From NCBI GenBank assembly GCA_965197475.1, contig CBDANF010000003.1, positions 3,264,001 through 3,328,000 on the forward strand: 64,000 nt of DNA, in the 5' to 3' direction. Positions 1-64,000 of the stretch are shown here, one piece after another. The DNA is from Candidatus Poribacteria bacterium. Lineage in GTDB: Bacteria; Poribacteria; WGA-4E; WGA-3G. Numbering within the stretch: the stretch's first letter is position 1; each line of letters starts with the position of its first letter. A program made the translations under genes and the position numbers. The notes beneath the pieces are model-generated. The model saw only the letters and a list, made by a program, of their open reading frames with translations. It searched no databases and had not been told where the DNA came from.

Positions 1-56
1 AACTTTTGATGGAGAAACAGAATTGCTCCATATCTTAGCAAAGGATATTGAAAACT

Positions 57-857
57 ATGACTGATGAAGAAAAATTTCGCTTTGACTTAGCCGGTTTCCT
101 CGTTCGTCCCGCGATTCTGAGCAAGGACGAAGTGGATGCGATTGTTAACCAGCTTGATCGGATCCGGCATAACCCAGAATCTCTACCACCAGAACACCGA
201 GCTGTCCCAGGCGGTCCCGCGAGTGTTCTTATTGATCATCCGAAAGTAATTGAGGTGTTGCACCAACTCATCGGACCCGATATCCGAATGGAGAGCACTT
301 TTTTCGGGTGGCGTGAAAAGGGACAAGAGCACGGTGGACTGCATGGCGGTGGTCCCCGACAAGCAGACCCTATCTTCGGTTATCGTGTGAACAACGGCAG
401 GATTCATGCAGGAATGGTGCGCGTAGTCTTTGAACTCACTGATGTCTCTAAAAACGATGGCGGCACACATTTTATTGCAGGTAGTCATAAAGCAAATTTC
501 CCGATGCATCCGGATCACATGTCGTTAGAAGATGGAAAACGGAGTCCTTTACTAATGACTTATGAGTGTTCTGCTGGTAGTGCGATCTTTTTTACGGAAA
601 ACCTTTGCCACGCTGGTCCCAAATGGCAACGTGACACCCCGCGCATAGCGGTGCTAAATGCTTACGCGCACCTCGCAACGCATTGGCATCGTCTTCGTAT
701 TCCACCAGACGTACTAAATGGGCTTCCGAGAGAAAAACAGGCATATTTCCGCGAACCGTGGATTGCGGACTTCCGAACACGTCCTGCCACCCATAACACG
801 ATCGAACGTTTTGTGGATAATGACGAACCTCCGATAAATACTGACCATCGTCCGTAA
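57..857 (+). CDS. Phytanoyl-CoA dioxygenase (PhyH)-family Fe(II)/2-oxoglutarate oxygenase
   Basis: N-terminal FDLAGFLV, GGTHFIAGSHK and AGSAIFFTENLCHAG...R motifs of the PhyH fold; first metal motif is HGG rather than HxD. ATG at 57 preferred over TTG at 48 on spacing from AAGGA. Confidence 0.8.
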   Translation: MTDEEKFRFDLAGFLVRPAILSKDEVDAIVNQLDRIRHNPESLPPEHRAVPGGPASVLIDHPKVIEVLHQLIGPDIRMESTFFGWREKGQEHGGLHGGGPRQADPIFGYRVNNGRIHAGMVRVVFELTDVSKNDGGTHFIAGSHKANFPMHPDHMSLEDGKRSPLLMTYECSAGSAIFFTENLCHAGPKWQRDTPRIAVLNAYAHLATHWHRLRIPPDVLNGLPREKQAYFREPWIADFRTRPATHNTIERFVDNDEPPINTDHRP

Positions 858-1114
858 TAGCGACATGTCAATACTGCTCTATCCGGTTGAACATCAGAGG
901 CATTCAGTTTTCGGTTTTTGAATGCAGGAATCGGGATTCTGCCCGTTTGTTATCCACATAAATCGGACTTAGAAAACCCGCCCACAAGAGTATTTCGTGA
1001 CAATTGAATGGCTATGGGTTAAACATGATTTTATCTTTTCAATTCACGGAATTTGTGGTAGACTAACGTGATACGCGTAAAAAAGTAAACAGAGTTCACG
1101 ATTATGGGCAGATT

Positions 1115-2233
1115 ATGGCACATATCAAATTACAAAACATAGAAAAACGGTTCGGCGATGTTATCGCAATCAAAGATTTCAACTTGGAAATTGAAGATAA
1201 GGAATTTGTTGTATTCTTAGGTCCTTCTGGTTGTGGAAAGACAACAACACTTCGCTTAATCGCCGGGTTAGAACACCCTGAAGAAGGCGACATTCTAATT
1301 GACGGTCAACGTGTAAACGATCAATCCCCTGCAGACAGGGACATTGCTTTTGTGTTTCAATTTTATGCACTCTATCCACATCTGAGTGTATACGATAATA
1401 TTGCATTTCCGCTGAAAGCGGTGAAGGTTGTAAAATCGGAGATTGATGAGCGGGTTAAAAAGGTCGCGCAGATTTTACAAATATCCGATATTTTAAATCG
1501 GAAACCGAGTGTGCTTAGTGGAGGTGAGATGCAACGTGTTGCACTTGGACGTGCAATGGTACGCCAACCGAAAGTCTATCTCCTTGATGAACCGATGGCG
1601 AATTTAGACGCAAAACTCCGAATTGATACGCGAGCAGAAATAAAACGACTTCAACACGAAATCGGAGCAACTACCATTTTTGTTACGCATGATCAGGTTG
1701 AAGCGATGTCTCTTGCAGATCGAATTGCTGTTATCCATCAAGGCATGCTACAACAAATCGGCACACCTCACCAGATTTATAACAAACCGCAAAGCCTTTT
1801 TGTTGCGGGGTTCATGGGTATGCCGACTATGAATCTACTGGATGCCGAGCTTACCTCTCATGAAGGCAAAACCGCGTTGCAATTGAGCCATACCAATGTG
1901 CGGTTGGAACTCTCTCTGCAACAGAAATCCCACCTAAACGCGAATACACAGAAAAACGACTATGTTTTGGGTGTCCGACCTGAGCATATTACGGCATCCA
2001 GAGAACTGGTCGGACGAAAAATTTCTGCAGACGTACACCTCATTGAACCCCTTGGTGCTGTGAACATTCTTGACTTACGGCTTGGAACACATCAAGAAAC
2101 CAAAGAACCTGTTCTACTCCGTGTCAGAACACACCCAACTTTTTCAATTGAGGTGGGGGATACTATTTGGTTGGATTTTGATGAAAAACAGATGCACCTA
2201 TTTGATAGCAAAACAGAACAAGCAATTTGGTAA
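1115..2233 (+). CDS. Carbohydrate ABC transporter ATP-binding subunit (MalK/UgpC family)
   Basis: Walker A GPSGCGKT, signature LSGGEMQRVALGR, Walker B YLLDEP, FVTHDQVEAM, C-terminal TOBE-like region. Confidence 0.95.
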   Translation: MAHIKLQNIEKRFGDVIAIKDFNLEIEDKEFVVFLGPSGCGKTTTLRLIAGLEHPEEGDILIDGQRVNDQSPADRDIAFVFQFYALYPHLSVYDNIAFPLKAVKVVKSEIDERVKKVAQILQISDILNRKPSVLSGGEMQRVALGRAMVRQPKVYLLDEPMANLDAKLRIDTRAEIKRLQHEIGATTIFVTHDQVEAMSLADRIAVIHQGMLQQIGTPHQIYNKPQSLFVAGFMGMPTMNLLDAELTSHEGKTALQLSHTNVRLELSLQQKSHLNANTQKNDYVLGVRPEHITASRELVGRKISADVHLIEPLGAVNILDLRLGTHQETKEPVLLRVRTHPTFSIEVGDTIWLDFDEKQMHLFDSKTEQAIW

Positions 2234-2273
2234 TTTCGGTAAAACCCGAATATTTGATGGATTTTAAATAGAT

Positions 2274-3074
2274 ATGAAAATACCTTGTCGTTTAGCAGCT
2301 TTTGATTTAGATGGAACACTATTGAACAACAATCACAATTTATCAATGGAAAACTTTGAGGCACTTCAGCAGCTTGCAGCAAAAGAAGTCCTGGTTGTCT
2401 TAGTATCCGGAAGGATGCACCAATCTATTCAACCGATTAGTGATCGGATCGGATTGGAAAATCCTATTATTTCATATAATGGTGGAATGGTAAAACATGC
2501 GACTATAGGTGAAGTATATCATCATACACCTGTTTCAGCAGATGATGCTATGGCAATCGTCAAGGATTGCGTCAATCAGAATTTACATCTGAACTTTTGC
2601 TTAGACGATGAATTGTATGTCGCGGAGAAGAATGCGTGGAGTAATTTGTATGAATCACGAACCGGTGTTCCCGCTAAACCGATCGGGGATTTGCAACAGT
2701 TAGCAGGTAAAACACCAACAAAGCTGCTCATTATACATACGCCAGAAAAATTGCAGCCGTTATTAAAAAATTTCAAATCTACTTACGCAGAAAAACTTTA
2801 TGTAACGCAGACACAAGCAGAGTACATAGAATTCATGAACCCGAAGGTTACTAAAGGTCGAGCGTTGACAGCACTTGCAAATCGGTTCAACATACCGATA
2901 GATTCGGTTGTCGCTTTTGGTGATAGTTATAACGATGAAAGCCTGCTCCAAACAGCAGGTTTTGGGATCGCGATGGGAAACGCAGTTGCCGCAGTTAAAA
3001 CCGTGGCAGATTACATCACTACAACTAATGACGAAAACGGCGTAGCAAAAGCAATTTGGGAGTTAATTCTCTAA
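2274..3074 (+). CDS. Cof-type HAD-IIB hydrolase
   Basis: Motif I FDLDGTLL, VSGR, YNGG, KGRAL, FGDSYND, GIAMGNA. Confidence 0.95.
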   Translation: MKIPCRLAAFDLDGTLLNNNHNLSMENFEALQQLAAKEVLVVLVSGRMHQSIQPISDRIGLENPIISYNGGMVKHATIGEVYHHTPVSADDAMAIVKDCVNQNLHLNFCLDDELYVAEKNAWSNLYESRTGVPAKPIGDLQQLAGKTPTKLLIIHTPEKLQPLLKNFKSTYAEKLYVTQTQAEYIEFMNPKVTKGRALTALANRFNIPIDSVVAFGDSYNDESLLQTAGFGIAMGNAVAAVKTVADYITTTNDENGVAKAIWELIL

Positions 3075-3103
3075 TTCGTCAAACTCGGAAACAACGACGA
3101 AGT

Positions 3104-3361
3104 TTAACGAAGTTTATTTGACCTACTATATGGAAAATCTGCCATCAACACATAGGAATTGCCTTCACGTTTTATAGACATTGAGACAGAGTTCATCGTG
3201 AATTCAAAGTATTTTGCCAACACTTCAGTTAATTCAAACTGTAGTTTTTTCATTGAGTCATCGTTCACCTCAAACCGATCTTGTGTTAGAATGAGTTGTA
3301 AACGCTGTGTAGCGATATTGCTTGATTTAGACTTGCGAGTAAATAACCTTTTGAAATCCAT
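3104..3361 (-). CDS. minE: Cell division topological specificity factor MinE
   Basis: SSNIATQRLQLILTQDR motif, 85 aa, directly downstream of minD. Confidence 0.92.
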   Translation of the reverse strand: MDFKRLFTRKSKSSNIATQRLQLILTQDRFEVNDDSMKKLQFELTEVLAKYFEFTMNSVSMSIKREGNSYVLMADFPYSRSNKLR

Positions 3362-3370
3362 AGTAACCCC

Positions 3371-4165
3371 TTATTTAGTTCTTGAAAACCAGTTCAATAT
3401 ATTAGAAAAAAAGTTTTTTTCTCGCATTTCAGGGATTGGAACTCGTTGTCCCGCCATGCGCCGCGCTATTCGCATATACGCCTCTGCCCCAGGAGACCCA
3501 TCGTTATGAACAAGCGGAACACCACGATTTGTAGAGGCGATAACACCGGTATCCTCAGGAACAACGCCGAGAAGATTAATGTTCAGAATGTCTAATACAT
3601 CATTCTTACTAATCATAGTCCCCTTTTTAACGAGTGTTGGCGACAACCGATTCAATACCAAGTTAATCGGTTCAATTCCTTGTTGTTGCAAGAGCCCAAT
3701 GATACGGTCAGCATCACGTATGGCTGAAACGTCTGGAGTAGTGATGATAATTGCCTCCTCTGCGCCAGCGGCAGCGTTGTGAAAACCTTGTTCAATTCCC
3801 GCAGGAGAGTCAACAAGTACGAAATCATATTCTTCTTTGAGTTTTTCACAGATATCCTGCATCTGTTCAGGTTTAATATCATCTTTTCTGTTGCGTTGTG
3901 AAGCAGCGAGTAACACTAAATCTCCGACGCGTCGGTCTTTAACAAGGGCTTTATCAAGCTCACATCGTTTATCTAAAACGTCCATAGAAGTAAAAACGAC
4001 TCGGCTCTCTAATCCCATTACGACATCAAGGTTCCGCAACCCAACGTCAGCATCAACTACAACCACTGTTTTGCCAATCATCGCTAACGCGGTCCCAAGG
4101 TTTGCCGTTGATGTCGTTTTACCGACTCCCCCTTTTCCAGAAGTAATCACGATAACCTTACCCAT
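3371..4165 (-). CDS. minD: Septum site-determining ATPase MinD
   Basis: ITSGKGGVGKTT, DADVGLRNLDVVMGLE, DSPAGIEQGF, RDADRIIGLL, C-terminal amphipathic helix; ATG at 4165 with AAGGAGGG RBS. Confidence 0.97.
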   Translation of the reverse strand: MGKVIVITSGKGGVGKTTSTANLGTALAMIGKTVVVVDADVGLRNLDVVMGLESRVVFTSMDVLDKRCELDKALVKDRRVGDLVLLAASQRNRKDDIKPEQMQDICEKLKEEYDFVLVDSPAGIEQGFHNAAAGAEEAIIITTPDVSAIRDADRIIGLLQQQGIEPINLVLNRLSPTLVKKGTMISKNDVLDILNINLLGVVPEDTGVIASTNRGVPLVHNDGSPGAEAYMRIARRMAGQRVPIPEMREKNFFSNILNWFSRTK

Positions 4166-4182
4166 AGTCAACCCTCCTTCTT

Positions 4183-4863
4183 TTAGAATTTAATAAATTC
4201 CTCTACGATGATAATATCTTCAGCACCAACGCGAGCGATTTCGGGATATCCTCTCGGCTTTTGTCCTATCGGGGGACGATTTACATACGAACCGATTTGA
4301 AGTTGTAATGGCACCAACTCCATTGAGATAATGACCGAGGAAAGGCTCCCATGCACACCCGCATGTGCGTTTCCACGTAACGCTCCAAGAACAATGATAT
4401 CTCCAGCGGCTACAACTTCTCCGCCAGGATTCACATCTCCATAAATAATTACACTTCCAACTAAACAAGATGTTGTCTGTCCTGACCGAATCGTTTGACG
4501 GACAATTTGAGATTGTTCAAAATTCGGGTGATTGTCGGCAGTCAAATTCGGAGAGATACTATGCGTTGCAGGTGCCGCCAAAATTGGCGATTCGTTCTTT
4601 TCATCAAATACGTTGACACCACTGACAACAAGATCATAGTTTTCTGTTAGGTGTGTTTCCAATTTTTTCAGATCTTGGGATGTTAATGGGGCTGTCTTCA
4701 TATCAATATGGACAGAAGTTCCTGCTAACGGTTGATTCATTCCAACCAGCAACTCACGAATTGCTGCCTCAACCTCAGGCAGGGAGACTTTCGGATTGAT
4801 AATCAGATGTAAACCATCTTTATATCCTCTGAGTTTCACGATTGATTTTTCCATTTTTCTCAC
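4183..4863 (-). CDS. minC: Septum site-determining protein MinC
   Basis: IRSGQ, GDVNPGGEVVAAGDIIVLGALRGNAHAG beta-helix motif; upstream of minDE. Start could be ATG at 4854. Confidence 0.93.
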   Translation of the reverse strand: MRKMEKSIVKLRGYKDGLHLIINPKVSLPEVEAAIRELLVGMNQPLAGTSVHIDMKTAPLTSQDLKKLETHLTENYDLVVSGVNVFDEKNESPILAAPATHSISPNLTADNHPNFEQSQIVRQTIRSGQTTSCLVGSVIIYGDVNPGGEVVAAGDIIVLGALRGNAHAGVHGSLSSVIISMELVPLQLQIGSYVNRPPIGQKPRGYPEIARVGAEDIIIVEEFIKF

Positions 4864-4932
4864 GCTGAAACCATATTGATGTGAGGATAATTCCTCAGTG
4901 TGAAGTTTAAAACGGCATTTACCTGCATAGGT

Positions 4933-6216
4933 TTAGGATGAAGCACTGCCTATTTTGGCAAGCACGTACGGCCCTTCAGGAATCGCTGCTATCTGAATAT
5001 CTTCACCGTAACGTGCCAAAAACTCTTCAATTCCTTCCTGTGGGTTTTTCAACGGATATACAAACAGTTTGGATCTCTGCTGATACGGAATGCCATCTGT
5101 ATAAAAATAGATGTCGGCTTTCCGAGCAACTTTTGCCAATTCTTCCAATTGCCACTGATCAATAACGAAGTTGGCGGGATTGTAAAGTCCTTCAACAAAA
5201 GCAGTAAGGTCATCAGTTTTGAAGAGTAGATCAGTGAACGGTTTGCTGCCAATACCCTCACTACAAGCGGCTACAAGTAGAATACTACCACCCTGTTTGA
5301 CAATTTCAACAGCTGTGAGTAAGCCTTTAATAGCCTGATAAAATGTAGTGTCCAACGGATACCCTGCACTGGAAACAACAACTGCATCAACAGGAGCAGG
5401 TAAAGTAACTTTCACCAACTTTTCAACGAATTGTGCACCAACTTGGTGAGATTCAACCATATCTCCTGCAAAAACACCTGTTATCTGTCGCTGTTTATCA
5501 ATTGCCACATTAAGGCTAAAATCAACACCAGCCATCAGAGCGATCTCGGTTGCTTCCATGTGGAAAGGGTTGCCCTCCAAGATACCGACAGCGGATTTTG
5601 GATGTTCCATCAGTTCAGGACCATGCATCACCTTCATCGTTTCAATAGAAGCGAGACCGGGGCAGATAGCTTTACGCCCGCCAGAATATCCTGCCATCAA
5701 ATGAGGTTCAATCAGTCCTGTTACAATCTTCAGATCCGCTACGAGGTAAGTCTTATCAATGTGAACTGGTGTGCTTTTATGCGTCTTGCCAAGATATGTA
5801 TGTGTTTCTGGCTTTTGAGAAAAATGGTTGACGATACGATACGTGTCCATGATCAAACGACCAACCATTTCTTCAAGTTCTTTTCCCTCATTGGGACGGT
5901 GAATACCTGTAGCGATAAGAATAGTAATCTTCTCGCGTGGCATCCCTGCCTGTTCAAGTGTTTCAAGTATCGGCGGTAGAATCACTTGATTCGGTACTGG
6001 ACGGGTAATGTCGGAAATTACAATACACGCAGAGTCACGCCCTTTCGCCACTTCTGCTAAGGGGGGTGAAGCAATAGGGTTCGAAATCACTTCCCGGACC
6101 GCTTTGTCAGCATCAGCTAACGGTACACTTTGTGCGGTTTCCAGTACACCTGCTAAATTTTTGTCCGGAATGTCTACCGCAACTGTACCGTGACCGTATT
6201 TCATCTTGACTTGCAT
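4933..6216 (-). CDS. larA: LarA-family nickel-pincer-dependent racemase/epimerase
   Basis: ISDITRPVP, ATGIHRP, IVNH, EPHLMAGYSGGRKAICPG, GYPLD motifs. Substrate may be an alpha-hydroxy acid other than lactate. Confidence 0.85.
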   Translation of the reverse strand: MQVKMKYGHGTVAVDIPDKNLAGVLETAQSVPLADADKAVREVISNPIASPPLAEVAKGRDSACIVISDITRPVPNQVILPPILETLEQAGMPREKITILIATGIHRPNEGKELEEMVGRLIMDTYRIVNHFSQKPETHTYLGKTHKSTPVHIDKTYLVADLKIVTGLIEPHLMAGYSGGRKAICPGLASIETMKVMHGPELMEHPKSAVGILEGNPFHMEATEIALMAGVDFSLNVAIDKQRQITGVFAGDMVESHQVGAQFVEKLVKVTLPAPVDAVVVSSAGYPLDTTFYQAIKGLLTAVEIVKQGGSILLVAACSEGIGSKPFTDLLFKTDDLTAFVEGLYNPANFVIDQWQLEELAKVARKADIYFYTDGIPYQQRSKLFVYPLKNPQEGIEEFLARYGEDIQIAAIPEGPYVLAKIGSASS

Positions 6217-6327
6217 GTTTGAATTTCCTTAACTTAAAGCAAGTAAACAGTTATAGGATTAAAGTAATGTAAAACCAATTTAAAACATATCGTGAAACTT
6301 AAAATGTCGGAACTGTGAATACTTTTG

Positions 6328-6356
6328 AGTGTAACACATCTTATATTAGATGTCAA
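6328..6356 (-). promoter_or_regulatory. Sigma70-type promoter for larA-like-minCDE
   Basis: Minus strand TTGACA-17 nt-TACACT with extended -10 TG. Confidence 0.65.
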
Positions 6357-6435
6357 ACTATTTCACGTTTTTCAAAGTTACGGAGACAATGGAATATCCG
6401 GTTTTATTTAAAATACTTGAATCTTATGAATTGAC

Positions 6436-6464
6436 TTGATTTTTTTTATATTGCATGCTAAACT
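6436..6464 (+). promoter_or_regulatory. Sigma70-type promoter for ORF 6539
   Basis: TTGATT-17 nt-TAAACT with extended -10 TG. Confidence 0.5.
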
Positions 6465-6538
6465 TTATATGTTTTCCACTGAAATCCCCAATAGGTTTAA
6501 GGAAGCAATTTTAATCTAAAAACGGAGAATTAAACAAC

Positions 6539-6925
6539 ATGCATCGTATTGAAGTTACCACAAAACCTAATGGTGCAGGTCGCAATTGGCTTGAAGTCGG
6601 ATTATTTGAAGTTGATGCACTCGGGCGTAAACAGTGGGTTAAGAAAAACGCACCTTATCAAGAATCAAAGCTAACTGTGGACAGACAATATTCAGAACGT
6701 GGTGAAACGATTGACTGGATCGTTCTCATTCCTGAAAATTATCTGCTCACCCTCGTCAAAATAACCTATGACCGTTTGAACCCCAAAAACGTTGAAGTGC
6801 TCTGGGAACCAGGAACATCTAACCAACCCGAGAATTCGCGTGAAAGTAAAAAGAAACGTGCTTTTGAACTTGCCGCTGAAAACGAAGAACTCACATCTCT
6901 ACTTAAGGAACTTCTTGAAAACTGA
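6539..6925 (+). CDS. Hypothetical protein, 128 aa
   Basis: ATG preceded by GGAG, own promoter candidate, isolated in AT-rich flanks; no family recognised. Confidence 0.7.
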   Translation: MHRIEVTTKPNGAGRNWLEVGLFEVDALGRKQWVKKNAPYQESKLTVDRQYSERGETIDWIVLIPENYLLTLVKITYDRLNPKNVEVLWEPGTSNQPENSRESKKKRAFELAAENEELTSLLKELLEN

Positions 6926-7016
6926 CATCCCCGTATTTCAGCAAATAAATAAGGAATCGCTGTCACTTTAAAAGCACAGATTCCACATGACAATATGAAT
7001 TGTTCCGCGGATGTCC

Positions 7017-7048
7017 TTATACACGGTTATACACGGTTATACATGGTT
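7017..7048. repeat. 10-bp tandem repeat (TTATACACGG), about 3 copies
   Basis: ttatacacgg ttatacacgg ttatacatgg tt in intergenic DNA. Confidence 0.8.
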
Positions 7049-7344
7049 CATTGATTTTACACAAAACCAATTTCAAACATCTCACTGCCAAGTGGTTAAA
7101 CTAACACAGCACTTTGTAATTCTACCCCTTAACCAAAATACGAAAATTATCTGAATTTGGTTACAACATTACTGCAAAAAACGTGAAATTTTTACGATTT
7201 ATAGAAAAATATGAAAATATCTATCGATTTTTGAGTGATTTTGCGGTGTTTGTAGTCAAAAAATGTCTTAAGCGCATGAGGTGTTGATTTATTACGTCTC
7301 TTTGAACTTAGTTGCGGTAAGCGGAACTTGCCTATCGCTTTTAA

Positions 7345-8088
<744 letters not shown>

Positions 8089-8120
8089 TTAAGTGTTAAC
8101 AATCTTTGTGGATTGCCGTT

Positions 8121-8182
8121 AAATGTTAGACAGACTCAATATATTCGTTTTACATTTTAATTTAAAACTACGCTTGTGTCAA
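8121..8182 (-). promoter_or_regulatory. bioD promoter with overlapping BirA-like operator
   Basis: Minus strand TTGACA(8182-8177)-17 nt-TAAAAT(8159-8154); imperfect palindrome AAATGTTAGAC-N15-GTTTTACATTT at 8121-8157. Confidence 0.55.
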
Positions 8183-8352
8183 AATTTATTTTTTGAACTA
8201 TTCAATTTCGGGAAGTAATGTTGTGCAAGGGCTTTGTAAACCCGATTTCTGTGTACAAAAATTGAACGTATCTGCAAAGACATCTAATAAGGTTGCCTTT
8301 TTTACGTGAACATGAGAAAATAGTAGTTAAGATTCTGTAGGGAGAGATAACC

Positions 8353-8859
8353 ATGAATTCAGAAAATTTTCGACTTGCTTTTTCAAAATCTAAGGATATT
8401 ACACTTAATTTTCTTGGTCGGGTTCTATCAAGTACGCGTGTGGAACCGATTCGGGATGAAGAAGGTGTTAAAGGCGTTAAAGCATCTTGGGTCGGCGAAC
8501 AAGGTGAAAGCAATATCGCTGTAAATACCGGTGAATTGAACGCCAATGTAAAAATTGAAGCTGACGAACCACCGACCGTAGAATATGTGCAATACGGTGA
8601 AAAACGTAGTGTTGCGATAAAAAATATCAATAATATATCTTGTGCAGTAGACCGAGAGACATTAGACCAGTTTGTCACACCGAGAGGTGCTGCGATCTCA
8701 GTTTGCGCTGGCGCAGCAGCAGGTTTAGTGGGTTGGTTTGTTGTTTCCGTCATGCGTTCTATAACGATTTCAACCAGAGAACAGGATGAGTCGTCTGTAG
8801 CTGCTATTTCTTCTGAGGATGCTGAAGCCACGGAGGAAAACCCACCCGCTGAAGAATGA
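8353..8859 (+). CDS. Hypothetical membrane protein
   Basis: GGGAG RBS, one hydrophobic segment (AAISVCAGAAAGLVGWFVVSVM), acidic tail; stop overlaps next start (ATGA). Confidence 0.7.
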   Translation: MNSENFRLAFSKSKDITLNFLGRVLSSTRVEPIRDEEGVKGVKASWVGEQGESNIAVNTGELNANVKIEADEPPTVEYVQYGEKRSVAIKNINNISCAVDRETLDQFVTPRGAAISVCAGAAAGLVGWFVVSVMRSITISTREQDESSVAAISSEDAEATEENPPAEE

Positions 8860-10049
8860 AAATTGTAGCCGTAGACCCTTTCTATTTTCGGATGCCAGAC
8901 ATCACATCGGCGGCTGATGGAACGCAAGATACGCTTTTAGTCCGAATTCGTACAGATGCGGGGATTGAAGGATGGGGAGAGTGTGATGCCTCTCCGTTGG
9001 TCAGCATTGCAGTCTATTGCTGCCCGATGTCACATGGAAATATCATCAACATTCACACTTCGCTAATTGGTGAAACACTTGATGCTCCTGACGATGTGCT
9101 TCGCTTGAGTGAAAAGGTGCTACGGAACGGGTTGGACATTCAACAGATACAACACGCTTATAGCGGAGCAGAAATCGCGCTATGGGATGTGGTCGGAAAG
9201 AAGTTAGAAAAACCTGTCTACTGCCTTCTTGCGGAGATGTCTGACACGTCTGACACAGCACATCCGAAATTGCCTTATGCGTCTGTCCTTTTCGGTGATA
9301 CGCCAGAAGTCACTTATCATATCGCAGCAGGTTTGCGCGAACGGGGATATCGCGCTGCAAAGTTTGGTTGGGGACCGATGGGACGATTTGGTGAGGAAAA
9401 CGACATTGCACTTGTGTGTGCTGCACGTGAAGGCATGGGAACTGATGCACAAATTATGATAGATGCTGGCGTTATTTGGGGAACTGATTACGAAACTGCT
9501 TTCAGTCGCGCGCAAGCATTTTCCCAATTTTCTCCCACCTGGTTGGAGGAACCGCTTGCTCCGGATGCGGTTGATGCGTACAGATCACTAACCGAGATGA
9601 ATCCATCTGTTTCCATCGCTGCAGGGGAGGGTTCAAACACCTATCGTATGGCTGAAGACCTCATCGTGCATGGTGGCATCCAGTTTGTGCAGATTGACAC
9701 GGGACGCATCGGTGGCATTTTGCCCTCTTTTCGGGTGTGCAGACTTGCAGAAAAGCATGGTGTCCAGTATGTTAATCACACCTTTAAAAGCCATCTCAGC
9801 CTTGCCGCTGCACTTCATGTTTTTGCCACAAACCCAGATTTCAATCTATTGGAATATCCTGCTGCGGGTTCAGAATTATCGCAACGTCTGGTAAAGCAAC
9901 CTTTTCAGATTGATTCAGATGGAATGGTGCAGGTGAAAGAGCTACCCGGGCTCGGTGTGCAAGTGGATACGGAAGCGATACGTCCGTATTTGGCACCGGT
10001 TCAGATTGGGGTCGGCGCGGATACGGTTTTTGAACAAGCACCACTTTAG
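8856..10049 (+). CDS. Mandelate racemase/muconate-lactonizing enzyme family (enolase superfamily)
   Basis: LVRIRTDAGIEGWGE, ALWDVVGK...PVY, MIDAG, WLEEP, IAAGE, QID..RIGG motifs. Confidence 0.92.
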   Translation: MKIVAVDPFYFRMPDITSAADGTQDTLLVRIRTDAGIEGWGECDASPLVSIAVYCCPMSHGNIINIHTSLIGETLDAPDDVLRLSEKVLRNGLDIQQIQHAYSGAEIALWDVVGKKLEKPVYCLLAEMSDTSDTAHPKLPYASVLFGDTPEVTYHIAAGLRERGYRAAKFGWGPMGRFGEENDIALVCAAREGMGTDAQIMIDAGVIWGTDYETAFSRAQAFSQFSPTWLEEPLAPDAVDAYRSLTEMNPSVSIAAGEGSNTYRMAEDLIVHGGIQFVQIDTGRIGGILPSFRVCRLAEKHGVQYVNHTFKSHLSLAAALHVFATNPDFNLLEYPAAGSELSQRLVKQPFQIDSDGMVQVKELPGLGVQVDTEAIRPYLAPVQIGVGADTVFEQAPL

Positions 10050-10056
10050 CGCAATA

Positions 10057-12232
10057 TTAGTCTTGTCCTTTCAAATTAGCCCAACTTGTAGTAAACTTAC
10101 CACTTGCGGACACTAATCCTCGCAACCGAACGGTTGCTAACTGCTTCCGAACACCTGCATGTGACACATCCTCTATTTGATAAAAATACACAGTATTCGA
10201 TTTGGCAGTGGTATCAGTCCATGTATACGCATTGCGTTCACCTGTAGTGCCAGCACCTTGTATCATTTGAGGGTTGACAACCTTGAACTCACCATCTTTT
10301 GTACGACTGCGATAGATGTAGAAGCCTGCATTGTCAATTTCCGATTCGGTTGTCCATTTCAGCACAACGCCTGCTTCGGTGTGTTGTGCGCGGAAATGGG
10401 ATAAGGTGACAGGCAGCGGATCTTCACCGCGCTTGAGATATATCTTGACATCTGGGTTCTTTCGCAAGAGTGCGAGGAGCGGTTCTCTATCCTTAATTGG
10501 ATTTCCTTGAAGGTATAATGCTTCAAGGTTAATTAGCTCTGTGAGTGGACTTACATCACTGATTTGATTGTTTTCAAGACGTAATCTCCACTTCAATTCT
10601 GTCAATCCTGCAAGCGGATTAATATCGCTAATTTGATTACCCTGGAGATCTAAAGATCGCAATTTTGTCAATCCTGCAAGCGGACTAATATCGCTAATTT
10701 GATTGCCACCGAGTTGTAAGTACCACAATTCTGTCAATCATGCAAGTGGACTGACATCATTAATTTGGTTATTATAAAGTCGTAAGTTTATCAAATTGGT
10801 TAGTCCAGAAAATGGCTTCAAATCCTGGATCGGTGTTTGAAGGGAACCCAGGAATACATCTGTCAACTGCGTAAATTCTGCGATGGAACTTATATCATCA
10901 ATAGGATTGTCTGATAGCTTTATACGGAGTAAATTGGGTAGATCTTTGAGAGCACTGAAATCGCTAATCTGATTACCTAATAGGTCCACATATACTAAAT
11001 TCGGTAACTGTGCCAAGATAGCAATATCACTAATCTGATTGTAATAAAGATCCAAGTACTTTAGATTTCGCGCATGTTCGAGCCCCGTAAGATTCGTAAT
11101 TTGTCGACTCCTAAAACTAGTAAGTTGTGTTAACCCAAGCATATCCAATTGTGTGATGGTGCTGTTAGGTGCTAATCCCAACGCTTCCCGCACCACGGTT
11201 GCTAAATTCACATCTGGTATTGTGACAATCTCGTCAGAAAACGTGTCGGTAACATTGATTGGAAATCCATATATTGTGAAATTTCCAACACCATCAATAA
11301 CGTGAAGACTTACAGATTCAGATTGCGTTGATAACTCAGTCGTCACAAACTCGACGGTCTGATTTTCACCTGTTAAATTTTTGCAGCCCAGCAATTTAAC
11401 ATCACCTGCTCCTTCATCTCCAGAAGTCGCTACTGTTAACAAGTGTGCAATCTGGAGTCCATCAGGATCACTTACGGTGAATTGGAGGCGAATACCATAG
11501 GGTGGAGAGGCAGTTGGTTGAAGCATCTGGATCGTCGTTTCACCACGGTCGGGTGGAGTTTGGCGAGTATTGAAATAGCGATGGGCATCCAACCATTCAG
11601 CACTACACAATGACAATTCGGTTTTGGATCCGTAAGACATGAGATAGACATTATTTCTGAAATCGTGCCTTAAGCCAAAGCAATGCCCAAGTTCATGATG
11701 AGGAACCATACCTTCAAAATCTGGACCTGAACAAACTCCATCTGCGGGTATGAGAGCGATTCCTCCCCAATCTCCTGTCACATTTGTCTTGACGCTTGCT
11801 GTCCCACAGTTGGCACCTATCTGTCTAGTGCTAACATCCACAACAATGAAGTAGATATTTTTAGTCAAGTCAAATTGTTGAGAAACTTCCTTATCAACCT
11901 TAGCCGTAGTGTCATCACTGTGGTAATACGCATCATCAAAGTCTCCATTTACGCGATGTACGACAGTGTTGCCGTCACTATCCGCTTCAAACACGAAAGT
12001 TTTTCTGCCGAATCCGTGGGCGTTCCATCTCATTGGCGAAAAACGTCTGCATGTTTTTTATCAACTTATCGAACTTTGCGTTTATATCTGGATCAGGTGT
12101 GCGATCGCGGGGAACAAAATAGATAAGTCGGACGATATTGTGAGGTTCATTCGCTTGTGCAAAACTGTTCGGTACAAAGGCAAGCATTACAAATGTTAGT
12201 AGTGTAAGTGTAAAACATAACATCGTTTTCAT
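10057..12232 (-). pseudogene. Disrupted secreted metzincin-LRR protein
   Basis: Three ORF pieces join into one gene: signal peptide (12232), +1 frameshift at GGG 12018-12020 (EMER/HGFGRKTF), HELGHCFGLRH zinc motif with LMSY Met-turn, internalin-like LRRs, in-frame TGA at 10738-10740 where sister repeats have GGA, C-terminal GKFTTSWANLK tail. Confidence 0.85.
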
Positions 12233-12261
12233 GAGTTGGTTCTCCTTTTTATTGATATTGG

Positions 12262-12314
12262 ATGGAAGATTGGAAAAATAGAAGCGTTTATCTCCGATTT
12301 TTCCAATCTTCCAT
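12262..12314. terminator. 16-bp inverted repeat downstream of the 12326 gene (terminator or REP-like hairpin)
   Basis: ATGGAAGATTGGAAAA ... TTTTCCAATCTTCCAT. Confidence 0.6.
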
Positions 12315-12325
12315 ATTTTTCAAAT

Positions 12326-15300
12326 TTACTTTCGTATCAACATCTTGCGCGTAGCAGAAAAATCACCTGCAGTGAGTGTATAAAAATAGATACCACTTGC
12401 AACAGATTCACCGAACTCATTTTTACCATCCCAATACGCTGCACGACTGCGACTTTGATAGGTGCCAGCGGGCAGGTGTCCTAACGCTAGCGTTCGAACT
12501 ATCTTACCATCTGCAGAATAGATAGAGATGCTAACATCGGCAGGTGCTGCCAACTGATACGGTATCCACGTCTCAGGATTGAACGGGTTGGGGAAGTTGG
12601 GAAGGAGTTCAGTTTGTATAGGCGTTGTTTGTGCTGACGGCGCACGGTTGTCAGCTTCTTCAGGAATTGTTATATCAAGGTCTAAACCTGGATGATCCGG
12701 AAGTGCCTCAATTGCTGCGACGAGTGTGCGGAGCGGTCCATAATCTGAAATAGAATTTCCAGCGAGCTTGAGCCTTCCCAGATTTGTCAAGTCTTCAAGT
12801 GGAGATATGTCGCTGATGCTGTTAGAGTGCAGATAGAGCGTTGTCAGTGAAGTCAACTCTTCAAGCGTTGATATATCGCTGATGCTGTTACCGCCCAGAT
12901 AGAGCGTTGTCAGTGAAGTTGACTCTTCAAGCGTTGATATATCGATGATGCTGTTACTGGTCAGACCGAGCGTTGTCAGTGAAGTCAAGTCTTCAAGTGC
13001 CGATATATTGCTGATACTGTTACCGGACAGATTGAGGTATGTGAGATTTGTCAAGTTTTCAAGCGTTGATATATCGCTGATGCCGTTATCCCGCAGATTG
13101 AGCCTTGTCAGATTTGTCAAGTTTTGAAGCGTTGATATATCGCTGAGGCCATTATCCCGCAGATTGAGCGATGTCAGTGAAATCAATCCATCAAAATCAC
13201 CTAATTGCAGTGTTGTGATCCCTTTATTGTCAAGACGAAGTGAAGTAATAGCTGCGAGGTGTGCCGCAGTCACATCATCTGCTGAATTCACACCTGCTGC
13301 TCGGACAATAGCATCACGCACCTGTTGTGTGCGTTCACTGAGCGGCAGAGGTGGAATTGTAATATCAAGCCATAAACTTCCATCAGCTGCCTTGATTACT
13401 GCAATGAGTCTACGGAGCGGTCCGTAATCTGATATCGTATTTCTACTGAGATCGAGCGTTGTCAGATTTGTCAAGTTTTGAAGCGTTGATATATCGCTGA
13501 TGCTGTTATGGCGCAGATCGAGGTATGTCAGATTTGTCAAATCTTCAAGGGCAGATATATCGCTGATGCTGTTATCGTCCAGATAGAGGTGTGTCAGATT
13601 TGTCAAGTTTTGAAGCGTTGATATATCGCTGATGCTGTTATCGTCCAGAGAGAGCCCTATCAGATTTGTCAAGTTTTGAAGCGTTGATATATCGCTGATG
13701 CTGTTATCGTCCAGACAGAGCCCTGTCAGATTTGTCAAGTTTTGAAGCGTTGATATATCGCTGATGCTGTTACCGTACAGATTGAGCGATGTCAGATTTG
13801 TCAAGTTTTGAAGCGTTGATATATCGCTGATGCTGTTATGGCGCAGACCGAGCCCTGTCAGATTTGTCAAATCTTCAAGGGCAGATATATCGCTGATGCT
13901 GTTATTCCACAGATAGAGGTATGTGAGATTTGTCAAGTTTTGAAGCGTTGATATATCGCTGATGCTGTTATGGCACAGATTGAGGTATGTCAGATTTGTC
14001 AAATCTTCAAGGGCAGATATATCGCTGATGCTGTTACCGTACAGAGAGAGCCCTGTCAGTGAAGTCAATCCATCAAAATCACCGGTTTGCAGTGTTGTGA
14101 TCCCTTTATTTATAAGATAAAGCGAAGTAATAGCTGCGAGGTGCGTTGCAGTCACATCATCTGCAGAACTAACCCCCGGCACTGCGGCAACAATAGCATC
14201 CTGCACCTGCCGTGTGCGTTCACTGATTGGTGTTGGAATTGTAATATCAAGGTATAAACGTCCACCAGCTTCCTTGATTACTGCAATGAGTCTGCGGAGC
14301 GGTCCGTAATCTGATATCGGATTTCCAGAGAGATTGAGCCATGTCAGATTTGTCAAGTTTTGAAGCGTTGATATATCGCTGATGCTGTTATCGTACAGAT
14401 AGAGGTATGTGAGATTTGTCAAGTTTTGAAGCGTTGATATATCGCTGAGGCTGTTAGCACCCAGATAGAGCGTTGTGAGATTTGTCAAGTTTTGAAGCGT
14501 TGATATATCGCTGAGGCTGTTAGCACCCAGATAGAGCGTTGTGAGATTTGTCAAGTCTTCAAGTGGTGATATATCGCTGAGGCTGTTACGGGACAGAGTG
14601 AGGTATGTGAGATTTGTCAAGTTTTGAAGCGTTGATATATCGCTGAGGCTGTTACGGGACAGAGTGAGGTATGTGAGATTTGTCAAGTTTTGAAGCGTTG
14701 ATATATCGCTGATGCTGTTACGGGACAGATTGAGCGTTGTCAGTGAAGTCAATCCATCAAAATCACCGGTTTGCAGTGTTGTGATCCCTTTATTGTCAAG
14801 ACGAAGCGAAGTAATAGCTGCGAGGTGTGTTGCTGTCACATCATCTGCAGAACTAACCCCTGGCACAGCTAGGACAATAGCATCACGCACCTGTTGTGTG
14901 CGGATTGGTGTTGGAATTGGAATATCAAGCCATAAACTTCCATTAGCTGCCACAATTGCTTCGATGAGTGTGCGGAGCGGTCCATAATCTGAAATAGAAT
15001 TTCCAGCGAGCTTGAGCGTTGTCAGATTTGTCAAGTCTTCAAGTGGAGATATATCGCTGATGCTGTTAGAGTGCAGATAGAGCTTTGTCAGATTTGTCAA
15101 CTCTTCAAGCGTTGATATATCGCTGATGCTGTTACCGCCCAGATAGAGCGTTGTCAGTGAAGTCAACTCTTCAAGCGTTGATATATCGATGATGCTGTTA
15201 CTGGTCAGACCGAGCGTTGTCAGATTTGTCAACTCTTCAAGCGCAGATATATTGCTGATGCTGTTACCGGACAGATTGAGGTATGTCAGATTTGTCAAGT

Positions 15301-16378
15301 TTTGAAGCGTTGATATATCGCTGATGCTGTTATCCCGCAGATTGAGGTATGTCAGATTTGTCAAGTTTTGAAGCGTTGATATATCGCTGATGCTGTTATC
15401 CCGCAGATTGAGGTATGTCAGATTTGTCAAGTTTTGAAGCGTTAATATATCGCTGAGGCTGTTATCCCGCAGATAGAGCGTTGTCAGTGAAGTCAATCCA
15501 TCAAAATCACCGGTTTGCAGTGTTGTGATCCCTTTATTGTCAAGACTAAGTGAAGTAATCGCTGCGAGGTGTGTTGCTGTCACATCATCTGCTGAATTCA
15601 CACCTGCTGCAGCAACAATAGCATCCTGCACCTGTTGTGTGCGTTCACTGAGCGGCAGAGATGGAATTGTAATATCAGGCCGTAAACTTCTACTAGCTGC
15701 CTCTATTGCTGCGATGAGTCTGCGGAGCGGTCCGTAATCTGATATCCCATTTCCAGCGAGCTTGAGCGTTGTCAGATTTGTCAAGTCTTCAAGTGGAGAT
15801 ATATCGCTGATGCTGTTACCGCCCAGATAGAGCTTTGTCAGTGAAGTCAAGTCTTCAAGCGGAGATATATCGCTGATGCTGTTACTGGTCAGACCGAGCG
15901 TTGTCAGTGAAGTCAACTCTTCAAGGGCAGATATATCGCTGATGCTGTTACTGGACAGAGTGAGGTATGTCAGATTTGTCAAGTTTTGAAGCGTTGATAT
16001 ATCGCTGATGCTGTTAGCGTTCAGAGTGAGGTATGTCAGATTTGTCAAGTTTTGAAGCGTTGATATATCGCTGAGGCCGTTAGAGGACAGACCGAGCGTT
16101 GTCAGTGAAGTCAATCCATCAAAATCACCTTCTTGCAGTGTTGTGATCCCTTTATTTCCAAGACGAAGCAAAGTAATCGCTGCGAGGTGTGTTTCGGTTA
16201 CATCGCTGGCAGTATTTATGCCCGGCACAGCAGCTACGATTTCATCGCGCACTTGTGGTGTGCGATCGGTAACAGGCGTGACAGCCGCATAACTCGTGCC
16301 ATATGTGCCGAGAATAATTAAAAGAGATACTAAAATAGATAAGACATACTTTTGATTTAGAAATTGTGTTTTCAACAT
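12326..16378 (-). CDS. Secreted LRR protein with five capped 22-aa LRR cassettes and FlgD-Ig/T9SS-like C-terminal domain
   Basis: Signal peptide; five RTxQVxDxIV N-caps each closed by ISDYGPLR...LDIxIP C-caps; tail PNPFNPETWIPYQL...RKMLIRK. Confidence 0.9.
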   Translation of the reverse strand: MLKTQFLNQKYVLSILVSLLIILGTYGTSYAAVTPVTDRTPQVRDEIVAAVPGINTASDVTETHLAAITLLRLGNKGITTLQEGDFDGLTSLTTLGLSSNGLSDISTLQNLTNLTYLTLNANSISDISTLQNLTNLTYLTLSSNSISDISALEELTSLTTLGLTSNSISDISPLEDLTSLTKLYLGGNSISDISPLEDLTNLTTLKLAGNGISDYGPLRRLIAAIEAASRSLRPDITIPSLPLSERTQQVQDAIVAAAGVNSADDVTATHLAAITSLSLDNKGITTLQTGDFDGLTSLTTLYLRDNSLSDILTLQNLTNLTYLNLRDNSISDISTLQNLTNLTYLNLRDNSISDISTLQNLTNLTYLNLSGNSISNISALEELTNLTTLGLTSNSIIDISTLEELTSLTTLYLGGNSISDISTLEELTNLTKLYLHSNSISDISPLEDLTNLTTLKLAGNSISDYGPLRTLIEAIVAANGSLWLDIPIPTPIRTQQVRDAIVLAVPGVSSADDVTATHLAAITSLRLDNKGITTLQTGDFDGLTSLTTLNLSRNSISDISTLQNLTNLTYLTLSRNSLSDISTLQNLTNLTYLTLSRNSLSDISPLEDLTNLTTLYLGANSLSDISTLQNLTNLTTLYLGANSLSDISTLQNLTNLTYLYLYDNSISDISTLQNLTNLTWLNLSGNPISDYGPLRRLIAVIKEAGGRLYLDITIPTPISERTRQVQDAIVAAVPGVSSADDVTATHLAAITSLYLINKGITTLQTGDFDGLTSLTGLSLYGNSISDISALEDLTNLTYLNLCHNSISDISTLQNLTNLTYLYLWNNSISDISALEDLTNLTGLGLRHNSISDISTLQNLTNLTSLNLYGNSISDISTLQNLTNLTGLCLDDNSISDISTLQNLTNLIGLSLDDNSISDISTLQNLTNLTHLYLDDNSISDISALEDLTNLTYLDLRHNSISDISTLQNLTNLTTLDLSRNTISDYGPLRRLIAVIKAADGSLWLDITIPPLPLSERTQQVRDAIVRAAGVNSADDVTAAHLAAITSLRLDNKGITTLQLGDFDGLISLTSLNLRDNGLSDISTLQNLTNLTRLNLRDNGISDISTLENLTNLTYLNLSGNSISNISALEDLTSLTTLGLTSNSIIDISTLEESTSLTTLYLGGNSISDISTLEELTSLTTLYLHSNSISDISPLEDLTNLGRLKLAGNSISDYGPLRTLVAAIEALPDHPGLDLDITIPEEADNRAPSAQTTPIQTELLPNFPNPFNPETWIPYQLAAPADVSISIYSADGKIVRTLALGHLPAGTYQSRSRAAYWDGKNEFGESVASGIYFYTLTAGDFSATRKMLIRK

Positions 16379-16676
16379 AAACTCCTTTTTTGTTAGTTTC
16401 AGACGGTAGATGCGGTTTGCTAACCGAGATTCTGTCTGAACCAGGATTCACAGGATTATAGGATTTTCAGGATTACAGAAGATTACCCATCTAATGCTAA
16501 CCCTAATAAGAGACAACTTGCAATCAAAGAAACCCAATAATCCTGGAAATCTGGAAATCCTGAAAATCCTGGTTCAGACAAGGCATTACTTCAAAATAGC
16601 CATTTTGCGCAGGAAGGACACACTGTCCGCCTGCAGTTGATAGAAATAGACCCCTGCCGCAACCTTCTCACCGAAT
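16220..16676 (+). repeat. Long direct repeat, copy 1 (copy 2 at 39320-39776)
   Basis: Identical to the sequence 23100 bp downstream from 16220 to 16598, then near-identical to about 16676. Confidence 0.92.
16433..16580. mobile_element. MITE/REP-like palindromic element, family A (TGTCTGAACCAGGATT...AATCCTGGTTCAGACA)
   Basis: 16-bp perfect terminal inverted repeats, arms made of AGGATT sub-repeats; further copies at 39533-39680 and 43203-43380. Confidence 0.8.
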
Positions 16677-19600
16677 GTGTTTTTACCATCCCAATGGATA
16701 GCACGGCTACGACTCAGATAAACACCCGCAGGTTTCTGGCCTAACTTCAACTGCCGCACCACAACGCCCCGCATATCGTAGATTGTCAACGTGACCTCTG
16801 CTGGCTTGGACAGTTGATACGGTATCCACGTCTCAGGGTTGAACGGGTTGGGGAAGTTGGGAAGGAGTTCAGTTTGTATAGGCGTTGCTGGTGCTGACAG
16901 GGCACGGTTGTCAGCTTCTTCAGGAATTGTTATATCAAGGTATAAACTTCTACCAGCTGCCTCAATTACTGCGATGAGTCTGCGGAGCGGTCCGTAATCT
17001 GATATCGGATTTCCCCGGAGCCAGAGCCTTGTCAGATTTGTCAAGTTTTGAAGTGGAGATATATCGCTGAGGCTGTTATCGCCCAGATGGAGCCTTGTCA
17101 GTGAAGTCAATCCATCAAAATCACCGGTTTGCAGTGTTGTGATCCCTTTATTGTCAAGACTAAGCAAAGTAATAGCTGCGAGGTGTCTTGCTGTCACATC
17201 ATCTGCAGAACTAACCCCCGGCACTGCAGCAACAATAGCATCACGCACCTGCCGTGTGCGTTCACTGAGCGGCAGAAGTGGAATTGTAATATCAAGGTTT
17301 AAACGTCCACCAGCTGCCTCGATTGCTGCGATGAGTCTGCGGAGCGGTTCGTAATCTGATATCGGATTCCCCCAGAGCCAGAGCCTTGTCAGATTTGTCA
17401 AGTTTTGAAGCGGAGATATATCGCTGATGCTGTTATTGGTCAGATAGAGCCATGTCAGATTTGTCAAGTTTTGAAGCGTTGATATATCGCTGATGCGGTT
17501 AGAGCGCAGATCGAGCGTTGTCAGATTTGTCAGATTTGTCAAGTTTTGAAGCGTTGATATATCGCTGAGGCTGTTATCGCCCAGCTTGAGCCTTGTCAGT
17601 GAAGTCAATCCATCAAAATCACCGGTTTGCAGTGTTGTGATCCCTTTATCGTTAAGACTAAGTGAAGTAATAGCTGCGAGGTGTGTTCCTGTCACATCAT
17701 CTGCAGAACTAACCCCCGGCACTGCGGCAACAATAGCATCACGCACCTGTTGTGTGCGTTCACTGAGCGGCGGATCAATTGGTGTTGGAATTGTAATATC
17801 AAGTCTTAAACTTCCATCAGCTGCCTCGATTGCTGCGATGAGTCTGCGGAGCGGTCCGTAATCTGATATCGTATTTCCAGCGAGCCTGAGCGATGTCAGA
17901 TTTGTCAAATGTTCAAGCGCAGATATATCGCTGATGCTGTTAGAGCGCAGATAGAGGTATCTGAGATTTGTCAAATGTTCAAGCGCAGATATATCGCTGA
18001 TGCTGTTATTGTTTAGATAGAGGTATGTCAGTGAAGTCAATCCATCAAAATCACCGGTTTGCAGTGTTGTGATCCCTTTATTTATAAGATTAAGCAAAGT
18101 AATAGCAGCGAGATGTGTTGCTGTCACATCATCTGCTGAACTAACCCCCGGCACTGCAGCAACAATAGCATCACGCACCTGCCGTGTGCGTTCACTGAGC
18201 GGCGGATCAATTGGTGTTGGAATTGTAATATCAAGGTTTAAACGTCCACCAGCTGCCTCGATTGCTGCGATGAGTCTGCGGAGCGGTCCGTAATCTGATA
18301 TCGTATTTCCAGCGAGCGTGAGCCATCTCAGATTTGTCAAGTCTTCAAGTGGAGATATATCGCTGATGCTGGTACCGGACAGTTCGAGCGTTGTCAGATT
18401 TGTCAAATGTTGAAGCGTTGATATATCGCTGATGCTGGTATTGTACAGATAGAGCAATGTCAGATTTGTCAAATGTTCAAGCGCAGATATATCGCTGATG
18501 CTGGTATTATTGCCCAGATTGAGCGATGTGAGACTTGTCAAGTTTTCAAGCGCAGATATATCGCTGAGGCTGTTATCCCGCAGAGTGAGATATGTCAGAT
18601 TTGTCAAGTTTTCAAGCGCAGATATATCGATGAGGCTGTTATTCCGCAGATCGAGGTCTGTGAGTGCGGTGAGACCATTAAAATCACCTGCTTGCAGTGA
18701 TGAAATGCCCGATCCCCTTATGTCAAGTTCTGTAATAGCAGCGAGGTGTGCTGCAGTCACATCATCTGCAGAACTAACCCCCGGCACTGCAGCAACAATA
18801 GCATCACGCACCTGCTGTGTGCGTTCACTGAGCGGCGGATCTGGTGTATCGGGTACGTCGGTAACATTAATCGTGACAGTAATGCTATCTGTCCCCCCAT
18901 TCCCATCAGAAACAGAGACCGTGACCGAGTAAGATGTCTTTGTTTCATAATTGAGGGATGCTTTGGTTTGCAGCTGCCCGGAACTACTAACAATACCAAA
19001 AGATGCCGCATCCGTGCCACCGAGTGTATAGGTGAGCGTAGTACCACTATCCGGATCAGTCGCAGCAACCGCACTGCCGATGTTATTACCGGAGGCTGTA
19101 TTTTCTGCGATAGACCGTGATGTGCTGCTGCTATCACTGAACACGGGTGCCTCGTTGACATTCGTGACATTGATCGTGATAGTAATAGTATCCGTAAGGG
19201 TTCCATCTGATACCGTTATAACTACGGTATAGGATGTCTTTGTTTCATAGTCAAGTGCTGCCTTGGTTAGCAACCTTCTGGTCGTGCTATCAAAGGTAAA
19301 CGATGCTGCATCCGCGCCACCCAGACTATAGGTCAACGAGTCACCATCAGGCTCACTCACATCCAAAGCATTACCGATGCTTGTATTTGCAGCGGTATTC
19401 TCAGGAATGGAGCGCGTATCGCTGCTATGTTTAAACGCGGGTGCCTCGTTGACATTCGTGACATTGATTGTGACGCTAATGCTATCACTACCGCCGTTCC
19501 CATCAGAGACAGAGATTGTCACAGAATAGGAGGACCTGCTTTCATAATTGAGAGATGCGCTTGTGCGGAGCTGCCCGTTTGTGCTATTGATGCCAAACGA

Positions 19601-22600
19601 TGCCGCATCCGTGCCACCGAGCGTCCAAGTCAACGTATCGTCATCCGCATCTGTCGCAGCAACGGCAGTACCGATGTTATTACCGGCAGCGGTGTTCTCC
19701 GCAACGGAACGTGATGTGCTTGTGCCATCAGTGAGGGTCGGTGCATCGTTTGCGTCTGTAACGTTGATTGTAACGGTGATGCTATCACTCCCACCATTCC
19801 CATCGGAGACAGAGATTGTCACAGAATAGGAGGACCTGCTTTCATAATTGAGAGCTGCGCTTGTGCGCAACTGCCCGTTTGTGCTGTTAATGTCAAACGA
19901 GGACGCATCTGTGCCACCGAGACTATATTCTAAGGTGTCGTTATCTGGATCGGTTGCAGAGACGGCACTGCCGATGTTTATGCCGGCTGCCGTGTTTTCT
20001 GCGATGGAGCGCGTGGTGCTGATGCCGTCTGTGAAGGTCGGGGCGGTGTTACCACCCTCAGGTGGAATTGTAATATCAAGTCTTAAACTTCCACCAGCTA
20101 CCTCGATTGCTGCGATGAGTCTGCGGAGCGGTCCGTAATCTGAAATCGTATTTCCACGGAGATAGAGCCTTGTCAGATTTGTCAAATCTTCAAGCGCAGA
20201 TATATCGCTGATGCTGTTAGAGCGCAGATGGAGCCATGTCAGATTTGTCAAGTTTTGAAGCGGAGATATATCGCTGATGCTGGTATTGTTTAGATAGAGG
20301 TGTCTGAGATTTGTCAAATCTTCAAGCGGAGATATATCGCTAATGCGGTTATTGTTTAGATAGAGGTATGTCAGTGAAGTCAATCCATCAAAATCACCGG
20401 TTTGCAGTGTTGTGATCCCTTTATTTATAAGATTAAGCAAAGTAATAGCTGCGAGGTGTGTTCCTGTCACATCATCTGCAGAACTAACCCTCGGCACTGC
20501 AGCAACAATAGCATCACGCACCTGCCGTGTGCGTTCACTGAGCGGCGGATCAATTGGTATTGGAATTGTAATATCAAGGTTTAAACGTCCACCAGCTGCC
20601 TCGATTGCGGCGATGAGTCTGCGGAGCGGTCCGTAATCTGATATCGTATTTCCACTGAGATTGAGCCTTGTCAGATTTGTCAAGCTTTCAAGCGCAGATA
20701 TATTGCTGAGGCTGGTATCGGACAAAGAGAGGTATCTCAGATTTGTCAAGTTTTCAAGCACAGATATATCGCTGAGGCTGGTATTATTGCCCAGATTGAG
20801 TGCTCTCAGATTTGTCAAATGTTCAAGCACAGATATATCGCTGATGCTGGTATCGTCCAGATAGAGCGTTGTCAGATTTGTCAAGTTTTGAAGCGGAGAT
20901 ATATCGCTGATGCTGGTATCCTGCAGATAGAGCGATGTGAGATTTGTCAAGTTTTCAAGCGGAGATATATCGCTGAGGCTGGTATTATTGCCCAGATTGA
21001 GGTCTGTGAGACTTGTCAAGTTGTGAAGCGCAGATATATCGCTGAGGCTGTTATCCCGCAGAGTGAGATATGTCAGATTTGTCAAGTTTTGAAGCGCAGA
21101 TATATCGCTGAGGCTGTTATTCCGCAGATCGAGGTCTGTGAGTGCGGTGAGACCATTAAAATCACCTGCTTGCAGTGATGAAATGCCCGATTCCCTTATG
21201 TCAAGTTCTTTAATAGCAGCGAGGTGTGCTGCAGTCACATCATCTGCAGAACTAACCCCCGGCACTGCAGCAACAATAGCATCGCGCACCTGCCGTGTGC
21301 GTTCACTGAGCGGCGGATCAATTGGAATTGTAATATCAAGGTCTAAACTTCTATCAGCTGCCTCGATTGCTGCGATGAGTCTGAGGAGCGGTCCGTAATC
21401 TGAAATCGTATTTCCACGGAGATTGAGCCTTCCCAGATTTGTCAAGCTTTCAAGCGCAGATATATCGCTGATGCTGTTATCGGACAGATCGAGCGTTGTC
21501 AGATTTGTCAAGTTTTGAAGCGCAGATATATCGATGATGCTGTTATCGGGCAGATGGAGCAATGTCAGATTTGTCAAGTTTTGAAGCGGAGATATATCGA
21601 TGATGCTGTTATAGGACAGAAGGAGCCATGTGAGATTTGTCAAGTTTTGAAGCGGAGATATATCGATGATGCTGTTATCGATCAGATAGAGGTATCTGAG
21701 ATTTGTCAAGTTTTGAAGCGGAGATATATCGCTGAGGGGGTTATAGGACAGATAGAGCGTTGTGAGATTTGTCAAGTTTTGAAGCGGAGATATATCGCCG
21801 ATGCTGTTATCGGTCAGATCGAGCAATGTGAGATTTGTCAAGTTTTGAAGCGGAGATATATCGCTGAGGGGGTTATAGGACAGATCGAGCAATGTGAGAT
21901 TTGTCAAGTTTTGAAGCGTTGATATATCGCTGATGCTGTTATCGCCCAGAGAGAGCCTTGTCAGTGAAGTCAATCCATCAAAATCACCGGTTTGCAGTGT
22001 TGTGATCCCTTTATTGTCAAGACTAAGTGAAGTAATAGCTGCGAGGTGTGTTGCAGTCACATCATCTGCAGAACTAACCCCCGACACTGCGGCAACAATA
22101 GCATCGCGCACCTGCCGTGTGCGTTCACTGAGCGGCGGATCAATTGGTGGTGGAATTGTAATATCAAGGTGTAAACGTCCACCAGCTGCCTCGATTGCTG
22201 CGATGAGTCTACGGAGCGGTCCGTAATCTGATATCGAATTTTTAGCGAGCGTGAGGTATCTCAGATTTGTCAAGTTTTCAAGTGGAGATATATCGCTGAG
22301 GCTGTTATCGTCCAGACCGAGCGTTGTCAGATTTGTCAAGTTTTGAAGCGTTGATATATCGCTGATGCTGTTATCGGTCAGACCGAGCGTTGTCAGATTT
22401 GTCAAGTCTTCAAGGGCAGATATATCGCTGAGGTTGTTATCGGGCAGACTGAGCGTTGTCAGATTTGTCAAGTCTTCAAGGGCAGATATATCGCTGAGGC
22501 TGTTACCGGACAGATAGAGCGTTGTCAGATTTGTCAAGTCTTCAAGGGCAGATATATCGCTGAGGCTGTTATTGTACAGATCGAGCCTTGTCAGTGAAGT

Positions 22601-25600
22601 CAATCCATCAAAATCACCGGTTTGCAGTGTTGTGATCCCTTTATCGTCAAGACGAAGTAAAGTAATCGCTGCGAGGTGTGTTGCTGTCACATCATCTGCA
22701 GAACTAACCCCCGGCACTGCAGCAACAATAGCATCACGCACCTGCCGTGTGCGTTCACTGAGCGGCGGATCTGGTGTATCGGGTACGTCGGTAACATTAA
22801 TCGTGACGGTAATGCTATCTGTCCCCCCATTCCCATCAGAAACAGAGACCGTGACCGAGTAAGATGTCTTTGTTTCATAATTGAGGGATGCTTTGGTTTG
22901 CAGCTGCCCAGAACTACTAACAATACCAAAAGATGCCGCATCCGTGCCACCGAGCGTCCAAGTCAACGTATCGTCATCCGCATCTGTCGCAGCAACGGCA
23001 GTACCGATGTTATTACCGGCAGCGGTGTTCTCCGCAACGGAACGTGATGTGCTTGTGCCATCAGTGAGGGTCGGTGCATCGTTTGCGTCTGTAACGTTGA
23101 TTGTGACGCTAATGCTATCACTACCGCCGTTCCCATCAGAGACAGAGATTGTCACAGAATAGGAGGACCTGCTTTCATAATTGAGAGATGCGCTTGTGCG
23201 GAGCTGCCCGTTTGTGCTATTGATGCCAAACGATGCCGCATCCGTGCCACCGAGCGTCCAAGTCAACGTATCGTCATCCGCATCTGTCGCAGCAACGGCA
23301 GTACCGATGTTATTACCGGCAGCGGTGTTCTCCGCAACGGAACGTGATGTGCTTGTGCCATCAGTGAGGGTCGGCGCATCGTTTGCGTCTGTAACGTTGA
23401 TTGTAACGGTGATAGTATCCGTGCTGCTACCATCAAAAGCCGTGACCGTTACCGTATATGAGTTCTTAGCTTCGTAGTCAAGTGCAGCACTGGTTTGCAG
23501 CTGCCCTGTTGTGCTAACAATACTGAATGCGGATGCATCGGTGCCGCTGAGACTATAGGTTAAGCTATCATTGTCCGCATCTGTCGCACCAACCGCACTG
23601 CCGATGTTTATGCCGGAGGCGGTGTTTTCTGCTACGGAGCGGGTAACGGCTGCGCCATCCGTGAACACCGGTGGTGTTGGAATTGTAATATCAAGGTCTA
23701 AACTTCTACCAGCTGCCTCAATTGCTGCGATGAGTCTGAGGAGCGGTCCGTAATCTGATATCGGATTTCCCCGGAGCCAGAGCCTTGTCAGATTTGTCAA
23801 ATCTTCAAGCGCAGATATATCGCTGAGGCGGTTAGAGCGCAGATAGAGGTATCTGAGATTTGTCAAATCTTCAAGCGCAGATATATCGATGAGGCGGTTA
23901 TAGGACAGATAGAGCGTTGTGAGATTTGTCAAATCTTCAAGCACAGATATATCGCTGAGGCTGGTATTGTACAGATAGAGCGATGTGAGATTTGTCAAAT
24001 CTTCAAGCGCAGATATATCGCTGAGGCTGGTATTATTGCTCAGATGGAGCCATGTGAGATTTGTCAAGTTTTCAAGCACAGATATATCGCTGATGCTGTT
24101 ATAGGACAGATAGAGCCATGTCAGATTTGTCAAGTTTTGAAGCGGAGATATATCGCTGATGCTGTTATCGCCCAGATCGAGCGATGTCAGTGAAGTCAAT
24201 CCATCAAAATCACCGGTTTTCAGTGTTGTGATCCCTTTATTGCCAAGACCAAGTGAAGTAATAGCTGCGAGGTGCGTTGCAGTCACATCATCTGCAGAAC
24301 TAACCCCCGGCACTGCGGCAACAATAGCATCGCGCACCTGCTGTGTGCGTTCACTGAGCGGCGGATCTGGTGTATCGGGTACGTCGGTAACATTAATCGT
24401 GACAGTAATGCTATCTGTCCCCCCATTCCCATCAGAAACAGAGACCGTGACCGAGTAAGATGTCTTTGTTTCATACTCCAGGGCTGCTTTGGTTTGCAGC
24501 TGCCCGGAACTGCTAACAATACCAAAAGATGCCGCATCCGTGCCACCGAGTGTATAGGTGAGCGTAGTACCACTATCCGGATCAGTCGCAGCAACCGCAC
24601 TGCCGATGTTATTACCGGAGGCTGTATTTTCTGCGATAGACCGTGATGTGCTGCTGCTATCACTGAACACGGGTGCCTCGTTGACATTCGTGACATTGAT
24701 CGTGATAGTAATAGTATCCGTAAGGGTTCCATCTGATACCGTTACAACTACGGTATAGGATGTCTTTGTTTCATAGTCAAGTGCTGCCTTGGTTAGCAAC
24801 CTTCTGGTCGTGCTATCAAAGGTAAACGATGCTGCATCCGCGCCACCCAGACTATAGGTCAACGAGTCACCATCAGGCTCACTCACATCCAAAGCATTAC
24901 CGATGCTTGTATTTGCAGCGGTATTCTCAGGAATGGAGCGCGTATCGCTGCTATGTTTAAACGCGGGTGCCTCGTTGACATTCGTGACATTGATTGTGAC
25001 GCTAATGCTATCACTACCGCCGTTCCCATCAGAGACAGAGATTGTCACAGAATAGGAGGACCTGCTTTCATAATTGAGAGATGCGCTTGTGCGGAGCTGC
25101 CCGTTTGTGCTATTGATGCCAAACGATGCCGCATCCGTGCCACCGAGACTATATTCTAAGGTGTCGTTATCTGGATCGGTTGCAGCGACAGGTGTGCCGA
25201 TGTCATTACCGGCAGCGGTGTTCTCCGCAACGGAACGTGATGTGCTTGTGCCATCGGTGAGGGTCGGCGCATCGTTTGCGTCTGTAACGTTGATTGTAAC
25301 GGTGATAGTATCCGTGCTGCTACCATCAAAAGCCGTGACCGTTACCGTATATGAGTTCTTAGCTTCGTAGTCAAGTGCAGCACTGGTTTGCAGCTGCCCT
25401 GTTGTGCTAACAATACTGAATGCGGATGCATCGGTGCCGCTGAGACTATAGGTTAAGCTATCATTGTCCGCATCTGTCGCACCAATCGCACTGCCGATGT
25501 TTATGCCGGAGGCGGTGTTTTCTGCTACGGAGCGGGTGACGGCTGCGCCATCCGTGAACACCGGCGCACGGTTGCTGGGCGCGTTGAAGATCGTCAACGG

Positions 25601-27361
25601 TAGATTGGCAGATTTGACAGGTTCGTAGCCTCTATGTCGCGTAGGTAGCCCCGGCAATGGGTTTCCAATATCCACAGTAACTGCACCCGTTGTGCCGGAC
25701 GTGCGCGTCACAGTCCGAGATGTACTCTCCACGCCCCCTTGCGGAATTGTAAGCGTAGTTGCGCCGCCGCTGATGCTGCCATTCGCAACGCTAACAGGCA
25801 GGATAATTGCGAACGGCGCACCCGCAGGCGCGGTCGCTTTAAACTGGTTCACCCCGACCTTTTCTAATGACACAGTCAACGGCATGAGGGCCACGCTGTT
25901 AGCTTGTAGCTGGAGCAATGTCAATCTAGTCAATCCACGAAATACCCCCGCTGGTAGCGTTGAAAGTTGATTGCCATTCAAAAGCAGTTGTATCAATGAT
26001 GATAAACCGGAAAACACGGCCGTGGGCAGGTCTGTCAGTTGGTTACCATCCAAATAGAGGTATTGTAGTTTTGACAATCCCGAAAACACATCTTGAGGTA
26101 GACTCGTAAGTCTGTTATTACGCAGAAAGAGTTGCGTCAGTGATGGTAAACCCGAAAACGCGTCCTCATGTATACTCCTCAACCTATTGGAGTGTATGTT
26201 AATCTGTGTCAGAGACGACATTCCAGAAAATAGATTTTGCGGGAGAGTCGCCAACTGATTGTTATGTATGTGGAGGTCTGTCACCGCGGTTAATCCAGAA
26301 AACACTTCTGGCGATAGACTTGTCAACTGATTATTACCCAAATCGAGCGTTTTCAGGGATGACAGCTCAGAGAACACATCGGCAGGAAGTGTTCTCAATT
26401 GGTTACCTTGCAATTGGAGTTCCGTAAGTGCTGTTAGTCCGTCAAAATCGCCTGCATTCAGCGTTGAAATACCCTTATTGCGCAGATTGAGACTGGTAAT
26501 CGTAGCGAGGTGTGCTTCCGTTACATCGTTGGCACTATTCACACCGGGGAGTGCCGCGACAATCGCATCGCGCACCTGTGGTGTGATTGCTGATAGGCGA
26601 TACCGTTTCGGGGCCTCAGGGATACTAGGTCCGGGAACAATTACCCTTAACTCACTCGATAAGGGGCGTCTGTCAGTCGTGCATACTGCGCCTACTGCAT
26701 CACAATCTTCTGTCGGTAGCAGGACGATAGACACCTCCGCATTTGATTCGGGTTCAATAGTGATTTCCCAACCAAGGTTGCTGCCCTGCTGCAAGCGTCT
26801 CACGGCTTTCACCGTGCCGCCGGTCACGTTGAGTACGTCATCCCGCACGTTCCTGTAACTAATCCTGATTTTCTCACTAAAGTGAAGCTCAAACGTGAAC
26901 GTGCTGCCATCATGTGATTCTGGCAATGCTTCAAAACGTGCTGTCAAACTCACTTCTGGTATATCGGTGATGTTGATAGTAATAGTGATAGTGTCGGTCA
27001 AGCTGCCATCGGAGACGGTTACGATTACGGTATAGGTCTGTTTTGTTTCGTAATCAAGTGCGGACTTGGTTCTCAGTTGACCAGTATTGTTATCAATACT
27101 AAACACAGCGGCATCCGTGCCGCTGAGACTATAAGTTAAGGTATCGTTGTTTACATCTGTCGCACTCACGGGAGTGCCGATGTTTATGCCCGATGCGGTA
27201 TTTTCGGCGATTGTATGAGTGGTGGAAGTGCCATCCGTGAACACCGGCGCACTGTTAGACGGTGCACTGATAACTTCCAACGGCAGAGCTGCACCAAAAA
27301 CTATTAAAATCGTCACGAAAATGGATACGACATACTTTTTATTTCCTATAAGCGTTTTCAT
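16586..27361 (-). CDS. Giant secreted LRR/cadherin-repeat adhesin (about 3590 aa)
   Basis: ATG at 27361 with AAGGAG RBS; many NxAPxF...AENT...LDYE cadherin-like domains, one 24-aa LRR block, nine capped 22-aa LRR cassettes, PNPFNPETWIPY tail. Confidence 0.9.
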   Translation of the reverse strand: MKTLIGNKKYVVSIFVTILIVFGAALPLEVISAPSNSAPVFTDGTSTTHTIAENTASGINIGTPVSATDVNNDTLTYSLSGTDAAVFSIDNNTGQLRTKSALDYETKQTYTVIVTVSDGSLTDTITITINITDIPEVSLTARFEALPESHDGSTFTFELHFSEKIRISYRNVRDDVLNVTGGTVKAVRRLQQGSNLGWEITIEPESNAEVSIVLLPTEDCDAVGAVCTTDRRPLSSELRVIVPGPSIPEAPKRYRLSAITPQVRDAIVAALPGVNSANDVTEAHLATITSLNLRNKGISTLNAGDFDGLTALTELQLQGNQLRTLPADVFSELSSLKTLDLGNNQLTSLSPEVFSGLTAVTDLHIHNNQLATLPQNLFSGMSSLTQINIHSNRLRSIHEDAFSGLPSLTQLFLRNNRLTSLPQDVFSGLSKLQYLYLDGNQLTDLPTAVFSGLSSLIQLLLNGNQLSTLPAGVFRGLTRLTLLQLQANSVALMPLTVSLEKVGVNQFKATAPAGAPFAIILPVSVANGSISGGATTLTIPQGGVESTSRTVTRTSGTTGAVTVDIGNPLPGLPTRHRGYEPVKSANLPLTIFNAPSNRAPVFTDGAAVTRSVAENTASGINIGSAIGATDADNDSLTYSLSGTDASAFSIVSTTGQLQTSAALDYEAKNSYTVTVTAFDGSSTDTITVTINVTDANDAPTLTDGTSTSRSVAENTAAGNDIGTPVAATDPDNDTLEYSLGGTDAASFGINSTNGQLRTSASLNYESRSSYSVTISVSDGNGGSDSISVTINVTNVNEAPAFKHSSDTRSIPENTAANTSIGNALDVSEPDGDSLTYSLGGADAASFTFDSTTRRLLTKAALDYETKTSYTVVVTVSDGTLTDTITITINVTNVNEAPVFSDSSSTSRSIAENTASGNNIGSAVAATDPDSGTTLTYTLGGTDAASFGIVSSSGQLQTKAALEYETKTSYSVTVSVSDGNGGTDSITVTINVTDVPDTPDPPLSERTQQVRDAIVAAVPGVSSADDVTATHLAAITSLGLGNKGITTLKTGDFDGLTSLTSLDLGDNSISDISPLQNLTNLTWLYLSYNSISDISVLENLTNLTWLHLSNNTSLSDISALEDLTNLTSLYLYNTSLSDISVLEDLTNLTTLYLSYNRLIDISALEDLTNLRYLYLRSNRLSDISALEDLTNLTRLWLRGNPISDYGPLLRLIAAIEAAGRSLDLDITIPTPPVFTDGAAVTRSVAENTASGINIGSAVGATDADNDSLTYSLSGTDASAFSIVSTTGQLQTSAALDYEAKNSYTVTVTAFDGSSTDTITVTINVTDANDAPTLTDGTSTSRSVAENTAAGNNIGTAVAATDADDDTLTWTLGGTDAASFGINSTNGQLRTSASLNYESRSSYSVTISVSDGNGGSDSISVTINVTDANDAPTLTDGTSTSRSVAENTAAGNNIGTAVAATDADDDTLTWTLGGTDAASFGIVSSSGQLQTKASLNYETKTSYSVTVSVSDGNGGTDSITVTINVTDVPDTPDPPLSERTRQVRDAIVAAVPGVSSADDVTATHLAAITLLRLDDKGITTLQTGDFDGLTSLTRLDLYNNSLSDISALEDLTNLTTLYLSGNSLSDISALEDLTNLTTLSLPDNNLSDISALEDLTNLTTLGLTDNSISDISTLQNLTNLTTLGLDDNSLSDISPLENLTNLRYLTLAKNSISDYGPLRRLIAAIEAAGGRLHLDITIPPPIDPPLSERTRQVRDAIVAAVSGVSSADDVTATHLAAITSLSLDNKGITTLQTGDFDGLTSLTRLSLGDNSISDISTLQNLTNLTLLDLSYNPLSDISPLQNLTNLTLLDLTDNSIGDISPLQNLTNLTTLYLSYNPLSDISPLQNLTNLRYLYLIDNSIIDISPLQNLTNLTWLLLSYNSIIDISPLQNLTNLTLLHLPDNSIIDISALQNLTNLTTLDLSDNSISDISALESLTNLGRLNLRGNTISDYGPLLRLIAAIEAADRSLDLDITIPIDPPLSERTRQVRDAIVAAVPGVSSADDVTAAHLAAIKELDIRESGISSLQAGDFNGLTALTDLDLRNNSLSDISALQNLTNLTYLTLRDNSLSDISALHNLTSLTDLNLGNNTSLSDISPLENLTNLTSLYLQDTSISDISPLQNLTNLTTLYLDDTSISDISVLEHLTNLRALNLGNNTSLSDISVLENLTNLRYLSLSDTSLSNISALESLTNLTRLNLSGNTISDYGPLRRLIAAIEAAGGRLNLDITIPIPIDPPLSERTRQVRDAIVAAVPRVSSADDVTGTHLAAITLLNLINKGITTLQTGDFDGLTSLTYLYLNNNRISDISPLEDLTNLRHLYLNNTSISDISPLQNLTNLTWLHLRSNSISDISALEDLTNLTRLYLRGNTISDYGPLRRLIAAIEVAGGSLRLDITIPPEGGNTAPTFTDGISTTRSIAENTAAGINIGSAVSATDPDNDTLEYSLGGTDASSFDINSTNGQLRTSAALNYESRSSYSVTISVSDGNGGSDSITVTINVTDANDAPTLTDGTSTSRSVAENTAAGNNIGTAVAATDADDDTLTWTLGGTDAASFGINSTNGQLRTSASLNYESRSSYSVTISVSDGNGGSDSISVTINVTNVNEAPAFKHSSDTRSIPENTAANTSIGNALDVSEPDGDSLTYSLGGADAASFTFDSTTRRLLTKAALDYETKTSYTVVITVSDGTLTDTITITINVTNVNEAPVFSDSSSTSRSIAENTASGNNIGSAVAATDPDSGTTLTYTLGGTDAASFGIVSSSGQLQTKASLNYETKTSYSVTVSVSDGNGGTDSITVTINVTDVPDTPDPPLSERTQQVRDAIVAAVPGVSSADDVTAAHLAAITELDIRGSGISSLQAGDFNGLTALTDLDLRNNSLIDISALENLTNLTYLTLRDNSLSDISALENLTSLTSLNLGNNTSISDISALEHLTNLTLLYLYNTSISDISTLQHLTNLTTLELSGTSISDISPLEDLTNLRWLTLAGNTISDYGPLRRLIAAIEAAGGRLNLDITIPTPIDPPLSERTRQVRDAIVAAVPGVSSADDVTATHLAAITLLNLINKGITTLQTGDFDGLTSLTYLYLNNNSISDISALEHLTNLRYLYLRSNSISDISALEHLTNLTSLRLAGNTISDYGPLRRLIAAIEAADGSLRLDITIPTPIDPPLSERTQQVRDAIVAAVPGVSSADDVTGTHLAAITSLSLNDKGITTLQTGDFDGLTSLTRLKLGDNSLSDISTLQNLTNLTNLTTLDLRSNRISDISTLQNLTNLTWLYLTNNSISDISPLQNLTNLTRLWLWGNPISDYEPLRRLIAAIEAAGGRLNLDITIPLLPLSERTRQVRDAIVAAVPGVSSADDVTARHLAAITLLSLDNKGITTLQTGDFDGLTSLTRLHLGDNSLSDISPLQNLTNLTRLWLRGNPISDYGPLRRLIAVIEAAGRSLYLDITIPEEADNRALSAPATPIQTELLPNFPNPFNPETWIPYQLSKPAEVTLTIYDMRGVVVRQLKLGQKPAGVYLSRSRAIHWDGKNTFGEKVAAGVYFYQLQADSVSFLRKMAILK

Positions 27362-27430
27362 GATAAACTCCTTAATAATGTTAGTAATGTTAATAATGTT
27401 TTTCGGTTGTAAACTATTACATAAGTTACA

Positions 27431-27456
27431 GTAGGTGCGGTTAGAAACCGCACCTA
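27431..27456. repeat. GTAG-type REP palindrome
   Basis: GTAGGTGCGGTT-AGA-AACCGCACCTA; same family recurs at 50023-50288 and 52467-52608. Confidence 0.75.
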
Positions 27457-27465
27457 TCACTTCTT

Positions 27466-27521
27466 TGTAGCACAAACTTTAGTTTGTGTCGTCCTTGCAC
27501 AAACTGAAAGTTTGTGCTACA
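27466..27521. repeat. GTAG-type REP doublet hairpin directly after the 27530 stop codon
   Basis: TGTAGCACAAACTTTAGTTTGTG ... CACAAACTGAAAGTTTGTGCTACA. Confidence 0.75.
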
Positions 27522-27529
27522 TTTTGCGT

Positions 27530-30500
27530 TTACTTCAAAATAACCATTTTGCGCAGGAAGGACACATTGTCCGCCTGCAGTTGATAGAAATAGATACCAG
27601 TTGCGACTCGTTCCCCAACATCGTTTTTGCCCTCCCAATGCGCAGCGCGGCTTCGGTGGGTGTAGTAGCCTTCCCGCTGATGCCCTAAATCCAGTTGGCG
27701 GACAACGGCACCACGCGCATCGTAGATAGTAATCTGCACGTCACTCGCTTTTGCTAAGTGATAAGGTATCCACGTCTCAGGATTGAACGGGTTGGGATAG
27801 TTGGCGAGTAACTGCGTTTTATTTGGACGTATAGCTGCTAATACACTTTCGACTATGGCAATTGCCCGTAGATACCTGGGTGAACCGTCGCTTTCGGTGC
27901 GTAAGATGTCTAAATAGCCTTGAAGTGTTGCTGGATCTAACTTTTCAAGTGTTTTCTTATCCAGCAAGGAAAACGCTCTTATGATTGATGGAGCTACCTC
28001 TTCATCCTCAATGTGGTAGGTTACAAGTGTCACATCATCAGCATCAACTGTGTTGTCCCAATTGACATCCGTGCGAGAATTAACAATATCCTCTCCGGTT
28101 TGCCCTAATGCAGCGGTTACAAGTGCCGAATCCGTTGCATCGACACTACCATCCTCATTGACATCCCAGGGCGGGTAATCAGTAAGTTCAATAGTAACTG
28201 TAACTGTTTTTGATTCAGCCACAGGGTTTGGCTGGCCTGCGCTATCGGTGGCAGCACCTGCTGCAACATTGAAAGTCACTGACCCACTCATCGTGACATC
28301 AATGTCGGCATCAACAACATATCCAAACCACGTTTCTTGCGATCGCCAACCGCTTATAGTAGCTCCAGCGGTGTTATCTGTAAGTGTCAGCTCTGACTGT
28401 TCAAAGCCTGATACCTCCTCTTGAAACACAACACTTACCTGAAAAGAGTTGTCAAACTGGACCCCTGGAGGTCGAGTAAAACTTATGGAATTATGTTTAA
28501 AAAGACTTGTTACAAACAAGCCAGAGAAGGAAGCCCTTACAATACCGGTTTCTGTATCCAATTTTAGAACCCAGTCTGGTTCTTCACGGTAGATCAGTGT
28601 CCAAATCTCAACTTCAGGTGCAGGATCTGTTATAGTGACGGTGGTTGTATCGCTGCCGCCATTGCCGTCGGAAACGGTGATTGTGACGGAATAAGAAGTT
28701 TTACCGTCGTAATCGAGTGCTGCATTGCTTTTCAAGTAGTATTCATGGTCCTCATCAAGACTAAACAATGATGCATCAGTACCACCAAGACTATATGTCA
28801 ATATGTCATCATCTTCATCAGTCGCGCGGATAGAAGTGCCTACTTCTTCGCCCTTATTTATAGATAAGGTGATGCTGCTACCATATTGGAAAACTGGTGC
28901 ATTGTTTGTTACTTGCGGTGCCCTGCGTGTAGCAGTAACCGTCACGTCAACGCTTGCACTCCCCCCGTTGCCATCAGTAGCAGTGACGATGACTGAATAG
29001 TCAGATCGCGTATCGCTAATGAAAGCGGCAGTGGTTTGCAGCTGCCCTGTTGTGCTATCAATGTCAAACGATGCAGCATCTGTGCCACCGAGCGTGTATG
29101 TCAAGGTGTCGTTGTCCGCATCTGTCGCAGACACAGGATCCCCGATATTTGTACCGGCGGCGGTATCTCCATCTATTTCTATGCTCCGGATGATGTTACT
29201 TAGTAAGAACACGGGGGCGCGGTTATCGTCTACATCCGTGACATTGATAGTGACGGCGATGGTATCTGTGAGGCTACCATCAGACACAGTGATTGTTACT
29301 GAATAAGATGTCTTTGTTTCATAGTCAAGGGCTGCCTTGGTTTTCAGTTGTCCGGTTTCGCTGTCAATGCTGAATGACGACGCATCGTCACCACTAAGGG
29401 TATACATTAAGGTGTCGTTCTCCTGATCTACTGCAGCCACTGGCGTGCCGATGTTTTCACCCGCCGCCGTATTCTCTGCGACTGATCGGGTCACAGGTGG
29501 AGACTCAGAGCCTGCGGCTACTATTGAGACAATTGCGAACGCGGGTGCATCATTTACATTATTGACATTGATAGTAACGGTGATAGAATCAGTAAGACTG
29601 CCATCAGAAACAGTAATTGTCACCGTATAGGAGTTTTTTCTTTCATAGTCAAGCCATGCCTTGGTTTTCAGATGGCCTGTTTCGCTGTCAATGTCAAACG
29701 ATGCAGCGTTGTAGCCACCGAGGGTATATTCCAACGGGTCGTTATCCGCATCGGTCGCTGTAACTGCACTGCCGATGTTTGTATCCGCAGCCGTGTTTTC
29801 ATCTATGGCGCGGGTTGTGCTATCGCCTTCCGTGAATACGGGGGCGTTGTTTGTCACTTGGTCTACGTCTTGATCCGTTTGTTTGTTCTGGCCGGGACGA
29901 TTATCCGTGGACAAAGGAGCAATGTTATCGTCGACTTCTGTGACGTTGATAGTAACGGTGATTGTGTCAGTTCCACCGTTTCCATCGGAGACGGTGATTG
30001 TCACCGTATAGGTGTTCTTCGTGTCATAGTCAAGCGCAGCACTCGTTTGCAGCTGCCCTGTTGTGTCGACAATATCAAAGGATTCTGCATCCGTCCCACT
30101 AAGCGTCCAGGTCAACGTATCACTGGTATCCGAATCTGTAGCGGATACAGGATCACCGATGTTTTCACCAGCATCCGTATTCTCCGCAACGGAGCGGGTT
30201 GTGCTTTCACCATCAGTGAACACGGGGGCGTTGTTCGCACTCTCCTCAGGTGGAATCGTGATATCTATGTTTACATTCGGATTATTCTGCTTGAGCCTGC
30301 GAAGCGGACCGTAATCCGAAATCGGGTTCCCGCTGATATGTAAGGATGTGAGTGATGTCACATTTTCAACGGCAGACATATCATCGATTTTATTGTTTTG
30401 TAGGTCAAGTATTTTCAGTGCGGTGAGCCCATCAAAGACATCTGATGGCAAGGAAGTCAAGTCGTTCTCGTATAGACTGAGGTCTTCCAGTGCGGTGAGT

Positions 30501-33500
30501 TCGTCAAAAATACCCGATGGCAAGGAATTCAAACCGTTGTCCCACAAACTGAGTTCTGTCAGTGAAGTGAGCTCGTCAAAGACATCTGATGGCAATGAAG
30601 TCAACAACGGATTTTTTTCTATCTCAAGTTTTGTCAGAGCGGTAAGATCATCGAAATCACTGGCTTTCAGGCTTACTGCCCCTGCATTGATTATTTCAAG
30701 TTCGGTAATAGCGGCAATATGTTCCGCAGTCACATCATTCGGAGAATTTACGCCCGGGATCGCAGCAACGATAGCATCTTGCACCTGTGGTGTACGTCCG
30801 GAGAGCAAATTAAGATTGTAATCTATGTACATATCAGGGTTGTTTTCAAGCAGCCTGAGGATTGGTGCCTGACTCACAATCGGGTTCCCAGCGATATGCA
30901 AATGTGTAAGTGATGTCACATTTTCAACGGCAGACATATCACCGATTTGATTGTTTTGCAGGTTAAGTTTTTTCAATACGGTATTATTGTCAAAAACACC
31001 CGATGGCAAAGAACTCAACCGGTTAGACGATAGGTTAAGGTTTTCCAGTGCGGTGAGCTCGTCAAAAACACCCGATGGCAAGGAAGTCAACCGGTTTCTC
31101 CATAGGTTGAGGTCTTTTAGTGCGGTGAGCTCGTCAAAAATACCCGACGGCAGAGAACTCAATTGGTTAATCGCAAGGTCAAGTTTTGTGAGTTCGGTGA
31201 GCCCATCAAAAACATCAGATGGCAAAGAAGTCAACTTGTTCTCAGACAGGTCAAGTTCTTTCAGTGCGGTGTTATTGTCAAAAACATCCGATGACAAGGA
31301 ACTTAACCAGTTAGACTCAAAGTTAATTTTTTCCAGTACGGTGAGCTCGTCAAAAATACCTGACAGCAAGGAACTTAACCGGTTTTGATGCAGGTGAAGG
31401 TTTTTCAGTGCGGTGAGCTCGTCAAAAATACCTGATGGCAAAGACCATAAACCGTTGCCGGGCAGCCAGAGTGTATCCAGTGCGGTGAGCTCGTCAAAAA
31501 CACCTGATGGCAAGGAACTCAAGCCGTTGTCCCACAGACTGAGTTCTGTCAGTGCGGTGAGTTCGTCAAAAATATCAGACGGCAAAGGCCCTAACGACTG
31601 ATTATGTTCTATCTCAAGTTTTGTCAGTCCGGTGAGCCCGTTGAAATCACCGGCATTCAGTCTAGTGAGCCCTACGCTATTTAGTTCAAGTTCGGTAATA
31701 GCGGCAAGGTGCGCCGCGGTAACATCAGCAGCGGAAGTTACACCCGACACTGCGGCAACAATAGCGTCGCGCACCTGCGGCGTGCGATTACTGAGGGGAC
31801 CCAGGTCATCGCCGCTCTCTGTGACGTTGATCCTCACAGTGATAGTATCGCTTCCGCCTTCCCCATCGGAGACAGTGATTGTCACCGTGTAGGTGCTCTT
31901 CGTGTCATAGTCAAGTTGATCCTTGGTTTGCAGCTGCCCTGTTGTGCTGACAATACCAAACGATGCAGCATCCGTGCCACTGAGCGTCCAAGTCAACGTG
32001 TCCTCATCCGCATCTGTTGCTGCAACGGCAGGACCGATGTCTTCGCCGGAACTGGTTCCTTCCTGCACAGCGCGCGTTGTGCTGCTACCATCCGTGAACA
32101 CGGGGGCGTTGTTTGCACCCTCCTCGGGTGGAATCGTGATATCTATGAATATACTCGGCTTCTTGAGCTTGAGCCTGCGGAGCGGTCCGTAATCCGAAAT
32201 CGGGTTCACTTCAACATGTAAATGTGTGAGTGATGTCACATTTTCAACGGCAGACATATCACTGATTTTATTGCTTTGCAGGTCAAGTATTTTCAGTGCG
32301 GTGTTATTGTCAAAAACACCCGATGGCAAAGAACTCAACTTGTTAGACGATAGGTTAAGGTCTTCTAGTGCGGTGTTATTGTCAAAAACACCCGATGGCA
32401 AAGAACTCAACTGGTTAGTCCATAGGTTGAGGTTTTTTAGTGCGGTGAGTTCGTCAAAAATATCAGACGGCAGAGAATTCAACTGGTTACTCGAAAGGTC
32501 AAGTTTTGTGAGTGCGGTGAGCCCATCAAAGACATCCGATGGCAAAGAACTCAAACTGTTGTCCCACATTTTGAGTTCTGTCAGTGAAGTGAGCTCGTCA
32601 AGAATATCTGACGGCAAAGAACTCAAACTGTTTTTATCCAAGTCAAGTTTTGTGAGTTCGGTGAGCCCATCAAAGACATCCGATGGCAAAGAAGTCAGAC
32701 TGGCTTGACGCAGGTTAAGGTTTTTCAGTGCAGTGTTATTGTCAAAAATATCTGATGGCAAAGACCCTAAACCGTTATTGTTCAGCCAGAGTGTCTCCAG
32801 TGCGGTGTTATTGTCAAGAATACCTGATGGCAAGGAACTCAAACCGTTGTCTAACAAACTGAGTTCTGTCAGTGCGGTGAGTTCGTCAAAAATATCTGAC
32901 GGCAAAGACCCTAACGACTGATTATTTTCTATCTCAAGTTTTGTCAGTCCTGTGAGTCCATTGAAATCACCGTCTTTCAGTCCTGTGAGCCCTACGCTAT
33001 TTATTTCAAGTTCGGTAATAGCGGCAAGGTGCGTCTCAGTCACATCATCTGCAGAAGTTACGCCCGGGACCGCAGCAATGATCGCATCTTGCACCTGTTG
33101 TGTGCGATCACTGATGGGGCTTATGTCATCGCTGCTCTCTGTGACGTTGATCCTCACAGTGATAGTATCGGTGCCCCCATTGCCATCGGAGACAGTGATT
33201 GTCACCGTGTAGGTGTTCTTCGTGTCATAATCAAGCGCAGCACTCGTTTGCAACTGTCCTGTTGTGTTGACAATACCAAACGATGCAGCATCTGTGCCAC
33301 CGAGCGTGTATGTCAACGTATCATTATTTTCATCTGTCGCCGCAACGGCAGTGCCGATATTTTCACCTGCACTTGTGTTTTCCGCAACGGAACGGGTTGT
33401 GCTGTCACCATCCGTGAACACGGGGGCACTGTTTGATTCTGGCTCTATTTGTTTGTCATCTCCGGGACGACTCTCCGTGACACTGATAGTGACGTTGATA

Positions 33501-36500
33501 GTATCGGTCCCCCCATTGCCATCAAAAACAGAGACGGTAACCGAATAGGAGGACTTGGTATCATAGTCAAGGGAGGCACTTGTTTGCAATTGCCCGGAAC
33601 TGCGAACAATACCAAACGAGGACGCATCTGTGCCACCGAGTGTATAGGTGAGCGTATCGTTATCCGCATCTGTGGCAGAGACGGGACTGCCGATGTTTTC
33701 ACCGGAGGCTGTGTTTTCAGCAATGGAACGGGTCGTGCTGCTACCATCGCTGAAGACAGGTGCCTCGTTGACATTTGTGACGTTTATCGTGACGGTAATA
33801 CTATCGCTACCACCATTCCCATCAGAAACAGTGATCGTTACCGAGTAGGATGTCTTCCTTTCATAGTCAAGAGCAGTGCTTGTGCGAAGTTGTCCGTTTG
33901 TGCTATTGATACCAAACGAGGACGCATCTGTGCCACTAAGGGTATAGGTCAAATCATCATTATCAGGGTCGGTTGCGGGGACGGCACTGCCGATGTTTTC
34001 ACCGGAGGCTGTGTTTTCAGCAATGGAACGGGTCGTGCTGCTACCATTGCTGAAGACAGGTGCCTCGTTGACATTTGTGACGTTTATTCTGACGGTAATG
34101 CGATCACTCCCGCCATTCCCATCAAAGACAGAGACGGTTACCGAATAGGATGTCTTGCTTTCATAATTGAGAGCTGCACTTGTGCGGAGTTGCCCGGTTG
34201 TGCTATCAATGCTAAATGAAGCATTATCCGTGCCACCGAGACTATATTCCAAAGTATCGTTATCCGCATCTGTAGCAGAGACGGCATTGCCGATGTTCAC
34301 ACCGGATCCTGTGTTCTCTGCAATGGGGCGTGTCGTGCTTTCACTGGCAAACGTTGGTGCGCGGTTCTCATCTACGTCTATGATAGTGATAGTGACGGCG
34401 ATCGTATCTGTGAGCGTGCCATCAGACACAGTGATTGTTACTGAATAGGATGTCTTGTTTTCATAGTCAAGGGGATCCTTGGTTCGCAACTGCCCGTTTG
34501 TGCTACCGATACTAAACGAACCCGCATCCGTGCCACTGAGGGTATATTCCAAAGTATCGTCATCCGCATCTGTAGCAGAGACAGCATCGCCTATGTCCAC
34601 GCCAGAGCCGGTATTCTCAGCGATGGAGCGGGTCGTGCTTTCACTGGCAAACGCTGGTGCGCGGTTCTCATCTACGTCTGTGACACTGATAGTGACACTA
34701 ATAGTATCGGTAAGCGTGCCATCAGAAACGGTGATTATTACCGAATAAGATGTTTTCCTTTCATAGTCAAGAGCTGCGCTTGTGCGCAACTGCCCGGTTG
34801 TGCTACCGATGCCAAACGATGACGCATCCGTGCCACCGAGGGTATATTCCAGCGTATCGCCATCATCCGGATCGGTTGCGGAGAGCGTGCCACCGATATT
34901 CACGCCTGCTGCCGTGTTCTCTGCGATAGACAAAGTTGTGTCGGTACTGTCCGCAATGACAGGTGCCTCATTCACATTCGTGACGTTTATCGTGACGGTG
35001 ATCGTATCTGTGCTGCTACCATCGGACACGGTGACCGTTACCGTATAGGAAGATTTCGCTTCATAATCAAGTGCAGCACTTGTTAGCAACTGCCCTGAGC
35101 TATCATCAACACTGAACGCAGACGCATCGTCTCCACTGAGAAAATACGCGAGTTTGTTGTTGTCTGCATCTGTGGCAGCGATAACAGCCCCGATGTTTGT
35201 GCCTGATGTGCTGTTTTCTGCAATGGAGCGTGTTGTGCTTTCACCATCTGCAAACTCCGGAGGGGTGTTTGCCGGTATTTCGTCAAGGTCTGTGACGTTG
35301 ATGGTGACCGTGATCGTGTCTGTCAGACTCCCATCCGAGACATTGATTGTTACCGAATAGGAGGTCTGCCTTTCAAAATCAAGATCAGCACTGGTCTTCA
35401 GTTGTCCGGTTGCATTATCAATGCTAAACGCTGCCACATCCGTGCCACCGAGCGTGTAAGTCAACGTATCGTTGTCTGGATCCGTAGCAGACACAGCACT
35501 GCCGATATTGATGCCTGCAGGTACGTTCTCAGCAATAACACGGGGCGTACTACTCCCATCCGAGAAAACAGGTGCCTCATTGACATCACTGACGTTGATT
35601 GTGACGGTGATGCTATCTGTGAGCGTGCCATCAGAGGCGATAACGGTTACCGAGTAAGAAGACTTGCTTTCATAGTCAAGAGCTGCCTTAGTTTGCAACT
35701 GCCCGGTTGTGCTATCAATACTGAACGATGACGCATCTGTGCCGCCGAGGCTATAGGTCAAGGTATCATTATCAGCATCTGTCGCAGTGATCACACTGCC
35801 GATATTGACTCCAGACCCTGTCCTTTCAGCAACGGTGAGGGTTGCGCTATCATCTGCAAACGCGGGCGCGGTGTTTGCGGGTGCCTCGTCCACATCGGTA
35901 ATACTAATCGTGACAGAGATACTATCACTACCGCCCTTGCCATCAGAGACGGTGATTGTCACCGAATAGGATGTCTTAGTTTCATAGTCAAGGGCTGCAC
36001 TTGTGCGCAGCTGCCCGGAGGTGCTATCAATGCTAAATGATGACGCATCCGTGCCACCGAGGCTATATTCCAACGTATCATTATCTGCATCCGTAGCAGA
36101 CACAGCTGTGCTAATATCTACACCAGACCCCGTGTTTTCAGCAATAGAGCGGGTCGCGCTATCGCCATCCGTGAACACGGGTGTGCTGTTCTCATCTATG
36201 TCCGTGACGGTGATGGTGACAGCGATCGTATCTGTGAGGCTACCATCGGACACAGTGATTGTTACCGAATAGGAGGTCTTCTTTTCATAGTCAAGAGCTG
36301 CACTTGTGCGCAACTGTCCGGTTGTGCTATCAATACTGAATGATGACGTATCCGTGCCACTCAGGCTATAGGTGAGCGTGTCGTTATCCGCATCGGTCGC
36401 AGAAATGGCTGAACTGATGTCTACACCCGCACCGGTATTCTCCGCTATAGAACGGGTTGTGCTGGTGCCTTCCGTGAACATAGGCGCATTGTTTGTAGAC

Positions 36501-39478
36501 GTGAGATCAGGTTCTTTCGTGGTAACATCACCGCCCGTTGCGGGTTTCTCTTCTATATCTGTGACGCTGATTGTGACACTAATCGTGTCTGTCATTTTTC
36601 CATCAGAGACGGTGATCGCTACTGAATAGGAGTTCTTCGTTTCATAATCTAAGGCTGCGTTTGTTTTGAGCTGCCCAGACTCTGTATCAATGGCAAATGC
36701 TGATGCGTCTGACCCACCGAGGCTATATGCCAAAGTATCGTTATCTGCATCAGTCGCAGAGATCGGTTCACCGATATTCTCACCCGATGCCGTGTTTTCT
36801 GCTATTGATCGCGTTGCACTTTCACCTTCCGTGAACACAGGCGCACGGTTCTCGTCTATGTCAATAACAGTAATAGTGACGGTGATGCTATCTGTGAGCG
36901 TGCCATCAGAGACGGTTAGCGTCACGGAATAAGAGTTTTTCGTTTCATAATCTAAGGCTGCTTTTGTTTGCAGTTGCCCCGATGTGTTGACAATATCAAA
37001 CGACGCTGCATCTGTCCCACTCAATGTCCAGGTAAGCGTGTCATTATCAGCATCTGTTGCAGCTATTGCATTCCCGATATTTGTGCCTGCTGCTGTATTT
37101 TCTGCTATGCTGCGGGTGGCACTTACTCCCGCTGTGAATACGGGTGCTACGTTTATGTCACTGAGAACTTCCAACGGCTGTTGATTAGATTTAACAAGCG
37201 CGTAGCCGGTATGCGTTGCAGGCAGACTTGGCAAGGTACCGATATCCACCGTGACAAGACCCGTCGTGCCGGCAGTGCGGAATAAGGGGAGAGGTTCGGT
37301 TTCCACACTGCCTCTGGGAACGGTAATGGTAGCACTACCATCAGCAATGCTCCCATTTTCGACGGTGACAGGCAGCACAATATCAAAAGGCGCGCCTGTC
37401 AAGGCAAGAACTTTGATCTGATTTACGCCAACCTTCTGGAGCGATATATTCAGAGGAAATGGGTCAACAGTATTACCACTCAAGTTGAGTTCTTGCAGCG
37501 ATACCAAGTCTCTGAAAATACCATCGGGTAAACTCGTCAGTTGATTATTCGCCAAATTGAGCGTTGTGAGAGACAACATCCCTGCGAAATCATCACTACT
37601 CAGCGCAGTGATCCCCTTGCCACTTAAGTCAAGGTTTGTGATTGTTGCAAGCTGGATGTCGCTTACATTACGGCAATCGGTTACATCCAGCACCGCAGCT
37701 GCGATCGCTTCTGCTACTTCAGGTGTGCGGTTACAGACGGTTGATTTAGAGAACGCGTAGCCGAAATGGTTCGGAGGTAGTCCGGGTAACGCGCCGATAT
37801 TCACGGTTGCCATATCAACGACGGTGAAGGGCGCACTTGTGAAGATGCCTTTCGGAATAGTGACCATCATCGCACCAATCGGTAACATAATATCAAACGG
37901 CGCACCTGTCGGGATGACGGCTTGGAACTGATTTGCATCAACTTGCTGTAGCGATACCATGAGCGGTAACGGATCAATCAAGTTTCTACCTAACCGAAGG
38001 CTTGTCAATGCGGTAAGTCCTGCAAAGATACCATTCGGCAGGCTGCTCAGCATGTTGTTGTATAGATTGAGACTTGTCAGTCCGGTCAATCCAGAAAAAT
38101 CACCTGTTTTCAGGGCTGAAATGCCAGCACCGCGAAGATTGAGGCTCGTAATTGCTGCAAGGTGTGCATCAGTCACAGCATTCGCTGAACTTACGCCCGG
38201 GACCGAAGCAACGATAGCGTCACGCACTTGCGGTGTCCGTTCGCTGACAGGAAGTGACATTGAGACTAAGACGGTATCAGCTGTATCAATAATACTGATG
38301 ATGACTCTTATTGTATCTGTAAGGTTACCATCAGAGACAGTGATTGATACCGAATAGACGCGCTTCGCTTCATAATCCAATGCTGCTTTTGTTGTCAACT
38401 GTCCGGTAGTAGAATCAATGTCAAACGCTGCTGCATCAATGCCACCAAGCGTCCAAGTCAAGGTATCGCTGGTATCCGCATCTGTTGCAGCGACCGCACT
38501 GCCGATGTTGACACCTGCTGCCGTGTTTTCTGCGACTATGCGGGTAGTGATATCGCCATCAGAAAACATCGGCGCAGTATTTGTTGGTGTTGGTGGGTCG
38601 GGGTCGGAAACTACCGGCGGGTCGGGGTCAGGAACTACCGGCGGGTCGGGGTCGGGAACTACCGGCGGGTCGGGGTCGGGAACTACCGGCGGGTCGGGGT
38701 CGGGAACTACCGGCGGGTCGGGGTCGGGAACTACCGGCGGGTCAGGGTCGGGAACTACCGGATGGTCAGGGTCTACCGGGATCGTGGTTACTTCACCGAT
38801 AACCTCAAGCGGAAGTGCGTCAGATTTGGATAGCACATAACCGTAATGGTGCAGCGGTAGACTCGGTAACGTGCCAATATCAACAGTGACAGCAGCGGTC
38901 GTGTCGGCTGTGCGGGATACTGTGAGGGCACTGCTCTCCGTGCTACCCTTAGATATAGTGATGTTGGTTGCCTCGCTCGCAATGCTGCCGTTCATGGCAC
39001 TGAGCGGTAGGACAATATCAAACGGCGCACCGGTCGGCACAACAACCTTGAACTGTCTATTATCAACCTTTTCTATTGATACAGTAATCGGTAACGGGTC
39101 AACAGTGTTGCCACCTAAACGGAGCGTTGTCAATGTAGTTAACCCTGCAAAAATGCCATCAGGCAGACTACTGAGTTCGTTGTTATACAGATTGAGATTG
39201 GTAAGCCCAGTCAAGCCAGAAAAATCGCCTGTTTTCAGTGCTGAAATACTGGCACCGCGTAGATCGAGACTCGTTATTGCTGCGAGATGTGTTTCAGTCA
39301 CATCGGCAGCAGCGTCCACGCCCGGCACAGCAGCTACGATTTCATCGCGCACTTGTGGTGTGCGATCGGTAACAGGCGTGACAGCCGCATAACTCGTGCC
39401 ATATGTGCCGAGAATAATTAAAAGAGATACTAAAATAGATAAGACATACTTTTGATTTAGAAATTGTGTTTTCAACAT
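27530..39478 (-). CDS. Giant secreted cadherin/LRR adhesin with dockerin-like and FlgD-Ig/T9SS-like C-terminal domains (3982 aa)
   Basis: Signal peptide identical to the 12326 gene, more than 15 cadherin-like repeats, 24-aa LPSGVFD-type LRR blocks, DVNEDGSVD/DVNWDNTVD dockerin-like loops, PNPFNPETWIPY tail. Confidence 0.9.
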   Translation of the reverse strand: MLKTQFLNQKYVLSILVSLLIILGTYGTSYAAVTPVTDRTPQVRDEIVAAVPGVDAAADVTETHLAAITSLDLRGASISALKTGDFSGLTGLTNLNLYNNELSSLPDGIFAGLTTLTTLRLGGNTVDPLPITVSIEKVDNRQFKVVVPTGAPFDIVLPLSAMNGSIASEATNITISKGSTESSALTVSRTADTTAAVTVDIGTLPSLPLHHYGYVLSKSDALPLEVIGEVTTIPVDPDHPVVPDPDPPVVPDPDPPVVPDPDPPVVPDPDPPVVPDPDPPVVPDPDPPVVSDPDPPTPTNTAPMFSDGDITTRIVAENTAAGVNIGSAVAATDADTSDTLTWTLGGIDAAAFDIDSTTGQLTTKAALDYEAKRVYSVSITVSDGNLTDTIRVIISIIDTADTVLVSMSLPVSERTPQVRDAIVASVPGVSSANAVTDAHLAAITSLNLRGAGISALKTGDFSGLTGLTSLNLYNNMLSSLPNGIFAGLTALTSLRLGRNLIDPLPLMVSLQQVDANQFQAVIPTGAPFDIMLPIGAMMVTIPKGIFTSAPFTVVDMATVNIGALPGLPPNHFGYAFSKSTVCNRTPEVAEAIAAAVLDVTDCRNVSDIQLATITNLDLSGKGITALSSDDFAGMLSLTTLNLANNQLTSLPDGIFRDLVSLQELNLSGNTVDPFPLNISLQKVGVNQIKVLALTGAPFDIVLPVTVENGSIADGSATITVPRGSVETEPLPLFRTAGTTGLVTVDIGTLPSLPATHTGYALVKSNQQPLEVLSDINVAPVFTAGVSATRSIAENTAAGTNIGNAIAATDADNDTLTWTLSGTDAASFDIVNTSGQLQTKAALDYETKNSYSVTLTVSDGTLTDSITVTITVIDIDENRAPVFTEGESATRSIAENTASGENIGEPISATDADNDTLAYSLGGSDASAFAIDTESGQLKTNAALDYETKNSYSVAITVSDGKMTDTISVTISVTDIEEKPATGGDVTTKEPDLTSTNNAPMFTEGTSTTRSIAENTGAGVDISSAISATDADNDTLTYSLSGTDTSSFSIDSTTGQLRTSAALDYEKKTSYSVTITVSDGSLTDTIAVTITVTDIDENSTPVFTDGDSATRSIAENTGSGVDISTAVSATDADNDTLEYSLGGTDASSFSIDSTSGQLRTSAALDYETKTSYSVTITVSDGKGGSDSISVTISITDVDEAPANTAPAFADDSATLTVAERTGSGVNIGSVITATDADNDTLTYSLGGTDASSFSIDSTTGQLQTKAALDYESKSSYSVTVIASDGTLTDSITVTINVSDVNEAPVFSDGSSTPRVIAENVPAGINIGSAVSATDPDNDTLTYTLGGTDVAAFSIDNATGQLKTSADLDFERQTSYSVTINVSDGSLTDTITVTINVTDLDEIPANTPPEFADGESTTRSIAENSTSGTNIGAVIAATDADNNKLAYFLSGDDASAFSVDDSSGQLLTSAALDYEAKSSYTVTVTVSDGSSTDTITVTINVTNVNEAPVIADSTDTTLSIAENTAAGVNIGGTLSATDPDDGDTLEYTLGGTDASSFGIGSTTGQLRTSAALDYERKTSYSVIITVSDGTLTDTISVTISVTDVDENRAPAFASESTTRSIAENTGSGVDIGDAVSATDADDDTLEYTLSGTDAGSFSIGSTNGQLRTKDPLDYENKTSYSVTITVSDGTLTDTIAVTITIIDVDENRAPTFASESTTRPIAENTGSGVNIGNAVSATDADNDTLEYSLGGTDNASFSIDSTTGQLRTSAALNYESKTSYSVTVSVFDGNGGSDRITVRINVTNVNEAPVFSNGSSTTRSIAENTASGENIGSAVPATDPDNDDLTYTLSGTDASSFGINSTNGQLRTSTALDYERKTSYSVTITVSDGNGGSDSITVTINVTNVNEAPVFSDGSSTTRSIAENTASGENIGSPVSATDADNDTLTYTLGGTDASSFGIVRSSGQLQTSASLDYDTKSSYSVTVSVFDGNGGTDTINVTISVTESRPGDDKQIEPESNSAPVFTDGDSTTRSVAENTSAGENIGTAVAATDENNDTLTYTLGGTDAASFGIVNTTGQLQTSAALDYDTKNTYTVTITVSDGNGGTDTITVRINVTESSDDISPISDRTQQVQDAIIAAVPGVTSADDVTETHLAAITELEINSVGLTGLKDGDFNGLTGLTKLEIENNQSLGSLPSDIFDELTALTELSLLDNGLSSLPSGILDNNTALETLWLNNNGLGSLPSDIFDNNTALKNLNLRQASLTSLPSDVFDGLTELTKLDLDKNSLSSLPSDILDELTSLTELKMWDNSLSSLPSDVFDGLTALTKLDLSSNQLNSLPSDIFDELTALKNLNLWTNQLSSLPSGVFDNNTALEDLNLSSNKLSSLPSGVFDNNTALKILDLQSNKISDMSAVENVTSLTHLHVEVNPISDYGPLRRLKLKKPSIFIDITIPPEEGANNAPVFTDGSSTTRAVQEGTSSGEDIGPAVAATDADEDTLTWTLSGTDAASFGIVSTTGQLQTKDQLDYDTKSTYTVTITVSDGEGGSDTITVRINVTESGDDLGPLSNRTPQVRDAIVAAVSGVTSAADVTAAHLAAITELELNSVGLTRLNAGDFNGLTGLTKLEIEHNQSLGPLPSDIFDELTALTELSLWDNGLSSLPSGVFDELTALDTLWLPGNGLWSLPSGIFDELTALKNLHLHQNRLSSLLSGIFDELTVLEKINFESNWLSSLSSDVFDNNTALKELDLSENKLTSLPSDVFDGLTELTKLDLAINQLSSLPSGIFDELTALKDLNLWRNRLTSLPSGVFDELTALENLNLSSNRLSSLPSGVFDNNTVLKKLNLQNNQIGDMSAVENVTSLTHLHIAGNPIVSQAPILRLLENNPDMYIDYNLNLLSGRTPQVQDAIVAAIPGVNSPNDVTAEHIAAITELEIINAGAVSLKASDFDDLTALTKLEIEKNPLLTSLPSDVFDELTSLTELSLWDNGLNSLPSGIFDELTALEDLSLYENDLTSLPSDVFDGLTALKILDLQNNKIDDMSAVENVTSLTSLHISGNPISDYGPLRRLKQNNPNVNIDITIPPEESANNAPVFTDGESTTRSVAENTDAGENIGDPVSATDSDTSDTLTWTLSGTDAESFDIVDTTGQLQTSAALDYDTKNTYTVTITVSDGNGGTDTITVTINVTEVDDNIAPLSTDNRPGQNKQTDQDVDQVTNNAPVFTEGDSTTRAIDENTAADTNIGSAVTATDADNDPLEYTLGGYNAASFDIDSETGHLKTKAWLDYERKNSYTVTITVSDGSLTDSITVTINVNNVNDAPAFAIVSIVAAGSESPPVTRSVAENTAAGENIGTPVAAVDQENDTLMYTLSGDDASSFSIDSETGQLKTKAALDYETKTSYSVTITVSDGSLTDTIAVTINVTDVDDNRAPVFLLSNIIRSIEIDGDTAAGTNIGDPVSATDADNDTLTYTLGGTDAASFDIDSTTGQLQTTAAFISDTRSDYSVIVTATDGNGGSASVDVTVTATRRAPQVTNNAPVFQYGSSITLSINKGEEVGTSIRATDEDDDILTYSLGGTDASLFSLDEDHEYYLKSNAALDYDGKTSYSVTITVSDGNGGSDTTTVTITDPAPEVEIWTLIYREEPDWVLKLDTETGIVRASFSGLFVTSLFKHNSISFTRPPGVQFDNSFQVSVVFQEEVSGFEQSELTLTDNTAGATISGWRSQETWFGYVVDADIDVTMSGSVTFNVAAGAATDSAGQPNPVAESKTVTVTIELTDYPPWDVNEDGSVDATDSALVTAALGQTGEDIVNSRTDVNWDNTVDADDVTLVTYHIEDEEVAPSIIRAFSLLDKKTLEKLDPATLQGYLDILRTESDGSPRYLRAIAIVESVLAAIRPNKTQLLANYPNPFNPETWIPYHLAKASDVQITIYDARGAVVRQLDLGHQREGYYTHRSRAAHWEGKNDVGERVATGIYFYQLQADNVSFLRKMVILK
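38595..38773 (-). repeat. 24-bp coding tandem repeat (PDPDPPVV), about 7 copies
   Basis: GGGTCGGGGTCGGGAACTACCGGC units on the + strand. Confidence 0.92.
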
Positions 39479-39776
39479 AAACTCCTTTTTTGTTAGTTTC
39501 AGACGGTAGATGCGGTTTGCTAACCGAGATTCTGTCTGAACCAGGATTCACAGGATTATAGGATTTTCAGGATTACAGAAGATTACCCATCTAATGCTAA
39601 CCCTAATAAGAGACAACTTGCAATCAAAGAAACCCAATAATCCTGGAAATCTGGAAATCCTGAAAATCCTGGTTCAGACAAGGCATTACTTCAAAATAAC
39701 CATTTTACGCAGGAAGGACACACTGTCCGCCTGTAGTTGATAGAAATAGACCCCTGCCGCAACCTTCTCACCGAAT
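39320..39776 (+). repeat. Long direct repeat, copy 2 (includes family A element 39533-39680)
   Basis: Matches 16220-16676 at an offset of 23100. Confidence 0.92.
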
Positions 39777-42211
39777 TCGTTTTCACCATCCCAATAGGCA
39801 GCACGTTTTTTGCTCGTGTAGTACCCTGCAACCTGATGTCCTAAACTCAATTCCCGAACCACGACACCACGCGCATTGTAGATCGTCAATGTGACATTAG
39901 CGGGCTTGGATAAGTGATACGGTATCCACGTCTCAGGGTTGAACGGGTTGGGGAAGTTTGGCAAGAGTGCTGTCTCTTTCGGTGTCAACGCCTCAAGGAG
40001 TTGTTGTAAAAAGAGAATACCTTGTAACGACTTCGCATCCGTGAGACCCAACTGCTGTGCTTGGGAGAGCCACTGTTTGACATTTGCTGCCGTTAGTTTA
40101 TCAAGGGATTGGAGATGCAGAGAGGGTGCAGCGGCACTGGTGCCCAATGCGCCAGCAACGAGGACAAGGTCCTGAATATTGACAATCCCGTCGCCGTTGA
40201 CATCAGCACTATTTGCGCCTGATTGTCCTAAACGCCCGGCAACCAACACCAAATCTTGGATGTTAACAGCCCCATCATCGTTTACGTCCTCTGCAAGTTT
40301 GCGTGGCGGTGGTAGTTCCCCTCCAAAAATTAATCCAAAAAACTCATTATAGTTATGTTTAGAAGTATCTACCCATAGAGGCAAATAGCCTAAACGCCTT
40401 TCTAATTGTGCTTCATAAAGTGAATTGGGATGGACATTACTTCCAAAAAATTCTGAATATGTATTACTAAGACCAGATGCACCAACATACCCTATCAGAT
40501 TAGATTGTGTAATAAAATAATATTCAGGATTCGTTGTCCACATATCAAGTAATCTACTTTCTTCTGAAACATTATTCCATCTTGTCCAACCATCTAAATG
40601 ATGAGGTAATCTATTATATCGGCCACTACTACTTTCATGTGTTTGGCTATGATAATTATCAAGTAATGTATTACGTGGTTGGTTTCCATGTGTATCAGGT
40701 CCATCTATCACAGGGCCTCCAATTCCCCAAACAACATTTCCAGATGATTTTCCACTTATATTAATGCCATGTATAGCACCCAAATCCGTATGATCTTCTA
40801 ATAATCCGATTAGGCAATATGTTGCACTAGCTGCAGCAGCAGTATAATGACCGCGCCCACCATCTTGTATTACAGAAAGCACTGAACATGCATATCCGCT
40901 AATCCAAACTCCAATAGTACTATTAGAGAACCTACATCGCTGAACCCATGAATGTGCGACATGTCTCAATGCTATCCAACCACGACCCGGTTGCACATTA
41001 TGTTTATACGGTTCTTGAAGATTCCCATCGAAATGTATATCTTCAAACCCAATATTTGTTTGTAAATTTTTCCAATATACTGAATAATTAGAATTAAGCG
41101 GCGTTGTAGTAGGTGCTTTAATATAAACTCTATTATCTTCTATTCGGTCTATTTCATGAGATTCACGAACATCTATTCCGTTACTACGAATATTTGTAAA
41201 CCTATTGCTCATCTCATTTATTGAACGTGAAGAATGTTCTGCCCAATCATCATCAAACAATCCACTCGCTGTAATTATAATAAACTGCTTGTCCAAAAGT
41301 CGAGATGAATCCGCCACATCAAAGGACTTTGTGCCTCTTGGGAATTCACCTACAATTGGCGTTTTATGATCACTACCATTATGCTGCCATATACCTTCAA
41401 ATAAACAATCAAGATGATCCTCTAAATTTTCGTGCATTTTAATAGTAGTTCCATTCCTAATCGCCCCTTGAGCGCCACTACCCCTGAGAACAATATTTCC
41501 AGAACCACCACGCTTTCCTACATCAATCTTTTCAAGTGGCTCACCCTGAAGAAGAACATCATATTGTCCAGGAGGAAAGAATACAATCCCTCCATCTTCA
41601 GCAGCACTAAGAGCATCTTTAATTGCTTGAGTATCTGACATATTATCATTTGGAATAGCACCGTAAGAAGTCACATCATAGATTGTACCTGTAACATCAG
41701 GAATTGGTTCTTCACCATTCTTATATCCTGCATAAGAGTAATCTATAAGATTAGGCACATTACCAGGGACATCTTCTCCAATAAATTTCCGCCAGATATT
41801 TGGAGTTGATCCTGATGTTCGATCAAATATATCAGTAATAGGACGAATACCAGTCGCCCTCATTATTTTACCGTAATTTTTACCATCAACAGTTACTTTT
41901 ACTTCAACTGTATTTTCTCCTGCTTCAGGCCCAAGAATAAATGTTGATTTAATTCTGCCTGTGTTATCTGTTTTATCATTTGTAATAATAAGATATCCAC
42001 TACCAGAAAGTACTGTAAATTCTACTGGATGATTTGGTATACGGACTCCATCTTTTTCCACTTCAACATGCAAAGGGTTCGGCAGCGGATATCCAGCTGC
42101 ACCTATTTGATTATCGCTTGATATACTATCTATAGTAACTTGTGCTTGTGTTGTTAATAAAATTAAAAAACAGGTAAACATTATGGTTGAAAGTAAAACT
42201 AACCTTTTCAT
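39686..42211 (-). CDS. Secreted beta-helix glycan-active protein (Pectate_lyase_3/DUF4955-like) with Ig-like, dockerin-like and C-terminal sorting domains, paralogue 1
   Basis: LIDYSYAGYKNGE, YDVTSYGAIPND..SDTQAI, GIVFFPPGQY; DVNDDGAVNIQDLVLVA dockerin pair; ATG at 42211 with AAGGAG. Confidence 0.75.
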   Translation of the reverse strand: MKRLVLLSTIMFTCFLILLTTQAQVTIDSISSDNQIGAAGYPLPNPLHVEVEKDGVRIPNHPVEFTVLSGSGYLIITNDKTDNTGRIKSTFILGPEAGENTVEVKVTVDGKNYGKIMRATGIRPITDIFDRTSGSTPNIWRKFIGEDVPGNVPNLIDYSYAGYKNGEEPIPDVTGTIYDVTSYGAIPNDNMSDTQAIKDALSAAEDGGIVFFPPGQYDVLLQGEPLEKIDVGKRGGSGNIVLRGSGAQGAIRNGTTIKMHENLEDHLDCLFEGIWQHNGSDHKTPIVGEFPRGTKSFDVADSSRLLDKQFIIITASGLFDDDWAEHSSRSINEMSNRFTNIRSNGIDVRESHEIDRIEDNRVYIKAPTTTPLNSNYSVYWKNLQTNIGFEDIHFDGNLQEPYKHNVQPGRGWIALRHVAHSWVQRCRFSNSTIGVWISGYACSVLSVIQDGGRGHYTAAAASATYCLIGLLEDHTDLGAIHGINISGKSSGNVVWGIGGPVIDGPDTHGNQPRNTLLDNYHSQTHESSSGRYNRLPHHLDGWTRWNNVSEESRLLDMWTTNPEYYFITQSNLIGYVGASGLSNTYSEFFGSNVHPNSLYEAQLERRLGYLPLWVDTSKHNYNEFFGLIFGGELPPPRKLAEDVNDDGAVNIQDLVLVAGRLGQSGANSADVNGDGIVNIQDLVLVAGALGTSAAAPSLHLQSLDKLTAANVKQWLSQAQQLGLTDAKSLQGILFLQQLLEALTPKETALLPNFPNPFNPETWIPYHLSKPANVTLTIYNARGVVVRELSLGHQVAGYYTSKKRAAYWDGENEFGEKVAAGVYFYQLQADSVSFLRKMVILK

Positions 42212-42251
42212 TGTTTTCTCCTTTAAGGTTCGGATTTCCAAGTATTGGCAA

Positions 42252-43061
42252 TTAGTGCTTTAAGCTGCCCCAAATAGTTGCAAACTTGCCACGCGCTTCA
42301 ACTGGCGTAACATTTAGACCAGATGCCAACCCGGCAATTTCGCCATCCTCAAGTCCTCTATCGTAAAGGTGAACTTCATCAATCAGGCCCTCCCATAACC
42401 TGCTTTCATTATCTTTGGCACCTTTACCGATGAGGAATTTTTCTACATCCGTGATCGCGCCTTCGGTAGCCTCCGTATTATCGGTGGGTTCATCAAGTTC
42501 ACCATCAATATAGAGCGCAAGTAGATTACCACTACTCCAGGTTAACACGAGGTGTTGCCATTCTGTGGTTTGGACCTCACTTACACTTTCATATTGCTGC
42601 TGTCCGCTTGTCGTACTAATGCCTGCTTTGATGACGTTCGTACCGCCTCCAGCCCAACCTTTAGCATCATATCGTAAGGTGAATATGTTGTCGCTACCGT
42701 CAGGGTCTATGCCGTGAATGATTCCTCTGTCGGAGTCTACCGATGTGGATTTTACCCAAACTGAGATCGAAAAAGCGGTGAGTCCATTGATGTAGTTGGC
42801 ACCGTTTGTATCTTCTGCAGTGCTGCCACTGCCATCAAGTGCCAACGCACCCCCAATTTTTCCACCTGTTGCTTCCCAACTGGCACTGCCGGTAAGAGTC
42901 GCGTTGTTAACATTTCCACTGCTATCCGCAGCGGTTTGTCCATTTGCCTCATCAAATGGATAATAGACAATTAAGCCATCTTGTAAACTTGCTGATGCAA
43001 TAGAACAGAAAACTACAACAATGACGAGGGTGAATAGTGAAGTTAAAAGTTTATTACGCAT
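42252..43061 (-). CDS. Secreted LamG-like jelly-roll protein
   Basis: YYPFDEANG..AADSSG, GKIGGALALDG, FSISVWVK, WQHLVLTW, LYIDG, GLIDEVHLYDR; tail VEARGKFATIWGSLK. Confidence 0.88.
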   Translation of the reverse strand: MRNKLLTSLFTLVIVVVFCSIASASLQDGLIVYYPFDEANGQTAADSSGNVNNATLTGSASWEATGGKIGGALALDGSGSTAEDTNGANYINGLTAFSISVWVKSTSVDSDRGIIHGIDPDGSDNIFTLRYDAKGWAGGGTNVIKAGISTTSGQQQYESVSEVQTTEWQHLVLTWSSGNLLALYIDGELDEPTDNTEATEGAITDVEKFLIGKGAKDNESRLWEGLIDEVHLYDRGLEDGEIAGLASGLNVTPVEARGKFATIWGSLKH

Positions 43062-43202
43062 TTTGAATTTCTCTTTATGTTTAAATGACTGTGAACTTTT
43101 TTCGCTCACAGTTCGTAAGTCGGGTAGAAGCACCCGACAATTTAGCTTCTTATCTTTCTTGTGGGAGGGCTTTTCAAGCCCTATGTTACAAGATTTTCCA
43201 TT

Positions 43203-43380
43203 TGTCTGAACCAGGATTCACAAGATTATAGGATTTTCAGGATTATAGGGACATCTGAGATAAATAGCCCTTTTCAACAGATTACGCATCTAACGCTAAT
43301 CCTAATAAGAGCCAGACTCGCAATCAAGGAAACCCAATAATCCTGGAAATCTGTCCATCCTGAAAATCCTGGTTCAGACA
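43203..43380. mobile_element. Family A MITE/REP-like element, longer diverged copy
   Basis: Same TGTCTGAACCAGGATT/AATCCTGGTTCAGACA ends, about 30 bp longer interior. Confidence 0.8.
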
Positions 43381-43385
43381 AGGTG

Positions 43386-45917
43386 TTACTTCAAAATAAC
43401 CATTTTGCGCAGGAGCGACATATTGTCTGCTTGTAGTTGATAGAAATAGAGACCACTCGCAACGCGCTCGCCGATTGCATTGCGTCCATCCCAATGTGCG
43501 GTGCGGCTTCGGTGGGTGTAATAGCCTTCCCGCTGATGCCCTAAATCCAATCGGCGGACAACGGTACCGCGCATATCATAAATCGTAATCTGCACATCAC
43601 TCGCTTTTGCAAGATAATAAGGTATCCACGTCTCTGGGTTGAACGGGTTCGGATAGTTCGGTAAAAGTGCTGTCTCTTTCGGGTTTGTCAGTGCGGCGAG
43701 GAGTTGTTGTAAAAAGAGAATACCTTGTAACGACTTCGCATCTGTCAGATCCAACTGCTGTGCTTCAGATAGCCACTTTTTGACATCTGCAGCCGTGAGC
43801 ATAGAGAAGTCTTTGGCATAAAGTGACGGTGCAGTGGCACTGCTGCCCAATGCGCCAGCAACGAGGACGAGGTCCTGAATGTTAACAACACCATCACCGT
43901 TGACATCAGCACTATTTGCGCCTGATTGCCCTAAACGCCCGGCAACTAACACTAAATCTTGGATGTTAACAGTCCTATCATCGTTTACGTCCTCTGCAAG
44001 TTTGCGTGGCGGTGGTAGTTCCCCTCCAAAAATTAATCCAAAAAACTCATTATAGTTATGTTTAGAAGTATCTACCCATAGAGGCAAATAGCCTAAACGC
44101 CTTTCTAATTGTGCTTCATAAAGTGAATTTGGATGGACATTACTTCCAGAAAATTCTGAATATGTATTACTAAGACCAGATGCACCAACATACCCTATCA
44201 GATTAGATTGTGTAATAAAATAATATTCAGGATTCGTTGTCCACATATCAAGTAATCTACTTTCTTCTGAAACATTATTCCATCTTGTCCAACCATCTAA
44301 ATGATGAGGTAATCTTCTATATTGTCCACTACTACTTTCATGTGTTTGGCTATGATAATTATCAAGTAATGTATTACGTGGTTGGTTTCCATGTGTATCA
44401 GGTCCATCTATCACAGGGCCTCCAATTCCCCAAGCAACATTTCCAGATGATTTTCCACTTATATTAATGCCATGTATAGCACCAAAATCAGTATGATCTT
44501 CTAATAATCCGATTAGGCAATATGTTGCACTAGCTGCAGCAGCAGTATAATGACCGCGCCTACCATCTTGTATTACAGAAAGCACTGAACATCCATATCC
44601 GCTAATCCAAACTCCAATAGTACTATTAGAGAACCTACATCGCTGAACCCATGAATGTGCGACATGTCTCAATGCTATCCAACCACGACCCGGTTGCACA
44701 TTATGTTTATACGGTTCTTGAAGATTCCCATCGAAATGTATATCTTCAAAACCAATATTTGTTTGTAAATTTTTCCAATATACTGAATAATTAGAATTAA
44801 GCGGTGTTGTAGTAGGTGCTTTAATATAAACCCTATTACCTTCTATCCTATCTATTTCATGGAATTCTTTAATATGTATTCCTCTGCTACGAATCTCTGT
44901 AAACCTATTGCTCATCTCATTTATTGAACGTGAAGAATGTTCTGCCCAATCATCATCAAACAATCCACTCGTTGTAATAATAATAAGAAACTGCTTGTCC
45001 AAAAGCCGAGATGAATCTGCTACATCAAAGGACTTTGTGCCTCTTGGGAATTCACCTACAATTGGCGTTGCATGATCACTACCATTATGCTGCCATATAC
45101 CTTCAAATAAACAATGAAGATGACCCTCTAAATTTTCGTGCATTTTAATAGTAGTTCCATTCCTAATCGCCCCTTGAGCGCCACTACCCCTGAGAACAAT
45201 ATTTCCAGAACCACCACGCCTTCCTACATCAATCTTTTCAAGGGGTTCACCCGGAAGAAGAACATCATATTGCCCAGGAGGAAAGAATACAATCCCTCCG
45301 TCTTCAGCAGCACTAAGAGTATCTTTAATTGCTTGAGTATCTGACAAATTATCATTTGGAATAGCACCGTAAGAAGTCACATCATAGATTGTACCCGTAA
45401 CATCAGGAATTGGTTCTTCACCATTCTTATATCCTGCATAAGAATAATCTATAAGATTAGGCACATCGCCAGGGACATCTTCTCCAATAAATTTCCGCCA
45501 GATATTTGGAGTTGATCCTGATGTTCGATCAAATATATCAGTAATAGGACGAATACCAGTCGCCCTCATTATTTTACCGTAATTTTTACCATCAACAGTT
45601 ACTTTTACTTCAACTGTATTTTCTCCTGCTTCAGGCCCAAGAATAAATGTTGATTTAATTCTGCCTGTGTTATCTGTTTTATCATTTGTAATAATAAGAT
45701 ATCCACTACCAGAAAGTACTGTAAATTCTACTGGATGATTTGGTATACGGACTCCATCTTTTTCCACTTCAACATGCAAAGGGTTCGGCAGCGGATATCC
45801 AGCTGCACCTATTTGATTATCGCTTGATATACTATCTATAGTAACTTGTGCTTGTGTTGTTGATAAAATTAAAAAACAGGTAAACATTATGGTTGAAAGT
45901 AAAACTAACCTTTTCAT
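43386..45917 (-). CDS. Secreted beta-helix glycan-active protein, paralogue 2
   Basis: Near-identical to 39686-42211 up to the dockerin, with a different C-terminal tail; ATG at 45917 with AAGGAG. Confidence 0.75.
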   Translation of the reverse strand: MKRLVLLSTIMFTCFLILSTTQAQVTIDSISSDNQIGAAGYPLPNPLHVEVEKDGVRIPNHPVEFTVLSGSGYLIITNDKTDNTGRIKSTFILGPEAGENTVEVKVTVDGKNYGKIMRATGIRPITDIFDRTSGSTPNIWRKFIGEDVPGDVPNLIDYSYAGYKNGEEPIPDVTGTIYDVTSYGAIPNDNLSDTQAIKDTLSAAEDGGIVFFPPGQYDVLLPGEPLEKIDVGRRGGSGNIVLRGSGAQGAIRNGTTIKMHENLEGHLHCLFEGIWQHNGSDHATPIVGEFPRGTKSFDVADSSRLLDKQFLIIITTSGLFDDDWAEHSSRSINEMSNRFTEIRSRGIHIKEFHEIDRIEGNRVYIKAPTTTPLNSNYSVYWKNLQTNIGFEDIHFDGNLQEPYKHNVQPGRGWIALRHVAHSWVQRCRFSNSTIGVWISGYGCSVLSVIQDGRRGHYTAAAASATYCLIGLLEDHTDFGAIHGINISGKSSGNVAWGIGGPVIDGPDTHGNQPRNTLLDNYHSQTHESSSGQYRRLPHHLDGWTRWNNVSEESRLLDMWTTNPEYYFITQSNLIGYVGASGLSNTYSEFSGSNVHPNSLYEAQLERRLGYLPLWVDTSKHNYNEFFGLIFGGELPPPRKLAEDVNDDRTVNIQDLVLVAGRLGQSGANSADVNGDGVVNIQDLVLVAGALGSSATAPSLYAKDFSMLTAADVKKWLSEAQQLDLTDAKSLQGILFLQQLLAALTNPKETALLPNYPNPFNPETWIPYYLAKASDVQITIYDMRGTVVRRLDLGHQREGYYTHRSRTAHWDGRNAIGERVASGLYFYQLQADNMSLLRKMVILK

Positions 45918-46141
45918 TGTTTTCTCCTTAAATACATAGCATTTTAAAACTTTAATAGTTGATGTTATCACTACATTTATGTTAGCGTGATTAAAAGAAG
46001 ACAAGACGAATTAACTGCCGTTTCATAATTACTTACCCCTTTGCTGTGAAGCACAAACACGGTCAAAAAAAATTGATAATTCCATGTTAAATCTAATTTT
46101 AAGTATAGTATATTATATCATATTTATGATTTAATATGGAA

Positions 46142-46170
46142 ATTATAATTCATTATAATCAATTTGTCAA
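46142..46170 (-). promoter_or_regulatory. Perfect consensus sigma70 promoter heading the secreted-protein array
   Basis: Minus strand TTGACA-17 nt-TATAAT. Confidence 0.75.
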
Positions 46171-46199
46171 TAAATTCGTAAACCTGTAGAGCAATAATC

Positions 46200-46228
46200 T
46201 TGACCAAAAAAGGATTTCATGCTATTAT
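46200..46228 (+). promoter_or_regulatory. Sigma70-type promoter, divergent, toward the primase-helicase-like gene
   Basis: TTGACC-17 nt-TATTAT with extended -10 TG. Confidence 0.6.
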
Positions 46229-46231
46229 GTA

Positions 46232-46355
46232 CAAGACTTACGCATTTCCTCTTAAAGTCCCCCTGATAAGGGGAATTGAGGGGTTAAAAACACTGAAATA
46301 ACGACTTTTTAAGTCCAATATGTGCCTTTCTGCTCAATTTGCGTAAGTCGTCCTG
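46232..46355. mobile_element. MITE family B (CAGGACTTACGCA ends), degenerate copy
   Basis: CAAGACTTACGCA...TGCGTAAGTC(GTC)CTG flanked by ATGTA/ATGTG; left half homologous to 51660-51835. Confidence 0.75.
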
Positions 46356-46411
46356 ATGTGCCACCAATTCTCTAATGCGTGCCTGCTATATCACACTTCT
46401 TTTTAGAAACC

Positions 46412-49400
46412 ATGCAATCATTGAAAAATATTATTGAACGCTGCCATCAACGGCACAAGAAACCGCTTCGGCAACGAAAAACAATCATAACACCTGCGCC
46501 TTACAAAGGACTTCCTTATCATTTCACAGTCTATTGCGCATACAGATATCCTGTCAGGTTGTATGACTTGGAACAGGCAGCCATCTCTTTTATGCCAATA
46601 GGACGCGCCCCTAACAATGACCACGGTCCAAACCCTGTTGGCGGTGAAAGGTTCTTGAAACGCCAAACCGTAGATAATTGGGGAATAAGACGATGGAAAA
46701 CATCATGGGGAATTCAGGTGTATACAGGTATCCCCTCCGAACGCGATGAGGCACAATGGCACGACCTCAATTTTACATATCAGGCACTATGTGCTGCACC
46801 GGACGCTGTTTTGAACTGTATCGAGACACTTGTCAATGCTGTTGTAAACCCGTTGTTGACAATGTCAAAGTCTGGCGGATTGCGTTTTTCTTGTAGAGTC
46901 CCGGATTATCTGCATCCAAATACCCATGAGGCGAAGCAGTATATCTATAAGCACACACCGAGCACGGAAAATCCACATCAACGAGACGTGTATCTCGAAA
47001 TCTTCGGGAAAGAGAGTTACAACCGCTGGGATGCACGCTACGAAATACTGCTTGGAAATCTGTTAGACCCACCCGTGATTTCCGAAGAGGTACTTTTTAC
47101 CGTTATTGATAAACTTCGTGCTGAGATTCATGACCCTACACCACTTGGGCAGCAAACCCTGAAACCGGATCCCCAAGCCAGCACCGTTGTGCCGCCATCC
47201 CTCGGTTCAAATCTGCTTGATCTCGCAAAAGATGCGTTTTTGGAACACGGCTATTCTTATGTTAAACAGGAGGACAATTTTCACCAGTGGACCCGTCAGG
47301 GCAGCGAGGGTAGAGACATCTCTGTGTTATTATGGGAGGACCGCGGCACCGTGTGGGTCCGCGCGGCTACACCGAATACTGAATTCCCCATGAATGCCAC
47401 GTCTATCACAGATATCTGGGATGATACCGGCATTATACCACCGGTACCTGCTACCGGCCTGCCTGTATCCGATAAGGTGCTTGCTGTCCGGGCGGGAAAA
47501 CTGAGTCCATTGGCAATAAAACGCCTACCTCCTGTGCTGCGGAAGCCGGAACAGACGCAAAAGAATTACAACACACACGAACAGAATAAAGTTCAGATCC
47601 AACAAGTTTTTGACAGGACGGAACGCATTATTGGGCTCATTGCCGAAACAGGGGCAGGTAAAACTTATGCAGCCGGCTCCTATGTTCTCAACGGTGGGGC
47701 TATCAGTTTGAACGCGGGTTTTTGGACAGTAGAAGAGATAGCAAAACAATTTCAAAAGCGCAATGTGCAATCGGTCGCACGTTGGCGGTCGCGGAGATTC
47801 CGATGGGATCATGTGAAAGATATACCTGTTGACGTGCGGATGGCAACCCCCTTCCAACACGGAAATATGTGTGAGGATTATGAACGGTGCAGCACACTTG
47901 AGGCAAGGGGAGGCAACCCGAATGAAAGTATTTGCCCGCAATGCCCTATTCAGACAGAATGCCAGGATCGCGGCTATCTATCACAACCCGCCGCATTAAA
48001 ACGCGCCACAGCACAAATATCGGGAACACTTTATCAGTTTTACGATCCGCAATACTCGAAAATCGTAGCAGAGCTCCTTGAAAAAGTTGATGGGACAGAA
48101 CGGCTTTGTATCATTGATCAAATCCCACCGCAAGGTCTGTTTTTTGAATGTTATATGCCAAAAAGGATATTAGAAGAATGGAGTGTCAACTGGCAAAGGG
48201 AGATTTTGGGAAAGTTTGCCAAAGCGTTGTTGAACGCATTAGAAATCAAAACCGATCCGAATGATAATGCTGTTAGACGGATTCGCACTGCGGTGGAAGC
48301 GTTTCAACAATACGAAGCGGAACTCATCAGACAGATGTGTCAAGTGCCTGTGAAAGGGAAAGTCATCAATCGCGGATATGTTGATGCTGAAACCGGAAAG
48401 GAATTGGCGCAGTTCACCATCGAGTTTGAAGGCGGTGCTTCTGCTTACATTCCATTAGACAAAAACGCTAAAGGGACACTCACTGCAAAGGGGTTGCCAC
48501 TTTTTATCCCTAACTCTTTCGTGCTGAACGAAGACATGAAAATCCCTATGCAGATGGCAGAAGCTATTCAATTGGGCATCTTGAACACGGAGACCGTCCA
48601 GAGCATTCAGAAATTTCCCACTGTTTGTCGGTATCCGAACTGGACGTTCTGGCATCAGCTGAAACATTTCTTGGCATATTACACACAGGATGCGGATGCA
48701 CCGATGATATTGCATCACAACGTCTTGCATTTATGGATGCCGCCAGTGCTGCATTCAAGCGTCAAACGCTTGCTGTTAATGTCATCAACCTTTTCTGAGC
48801 GAGATTTACGGAAAGCGTTCCCGAATGAAGAGATCAAAGTCATTCGTGTTAAACCGGCAGCCTGGGTCAAGGGAAATCAGGTTTTTCAGATACGTACAGG
48901 CACCTATCCACGGGAAACAGTGTTAGAACATAACAAAAGTTGGAACGTTCTTGGCGTATCTAAAATGGGACAACGTTTTTTTCAAGGTATCCGATCAGAA
49001 ATTGCACGCGACCCAACCGTTAAGCATGCGATTGTTACCGACAGGTCAATTATCAAGCAATTGCCAGATGTCGCAGAAAGTGACAACGTCTGTTTCATCA
49101 CGGATTTCAAAGTATTAGAAGGGTTAGAGACCGCTTTTCAAGAAGCACAAGTCTTATGGATAGTCGACACACCGTATTGGGCACATGGTATCATTTGGCG
49201 AAGAGCACAGATTTTATATGGAAACAACGAAACACCGCTCTGCTATGAAATTGAAATGGAATCTCACCGGTATAAAGACCAACGTGTCCAGAACGTTTAT
49301 GAAACACTCGTTGGCGGTTTACTCAGTAAGATTATAGGACGGGCAGGCTTGACCTATTTGCCAAATAAGAAGGTTGTGCTGATCGCAAGTTTCCCATTGC

Positions 49401-49807
49401 CAGATATTACCGATAGACCTGAGACGCTTCTGTTTGACTGGGAAGATTTTGAGGTTGCAGGTGGGCTACACAAGTTGCCGGAGGTAATAACGACACGCGA
49501 GCGTTTTGAGGCTGAAAGTGCTGCAATAACTGCTGAAACCAGTAGAACAGAGGTGGAACGTATCTTGGGATGCTCTACAGCGCATGCAAACCGTTTGTTG
49601 AATAAACTGCGAGGAGGCAACATACCACGTGTCTCTTTCCGAGAGCAGATACTCTCTCTACTTGCGAATGGCGAGAAAAAAGCATCGGAACTCGCGGCAG
49701 CTATTGATGGAAATCCGAAATCAATAGATAATGAACTTAGGCGACTTGTAGATACGGGTGAGATTGTTAAGGTTCGGTGGGGTGTTTATGCGTTGCCGGA
49801 TGGGTAG
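46412..49807 (+). CDS. Large primase-helicase-like protein with Cys cluster and C-terminal winged helix
   Basis: GIQVYTG..WHDLNF..SKSGGLR (Prim-Pol-like, degenerate), Walker A AETGAGKT, C-x5-C...CPQCP...C, CIIDQ, terminal wHTH KASELAAAIDG...LRRLVDTGEIVKVRWGVY. Start 46412 (ATG) or 46379 (GTG). Confidence 0.55.
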   Translation: MQSLKNIIERCHQRHKKPLRQRKTIITPAPYKGLPYHFTVYCAYRYPVRLYDLEQAAISFMPIGRAPNNDHGPNPVGGERFLKRQTVDNWGIRRWKTSWGIQVYTGIPSERDEAQWHDLNFTYQALCAAPDAVLNCIETLVNAVVNPLLTMSKSGGLRFSCRVPDYLHPNTHEAKQYIYKHTPSTENPHQRDVYLEIFGKESYNRWDARYEILLGNLLDPPVISEEVLFTVIDKLRAEIHDPTPLGQQTLKPDPQASTVVPPSLGSNLLDLAKDAFLEHGYSYVKQEDNFHQWTRQGSEGRDISVLLWEDRGTVWVRAATPNTEFPMNATSITDIWDDTGIIPPVPATGLPVSDKVLAVRAGKLSPLAIKRLPPVLRKPEQTQKNYNTHEQNKVQIQQVFDRTERIIGLIAETGAGKTYAAGSYVLNGGAISLNAGFWTVEEIAKQFQKRNVQSVARWRSRRFRWDHVKDIPVDVRMATPFQHGNMCEDYERCSTLEARGGNPNESICPQCPIQTECQDRGYLSQPAALKRATAQISGTLYQFYDPQYSKIVAELLEKVDGTERLCIIDQIPPQGLFFECYMPKRILEEWSVNWQREILGKFAKALLNALEIKTDPNDNAVRRIRTAVEAFQQYEAELIRQMCQVPVKGKVINRGYVDAETGKELAQFTIEFEGGASAYIPLDKNAKGTLTAKGLPLFIPNSFVLNEDMKIPMQMAEAIQLGILNTETVQSIQKFPTVCRYPNWTFWHQLKHFLAYYTQDADAPMILHHNVLHLWMPPVLHSSVKRLLLMSSTFSERDLRKAFPNEEIKVIRVKPAAWVKGNQVFQIRTGTYPRETVLEHNKSWNVLGVSKMGQRFFQGIRSEIARDPTVKHAIVTDRSIIKQLPDVAESDNVCFITDFKVLEGLETAFQEAQVLWIVDTPYWAHGIIWRRAQILYGNNETPLCYEIEMESHRYKDQRVQNVYETLVGGLLSKIIGRAGLTYLPNKKVVLIASFPLPDITDRPETLLFDWEDFEVAGGLHKLPEVITTRERFEAESAAITAETSRTEVERILGCSTAHANRLLNKLRGGNIPRVSFREQILSLLANGEKKASELAAAIDGNPKSIDNELRRLVDTGEIVKVRWGVYALPDG

Positions 49808-49862
49808 TTTTGTGGATAAACCTAGTCACAGTCAAGTCAGAGGTCATTTGCTTTCCGTAATT

Positions 49863-49997
49863 TCAATTTTTACTGCCGGCGACTTCAAGATCGGTTTCAT
49901 CAAATAGGTAGGTCTCAGTCCTGTCCGTTATACTGGGCAGGTAATGTGCAGAAAGTATCACAACAGTGTAAGGCAAACGATTCAGCCGAGTGCGTCT
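49863..49997 (-). pseudogene. Remnant of a convergent paralogue of the 46412 gene
   Basis: Translates RRTRLNRLPYTVVILSAHYLPSITDRTETYLFDETDLEVAGSKN*, aligning to GRAGLTYLPNKKVVLIASFPLPDITDRPETLLFDWEDFEVAG. Confidence 0.8.
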
Positions 49998-50325
49998 AAT
50001 ACCAAATTAACTTGATCCCACTCGGTAGGTGCGGTTTGATGAAGATTAATTTATTAATTCGGTAATTTCTTGGTGAAGCCCGGTGCGGTTAGGAAACCGC
50101 ACCTACCAGGCCTGGGGCAATATAGAATTACCGAAATATTTTCTTAAACTTCATTAACCGCACCGGATTCTATAAGGAAACTGAAAATTACCCGATTAAA
50201 TTCTTAATCTTCATCTAACCGCACCTACCGGTCCTGTGGAAATCGGGATTACCGACTTAAATTCTTAATCTTCATCTAACCGCACCTAGTCCCAAGAAAA
50301 ATGAGATAAATCGCGTTAATTTGGT
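49997..50325. mobile_element. Nested MITE/REP composite
   Basis: Outer ends TAATACCAAATTAAC / GTTAATTTGGT; inside, GTAGGTGCGGTT...AACCGCACC REP halves split by ATGAAG...AATTCGGTAATT / AATTACCG...CTTCAT arms, with the right arm present three times. Confidence 0.7.
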
Positions 50326-50327
50326 CC

Positions 50328-50420
50328 AATACCCAATTAACCCGATTTGTCCCGCGAGGTCCCCGTGCCTCGCAATGCTTGACTTTATCTGAAGACGTCG
50401 AATCAAGTTAATTTGGTATA
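50328..50420. mobile_element. MITE family C (about 93 bp), copy 1
   Basis: ATACCCAATTAAC...GCGAGGTCCCCGTGCCTCGC...GTTAATTTGGTAT. Confidence 0.8.
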
Positions 50421-50530
50421 ATGTAATTTCTGTTTATACTTGATTTTTTCGATCATTTTTGTTTTAATGCAAACGATATGGTTTTACATTTATGAAGGTT
50501 TCTTGTCTGCAGTGTTCTTTTTCGTAGTCT

Positions 50531-50624
50531 TATACCGAATTAACGGGATTTGTAGCGCGAGGTCCCCGTGCCTCGCAATGCTAACCGCTATCAGAAAACT
50601 TCGAATCAAGTTAATTTGGTATTA
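50531..50624. mobile_element. MITE family C, copy 2
   Basis: Same ends and central hairpin as 50328-50420. Confidence 0.8.
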
Positions 50625-50721
50625 TAGGTTGGACTGAACCTCACGAAACCCAACAAACCGACAATCAATCAACCGTACAATGACGTTAACCCCGCATATT
50701 ACGCATAAAGAGGATAACATA

Positions 50722-51039
50722 ATGATTAACGAACACGCCTATACCATTGAACCAATCAAGATTTCACCAATGAATATTAATGTAAAAGATGAAGAAGGCA
50801 TTAAGCAAACGATATTGAAACTCGCGCGTGGTCCCAAAAAAGGCGAAACTGAGATAGAGGTATTCAAAGTATTCGCCTCAAAGTTGGAACATGCGTTTGG
50901 AGCACAAATGTCTATGTTTAATTATCCATCAGAGGACTTCAATTATTGGAGGCTAATTCTTCCGAAAGATGGTAATTTTGATGCCACGCCTTCAAAGATA
51001 TCCGTGTCGTTTCATATCAAACGCGTTGAAAGTCGGTAA
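50722..51039 (+). CDS. Hypothetical protein, about 105 aa
   Basis: ATG with GAGGA RBS; lies 22 bp upstream of the next gene. Confidence 0.6.
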   Translation: MINEHAYTIEPIKISPMNINVKDEEGIKQTILKLARGPKKGETEIEVFKVFASKLEHAFGAQMSMFNYPSEDFNYWRLILPKDGNFDATPSKISVSFHIKRVESR

Positions 51040-51061
51040 TTAATCCGATCAAGGAACTATT

Positions 51062-52037
51062 ATGTATAGCGTTCTACCCGGAATTAGTCTGCCTGAAGAT
51101 ACAGCCTTTCTATGGAAATATATGAGTCTTGAGAAATTTGTTAGTCTTTTAGGGACAAAAAGTTTATTCTTTACAAGAGCCGATAAGTTGGACGATCCTT
51201 TTGAAGGCTTTACGCCTCCGTCAGTAAAGTCGTTTTACCATGACACAGTCGCTGATATTAATACCTTAGAGAAGTTCCAAGAAAATTGGCCTAAGTATAC
51301 TTTGTGTAGCTGCTGGCATCATGCAGAGGAAGAATCCATGGCGATGTGGGAAAAATATCACATGCATAATAGTGGTATTGCCATCAAAACGACCTTCGGT
51401 GATTTTAAAGACTGCTTGAGCGAAGGTTATGAGGTATTTCTCGGCAAAATAGAATATATTAATCACTATGAATACCCGGTCCCACAAAATTTATCAGAAA
51501 TGAGTATGTTATATACTTGGTATTTCCACAAGAGAAAAACGTTTGAATACGAACAAGAATTCCGCGCTATTATAGCAAACCCTCAAACATTTTTTATGAA
51601 ATATATTGATAAGGATGGTAACTTTATCAGTTCAGAAACTATGCCAGAAATCATTTTAACAGGACTTACGCATTTTCTCTTAAAGTCCCCTTGATAAGGG
51701 GGACTTAGGGGGTTAAAAACACGGAAATAACGATTTTGAACTGCGGGATGGGCGCATAAGTGGTAGCATCCTTGATGGCATCTGCTTATTTAACCCCCCT
51801 AACCCCCCTTATCAAGGGGGAATGCGTAAGTCCTGTTTAAATAAAGAATTCCGAGATACTTGTAAAACTGGCATGTCTTTTAATGTTGATGTCAGGACAT
51901 TGATTGGTGAAGTCATCACATCACCATATAGTGACGACTGGGTTACAGAGACGGTCAGATCGGTTGTTAAACAATACGGATTTGATTTTGAGGTTAACGC
52001 CTCAACTTTATTAGATGAACCAATTGAAACAGTTTAG
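51062..52037 (+). pseudogene. DUF2971-like gene interrupted by a MITE
   Basis: LWKYMSLEKF..LFFTRADKLDDPFEG, SCWH..EESMAMWEKY, GIAIKT, KRKTFEYEQEFR; removing 51660-51835 plus one TTTAA rejoins the frame (MPEIILNKEFRDTC...EVITSP). Confidence 0.85.
51660..51835. mobile_element. MITE family B, intact 176-bp copy with 5-bp target duplication
   Basis: TIR CAGGACTTACGCATT/AATGCGTAAGTCCTG, TTTAA on both sides, internal CCCCTTGATAAGGGGG palindromes. Confidence 0.93.
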
Positions 52038-52041
52038 TTTG

Positions 52042-52135
52042 TAATACCCAATTAACGGGATTTGTAGCGCGAGGTCCCCGTGTCTCACAATCCTGACTTT
52101 ATCGGAAAACTTCTAATCAAGTTAATTTGGTATTA
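52042..52135. mobile_element. MITE family C, copy 3
   Basis: TAATACCCAATTAAC...GTTAATTTGGTATTA. Confidence 0.8.
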
Positions 52136-52156
52136 GTCATTCGGGAGATATTATTC

Positions 52157-52293
52157 TAACGTGAGTTTGGTAAAAACGAGACTTCGTGCTTCTCGTAGGG
52201 GCGAGCTCCCCTCGACCGTAGGGGTTAGGCAACCTAACCCCTACGAAAATGTCCGCATATTTTTAGAATTTGCCATATATCAAACTCACGTTA
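52157..52293. mobile_element. MITE family D with central GTAG REP
   Basis: TAACGTGAGTTTGGTA / TATCAAACTCACGTTA ends; central CGTAGGGGTTAGG-CAA-CCTAACCCCTACG; TTATTCTA repeated at both ends. Confidence 0.75.
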
Positions 52294-52466
52294 TTCTATA
52301 TCAAATCAACGCCCAATGCGCGTTTAGCATGAGTCGCCTCTCCCAAGGCGAGACCTTGAGGTTAGAAGTTTCTCACCAGTCTTTTCCCATTTACGTAATG
52401 TGGCAGGCGTTGAACCAATGAGTTCTGCAGCCTCACCAATCTTTACTAATCTGTTTTCCATCGTTT

Positions 52467-52608
52467 GTAGGTGCGGTTAGATGAAGATAAAAAATAATTC
52501 GGTAATTTTCTTGCAATGCTCGGTGCGGTTAGGAAACCGCACCTACCGGTAATGGAGAAAATTAGAATTACCGAATTAATAAATTAATCTTCATGAAACC
52601 GCATCTAC
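52467..52608. repeat. Nested GTAG-REP element
   Basis: GTAGGTGCGGTT-[ATGAAG...AATTCGGTAATT...inner GGTGCGGTTAGGAAACCGCACC...AATTACCGAATT...CTTCAT]-AACCGCATCTAC. Confidence 0.78.
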
Positions 52609-60828: not shown

Positions 60829-62889
60829 TTATTCAACTTCAGGATCAATTTCAGGATCAATTTCAACTGCAGCAGGTTGAACTTCTATTTCAATCTCTGT
60901 ATCACCTGTTACGATGAAGCGGTAGACAACAAGCGCAGTTCCAGTAATAGGTATCGGACGCGGGGTTGGTGCAAGGTCATCCATCAACTCTTCTTGATCA
61001 ACCATTTCAATCATTTCACCATCTTCAGGTGGGGTTTCACCATCTTCAGGTGGGGTTTCACCATCTTCAGGTGGGGTTTCACCATCTTCAGGTGGGGTTT
61101 CACCATCTTCAGGTGAGGTTTCACCATCTTCAGGTAAGTTTTCAAATAAGGCAGTGAAAAACTCTTCGAAGAACTTTTCGAAAATTCCTTCTAAAGAAGG
61201 ATCTATCGGTTCAGGCTCCTCCTCCAATGCAGCAAGCGTTACGAGGATTAAGCCTTTGTCAAACTGCGTATCTTTCAGTTGTCCAATCAGTTGATCCAAA
61301 TTCTCTGGGGATGGGACGAATGGATTACTGAACGGATTAAAGCCATATTCAGTTGCAGCGGCTATAGATAAGCTAGCTGGACCAGCAATGAAATTCTCAG
61401 GTACCCGAAGTTTCACTTCTCTATACATTTTGCGGCTCTGTCCAGCAGCACTCCAGTGGGGCAGCATCTCAAGAACGAACGTAGCTTCTTCACCTTGCTT
61501 AACTTCCCCAATAACATGAATGTCCGTAATCTCTGTATGGAGAATATAGGGCAGGTCTGCTATAGAGATGTGGATTTCATCTATGGTTGCTCTGCCAGCA
61601 CCATTTGCAAGTATATTTGTAAATGACTCAACTATATAATCCATGTTTGCCAATACACTTTCATACGGATCGGATGAGATGGACCGGAACGATTCTGTAT
61701 AGACGTTTTTAGTCTCTTTAAAACTGATGGCTACGTTTGCCTCAATAGTTCCAGGACTAACCTCCATTCGGATTGCATCAAGGGTCGTTGCCGCAACAAT
61801 TGGAATAGCCCATTCTTGTCCATAAGCAACTTTATGGTGTTTCTGAATTGGTTCAGGACTATTGACAGGTTGATAAGTAACTGTTACAGGAATCGTTGGA
61901 GGTAATTTACCAAGTTCGCCAACAATCCCAGGTCTAAGGTCTTTGGTAATTGTGCCGATTGGATTTCCATAAGCACTTGCGGACTTGTATGCTATCTCTG
62001 TACTGGGAACGATTCCATCTACGACAGCTCTATATACAGGTAATGATGCTTTGCCATCAAGGAACATGTCATGACCAAAGGCAACGAATTTGTCGCCATA
62101 AACTTGTGTCACAGTTCCAAATCCCATAGTATTAACAACGTCTCCAGTTACGATAGCAACACCAATCATGTCCCCTGCTGACAGATTTAGGGAAGCATTA
62201 GCAGGCGGTGCTGCAGGGGCTCCACCGATCCGTGAGAAGAATTCAACAGAATTGAATCGTGTGCCTTCAAGGTGTGAAGAAAGTTGTTGTAGTCTGTTAG
62301 AGTCAATTCCAGAAATCGTAACAGGTGTTTTTACTGCTGTATAAGTAGCATTGACGACAGCACCCGGTGCGGCTGGTGCGGGGTCCAGGAATTCACCAAA
62401 AGTATTATGGTCAAGCGTAGCCTCCATCGCATCAATGGGTGTTACCCAGAACCGATGTGGAGCTTTTGCCCATGCATCACCATACGCAAGTGCACCGAAA
62501 ACACGTCCAGCAGTTCCAACAGGACTTCCAGACATCCCTTGTGCCAGACCACCCATAGCGGTAACTGCCTCATCTGTCAACACACACTCGTAAAGTGGAA
62601 ATCCAAAACCGGAGGTTTGAACTCTACGGAATTCAGCCTCAACTATTACCTTACTTGTACCTTCAATGGCGGTAATAATTTCAATTGGCGTTTTTGTTGC
62701 AAGCCTGCGGACTTCATCTTCATACATGCTTTCGAGTTCAACCTCACCAACTATTGGGGCAGCATTAAACTCACCTATTGCATCAACTATTGCAGGATTC
62801 TCAATTCGTGCTTGCTCTTCATCAGAGGAACAACTCAACTGACATAGAATTACGATTGCGATCCCTGCTAAAACAAAAAAACGTTTCAC
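60829..62889 (-). CDS. SpoIVB/peptidase S55 domain lipoprotein
   Basis: Lipobox-like LSC, GLAQGMSGSPV, GALAYG, GTVT...FVAFGH motifs; acidic tail. Confidence 0.8.
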   Translation of the reverse strand: MKRFFVLAGIAIVILCQLSCSSDEEQARIENPAIVDAIGEFNAAPIVGEVELESMYEDEVRRLATKTPIEIITAIEGTSKVIVEAEFRRVQTSGFGFPLYECVLTDEAVTAMGGLAQGMSGSPVGTAGRVFGALAYGDAWAKAPHRFWVTPIDAMEATLDHNTFGEFLDPAPAAPGAVVNATYTAVKTPVTISGIDSNRLQQLSSHLEGTRFNSVEFFSRIGGAPAAPPANASLNLSAGDMIGVAIVTGDVVNTMGFGTVTQVYGDKFVAFGHDMFLDGKASLPVYRAVVDGIVPSTEIAYKSASAYGNPIGTITKDLRPGIVGELGKLPPTIPVTVTYQPVNSPEPIQKHHKVAYGQEWAIPIVAATTLDAIRMEVSPGTIEANVAISFKETKNVYTESFRSISSDPYESVLANMDYIVESFTNILANGAGRATIDEIHISIADLPYILHTEITDIHVIGEVKQGEEATFVLEMLPHWSAAGQSRKMYREVKLRVPENFIAGPASLSIAAATEYGFNPFSNPFVPSPENLDQLIGQLKDTQFDKGLILVTLAALEEEPEPIDPSLEGIFEKFFEEFFTALFENLPEDGETSPEDGETPPEDGETPPEDGETPPEDGETPPEDGEMIEMVDQEELMDDLAPTPRPIPITGTALVVYRFIVTGDTEIEIEVQPAAVEIDPEIDPEVE
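61014..61135 (-). repeat. 21-bp coding tandem repeat (PEDGETP), about 6 copies
   Basis: TTTCACCATCTTCAGGTGGGG units. Confidence 0.92.
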
Positions 62890-63250
62890 TATATCTTCTC
62901 CTAAATAGAGTTTTTCTAAATTTTAAAAATGGTTTCGACTTGAGTTAATCTGAATCTATTTCAAAAATAGGCATGCTATTCAGTAATGAAATAATTTCTG
63001 TTGGCTTAATTGCAATTTTACCCAGAACGACAATTATTTACCGTCCCATCGTTTAAATCTCATGCAGTCGAAATTAAACACAATTCTTTATAATAAACAG
63101 TTAAATTATAATCTATTATTAAACGATATTTCAAGAAAAATTACGAAATATCAGTGTAAGTTCAATAAGAAAGTGGAATGGTTATAAAACAGAAGATAAG
63201 TACCGCTTGATAACATTTTCCCACTAACTAAAAATTGATGTAGTTGTAAA

Positions 63251-64000
63251 CTACCATGCAACCCAACCACCATCAACAGCGATAGTTTGTCCTGTAACCC
63301 AATTTGCTGCATCCGAGGCTAAGAACAGAACAGCACCAACAACCTCATCTACCTCGCCAACACGTCCCATGGGAATGCGGCGGACAACATCCTCGTAGAA
63401 TTCTTTTCGTTGCAGCAAAACATCTGCAAGTGGTGTGCGGGTGAATGCCGGAGCGACTGCATTGACAGTGACGTTATGAGGTGCCCACTCTACTGCGAGC
63501 CCTTTGGTTAACAAAACAACCCCACCCTTACTACCTGAGTAAGCAGTACGTAGCGGTCCCCCCACTAAACCCATAGTGGAGGAGATGTTGATAATTTTTC
63601 CGCTCTCCCGCTCGATCATCGGTTTGACAAGTGTTTGCGTTAAAAAGAATAGACCTTTTAGATTGAGATCATAGATGGCATCCCAATCCTCTTCAGTCAG
63701 TTCCAAGGCAGGTTTGGGTCGATTGGTCCCTGCATTGTTAACGAGAACATCAACTCTTCCCCATACGTCAACAGCGGCTTGTGCGCCTTCTGCTGCAGAT
63801 TTCATATCGCTCACATCAAACACGACAGGTTCCGCTTCACCACCGTTCGCTTGAATCTCTGCTGCAACCTCGTCAAGATCAGAACGTGTGCGGCTATTCA
63901 AGACAATCTTCGCCCCCATCTGAGATGCAGCGAGCGCGATGCCCCTACCGATACCTTTGCCGGAACCGGTAATCAACATTATCTTATTATTCAATTCAAA
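63251..64000 (-). CDS. Short-chain dehydrogenase/reductase (KduD/gluconate-5-dehydrogenase-like), probably starting just beyond the window
   Basis: TGSGKGIG, NNAG, YSGSK, GQTIAVDGG motifs. Confidence 0.92.
   Translation of the reverse strand, partial: FELNNKIMLITGSGKGIGRGIALAASQMGAKIVLNSRTRSDLDEVAAEIQANGGEAEPVVFDVSDMKSAAEGAQAAVDVWGRVDVLVNNAGTNRPKPALELTEEDWDAIYDLNLKGLFFLTQTLVKPMIERESGKIINISSTMGLVGGPLRTAYSGSKGGVVLLTKGLAVEWAPHNVTVNAVAPAFTRTPLADVLLQRKEFYEDVVRRIPMGRVGEVDEVVGAVLFLASDAANWVTGQTIAVDGGWVAW

Follow-up and report, generated by a model that had tools for sequence, protein, structure and literature searches.

LRR cassettes with hypervariable concave-face codons in two genes of a Candidatus Poribacteria bacterium: probable diversifying selection on putative surface proteins

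Introduction

Two adjoining minus-strand genes, g1 and g2, lie within a 64,000-nucleotide stretch of a Candidatus Poribacteria contig (the window, meaning the whole stretch analysed) and encode arrays of LRR units whose DNA is almost uniform except at four codons per unit. The question raised by this locus is what keeps those codons so variable: selection on binding surfaces, a programmed rewriting of the genes, loss of constraint, or an artefact. We read g1 and g2 as giant adhesin-like exported proteins of a sponge symbiont whose variable codons are under diversifying selection, and assign this reading as a whole a probability of roughly 0.7.

Gene architecture and predicted export

The coordinates of the genes, cassettes and other features are given in Table 1. 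The earlier note had counted 14 self-contained cassettes, and the cap motifs give the same number, five in g1 and nine of the 22-aa type in g2. Each cassette would form one horseshoe consisting of an N-cap, 2 to 10 units and a helical C-cap, with cadherin-like domains interspersed in g2. The g1 product matches the Pfam profiles LRR_4 (2.8e-155, 27 stretches) and FlgD_ig (34.1 bits, cut-off 27), and the g2 product matches LRR_4 (2e-221), Cadherin (7.9e-132) and FlgD_ig. The open frame of g2 extends to 27475 (16586-27475, 3629 aa); its own protein in the database, P0124, has 3591 aa. The N-terminal ~55 aa of g1 and g3 are the same.

Because the C-terminal sorting domain (CTD) of g1 exceeds the TIGR04183 cut-off, we propose that g1 and g2 are exported and probably displayed on the cell surface. 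Both proteins end in a T9SS-type-A-like CTD, the same type being found at the ends of g3 and two more genes of the window, and the motif 'NPFNP[EST]T' occurs 43 times genome-wide. A canonical T9SS machinery for these CTDs has yet to be established: the scores of three PorU-like ORFs, 255-279 bits, fall under the 420-bit cut-off, and Kamke et al. 2014 (PMC3909097) report that they did not find Por structural genes in Poribacteria.

Table 1. Features of the LRR locus (positions in the window)
Feature	Coordinates	Strand	Description
g1	12326..16378	-	1350 aa (ORF and translation); signal-peptide-like N-terminus (called by eye), 5 capped LRR cassettes A-E, CTD
CTD of g1	12326..12700	-	NCBIfam TIGR04183, 37.1 bits (cut-off 23)
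Cassette A	15659..16270	-	g1 aa 37-240; 6 units
Cassette B	14909..15649	-	g1 aa 244-490; 8 units; paralogue of E
Cassette C	14234..14908	-	g1 aa 491-715; 7 units
Cassette D	13352..14224	-	g1 aa 719-1009; 10 units; modelled by AF2
Cassette E	12662..13339	-	g1 aa 1014-1239; 7 units
g2	16586..27361	-	3591 aa from ATG; cadherin-like domains, one 24-aa-LRR cassette, nine 22-aa-LRR cassettes F-N, CTD
g2 N-terminal cassette	25841..26587 (approximate limits)	-	N-cap as in 22-aa cassettes, but 24-aa 'typical' LRRs
Cassette F	23678..24355	-	g2 aa 1041-1266; 7 units, one of 23 aa ('NNTS') and one with Asn-to-Thr
Cassette G	22151..22759	-	g2 aa 1573-1775; 6 units
Cassette H	21323..22129	-	g2 aa 1783-2051; 9 units
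Cassette I	20555..21307	-	g2 aa 2057-2307; 8 units
Cassette J	20063..20539	-	g2 aa 2313-2471; 4 units; paralogue of L
Cassette K	18218..18829	-	g2 aa 2883-3086; 6 units; paralogue of I
Cassette L	17786..18196	-	g2 aa 3094-3230; 3 units
Cassette M	17279..17764	-	g2 aa 3238-3399; 4 units; 3-aa 'NLT' slip insertion (unit spacing 25)
Cassette N	16922..17266	-	g2 aa 3404-3518; 2 units; minimal cassette
g3 (neighbour gene)	27530..39478	-	3982 aa; cadherin-like domains, 24-aa-LRR cassettes with related caps, dockerin, CTD as in g1
Duplicated junction	16173..16868	-	3' end of upstream CTD, intergenic region and 5' end of g1; repeated at 39273-39968, upstream of g3

Distribution of variation among and within codons

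There are 87 units, of which 83 measure 66 bp and four, with an additional codon ('NNTS'), 69 bp. Their consensus codons, CTG ACA nnn CTC nnn CTG nnn nnn AAC AGC ATC AGC GAT ATA TCT, agree with the repeat string read in the earlier note, and variation is concentrated, as expected from it, at unit positions 6, 8, 10 and 11 and is not uniform across codon positions. Amino-acid entropy at these four positions is 2.78, 3.03, 3.22 and 2.66 bits, followed by the convex positions 22, 19, 21 and 13 (2.14, 1.73, 1.66 and 1.36 bits); the remaining 14 positions are at or below 0.91 bits. Hypervariable codons that had previously been missed occur in the caps as well, at N-cap codons 32, 34, 36 and 37 ('SLrLdnKG') and C-cap codon 20 ('RLnLDITIP'), and the cap DNA around them is almost invariant.

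The claim that synonymous framework sites are nearly fixed holds for some codons, including L7 (CTC in 83/83), D16 (GAT in 79/83) and L1 (TTG in 79/83), but others are dimorphic (ACA/ACT 63/17, CTG/CTC 63/20, AAC/AAT 61/15, TCT/TCA 40/27). The pairwise difference at framework third bases is 0.25-0.28 with all unit classes pooled, and framework pS is 0.05-0.12 in the 20 closest of 91 cassette pairs, aligned position by position.

Among the hypervariable codons, the pairwise difference is 0.65 at base 1, 0.61 at base 2 and 0.37 at base 3. The third base is specific to the position (G58/C23/T2 at position 6, T72/G10/A1 at 8, C56/T13/G14 at 10 and T69/A13/G1 at 11), and therefore the same amino acid is encoded by a different codon at each of them, threonine, for example, by ACG at 6, ACT at 8 and ACC at 10. 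T is rare as the second base of hypervariable codons (6 of 332; chi-square p=4e-26). The residues are mainly Y (18%), D (13%), G and S (12% each), T and R (11% each) and N (8%), and F, V and M are absent.

Predicted fold and binding surface

The AF2 model of cassette D (pLDDT 91.1, pTM 0.88) has one short strand per unit, spanning unit positions 6-10. Its top PDB match in Foldseek is InlA (8h64_G, E 1.2e-25, TMq 0.76), with a Roco LRR (5il7) likewise among the best and InlA/E-cadherin complexes, e.g. 2omv, among the matches; a phmmer search of PDB sequences yielded 5il7_A (4.9e-81) and InlA (4.4e-73), as well as VLR-derived repebodies. All three analyses place the variable codons where they had been assigned, on the concave face of an internalin-type LRR solenoid. 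The concave faces would bind ligands. Each horseshoe would offer a separate concave surface, made up of unit positions 6, 8, 10 and 11 plus the corresponding strand positions in the two caps, and it is reasonable to suppose that many specificities are displayed on one polypeptide. The two polypeptides would thereby carry a panel of 14 or more distinct binding surfaces, encoded in the germline.

Duplication, recombination and the question of programmed diversification

The cassettes are probably young, having arisen as units and cassettes were duplicated in tandem, deleted and recombined, which would explain their almost uniform DNA framework, and the locus as a whole would be a mosaic of between-species recombination. 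Such repeat shuffling, proposed earlier, is borne out by the cassette comparisons. Cassettes B and E are 93.0% identical (12704-13177 versus 14948-15421), and K and I 93.4% (18326-18841 versus 20804-21319). The junction upstream of g1 has a 699-bp duplicate of 90.8% identity whose 208-bp intergenic core has the same sequence at both sites (16379-16586 and 39479-39686; 100% identity). Between g2 and h1, the same gene in the genome G003 of another species, pS forms a mosaic along the length, eight other gene comparisons between the two species give a pS of 0.165-0.53, well above the framework pS of the positional cassette alignments (0.05-0.12), and different cassette types have expanded in each species. 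Recent duplication and mosaic recombination account for the uniformity of the framework, which does not stem from a synonymous constraint specific to LRRs.

Programmed, high-frequency diversification within the genome, in the manner of VLRs or antigenic variation, would go further, with cells of one population differing and near-identical cassettes acting as donors, while short-patch conversion or unequal recombination continually reshuffles unit numbers and hypervariable words. The identity of the framework would suffice for homologous recombination: 43 unit pairs have all 54 framework nucleotides in common yet differ, on average, at 5.84 of the 12 hypervariable ones; hypervariable words recur across cassettes, unit and cassette numbers vary between paralogues and between species, a cassette query has 108 matches in the genome, and the identical junction core points the same way. 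Multi-base changes make up half of those separating the closest cassettes at hypervariable codons (7 double and 3 triple among 20 in the three closest pairs), a share that alignment of cassettes with unequal unit numbers may inflate by pairing non-orthologous units. The multi-base differences described earlier are also seen in 4704 codon comparisons drawn from 49 internal units (803 identical, 1522 with one, 1763 with two and 616 with three nucleotides changed); short-patch gene conversion between units, hidden by the identical framework, may be the source of some apparent substitutions.

However, the RVT_1 (reverse transcriptase) profile has no match in the 92.7%-complete genome (a control search was positive in 3 of 14 genomes), no recombinase, transposase or reverse transcriptase is present among the 32 window ORFs scanned, and there are no silent or truncated donor arrays nearby, every cassette being part of a long intact ORF of expressed type. 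Hypervariable residues also persist from species to species: cassette B and the last cassette of the homologue P0004 have 17 of 24 in common, and between cassette I and its G003 match 23 of 37 hypervariable codons show no change. That third bases are specific to the position points to descent by point substitution, and their retention argues for such substitution under selection and against codon replacement. Programmed diversification is thus unlikely, and a VLR-like assembly or templated rewriting of the receptor genes is not supported; since the hypervariable residues are inherited across species, 'VLR-like' describes a functional analogy only. This is striking yet conventional adaptive evolution and not a gene-assembly system of the lamprey style.

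Probable selection on the hypervariable codons

In pooled NG86 comparisons, which are non-independent given that units and cassettes are paralogous and which ignore transition/transversion bias, hypervariable codons have a pN of 0.601, a pS of 0.332 and a dN/dS of 2.77, as against a dN/dS of 0.38 for the core framework and 0.91 for the convex variable positions. A bootstrap over units gave uncorrected ratios of 1.81 (95% range 1.56-2.22) for hypervariable pN to hypervariable pS and 2.07 (95% range 1.80-2.45) for hypervariable pN to core framework pS. Summed over the three closest paralogous cassette pairs, hypervariable pN is 0.172 (31.75/184.2) and framework pS 0.085 (31.9/377.2), a ratio of 2.0 (Fisher p=0.0028). 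Cassette I has its best match in a G003 cassette (h1 aa 1835-2084) whose positional counterpart is K; I and this match align without gaps over 249 codons at 94.1% nucleotide identity, with a hypervariable pN of 0.203 (18.2/89.3), a framework pS of 0.049 (8/163.3) and a framework pN of 0.034 (ratio 4.1, OR 4.9, Fisher p=3e-4). Hypervariable codons accordingly change faster than the synonymous rate in pooled, bootstrap, paralogous and orthologous comparisons, in agreement with the diversifying selection postulated earlier; the pattern fits such selection, not hypermutation or a mutational hot spot.

Relaxed constraint alone, with exposed concave positions of recent repeats drifting in the absence of positive selection or specific ligands, would be in keeping with the variability of the exposed x positions of LxxLxLxxN in every LRR family and with the near-neutral rate at convex positions 13, 19, 21 and 22. 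We consider it quite improbable, as the excess over the synonymous rate recurs in four partly independent comparisons and the alphabet, with its scarcity of second-base T, is strongly non-random, which neutral drift of NNT, NNC and NNG codons would not be expected to produce. Diversifying (positive) selection would instead exchange residues on the concave face while keeping to a restricted, paratope-like set (Tyr, Asp, Gly, Ser, Thr, Arg, Asn, Trp and His, with nearly no aliphatic residues), and the selective agent is presumably the host sponge or another biotic ligand.

An assembly artefact, in which the arrays are a chimeric or mis-ordered collapse of repeats from several metagenome strains, is very unlikely. 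The assembly is of metagenome type with an estimated contamination of 6.97%, short-read contigs break throughout the region into pieces of 130-1000 bp, none of them spanning, and a mis-join of in-frame 66-bp units would leave no frameshift. Nevertheless, the contig is 4.17 Mb long in an assembly of three contigs, the g1 and g2 reading frames run uninterrupted for 4 and 10.9 kb, and short-read pieces at least 99% identical to the window number 373 (set X1) and 489 (set X3). Furthermore, G003, a one-contig genome assembled independently, carries the gene with a cassette matching unit for unit, and further assemblies have the same architecture.

A DGR or other targeted mutagenesis, superficially suggested by variation in codon bases 1-2 with base 3 kept (NNT, NNC, NNG), much as in AAY-to-NNY targets, was rejected as having a negligible chance because the 92.7%-complete genome has no RVT_1 match and the framework adenines that a DGR would mutate (in ACA, AAT, AAC, AGC, GAT and ATA) are fixed; in addition, the 87 targets have no template repeat and the third-base difference of hypervariable codons is near that of the framework.

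Comparison with known systems

The best sequence and fold matches are Listeria class 1 internalins (InlA, InlB, InlH), which share the 22-residue LRR and the signature LxxLxLxxNxIsDIsxL and are likewise surface proteins of a host-associated bacterium, as g1 and g2 appear to be. InlA binds its ligand by the concave face. Internalins, however, have one LRR domain per protein as opposed to 5 to 10 in g1 and g2, an Ig-like inter-repeat domain where the cassettes close with a short helix-plus-strand C-cap, and LPXTG or GW modules for anchoring in place of a T9SS-type CTD; the NCBIfam internalin_A profile scores 158.9 bits against a cut-off of 1600 bits.

Lamprey and hagfish VLRs also combine an LRR solenoid with diversity at concave strand positions, and their contact residues are rich in Tyr, Asp, Asn, Ser and Gly. 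VLR units are 24 aa long, the caps are Cys-rich (LRRNT and LRRCT), and diversity is somatic, cytidine deaminases taking part in the copying of flanking donor cassettes into a germline gene that is incomplete. In contrast, the germline holds every poribacterial cassette in complete form, and the cassettes are inherited across species, with no Cys caps, donor arrays or nearby candidate enzyme.

In plant NLR and R-gene LRRs, exposed xxLxLxx residues show an excess of non-synonymous change, with birth-and-death evolution and unequal recombination in clusters. These features are common to both systems, but the poribacterial case is bacterial, probably extracellular and multi-domain per polypeptide, with a far more uniform DNA framework. 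TAL effectors are likewise built from tandem DNA repeats that are near-identical apart from a few codons per repeat holding all the specificity (the RVD code), and their arrays evolve by recombination; they differ in their helical DNA-binding fold, in having two variable residues per 34 aa and in being type III effectors.

Within Poribacteria, Kamke et al. 2014 (PMC3909097) described eukaryote-like repeat proteins, among them abundant LRR_4 (pfam12799) proteins and Cadherin and Ig-like domains with signal peptides, and noted a TIGR04183-type CTD. Its passages on these proteins give no account of arrays of several capped cassettes, of hypervariable codons on the concave face or of tests for selection, and its text nowhere uses the word 'hypervariable'.

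Among 237 homologues (3066 units), the same four unit positions have the highest entropy (3.24-3.80 bits), and multi-array proteins are common, 145 of the 237 containing three or more separate arrays.

Organization of the cassette genes

Two of three adjacent giant genes in the window, g1 and g2, appear to encode giant adhesins that a sponge symbiont is predicted to export and that carry a germline set of capped LRR modules of the internalin type, putatively for binding; these modules would have been recently expanded and recombined, with positively selected contact residues. We give this reading a probability of roughly 70%. Each module, or cassette, consists of an N-cap, 2 to 10 LRR units and a C-cap. 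The earlier note counted 14 cassettes, and extraction gave the same number, five in g1 (cassettes A–E) and nine of the 22-aa type in g2 (cassettes F–N); its consensus DNA string is likewise correct on the 87 units extracted (83 of 66 bp and four of 69 bp). The N-cap is ~50 aa long (RTxQVRDAIVAAVPGVSSADDVT..HLAAITsLxLxxKGITTLQTGDFDG) and the C-cap ~30 aa (ISDYGPLRRLIAAIEAAG..LxLDITIP).

The g1 protein starts with a segment that, judged by eye, resembles a signal peptide; its LRRs match Pfam LRR_4 (2.8e-155) and its C-terminal sorting domain (CTD) reaches 34.1 bits against Pfam FlgD_ig, whose cut-off is 27. The g2 protein has cadherin-like domains (Pfam Cadherin 7.9e-132, 12 stretches), one 24-aa-LRR cassette, the nine 22-aa-LRR cassettes and a CTD of the same type as that of g1; g2, unlike g1, classes as a cadherin adhesin. 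Among minor irregularities, an additional codon is present in four units ('NNTS'), Thr (ACC) takes the place of the conserved Asn in 7 of 83, and cassette M contains a three-residue 'NLT' slip duplication ('LQNLTNLTNLTTL', 17468–17608) that makes the unit spacing 25 rather than 22.

Coordinates of the cassette genes, neighbouring features and PorU-like ORFs (positions in the window unless a contig is given)
Feature	Position	Strand	Description
g1	12326–16378	minus	1350 aa; five LRR cassettes and CTD
g2	open frame 16586–27475; database copy from ATG at 27361	minus	database copy 3591 aa
g3	27530–39478	minus	3982 aa; upstream of g2
Intergenic region upstream of g1	16379–16586		208 bp
Copy upstream of g3	39479–39686		208 bp
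Zincin-like/LRR gene	10738–12033 and 10057–10737	minus	two ORFs of one gene
DUF4955 tandem paralogues	39580–42223 and 43279–45929		
DUF1670 (HTH) genes	52713–54406		two adjacent genes
PorU-model partial match	G000:C3:63668–68764		2169 aa
PorU-model partial match	G000:C2:1200210–1205780		2196 aa
PorU-model partial match	G000:C3:3901215–3905594		1749 aa

Hypervariable positions and predicted fold

Variation is concentrated in four codons of the unit. At unit positions 6, 8, 10 and 11 (the hypervariable, or hv, codons) amino-acid entropy is 2.78, 3.03, 3.22 and 2.66 bits; it falls to 2.14, 1.73, 1.66 and 1.36 bits at positions 22, 19, 21 and 13, on the convex side, and does not exceed 0.91 at the other 14. 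Tyr, Asp, Gly, Ser, Thr, Arg and Asn account for 85% of hv residues, with Phe, Val and Met absent; only 6 of 332 hv codons have T as second base (p=4e-26), and the 83 units contain 69 distinct four-residue hv words.

The third base of the hv codons is set by position (position 6, G58/C23/T2; position 8, T72/G10/A1; position 10, C56/T13/G14; position 11, T69/A13/G1; n=83 units) and not by the amino acid, so Thr is ACG at position 6, ACT at 8 and ACC at 10; Ser, Gly and Tyr codons follow the same rule. Descent from one ancestral unit together with selection for amino-acid change would produce such position-specific third bases. A local mutational hot spot or wholesale codon replacement would be expected to randomise all three bases, and retention of the third base argues against both.

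Some framework codons are near-invariant (L7 CTC in 83/83, D16 GAT and L1 TTG each in 79/83) and others dimorphic (ACA/ACT 63/17, CTG/CTC 63/20, AAC/AAT 61/15, TCT/TCA 40/27). Between pooled units, hv codons differ at 0.65, 0.61 and 0.37 of first, second and third bases, against 0.25–0.28 for framework third bases. By this last figure the earlier statement that synonymous framework sites are nearly fixed was somewhat overstated; it is fair for a position-by-position alignment of the cassettes, which gives a framework pS of 0.05–0.12 in the 20 closest of the 91 cassette pairs.

The AlphaFold2 model of cassette D (pLDDT 91.1, pTM 0.88) has one short strand per unit over positions 6–10 and a C-cap made of a helix (272–284) and a strand. 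Its best structural matches in Foldseek were Listeria InlA (8h64_G, E 1.2e-25, TMq 0.76) and a Chlorobium Roco LRR, while the best PDB sequence matches were 5il7_A (4.9e-81) and InlA (4.4e-73). With a tandem LxxLxLxxN solenoid and one strand per 22 residues, the cassettes belong to the bacterial 22-residue internalin-type LRR class. Because the model strands cover unit positions 6–10 and the matches are to InlA and Roco, the hv codons can be assigned to the concave face, where the earlier note had placed them. The cap DNA is almost invariant except at N-cap codons 32, 34, 36 and 37 (the first LxLxx strand) and at C-cap codon 20 (within the last strand); the variable patch of the model therefore spans the whole sheet.

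Evidence for diversifying selection on the hypervariable codons

Pooled Nei-Gojobori dN/dS was 2.77 in hv codons, compared with 0.38 in the core framework and 0.91 at the variable positions of the convex side, in comparisons that are non-independent since the units are paralogues. Bootstrapping over units gave an uncorrected pN/pS within hv codons of 1.81 (1.56–2.22) and a ratio of hv pN to core-framework pS of 2.07 (1.80–2.45). In the three closest paralogous cassette pairs (B–E, I–K and J–L, summed), hv pN, at 0.172, exceeded a framework pS of 0.085 (Fisher p=0.0028), and framework pN was 0.051; where cassettes have unequal unit numbers, the alignment may pair non-orthologous units. The cleanest test is an orthologous pair, cassette I of g2 and its best match in the orthologous gene of G003, a one-contig genome of another species, which align without gaps over 249 codons at 94.1% nucleotide identity. 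Here hv pN was 0.203 (18.2/89.3), framework pS 0.049 (8/163.3) and framework pN 0.034 (odds ratio 4.9, p=3e-4). The pooled, paralogous and orthologous comparisons all support the diversifying selection that the earlier note had suspected.

Half of the hv codon changes in the close paralogous pairs (10/20) are multi-base, so some of the apparent substitutions may have come about by replacement of units or by short-patch conversion, neither of which would leave a trace in an identical framework. Divergence at hv codons is unrelated to that of the framework, being 5.84/12 nt in 43 unit pairs with identical frameworks and ~6.0/12 nt in pairs with at least 10 framework differences, which we read as saturation on a star-like genealogy. 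Values from unit pairs with at most two framework differences (pN 0.538 vs pS 0.034) were dropped as a rate estimate, because choosing pairs by their framework biases it.

Framework uniformity, duplication and probable exchange between species

In G003 the orthologous gene shares both the framework codons (L7 CTC in 33/33) and the position-specific third bases. Other synonymous framework codons occur in more distant arrays, both in another genome (G007) and in two paralogues in the window's own genome (L090 and L091, at C3:2.20 Mb and C3:2.55 Mb). A codon constraint that holds for all arrays is therefore absent. Between the two species, pS in cassette frameworks is 0.04–0.09, as opposed to 0.165–0.53 in eight other gene comparisons (LarA 0.466, MinC 0.347, TruA-like 0.419, HD 0.419, MR_MLE 0.294, SDR 0.165, and two partial genes 0.26 and 0.53). 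Synonymous constraint specific to the LRRs would account for the low framework values; it was rejected, for pS is equally low in the cadherin-like sequence adjoining cassette K (0.0–0.15) and in some stretches of the N-terminal block, where it ranges from 0.016 to 0.65 across 80-codon windows, and the codons of distant arrays differ. Species-specific concerted evolution of units was not seen either, core-framework pS being 0.291 within the window's genome, 0.250 within G003 and 0.276 between them.

Different cassette types have expanded in the two species, and a 699-bp junction, which runs from the end of a CTD across the intergenic region into the 5' end of the following gene, occurs twice in the window with a 208-bp core that is 100% identical. 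Together with the mosaic pS along the g2 comparison, these features bear out the earlier proposal that recombination shapes the arrays. The sequence comparisons point to young duplicates, birth and death of cassettes and a recombination mosaic, and not to selection on synonymous sites, as the source of framework uniformity. The mosaic probably includes exchange between species, gene flow being judged here from the eight gene comparisons rather than genome-wide.

Gene order around the locus is conserved only in part: MR_MLE adjoins it in the window and lies ~0.5 Mb from the orthologous LRR genes on G003 contig C1. The 208-bp intergenic region upstream of g1, of which the copy upstream of g3 is 100% identical, contains an inverted repeat of GGATT-rich words. 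Parts of it have 92 blastn matches genome-wide, including tandem copies ~68 bp apart at C3:603645–604737, and it looks like a REP/MITE-like interspersed element. Loose ends fall at 16433, 16474, 16538 and 16581 in all four public runs aligned to the window.

Comparison with known systems of LRR diversification

The earlier note also implied that diversity in the arrays is generated as in the variable lymphocyte receptors (VLRs) of lampreys, and this part of the analogy does not hold. A receptor of VLR type is assembled, somatically or at the population level, from an incomplete germline gene and flanking silent donor LRR cassettes; here all cassettes lie in long intact ORFs and no silent donor cassettes were found nearby. 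A diversity-generating retroelement (DGR), a possible source of codon-targeted change, was rejected because no reverse transcriptase (RVT_1) was matched in the 92.7%-complete genome, by a search whose control was positive in 3/14 genomes, and because many framework adenines are fixed. Recombinases, transposases and reverse transcriptases were likewise absent from the 32 window ORFs scanned with Pfam. The hv residues are heritable: 17/24 are identical between cassette B of g1 and the last cassette of a homologous protein (P0004), and 23/37 hv codons are unchanged in the cassette I/G003 pair. Likeness to VLRs is therefore limited to where the diversity lies and to probable function, and does not extend to how it is made. 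The caps differ too, for VLRs have Cys-rich LRRNT and LRRCT and the poribacterial N-cap and C-cap sequences contain no cysteine.

Nor are the proteins class 1 internalins of Listeria at full length. The NCBIfam models internalin_A and internalin_H gave 158.9 and 138.1 bits, against cut-offs of 1600 and 1050; in place of the Ig-like inter-repeat domain that follows the LRRs of those proteins there is the C-cap, and instead of an LPXTG or GW anchor, with no LPXTG seen in the g1 and g2 translations, there is a CTD of the TIGR04183 type.

A much bolder reading, which we consider improbable, would give the Poribacteria a population-level counterpart of VLR-type recognition, in the form of a genome-encoded repertoire of ~100 LRR modules that share an antibody-like contact alphabet and are recombination-competent through their uniform framework. 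The modules would undergo constant reshuffling within genomes and pass between co-resident species, each strain presenting its own combination of binding surfaces to the sponge host or its phagocytes.

Predicted export signal

The CTD of g1 is of the T9SS type A (NCBIfam TIGR04183, 37.1 bits, cut-off 23); on Pfam Por_Secre_tail (cut-off 27) g3 scores above the threshold (28.7) and g1 below it (18.7). The PorU sortase was the one T9SS component searched for, and three very large ORFs of the genome match its model in part, with 255–279 bits where the cut-off is 420. These ORFs are candidate processing enzymes for the ~45 CTD-bearing proteins of the genome. Excerpts from Kamke et al. 2014 (PMC3909097) state that Por structural genes were not found in Poribacteria and describe an abundance there of proteins with LRR_4, cadherin and Ig-like domains that carry signal peptides and TIGR04183 tails; hypervariable cassettes are not mentioned in these excerpts.

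Distribution among relatives and significance

The cassette query has 108 matches in the window's own genome (5.70 Mb, 3 contigs, 43.5% GC) and matches in 30 of 31 related genomes, including all 18 of the same genus. Homologues of g1 number more than 5675 at E<=1e-3 among 7999 scored candidates, and those of the g2 cassette region 1355 at E<=1e-50 among 2406. In 237 retrieved homologues (3066 units) entropy is again highest at positions 6, 8, 10 and 11 (3.24–3.80 bits), and 145 of them carry at least three separate arrays (median 4, maximum 12). The hv pattern is, on this sequence evidence, a trait of the family and not peculiar to the g1/g2 locus.

The only 100% match to the g2 protein is the window's own protein, the next best being 69% over 16%, and the best protein match to g1 is 67%. 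A scan of metagenome contigs found no close strain among 34 loci, a 75% match (L100) sharing the CTD only. Window sequence occurs in 18 public runs, none of them of RNA and the best containing 0.59 of the sampled words; the four aligned (X1, X3, X4 and X7) consist of short-read contigs of 130–1000 bp, many multi-mapping and none spanning a cassette. The open-access literature searched gave no account of capped LRR cassettes with hypervariable codons from Poribacteria.

Sponge symbionts are rich in 'eukaryote-like' repeat proteins, and this locus offers a concrete handle on how they work and what they bind. The LRR domains are discrete and small (115–291 aa), are predicted from the model to fold independently, and have identified putative contact residues, so they could be expressed singly to fish for sponge ligands. 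The positive selection signal suggests that the symbiont is engaged with its host (or with a phage or predator) in a continuing molecular contest or in partner-matching, rather than displaying a static scaffold, and the low, mosaic synonymous divergence relative to the eight other gene comparisons hints at flow of adhesin modules between Poribacteria species. With a uniform framework and four to five designable positions per repeat, the cassettes are also a natural counterpart to engineered LRR binders (repebodies, DLRRs) and could inform scaffold design.

Neighbouring genes

Two minus-strand ORFs downstream of g1 represent one gene, whose product combines a zincin-like HExxH region with LRRs and has a C-terminal domain of another type. 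An in-frame TGA at 10738–10740 breaks the gene mid-LRR ('...VSPLA*LTELWYLQL...'), probably a recent nonsense mutation or the mark of a pseudogene. No Pfam match at E<=1e-5 was obtained for the ORFs at 46379–49807 (1142 aa), 60829–62889 (686 aa), 8202–8927 and 51062–51694. The DUF4955 tandem paralogues, which contain a dockerin and a CTD of the g1 type, are 92.8% identical over 2657 bp, and two DUF1670 genes lie beyond them. The g3 protein has about seven 'PVVPDPDP' linker repeats at aa ~240–300, a dockerin, and 24-aa-LRR cassettes with the same N-cap as those of g1 and g2 and a related C-cap. In the 11 of its 24-aa units caught by pattern, entropy is highest at positions 8, 10 and 11 (2.16, 2.55 and 2.85 bits), and position 6 (1.87 bits) is tied with position 13.
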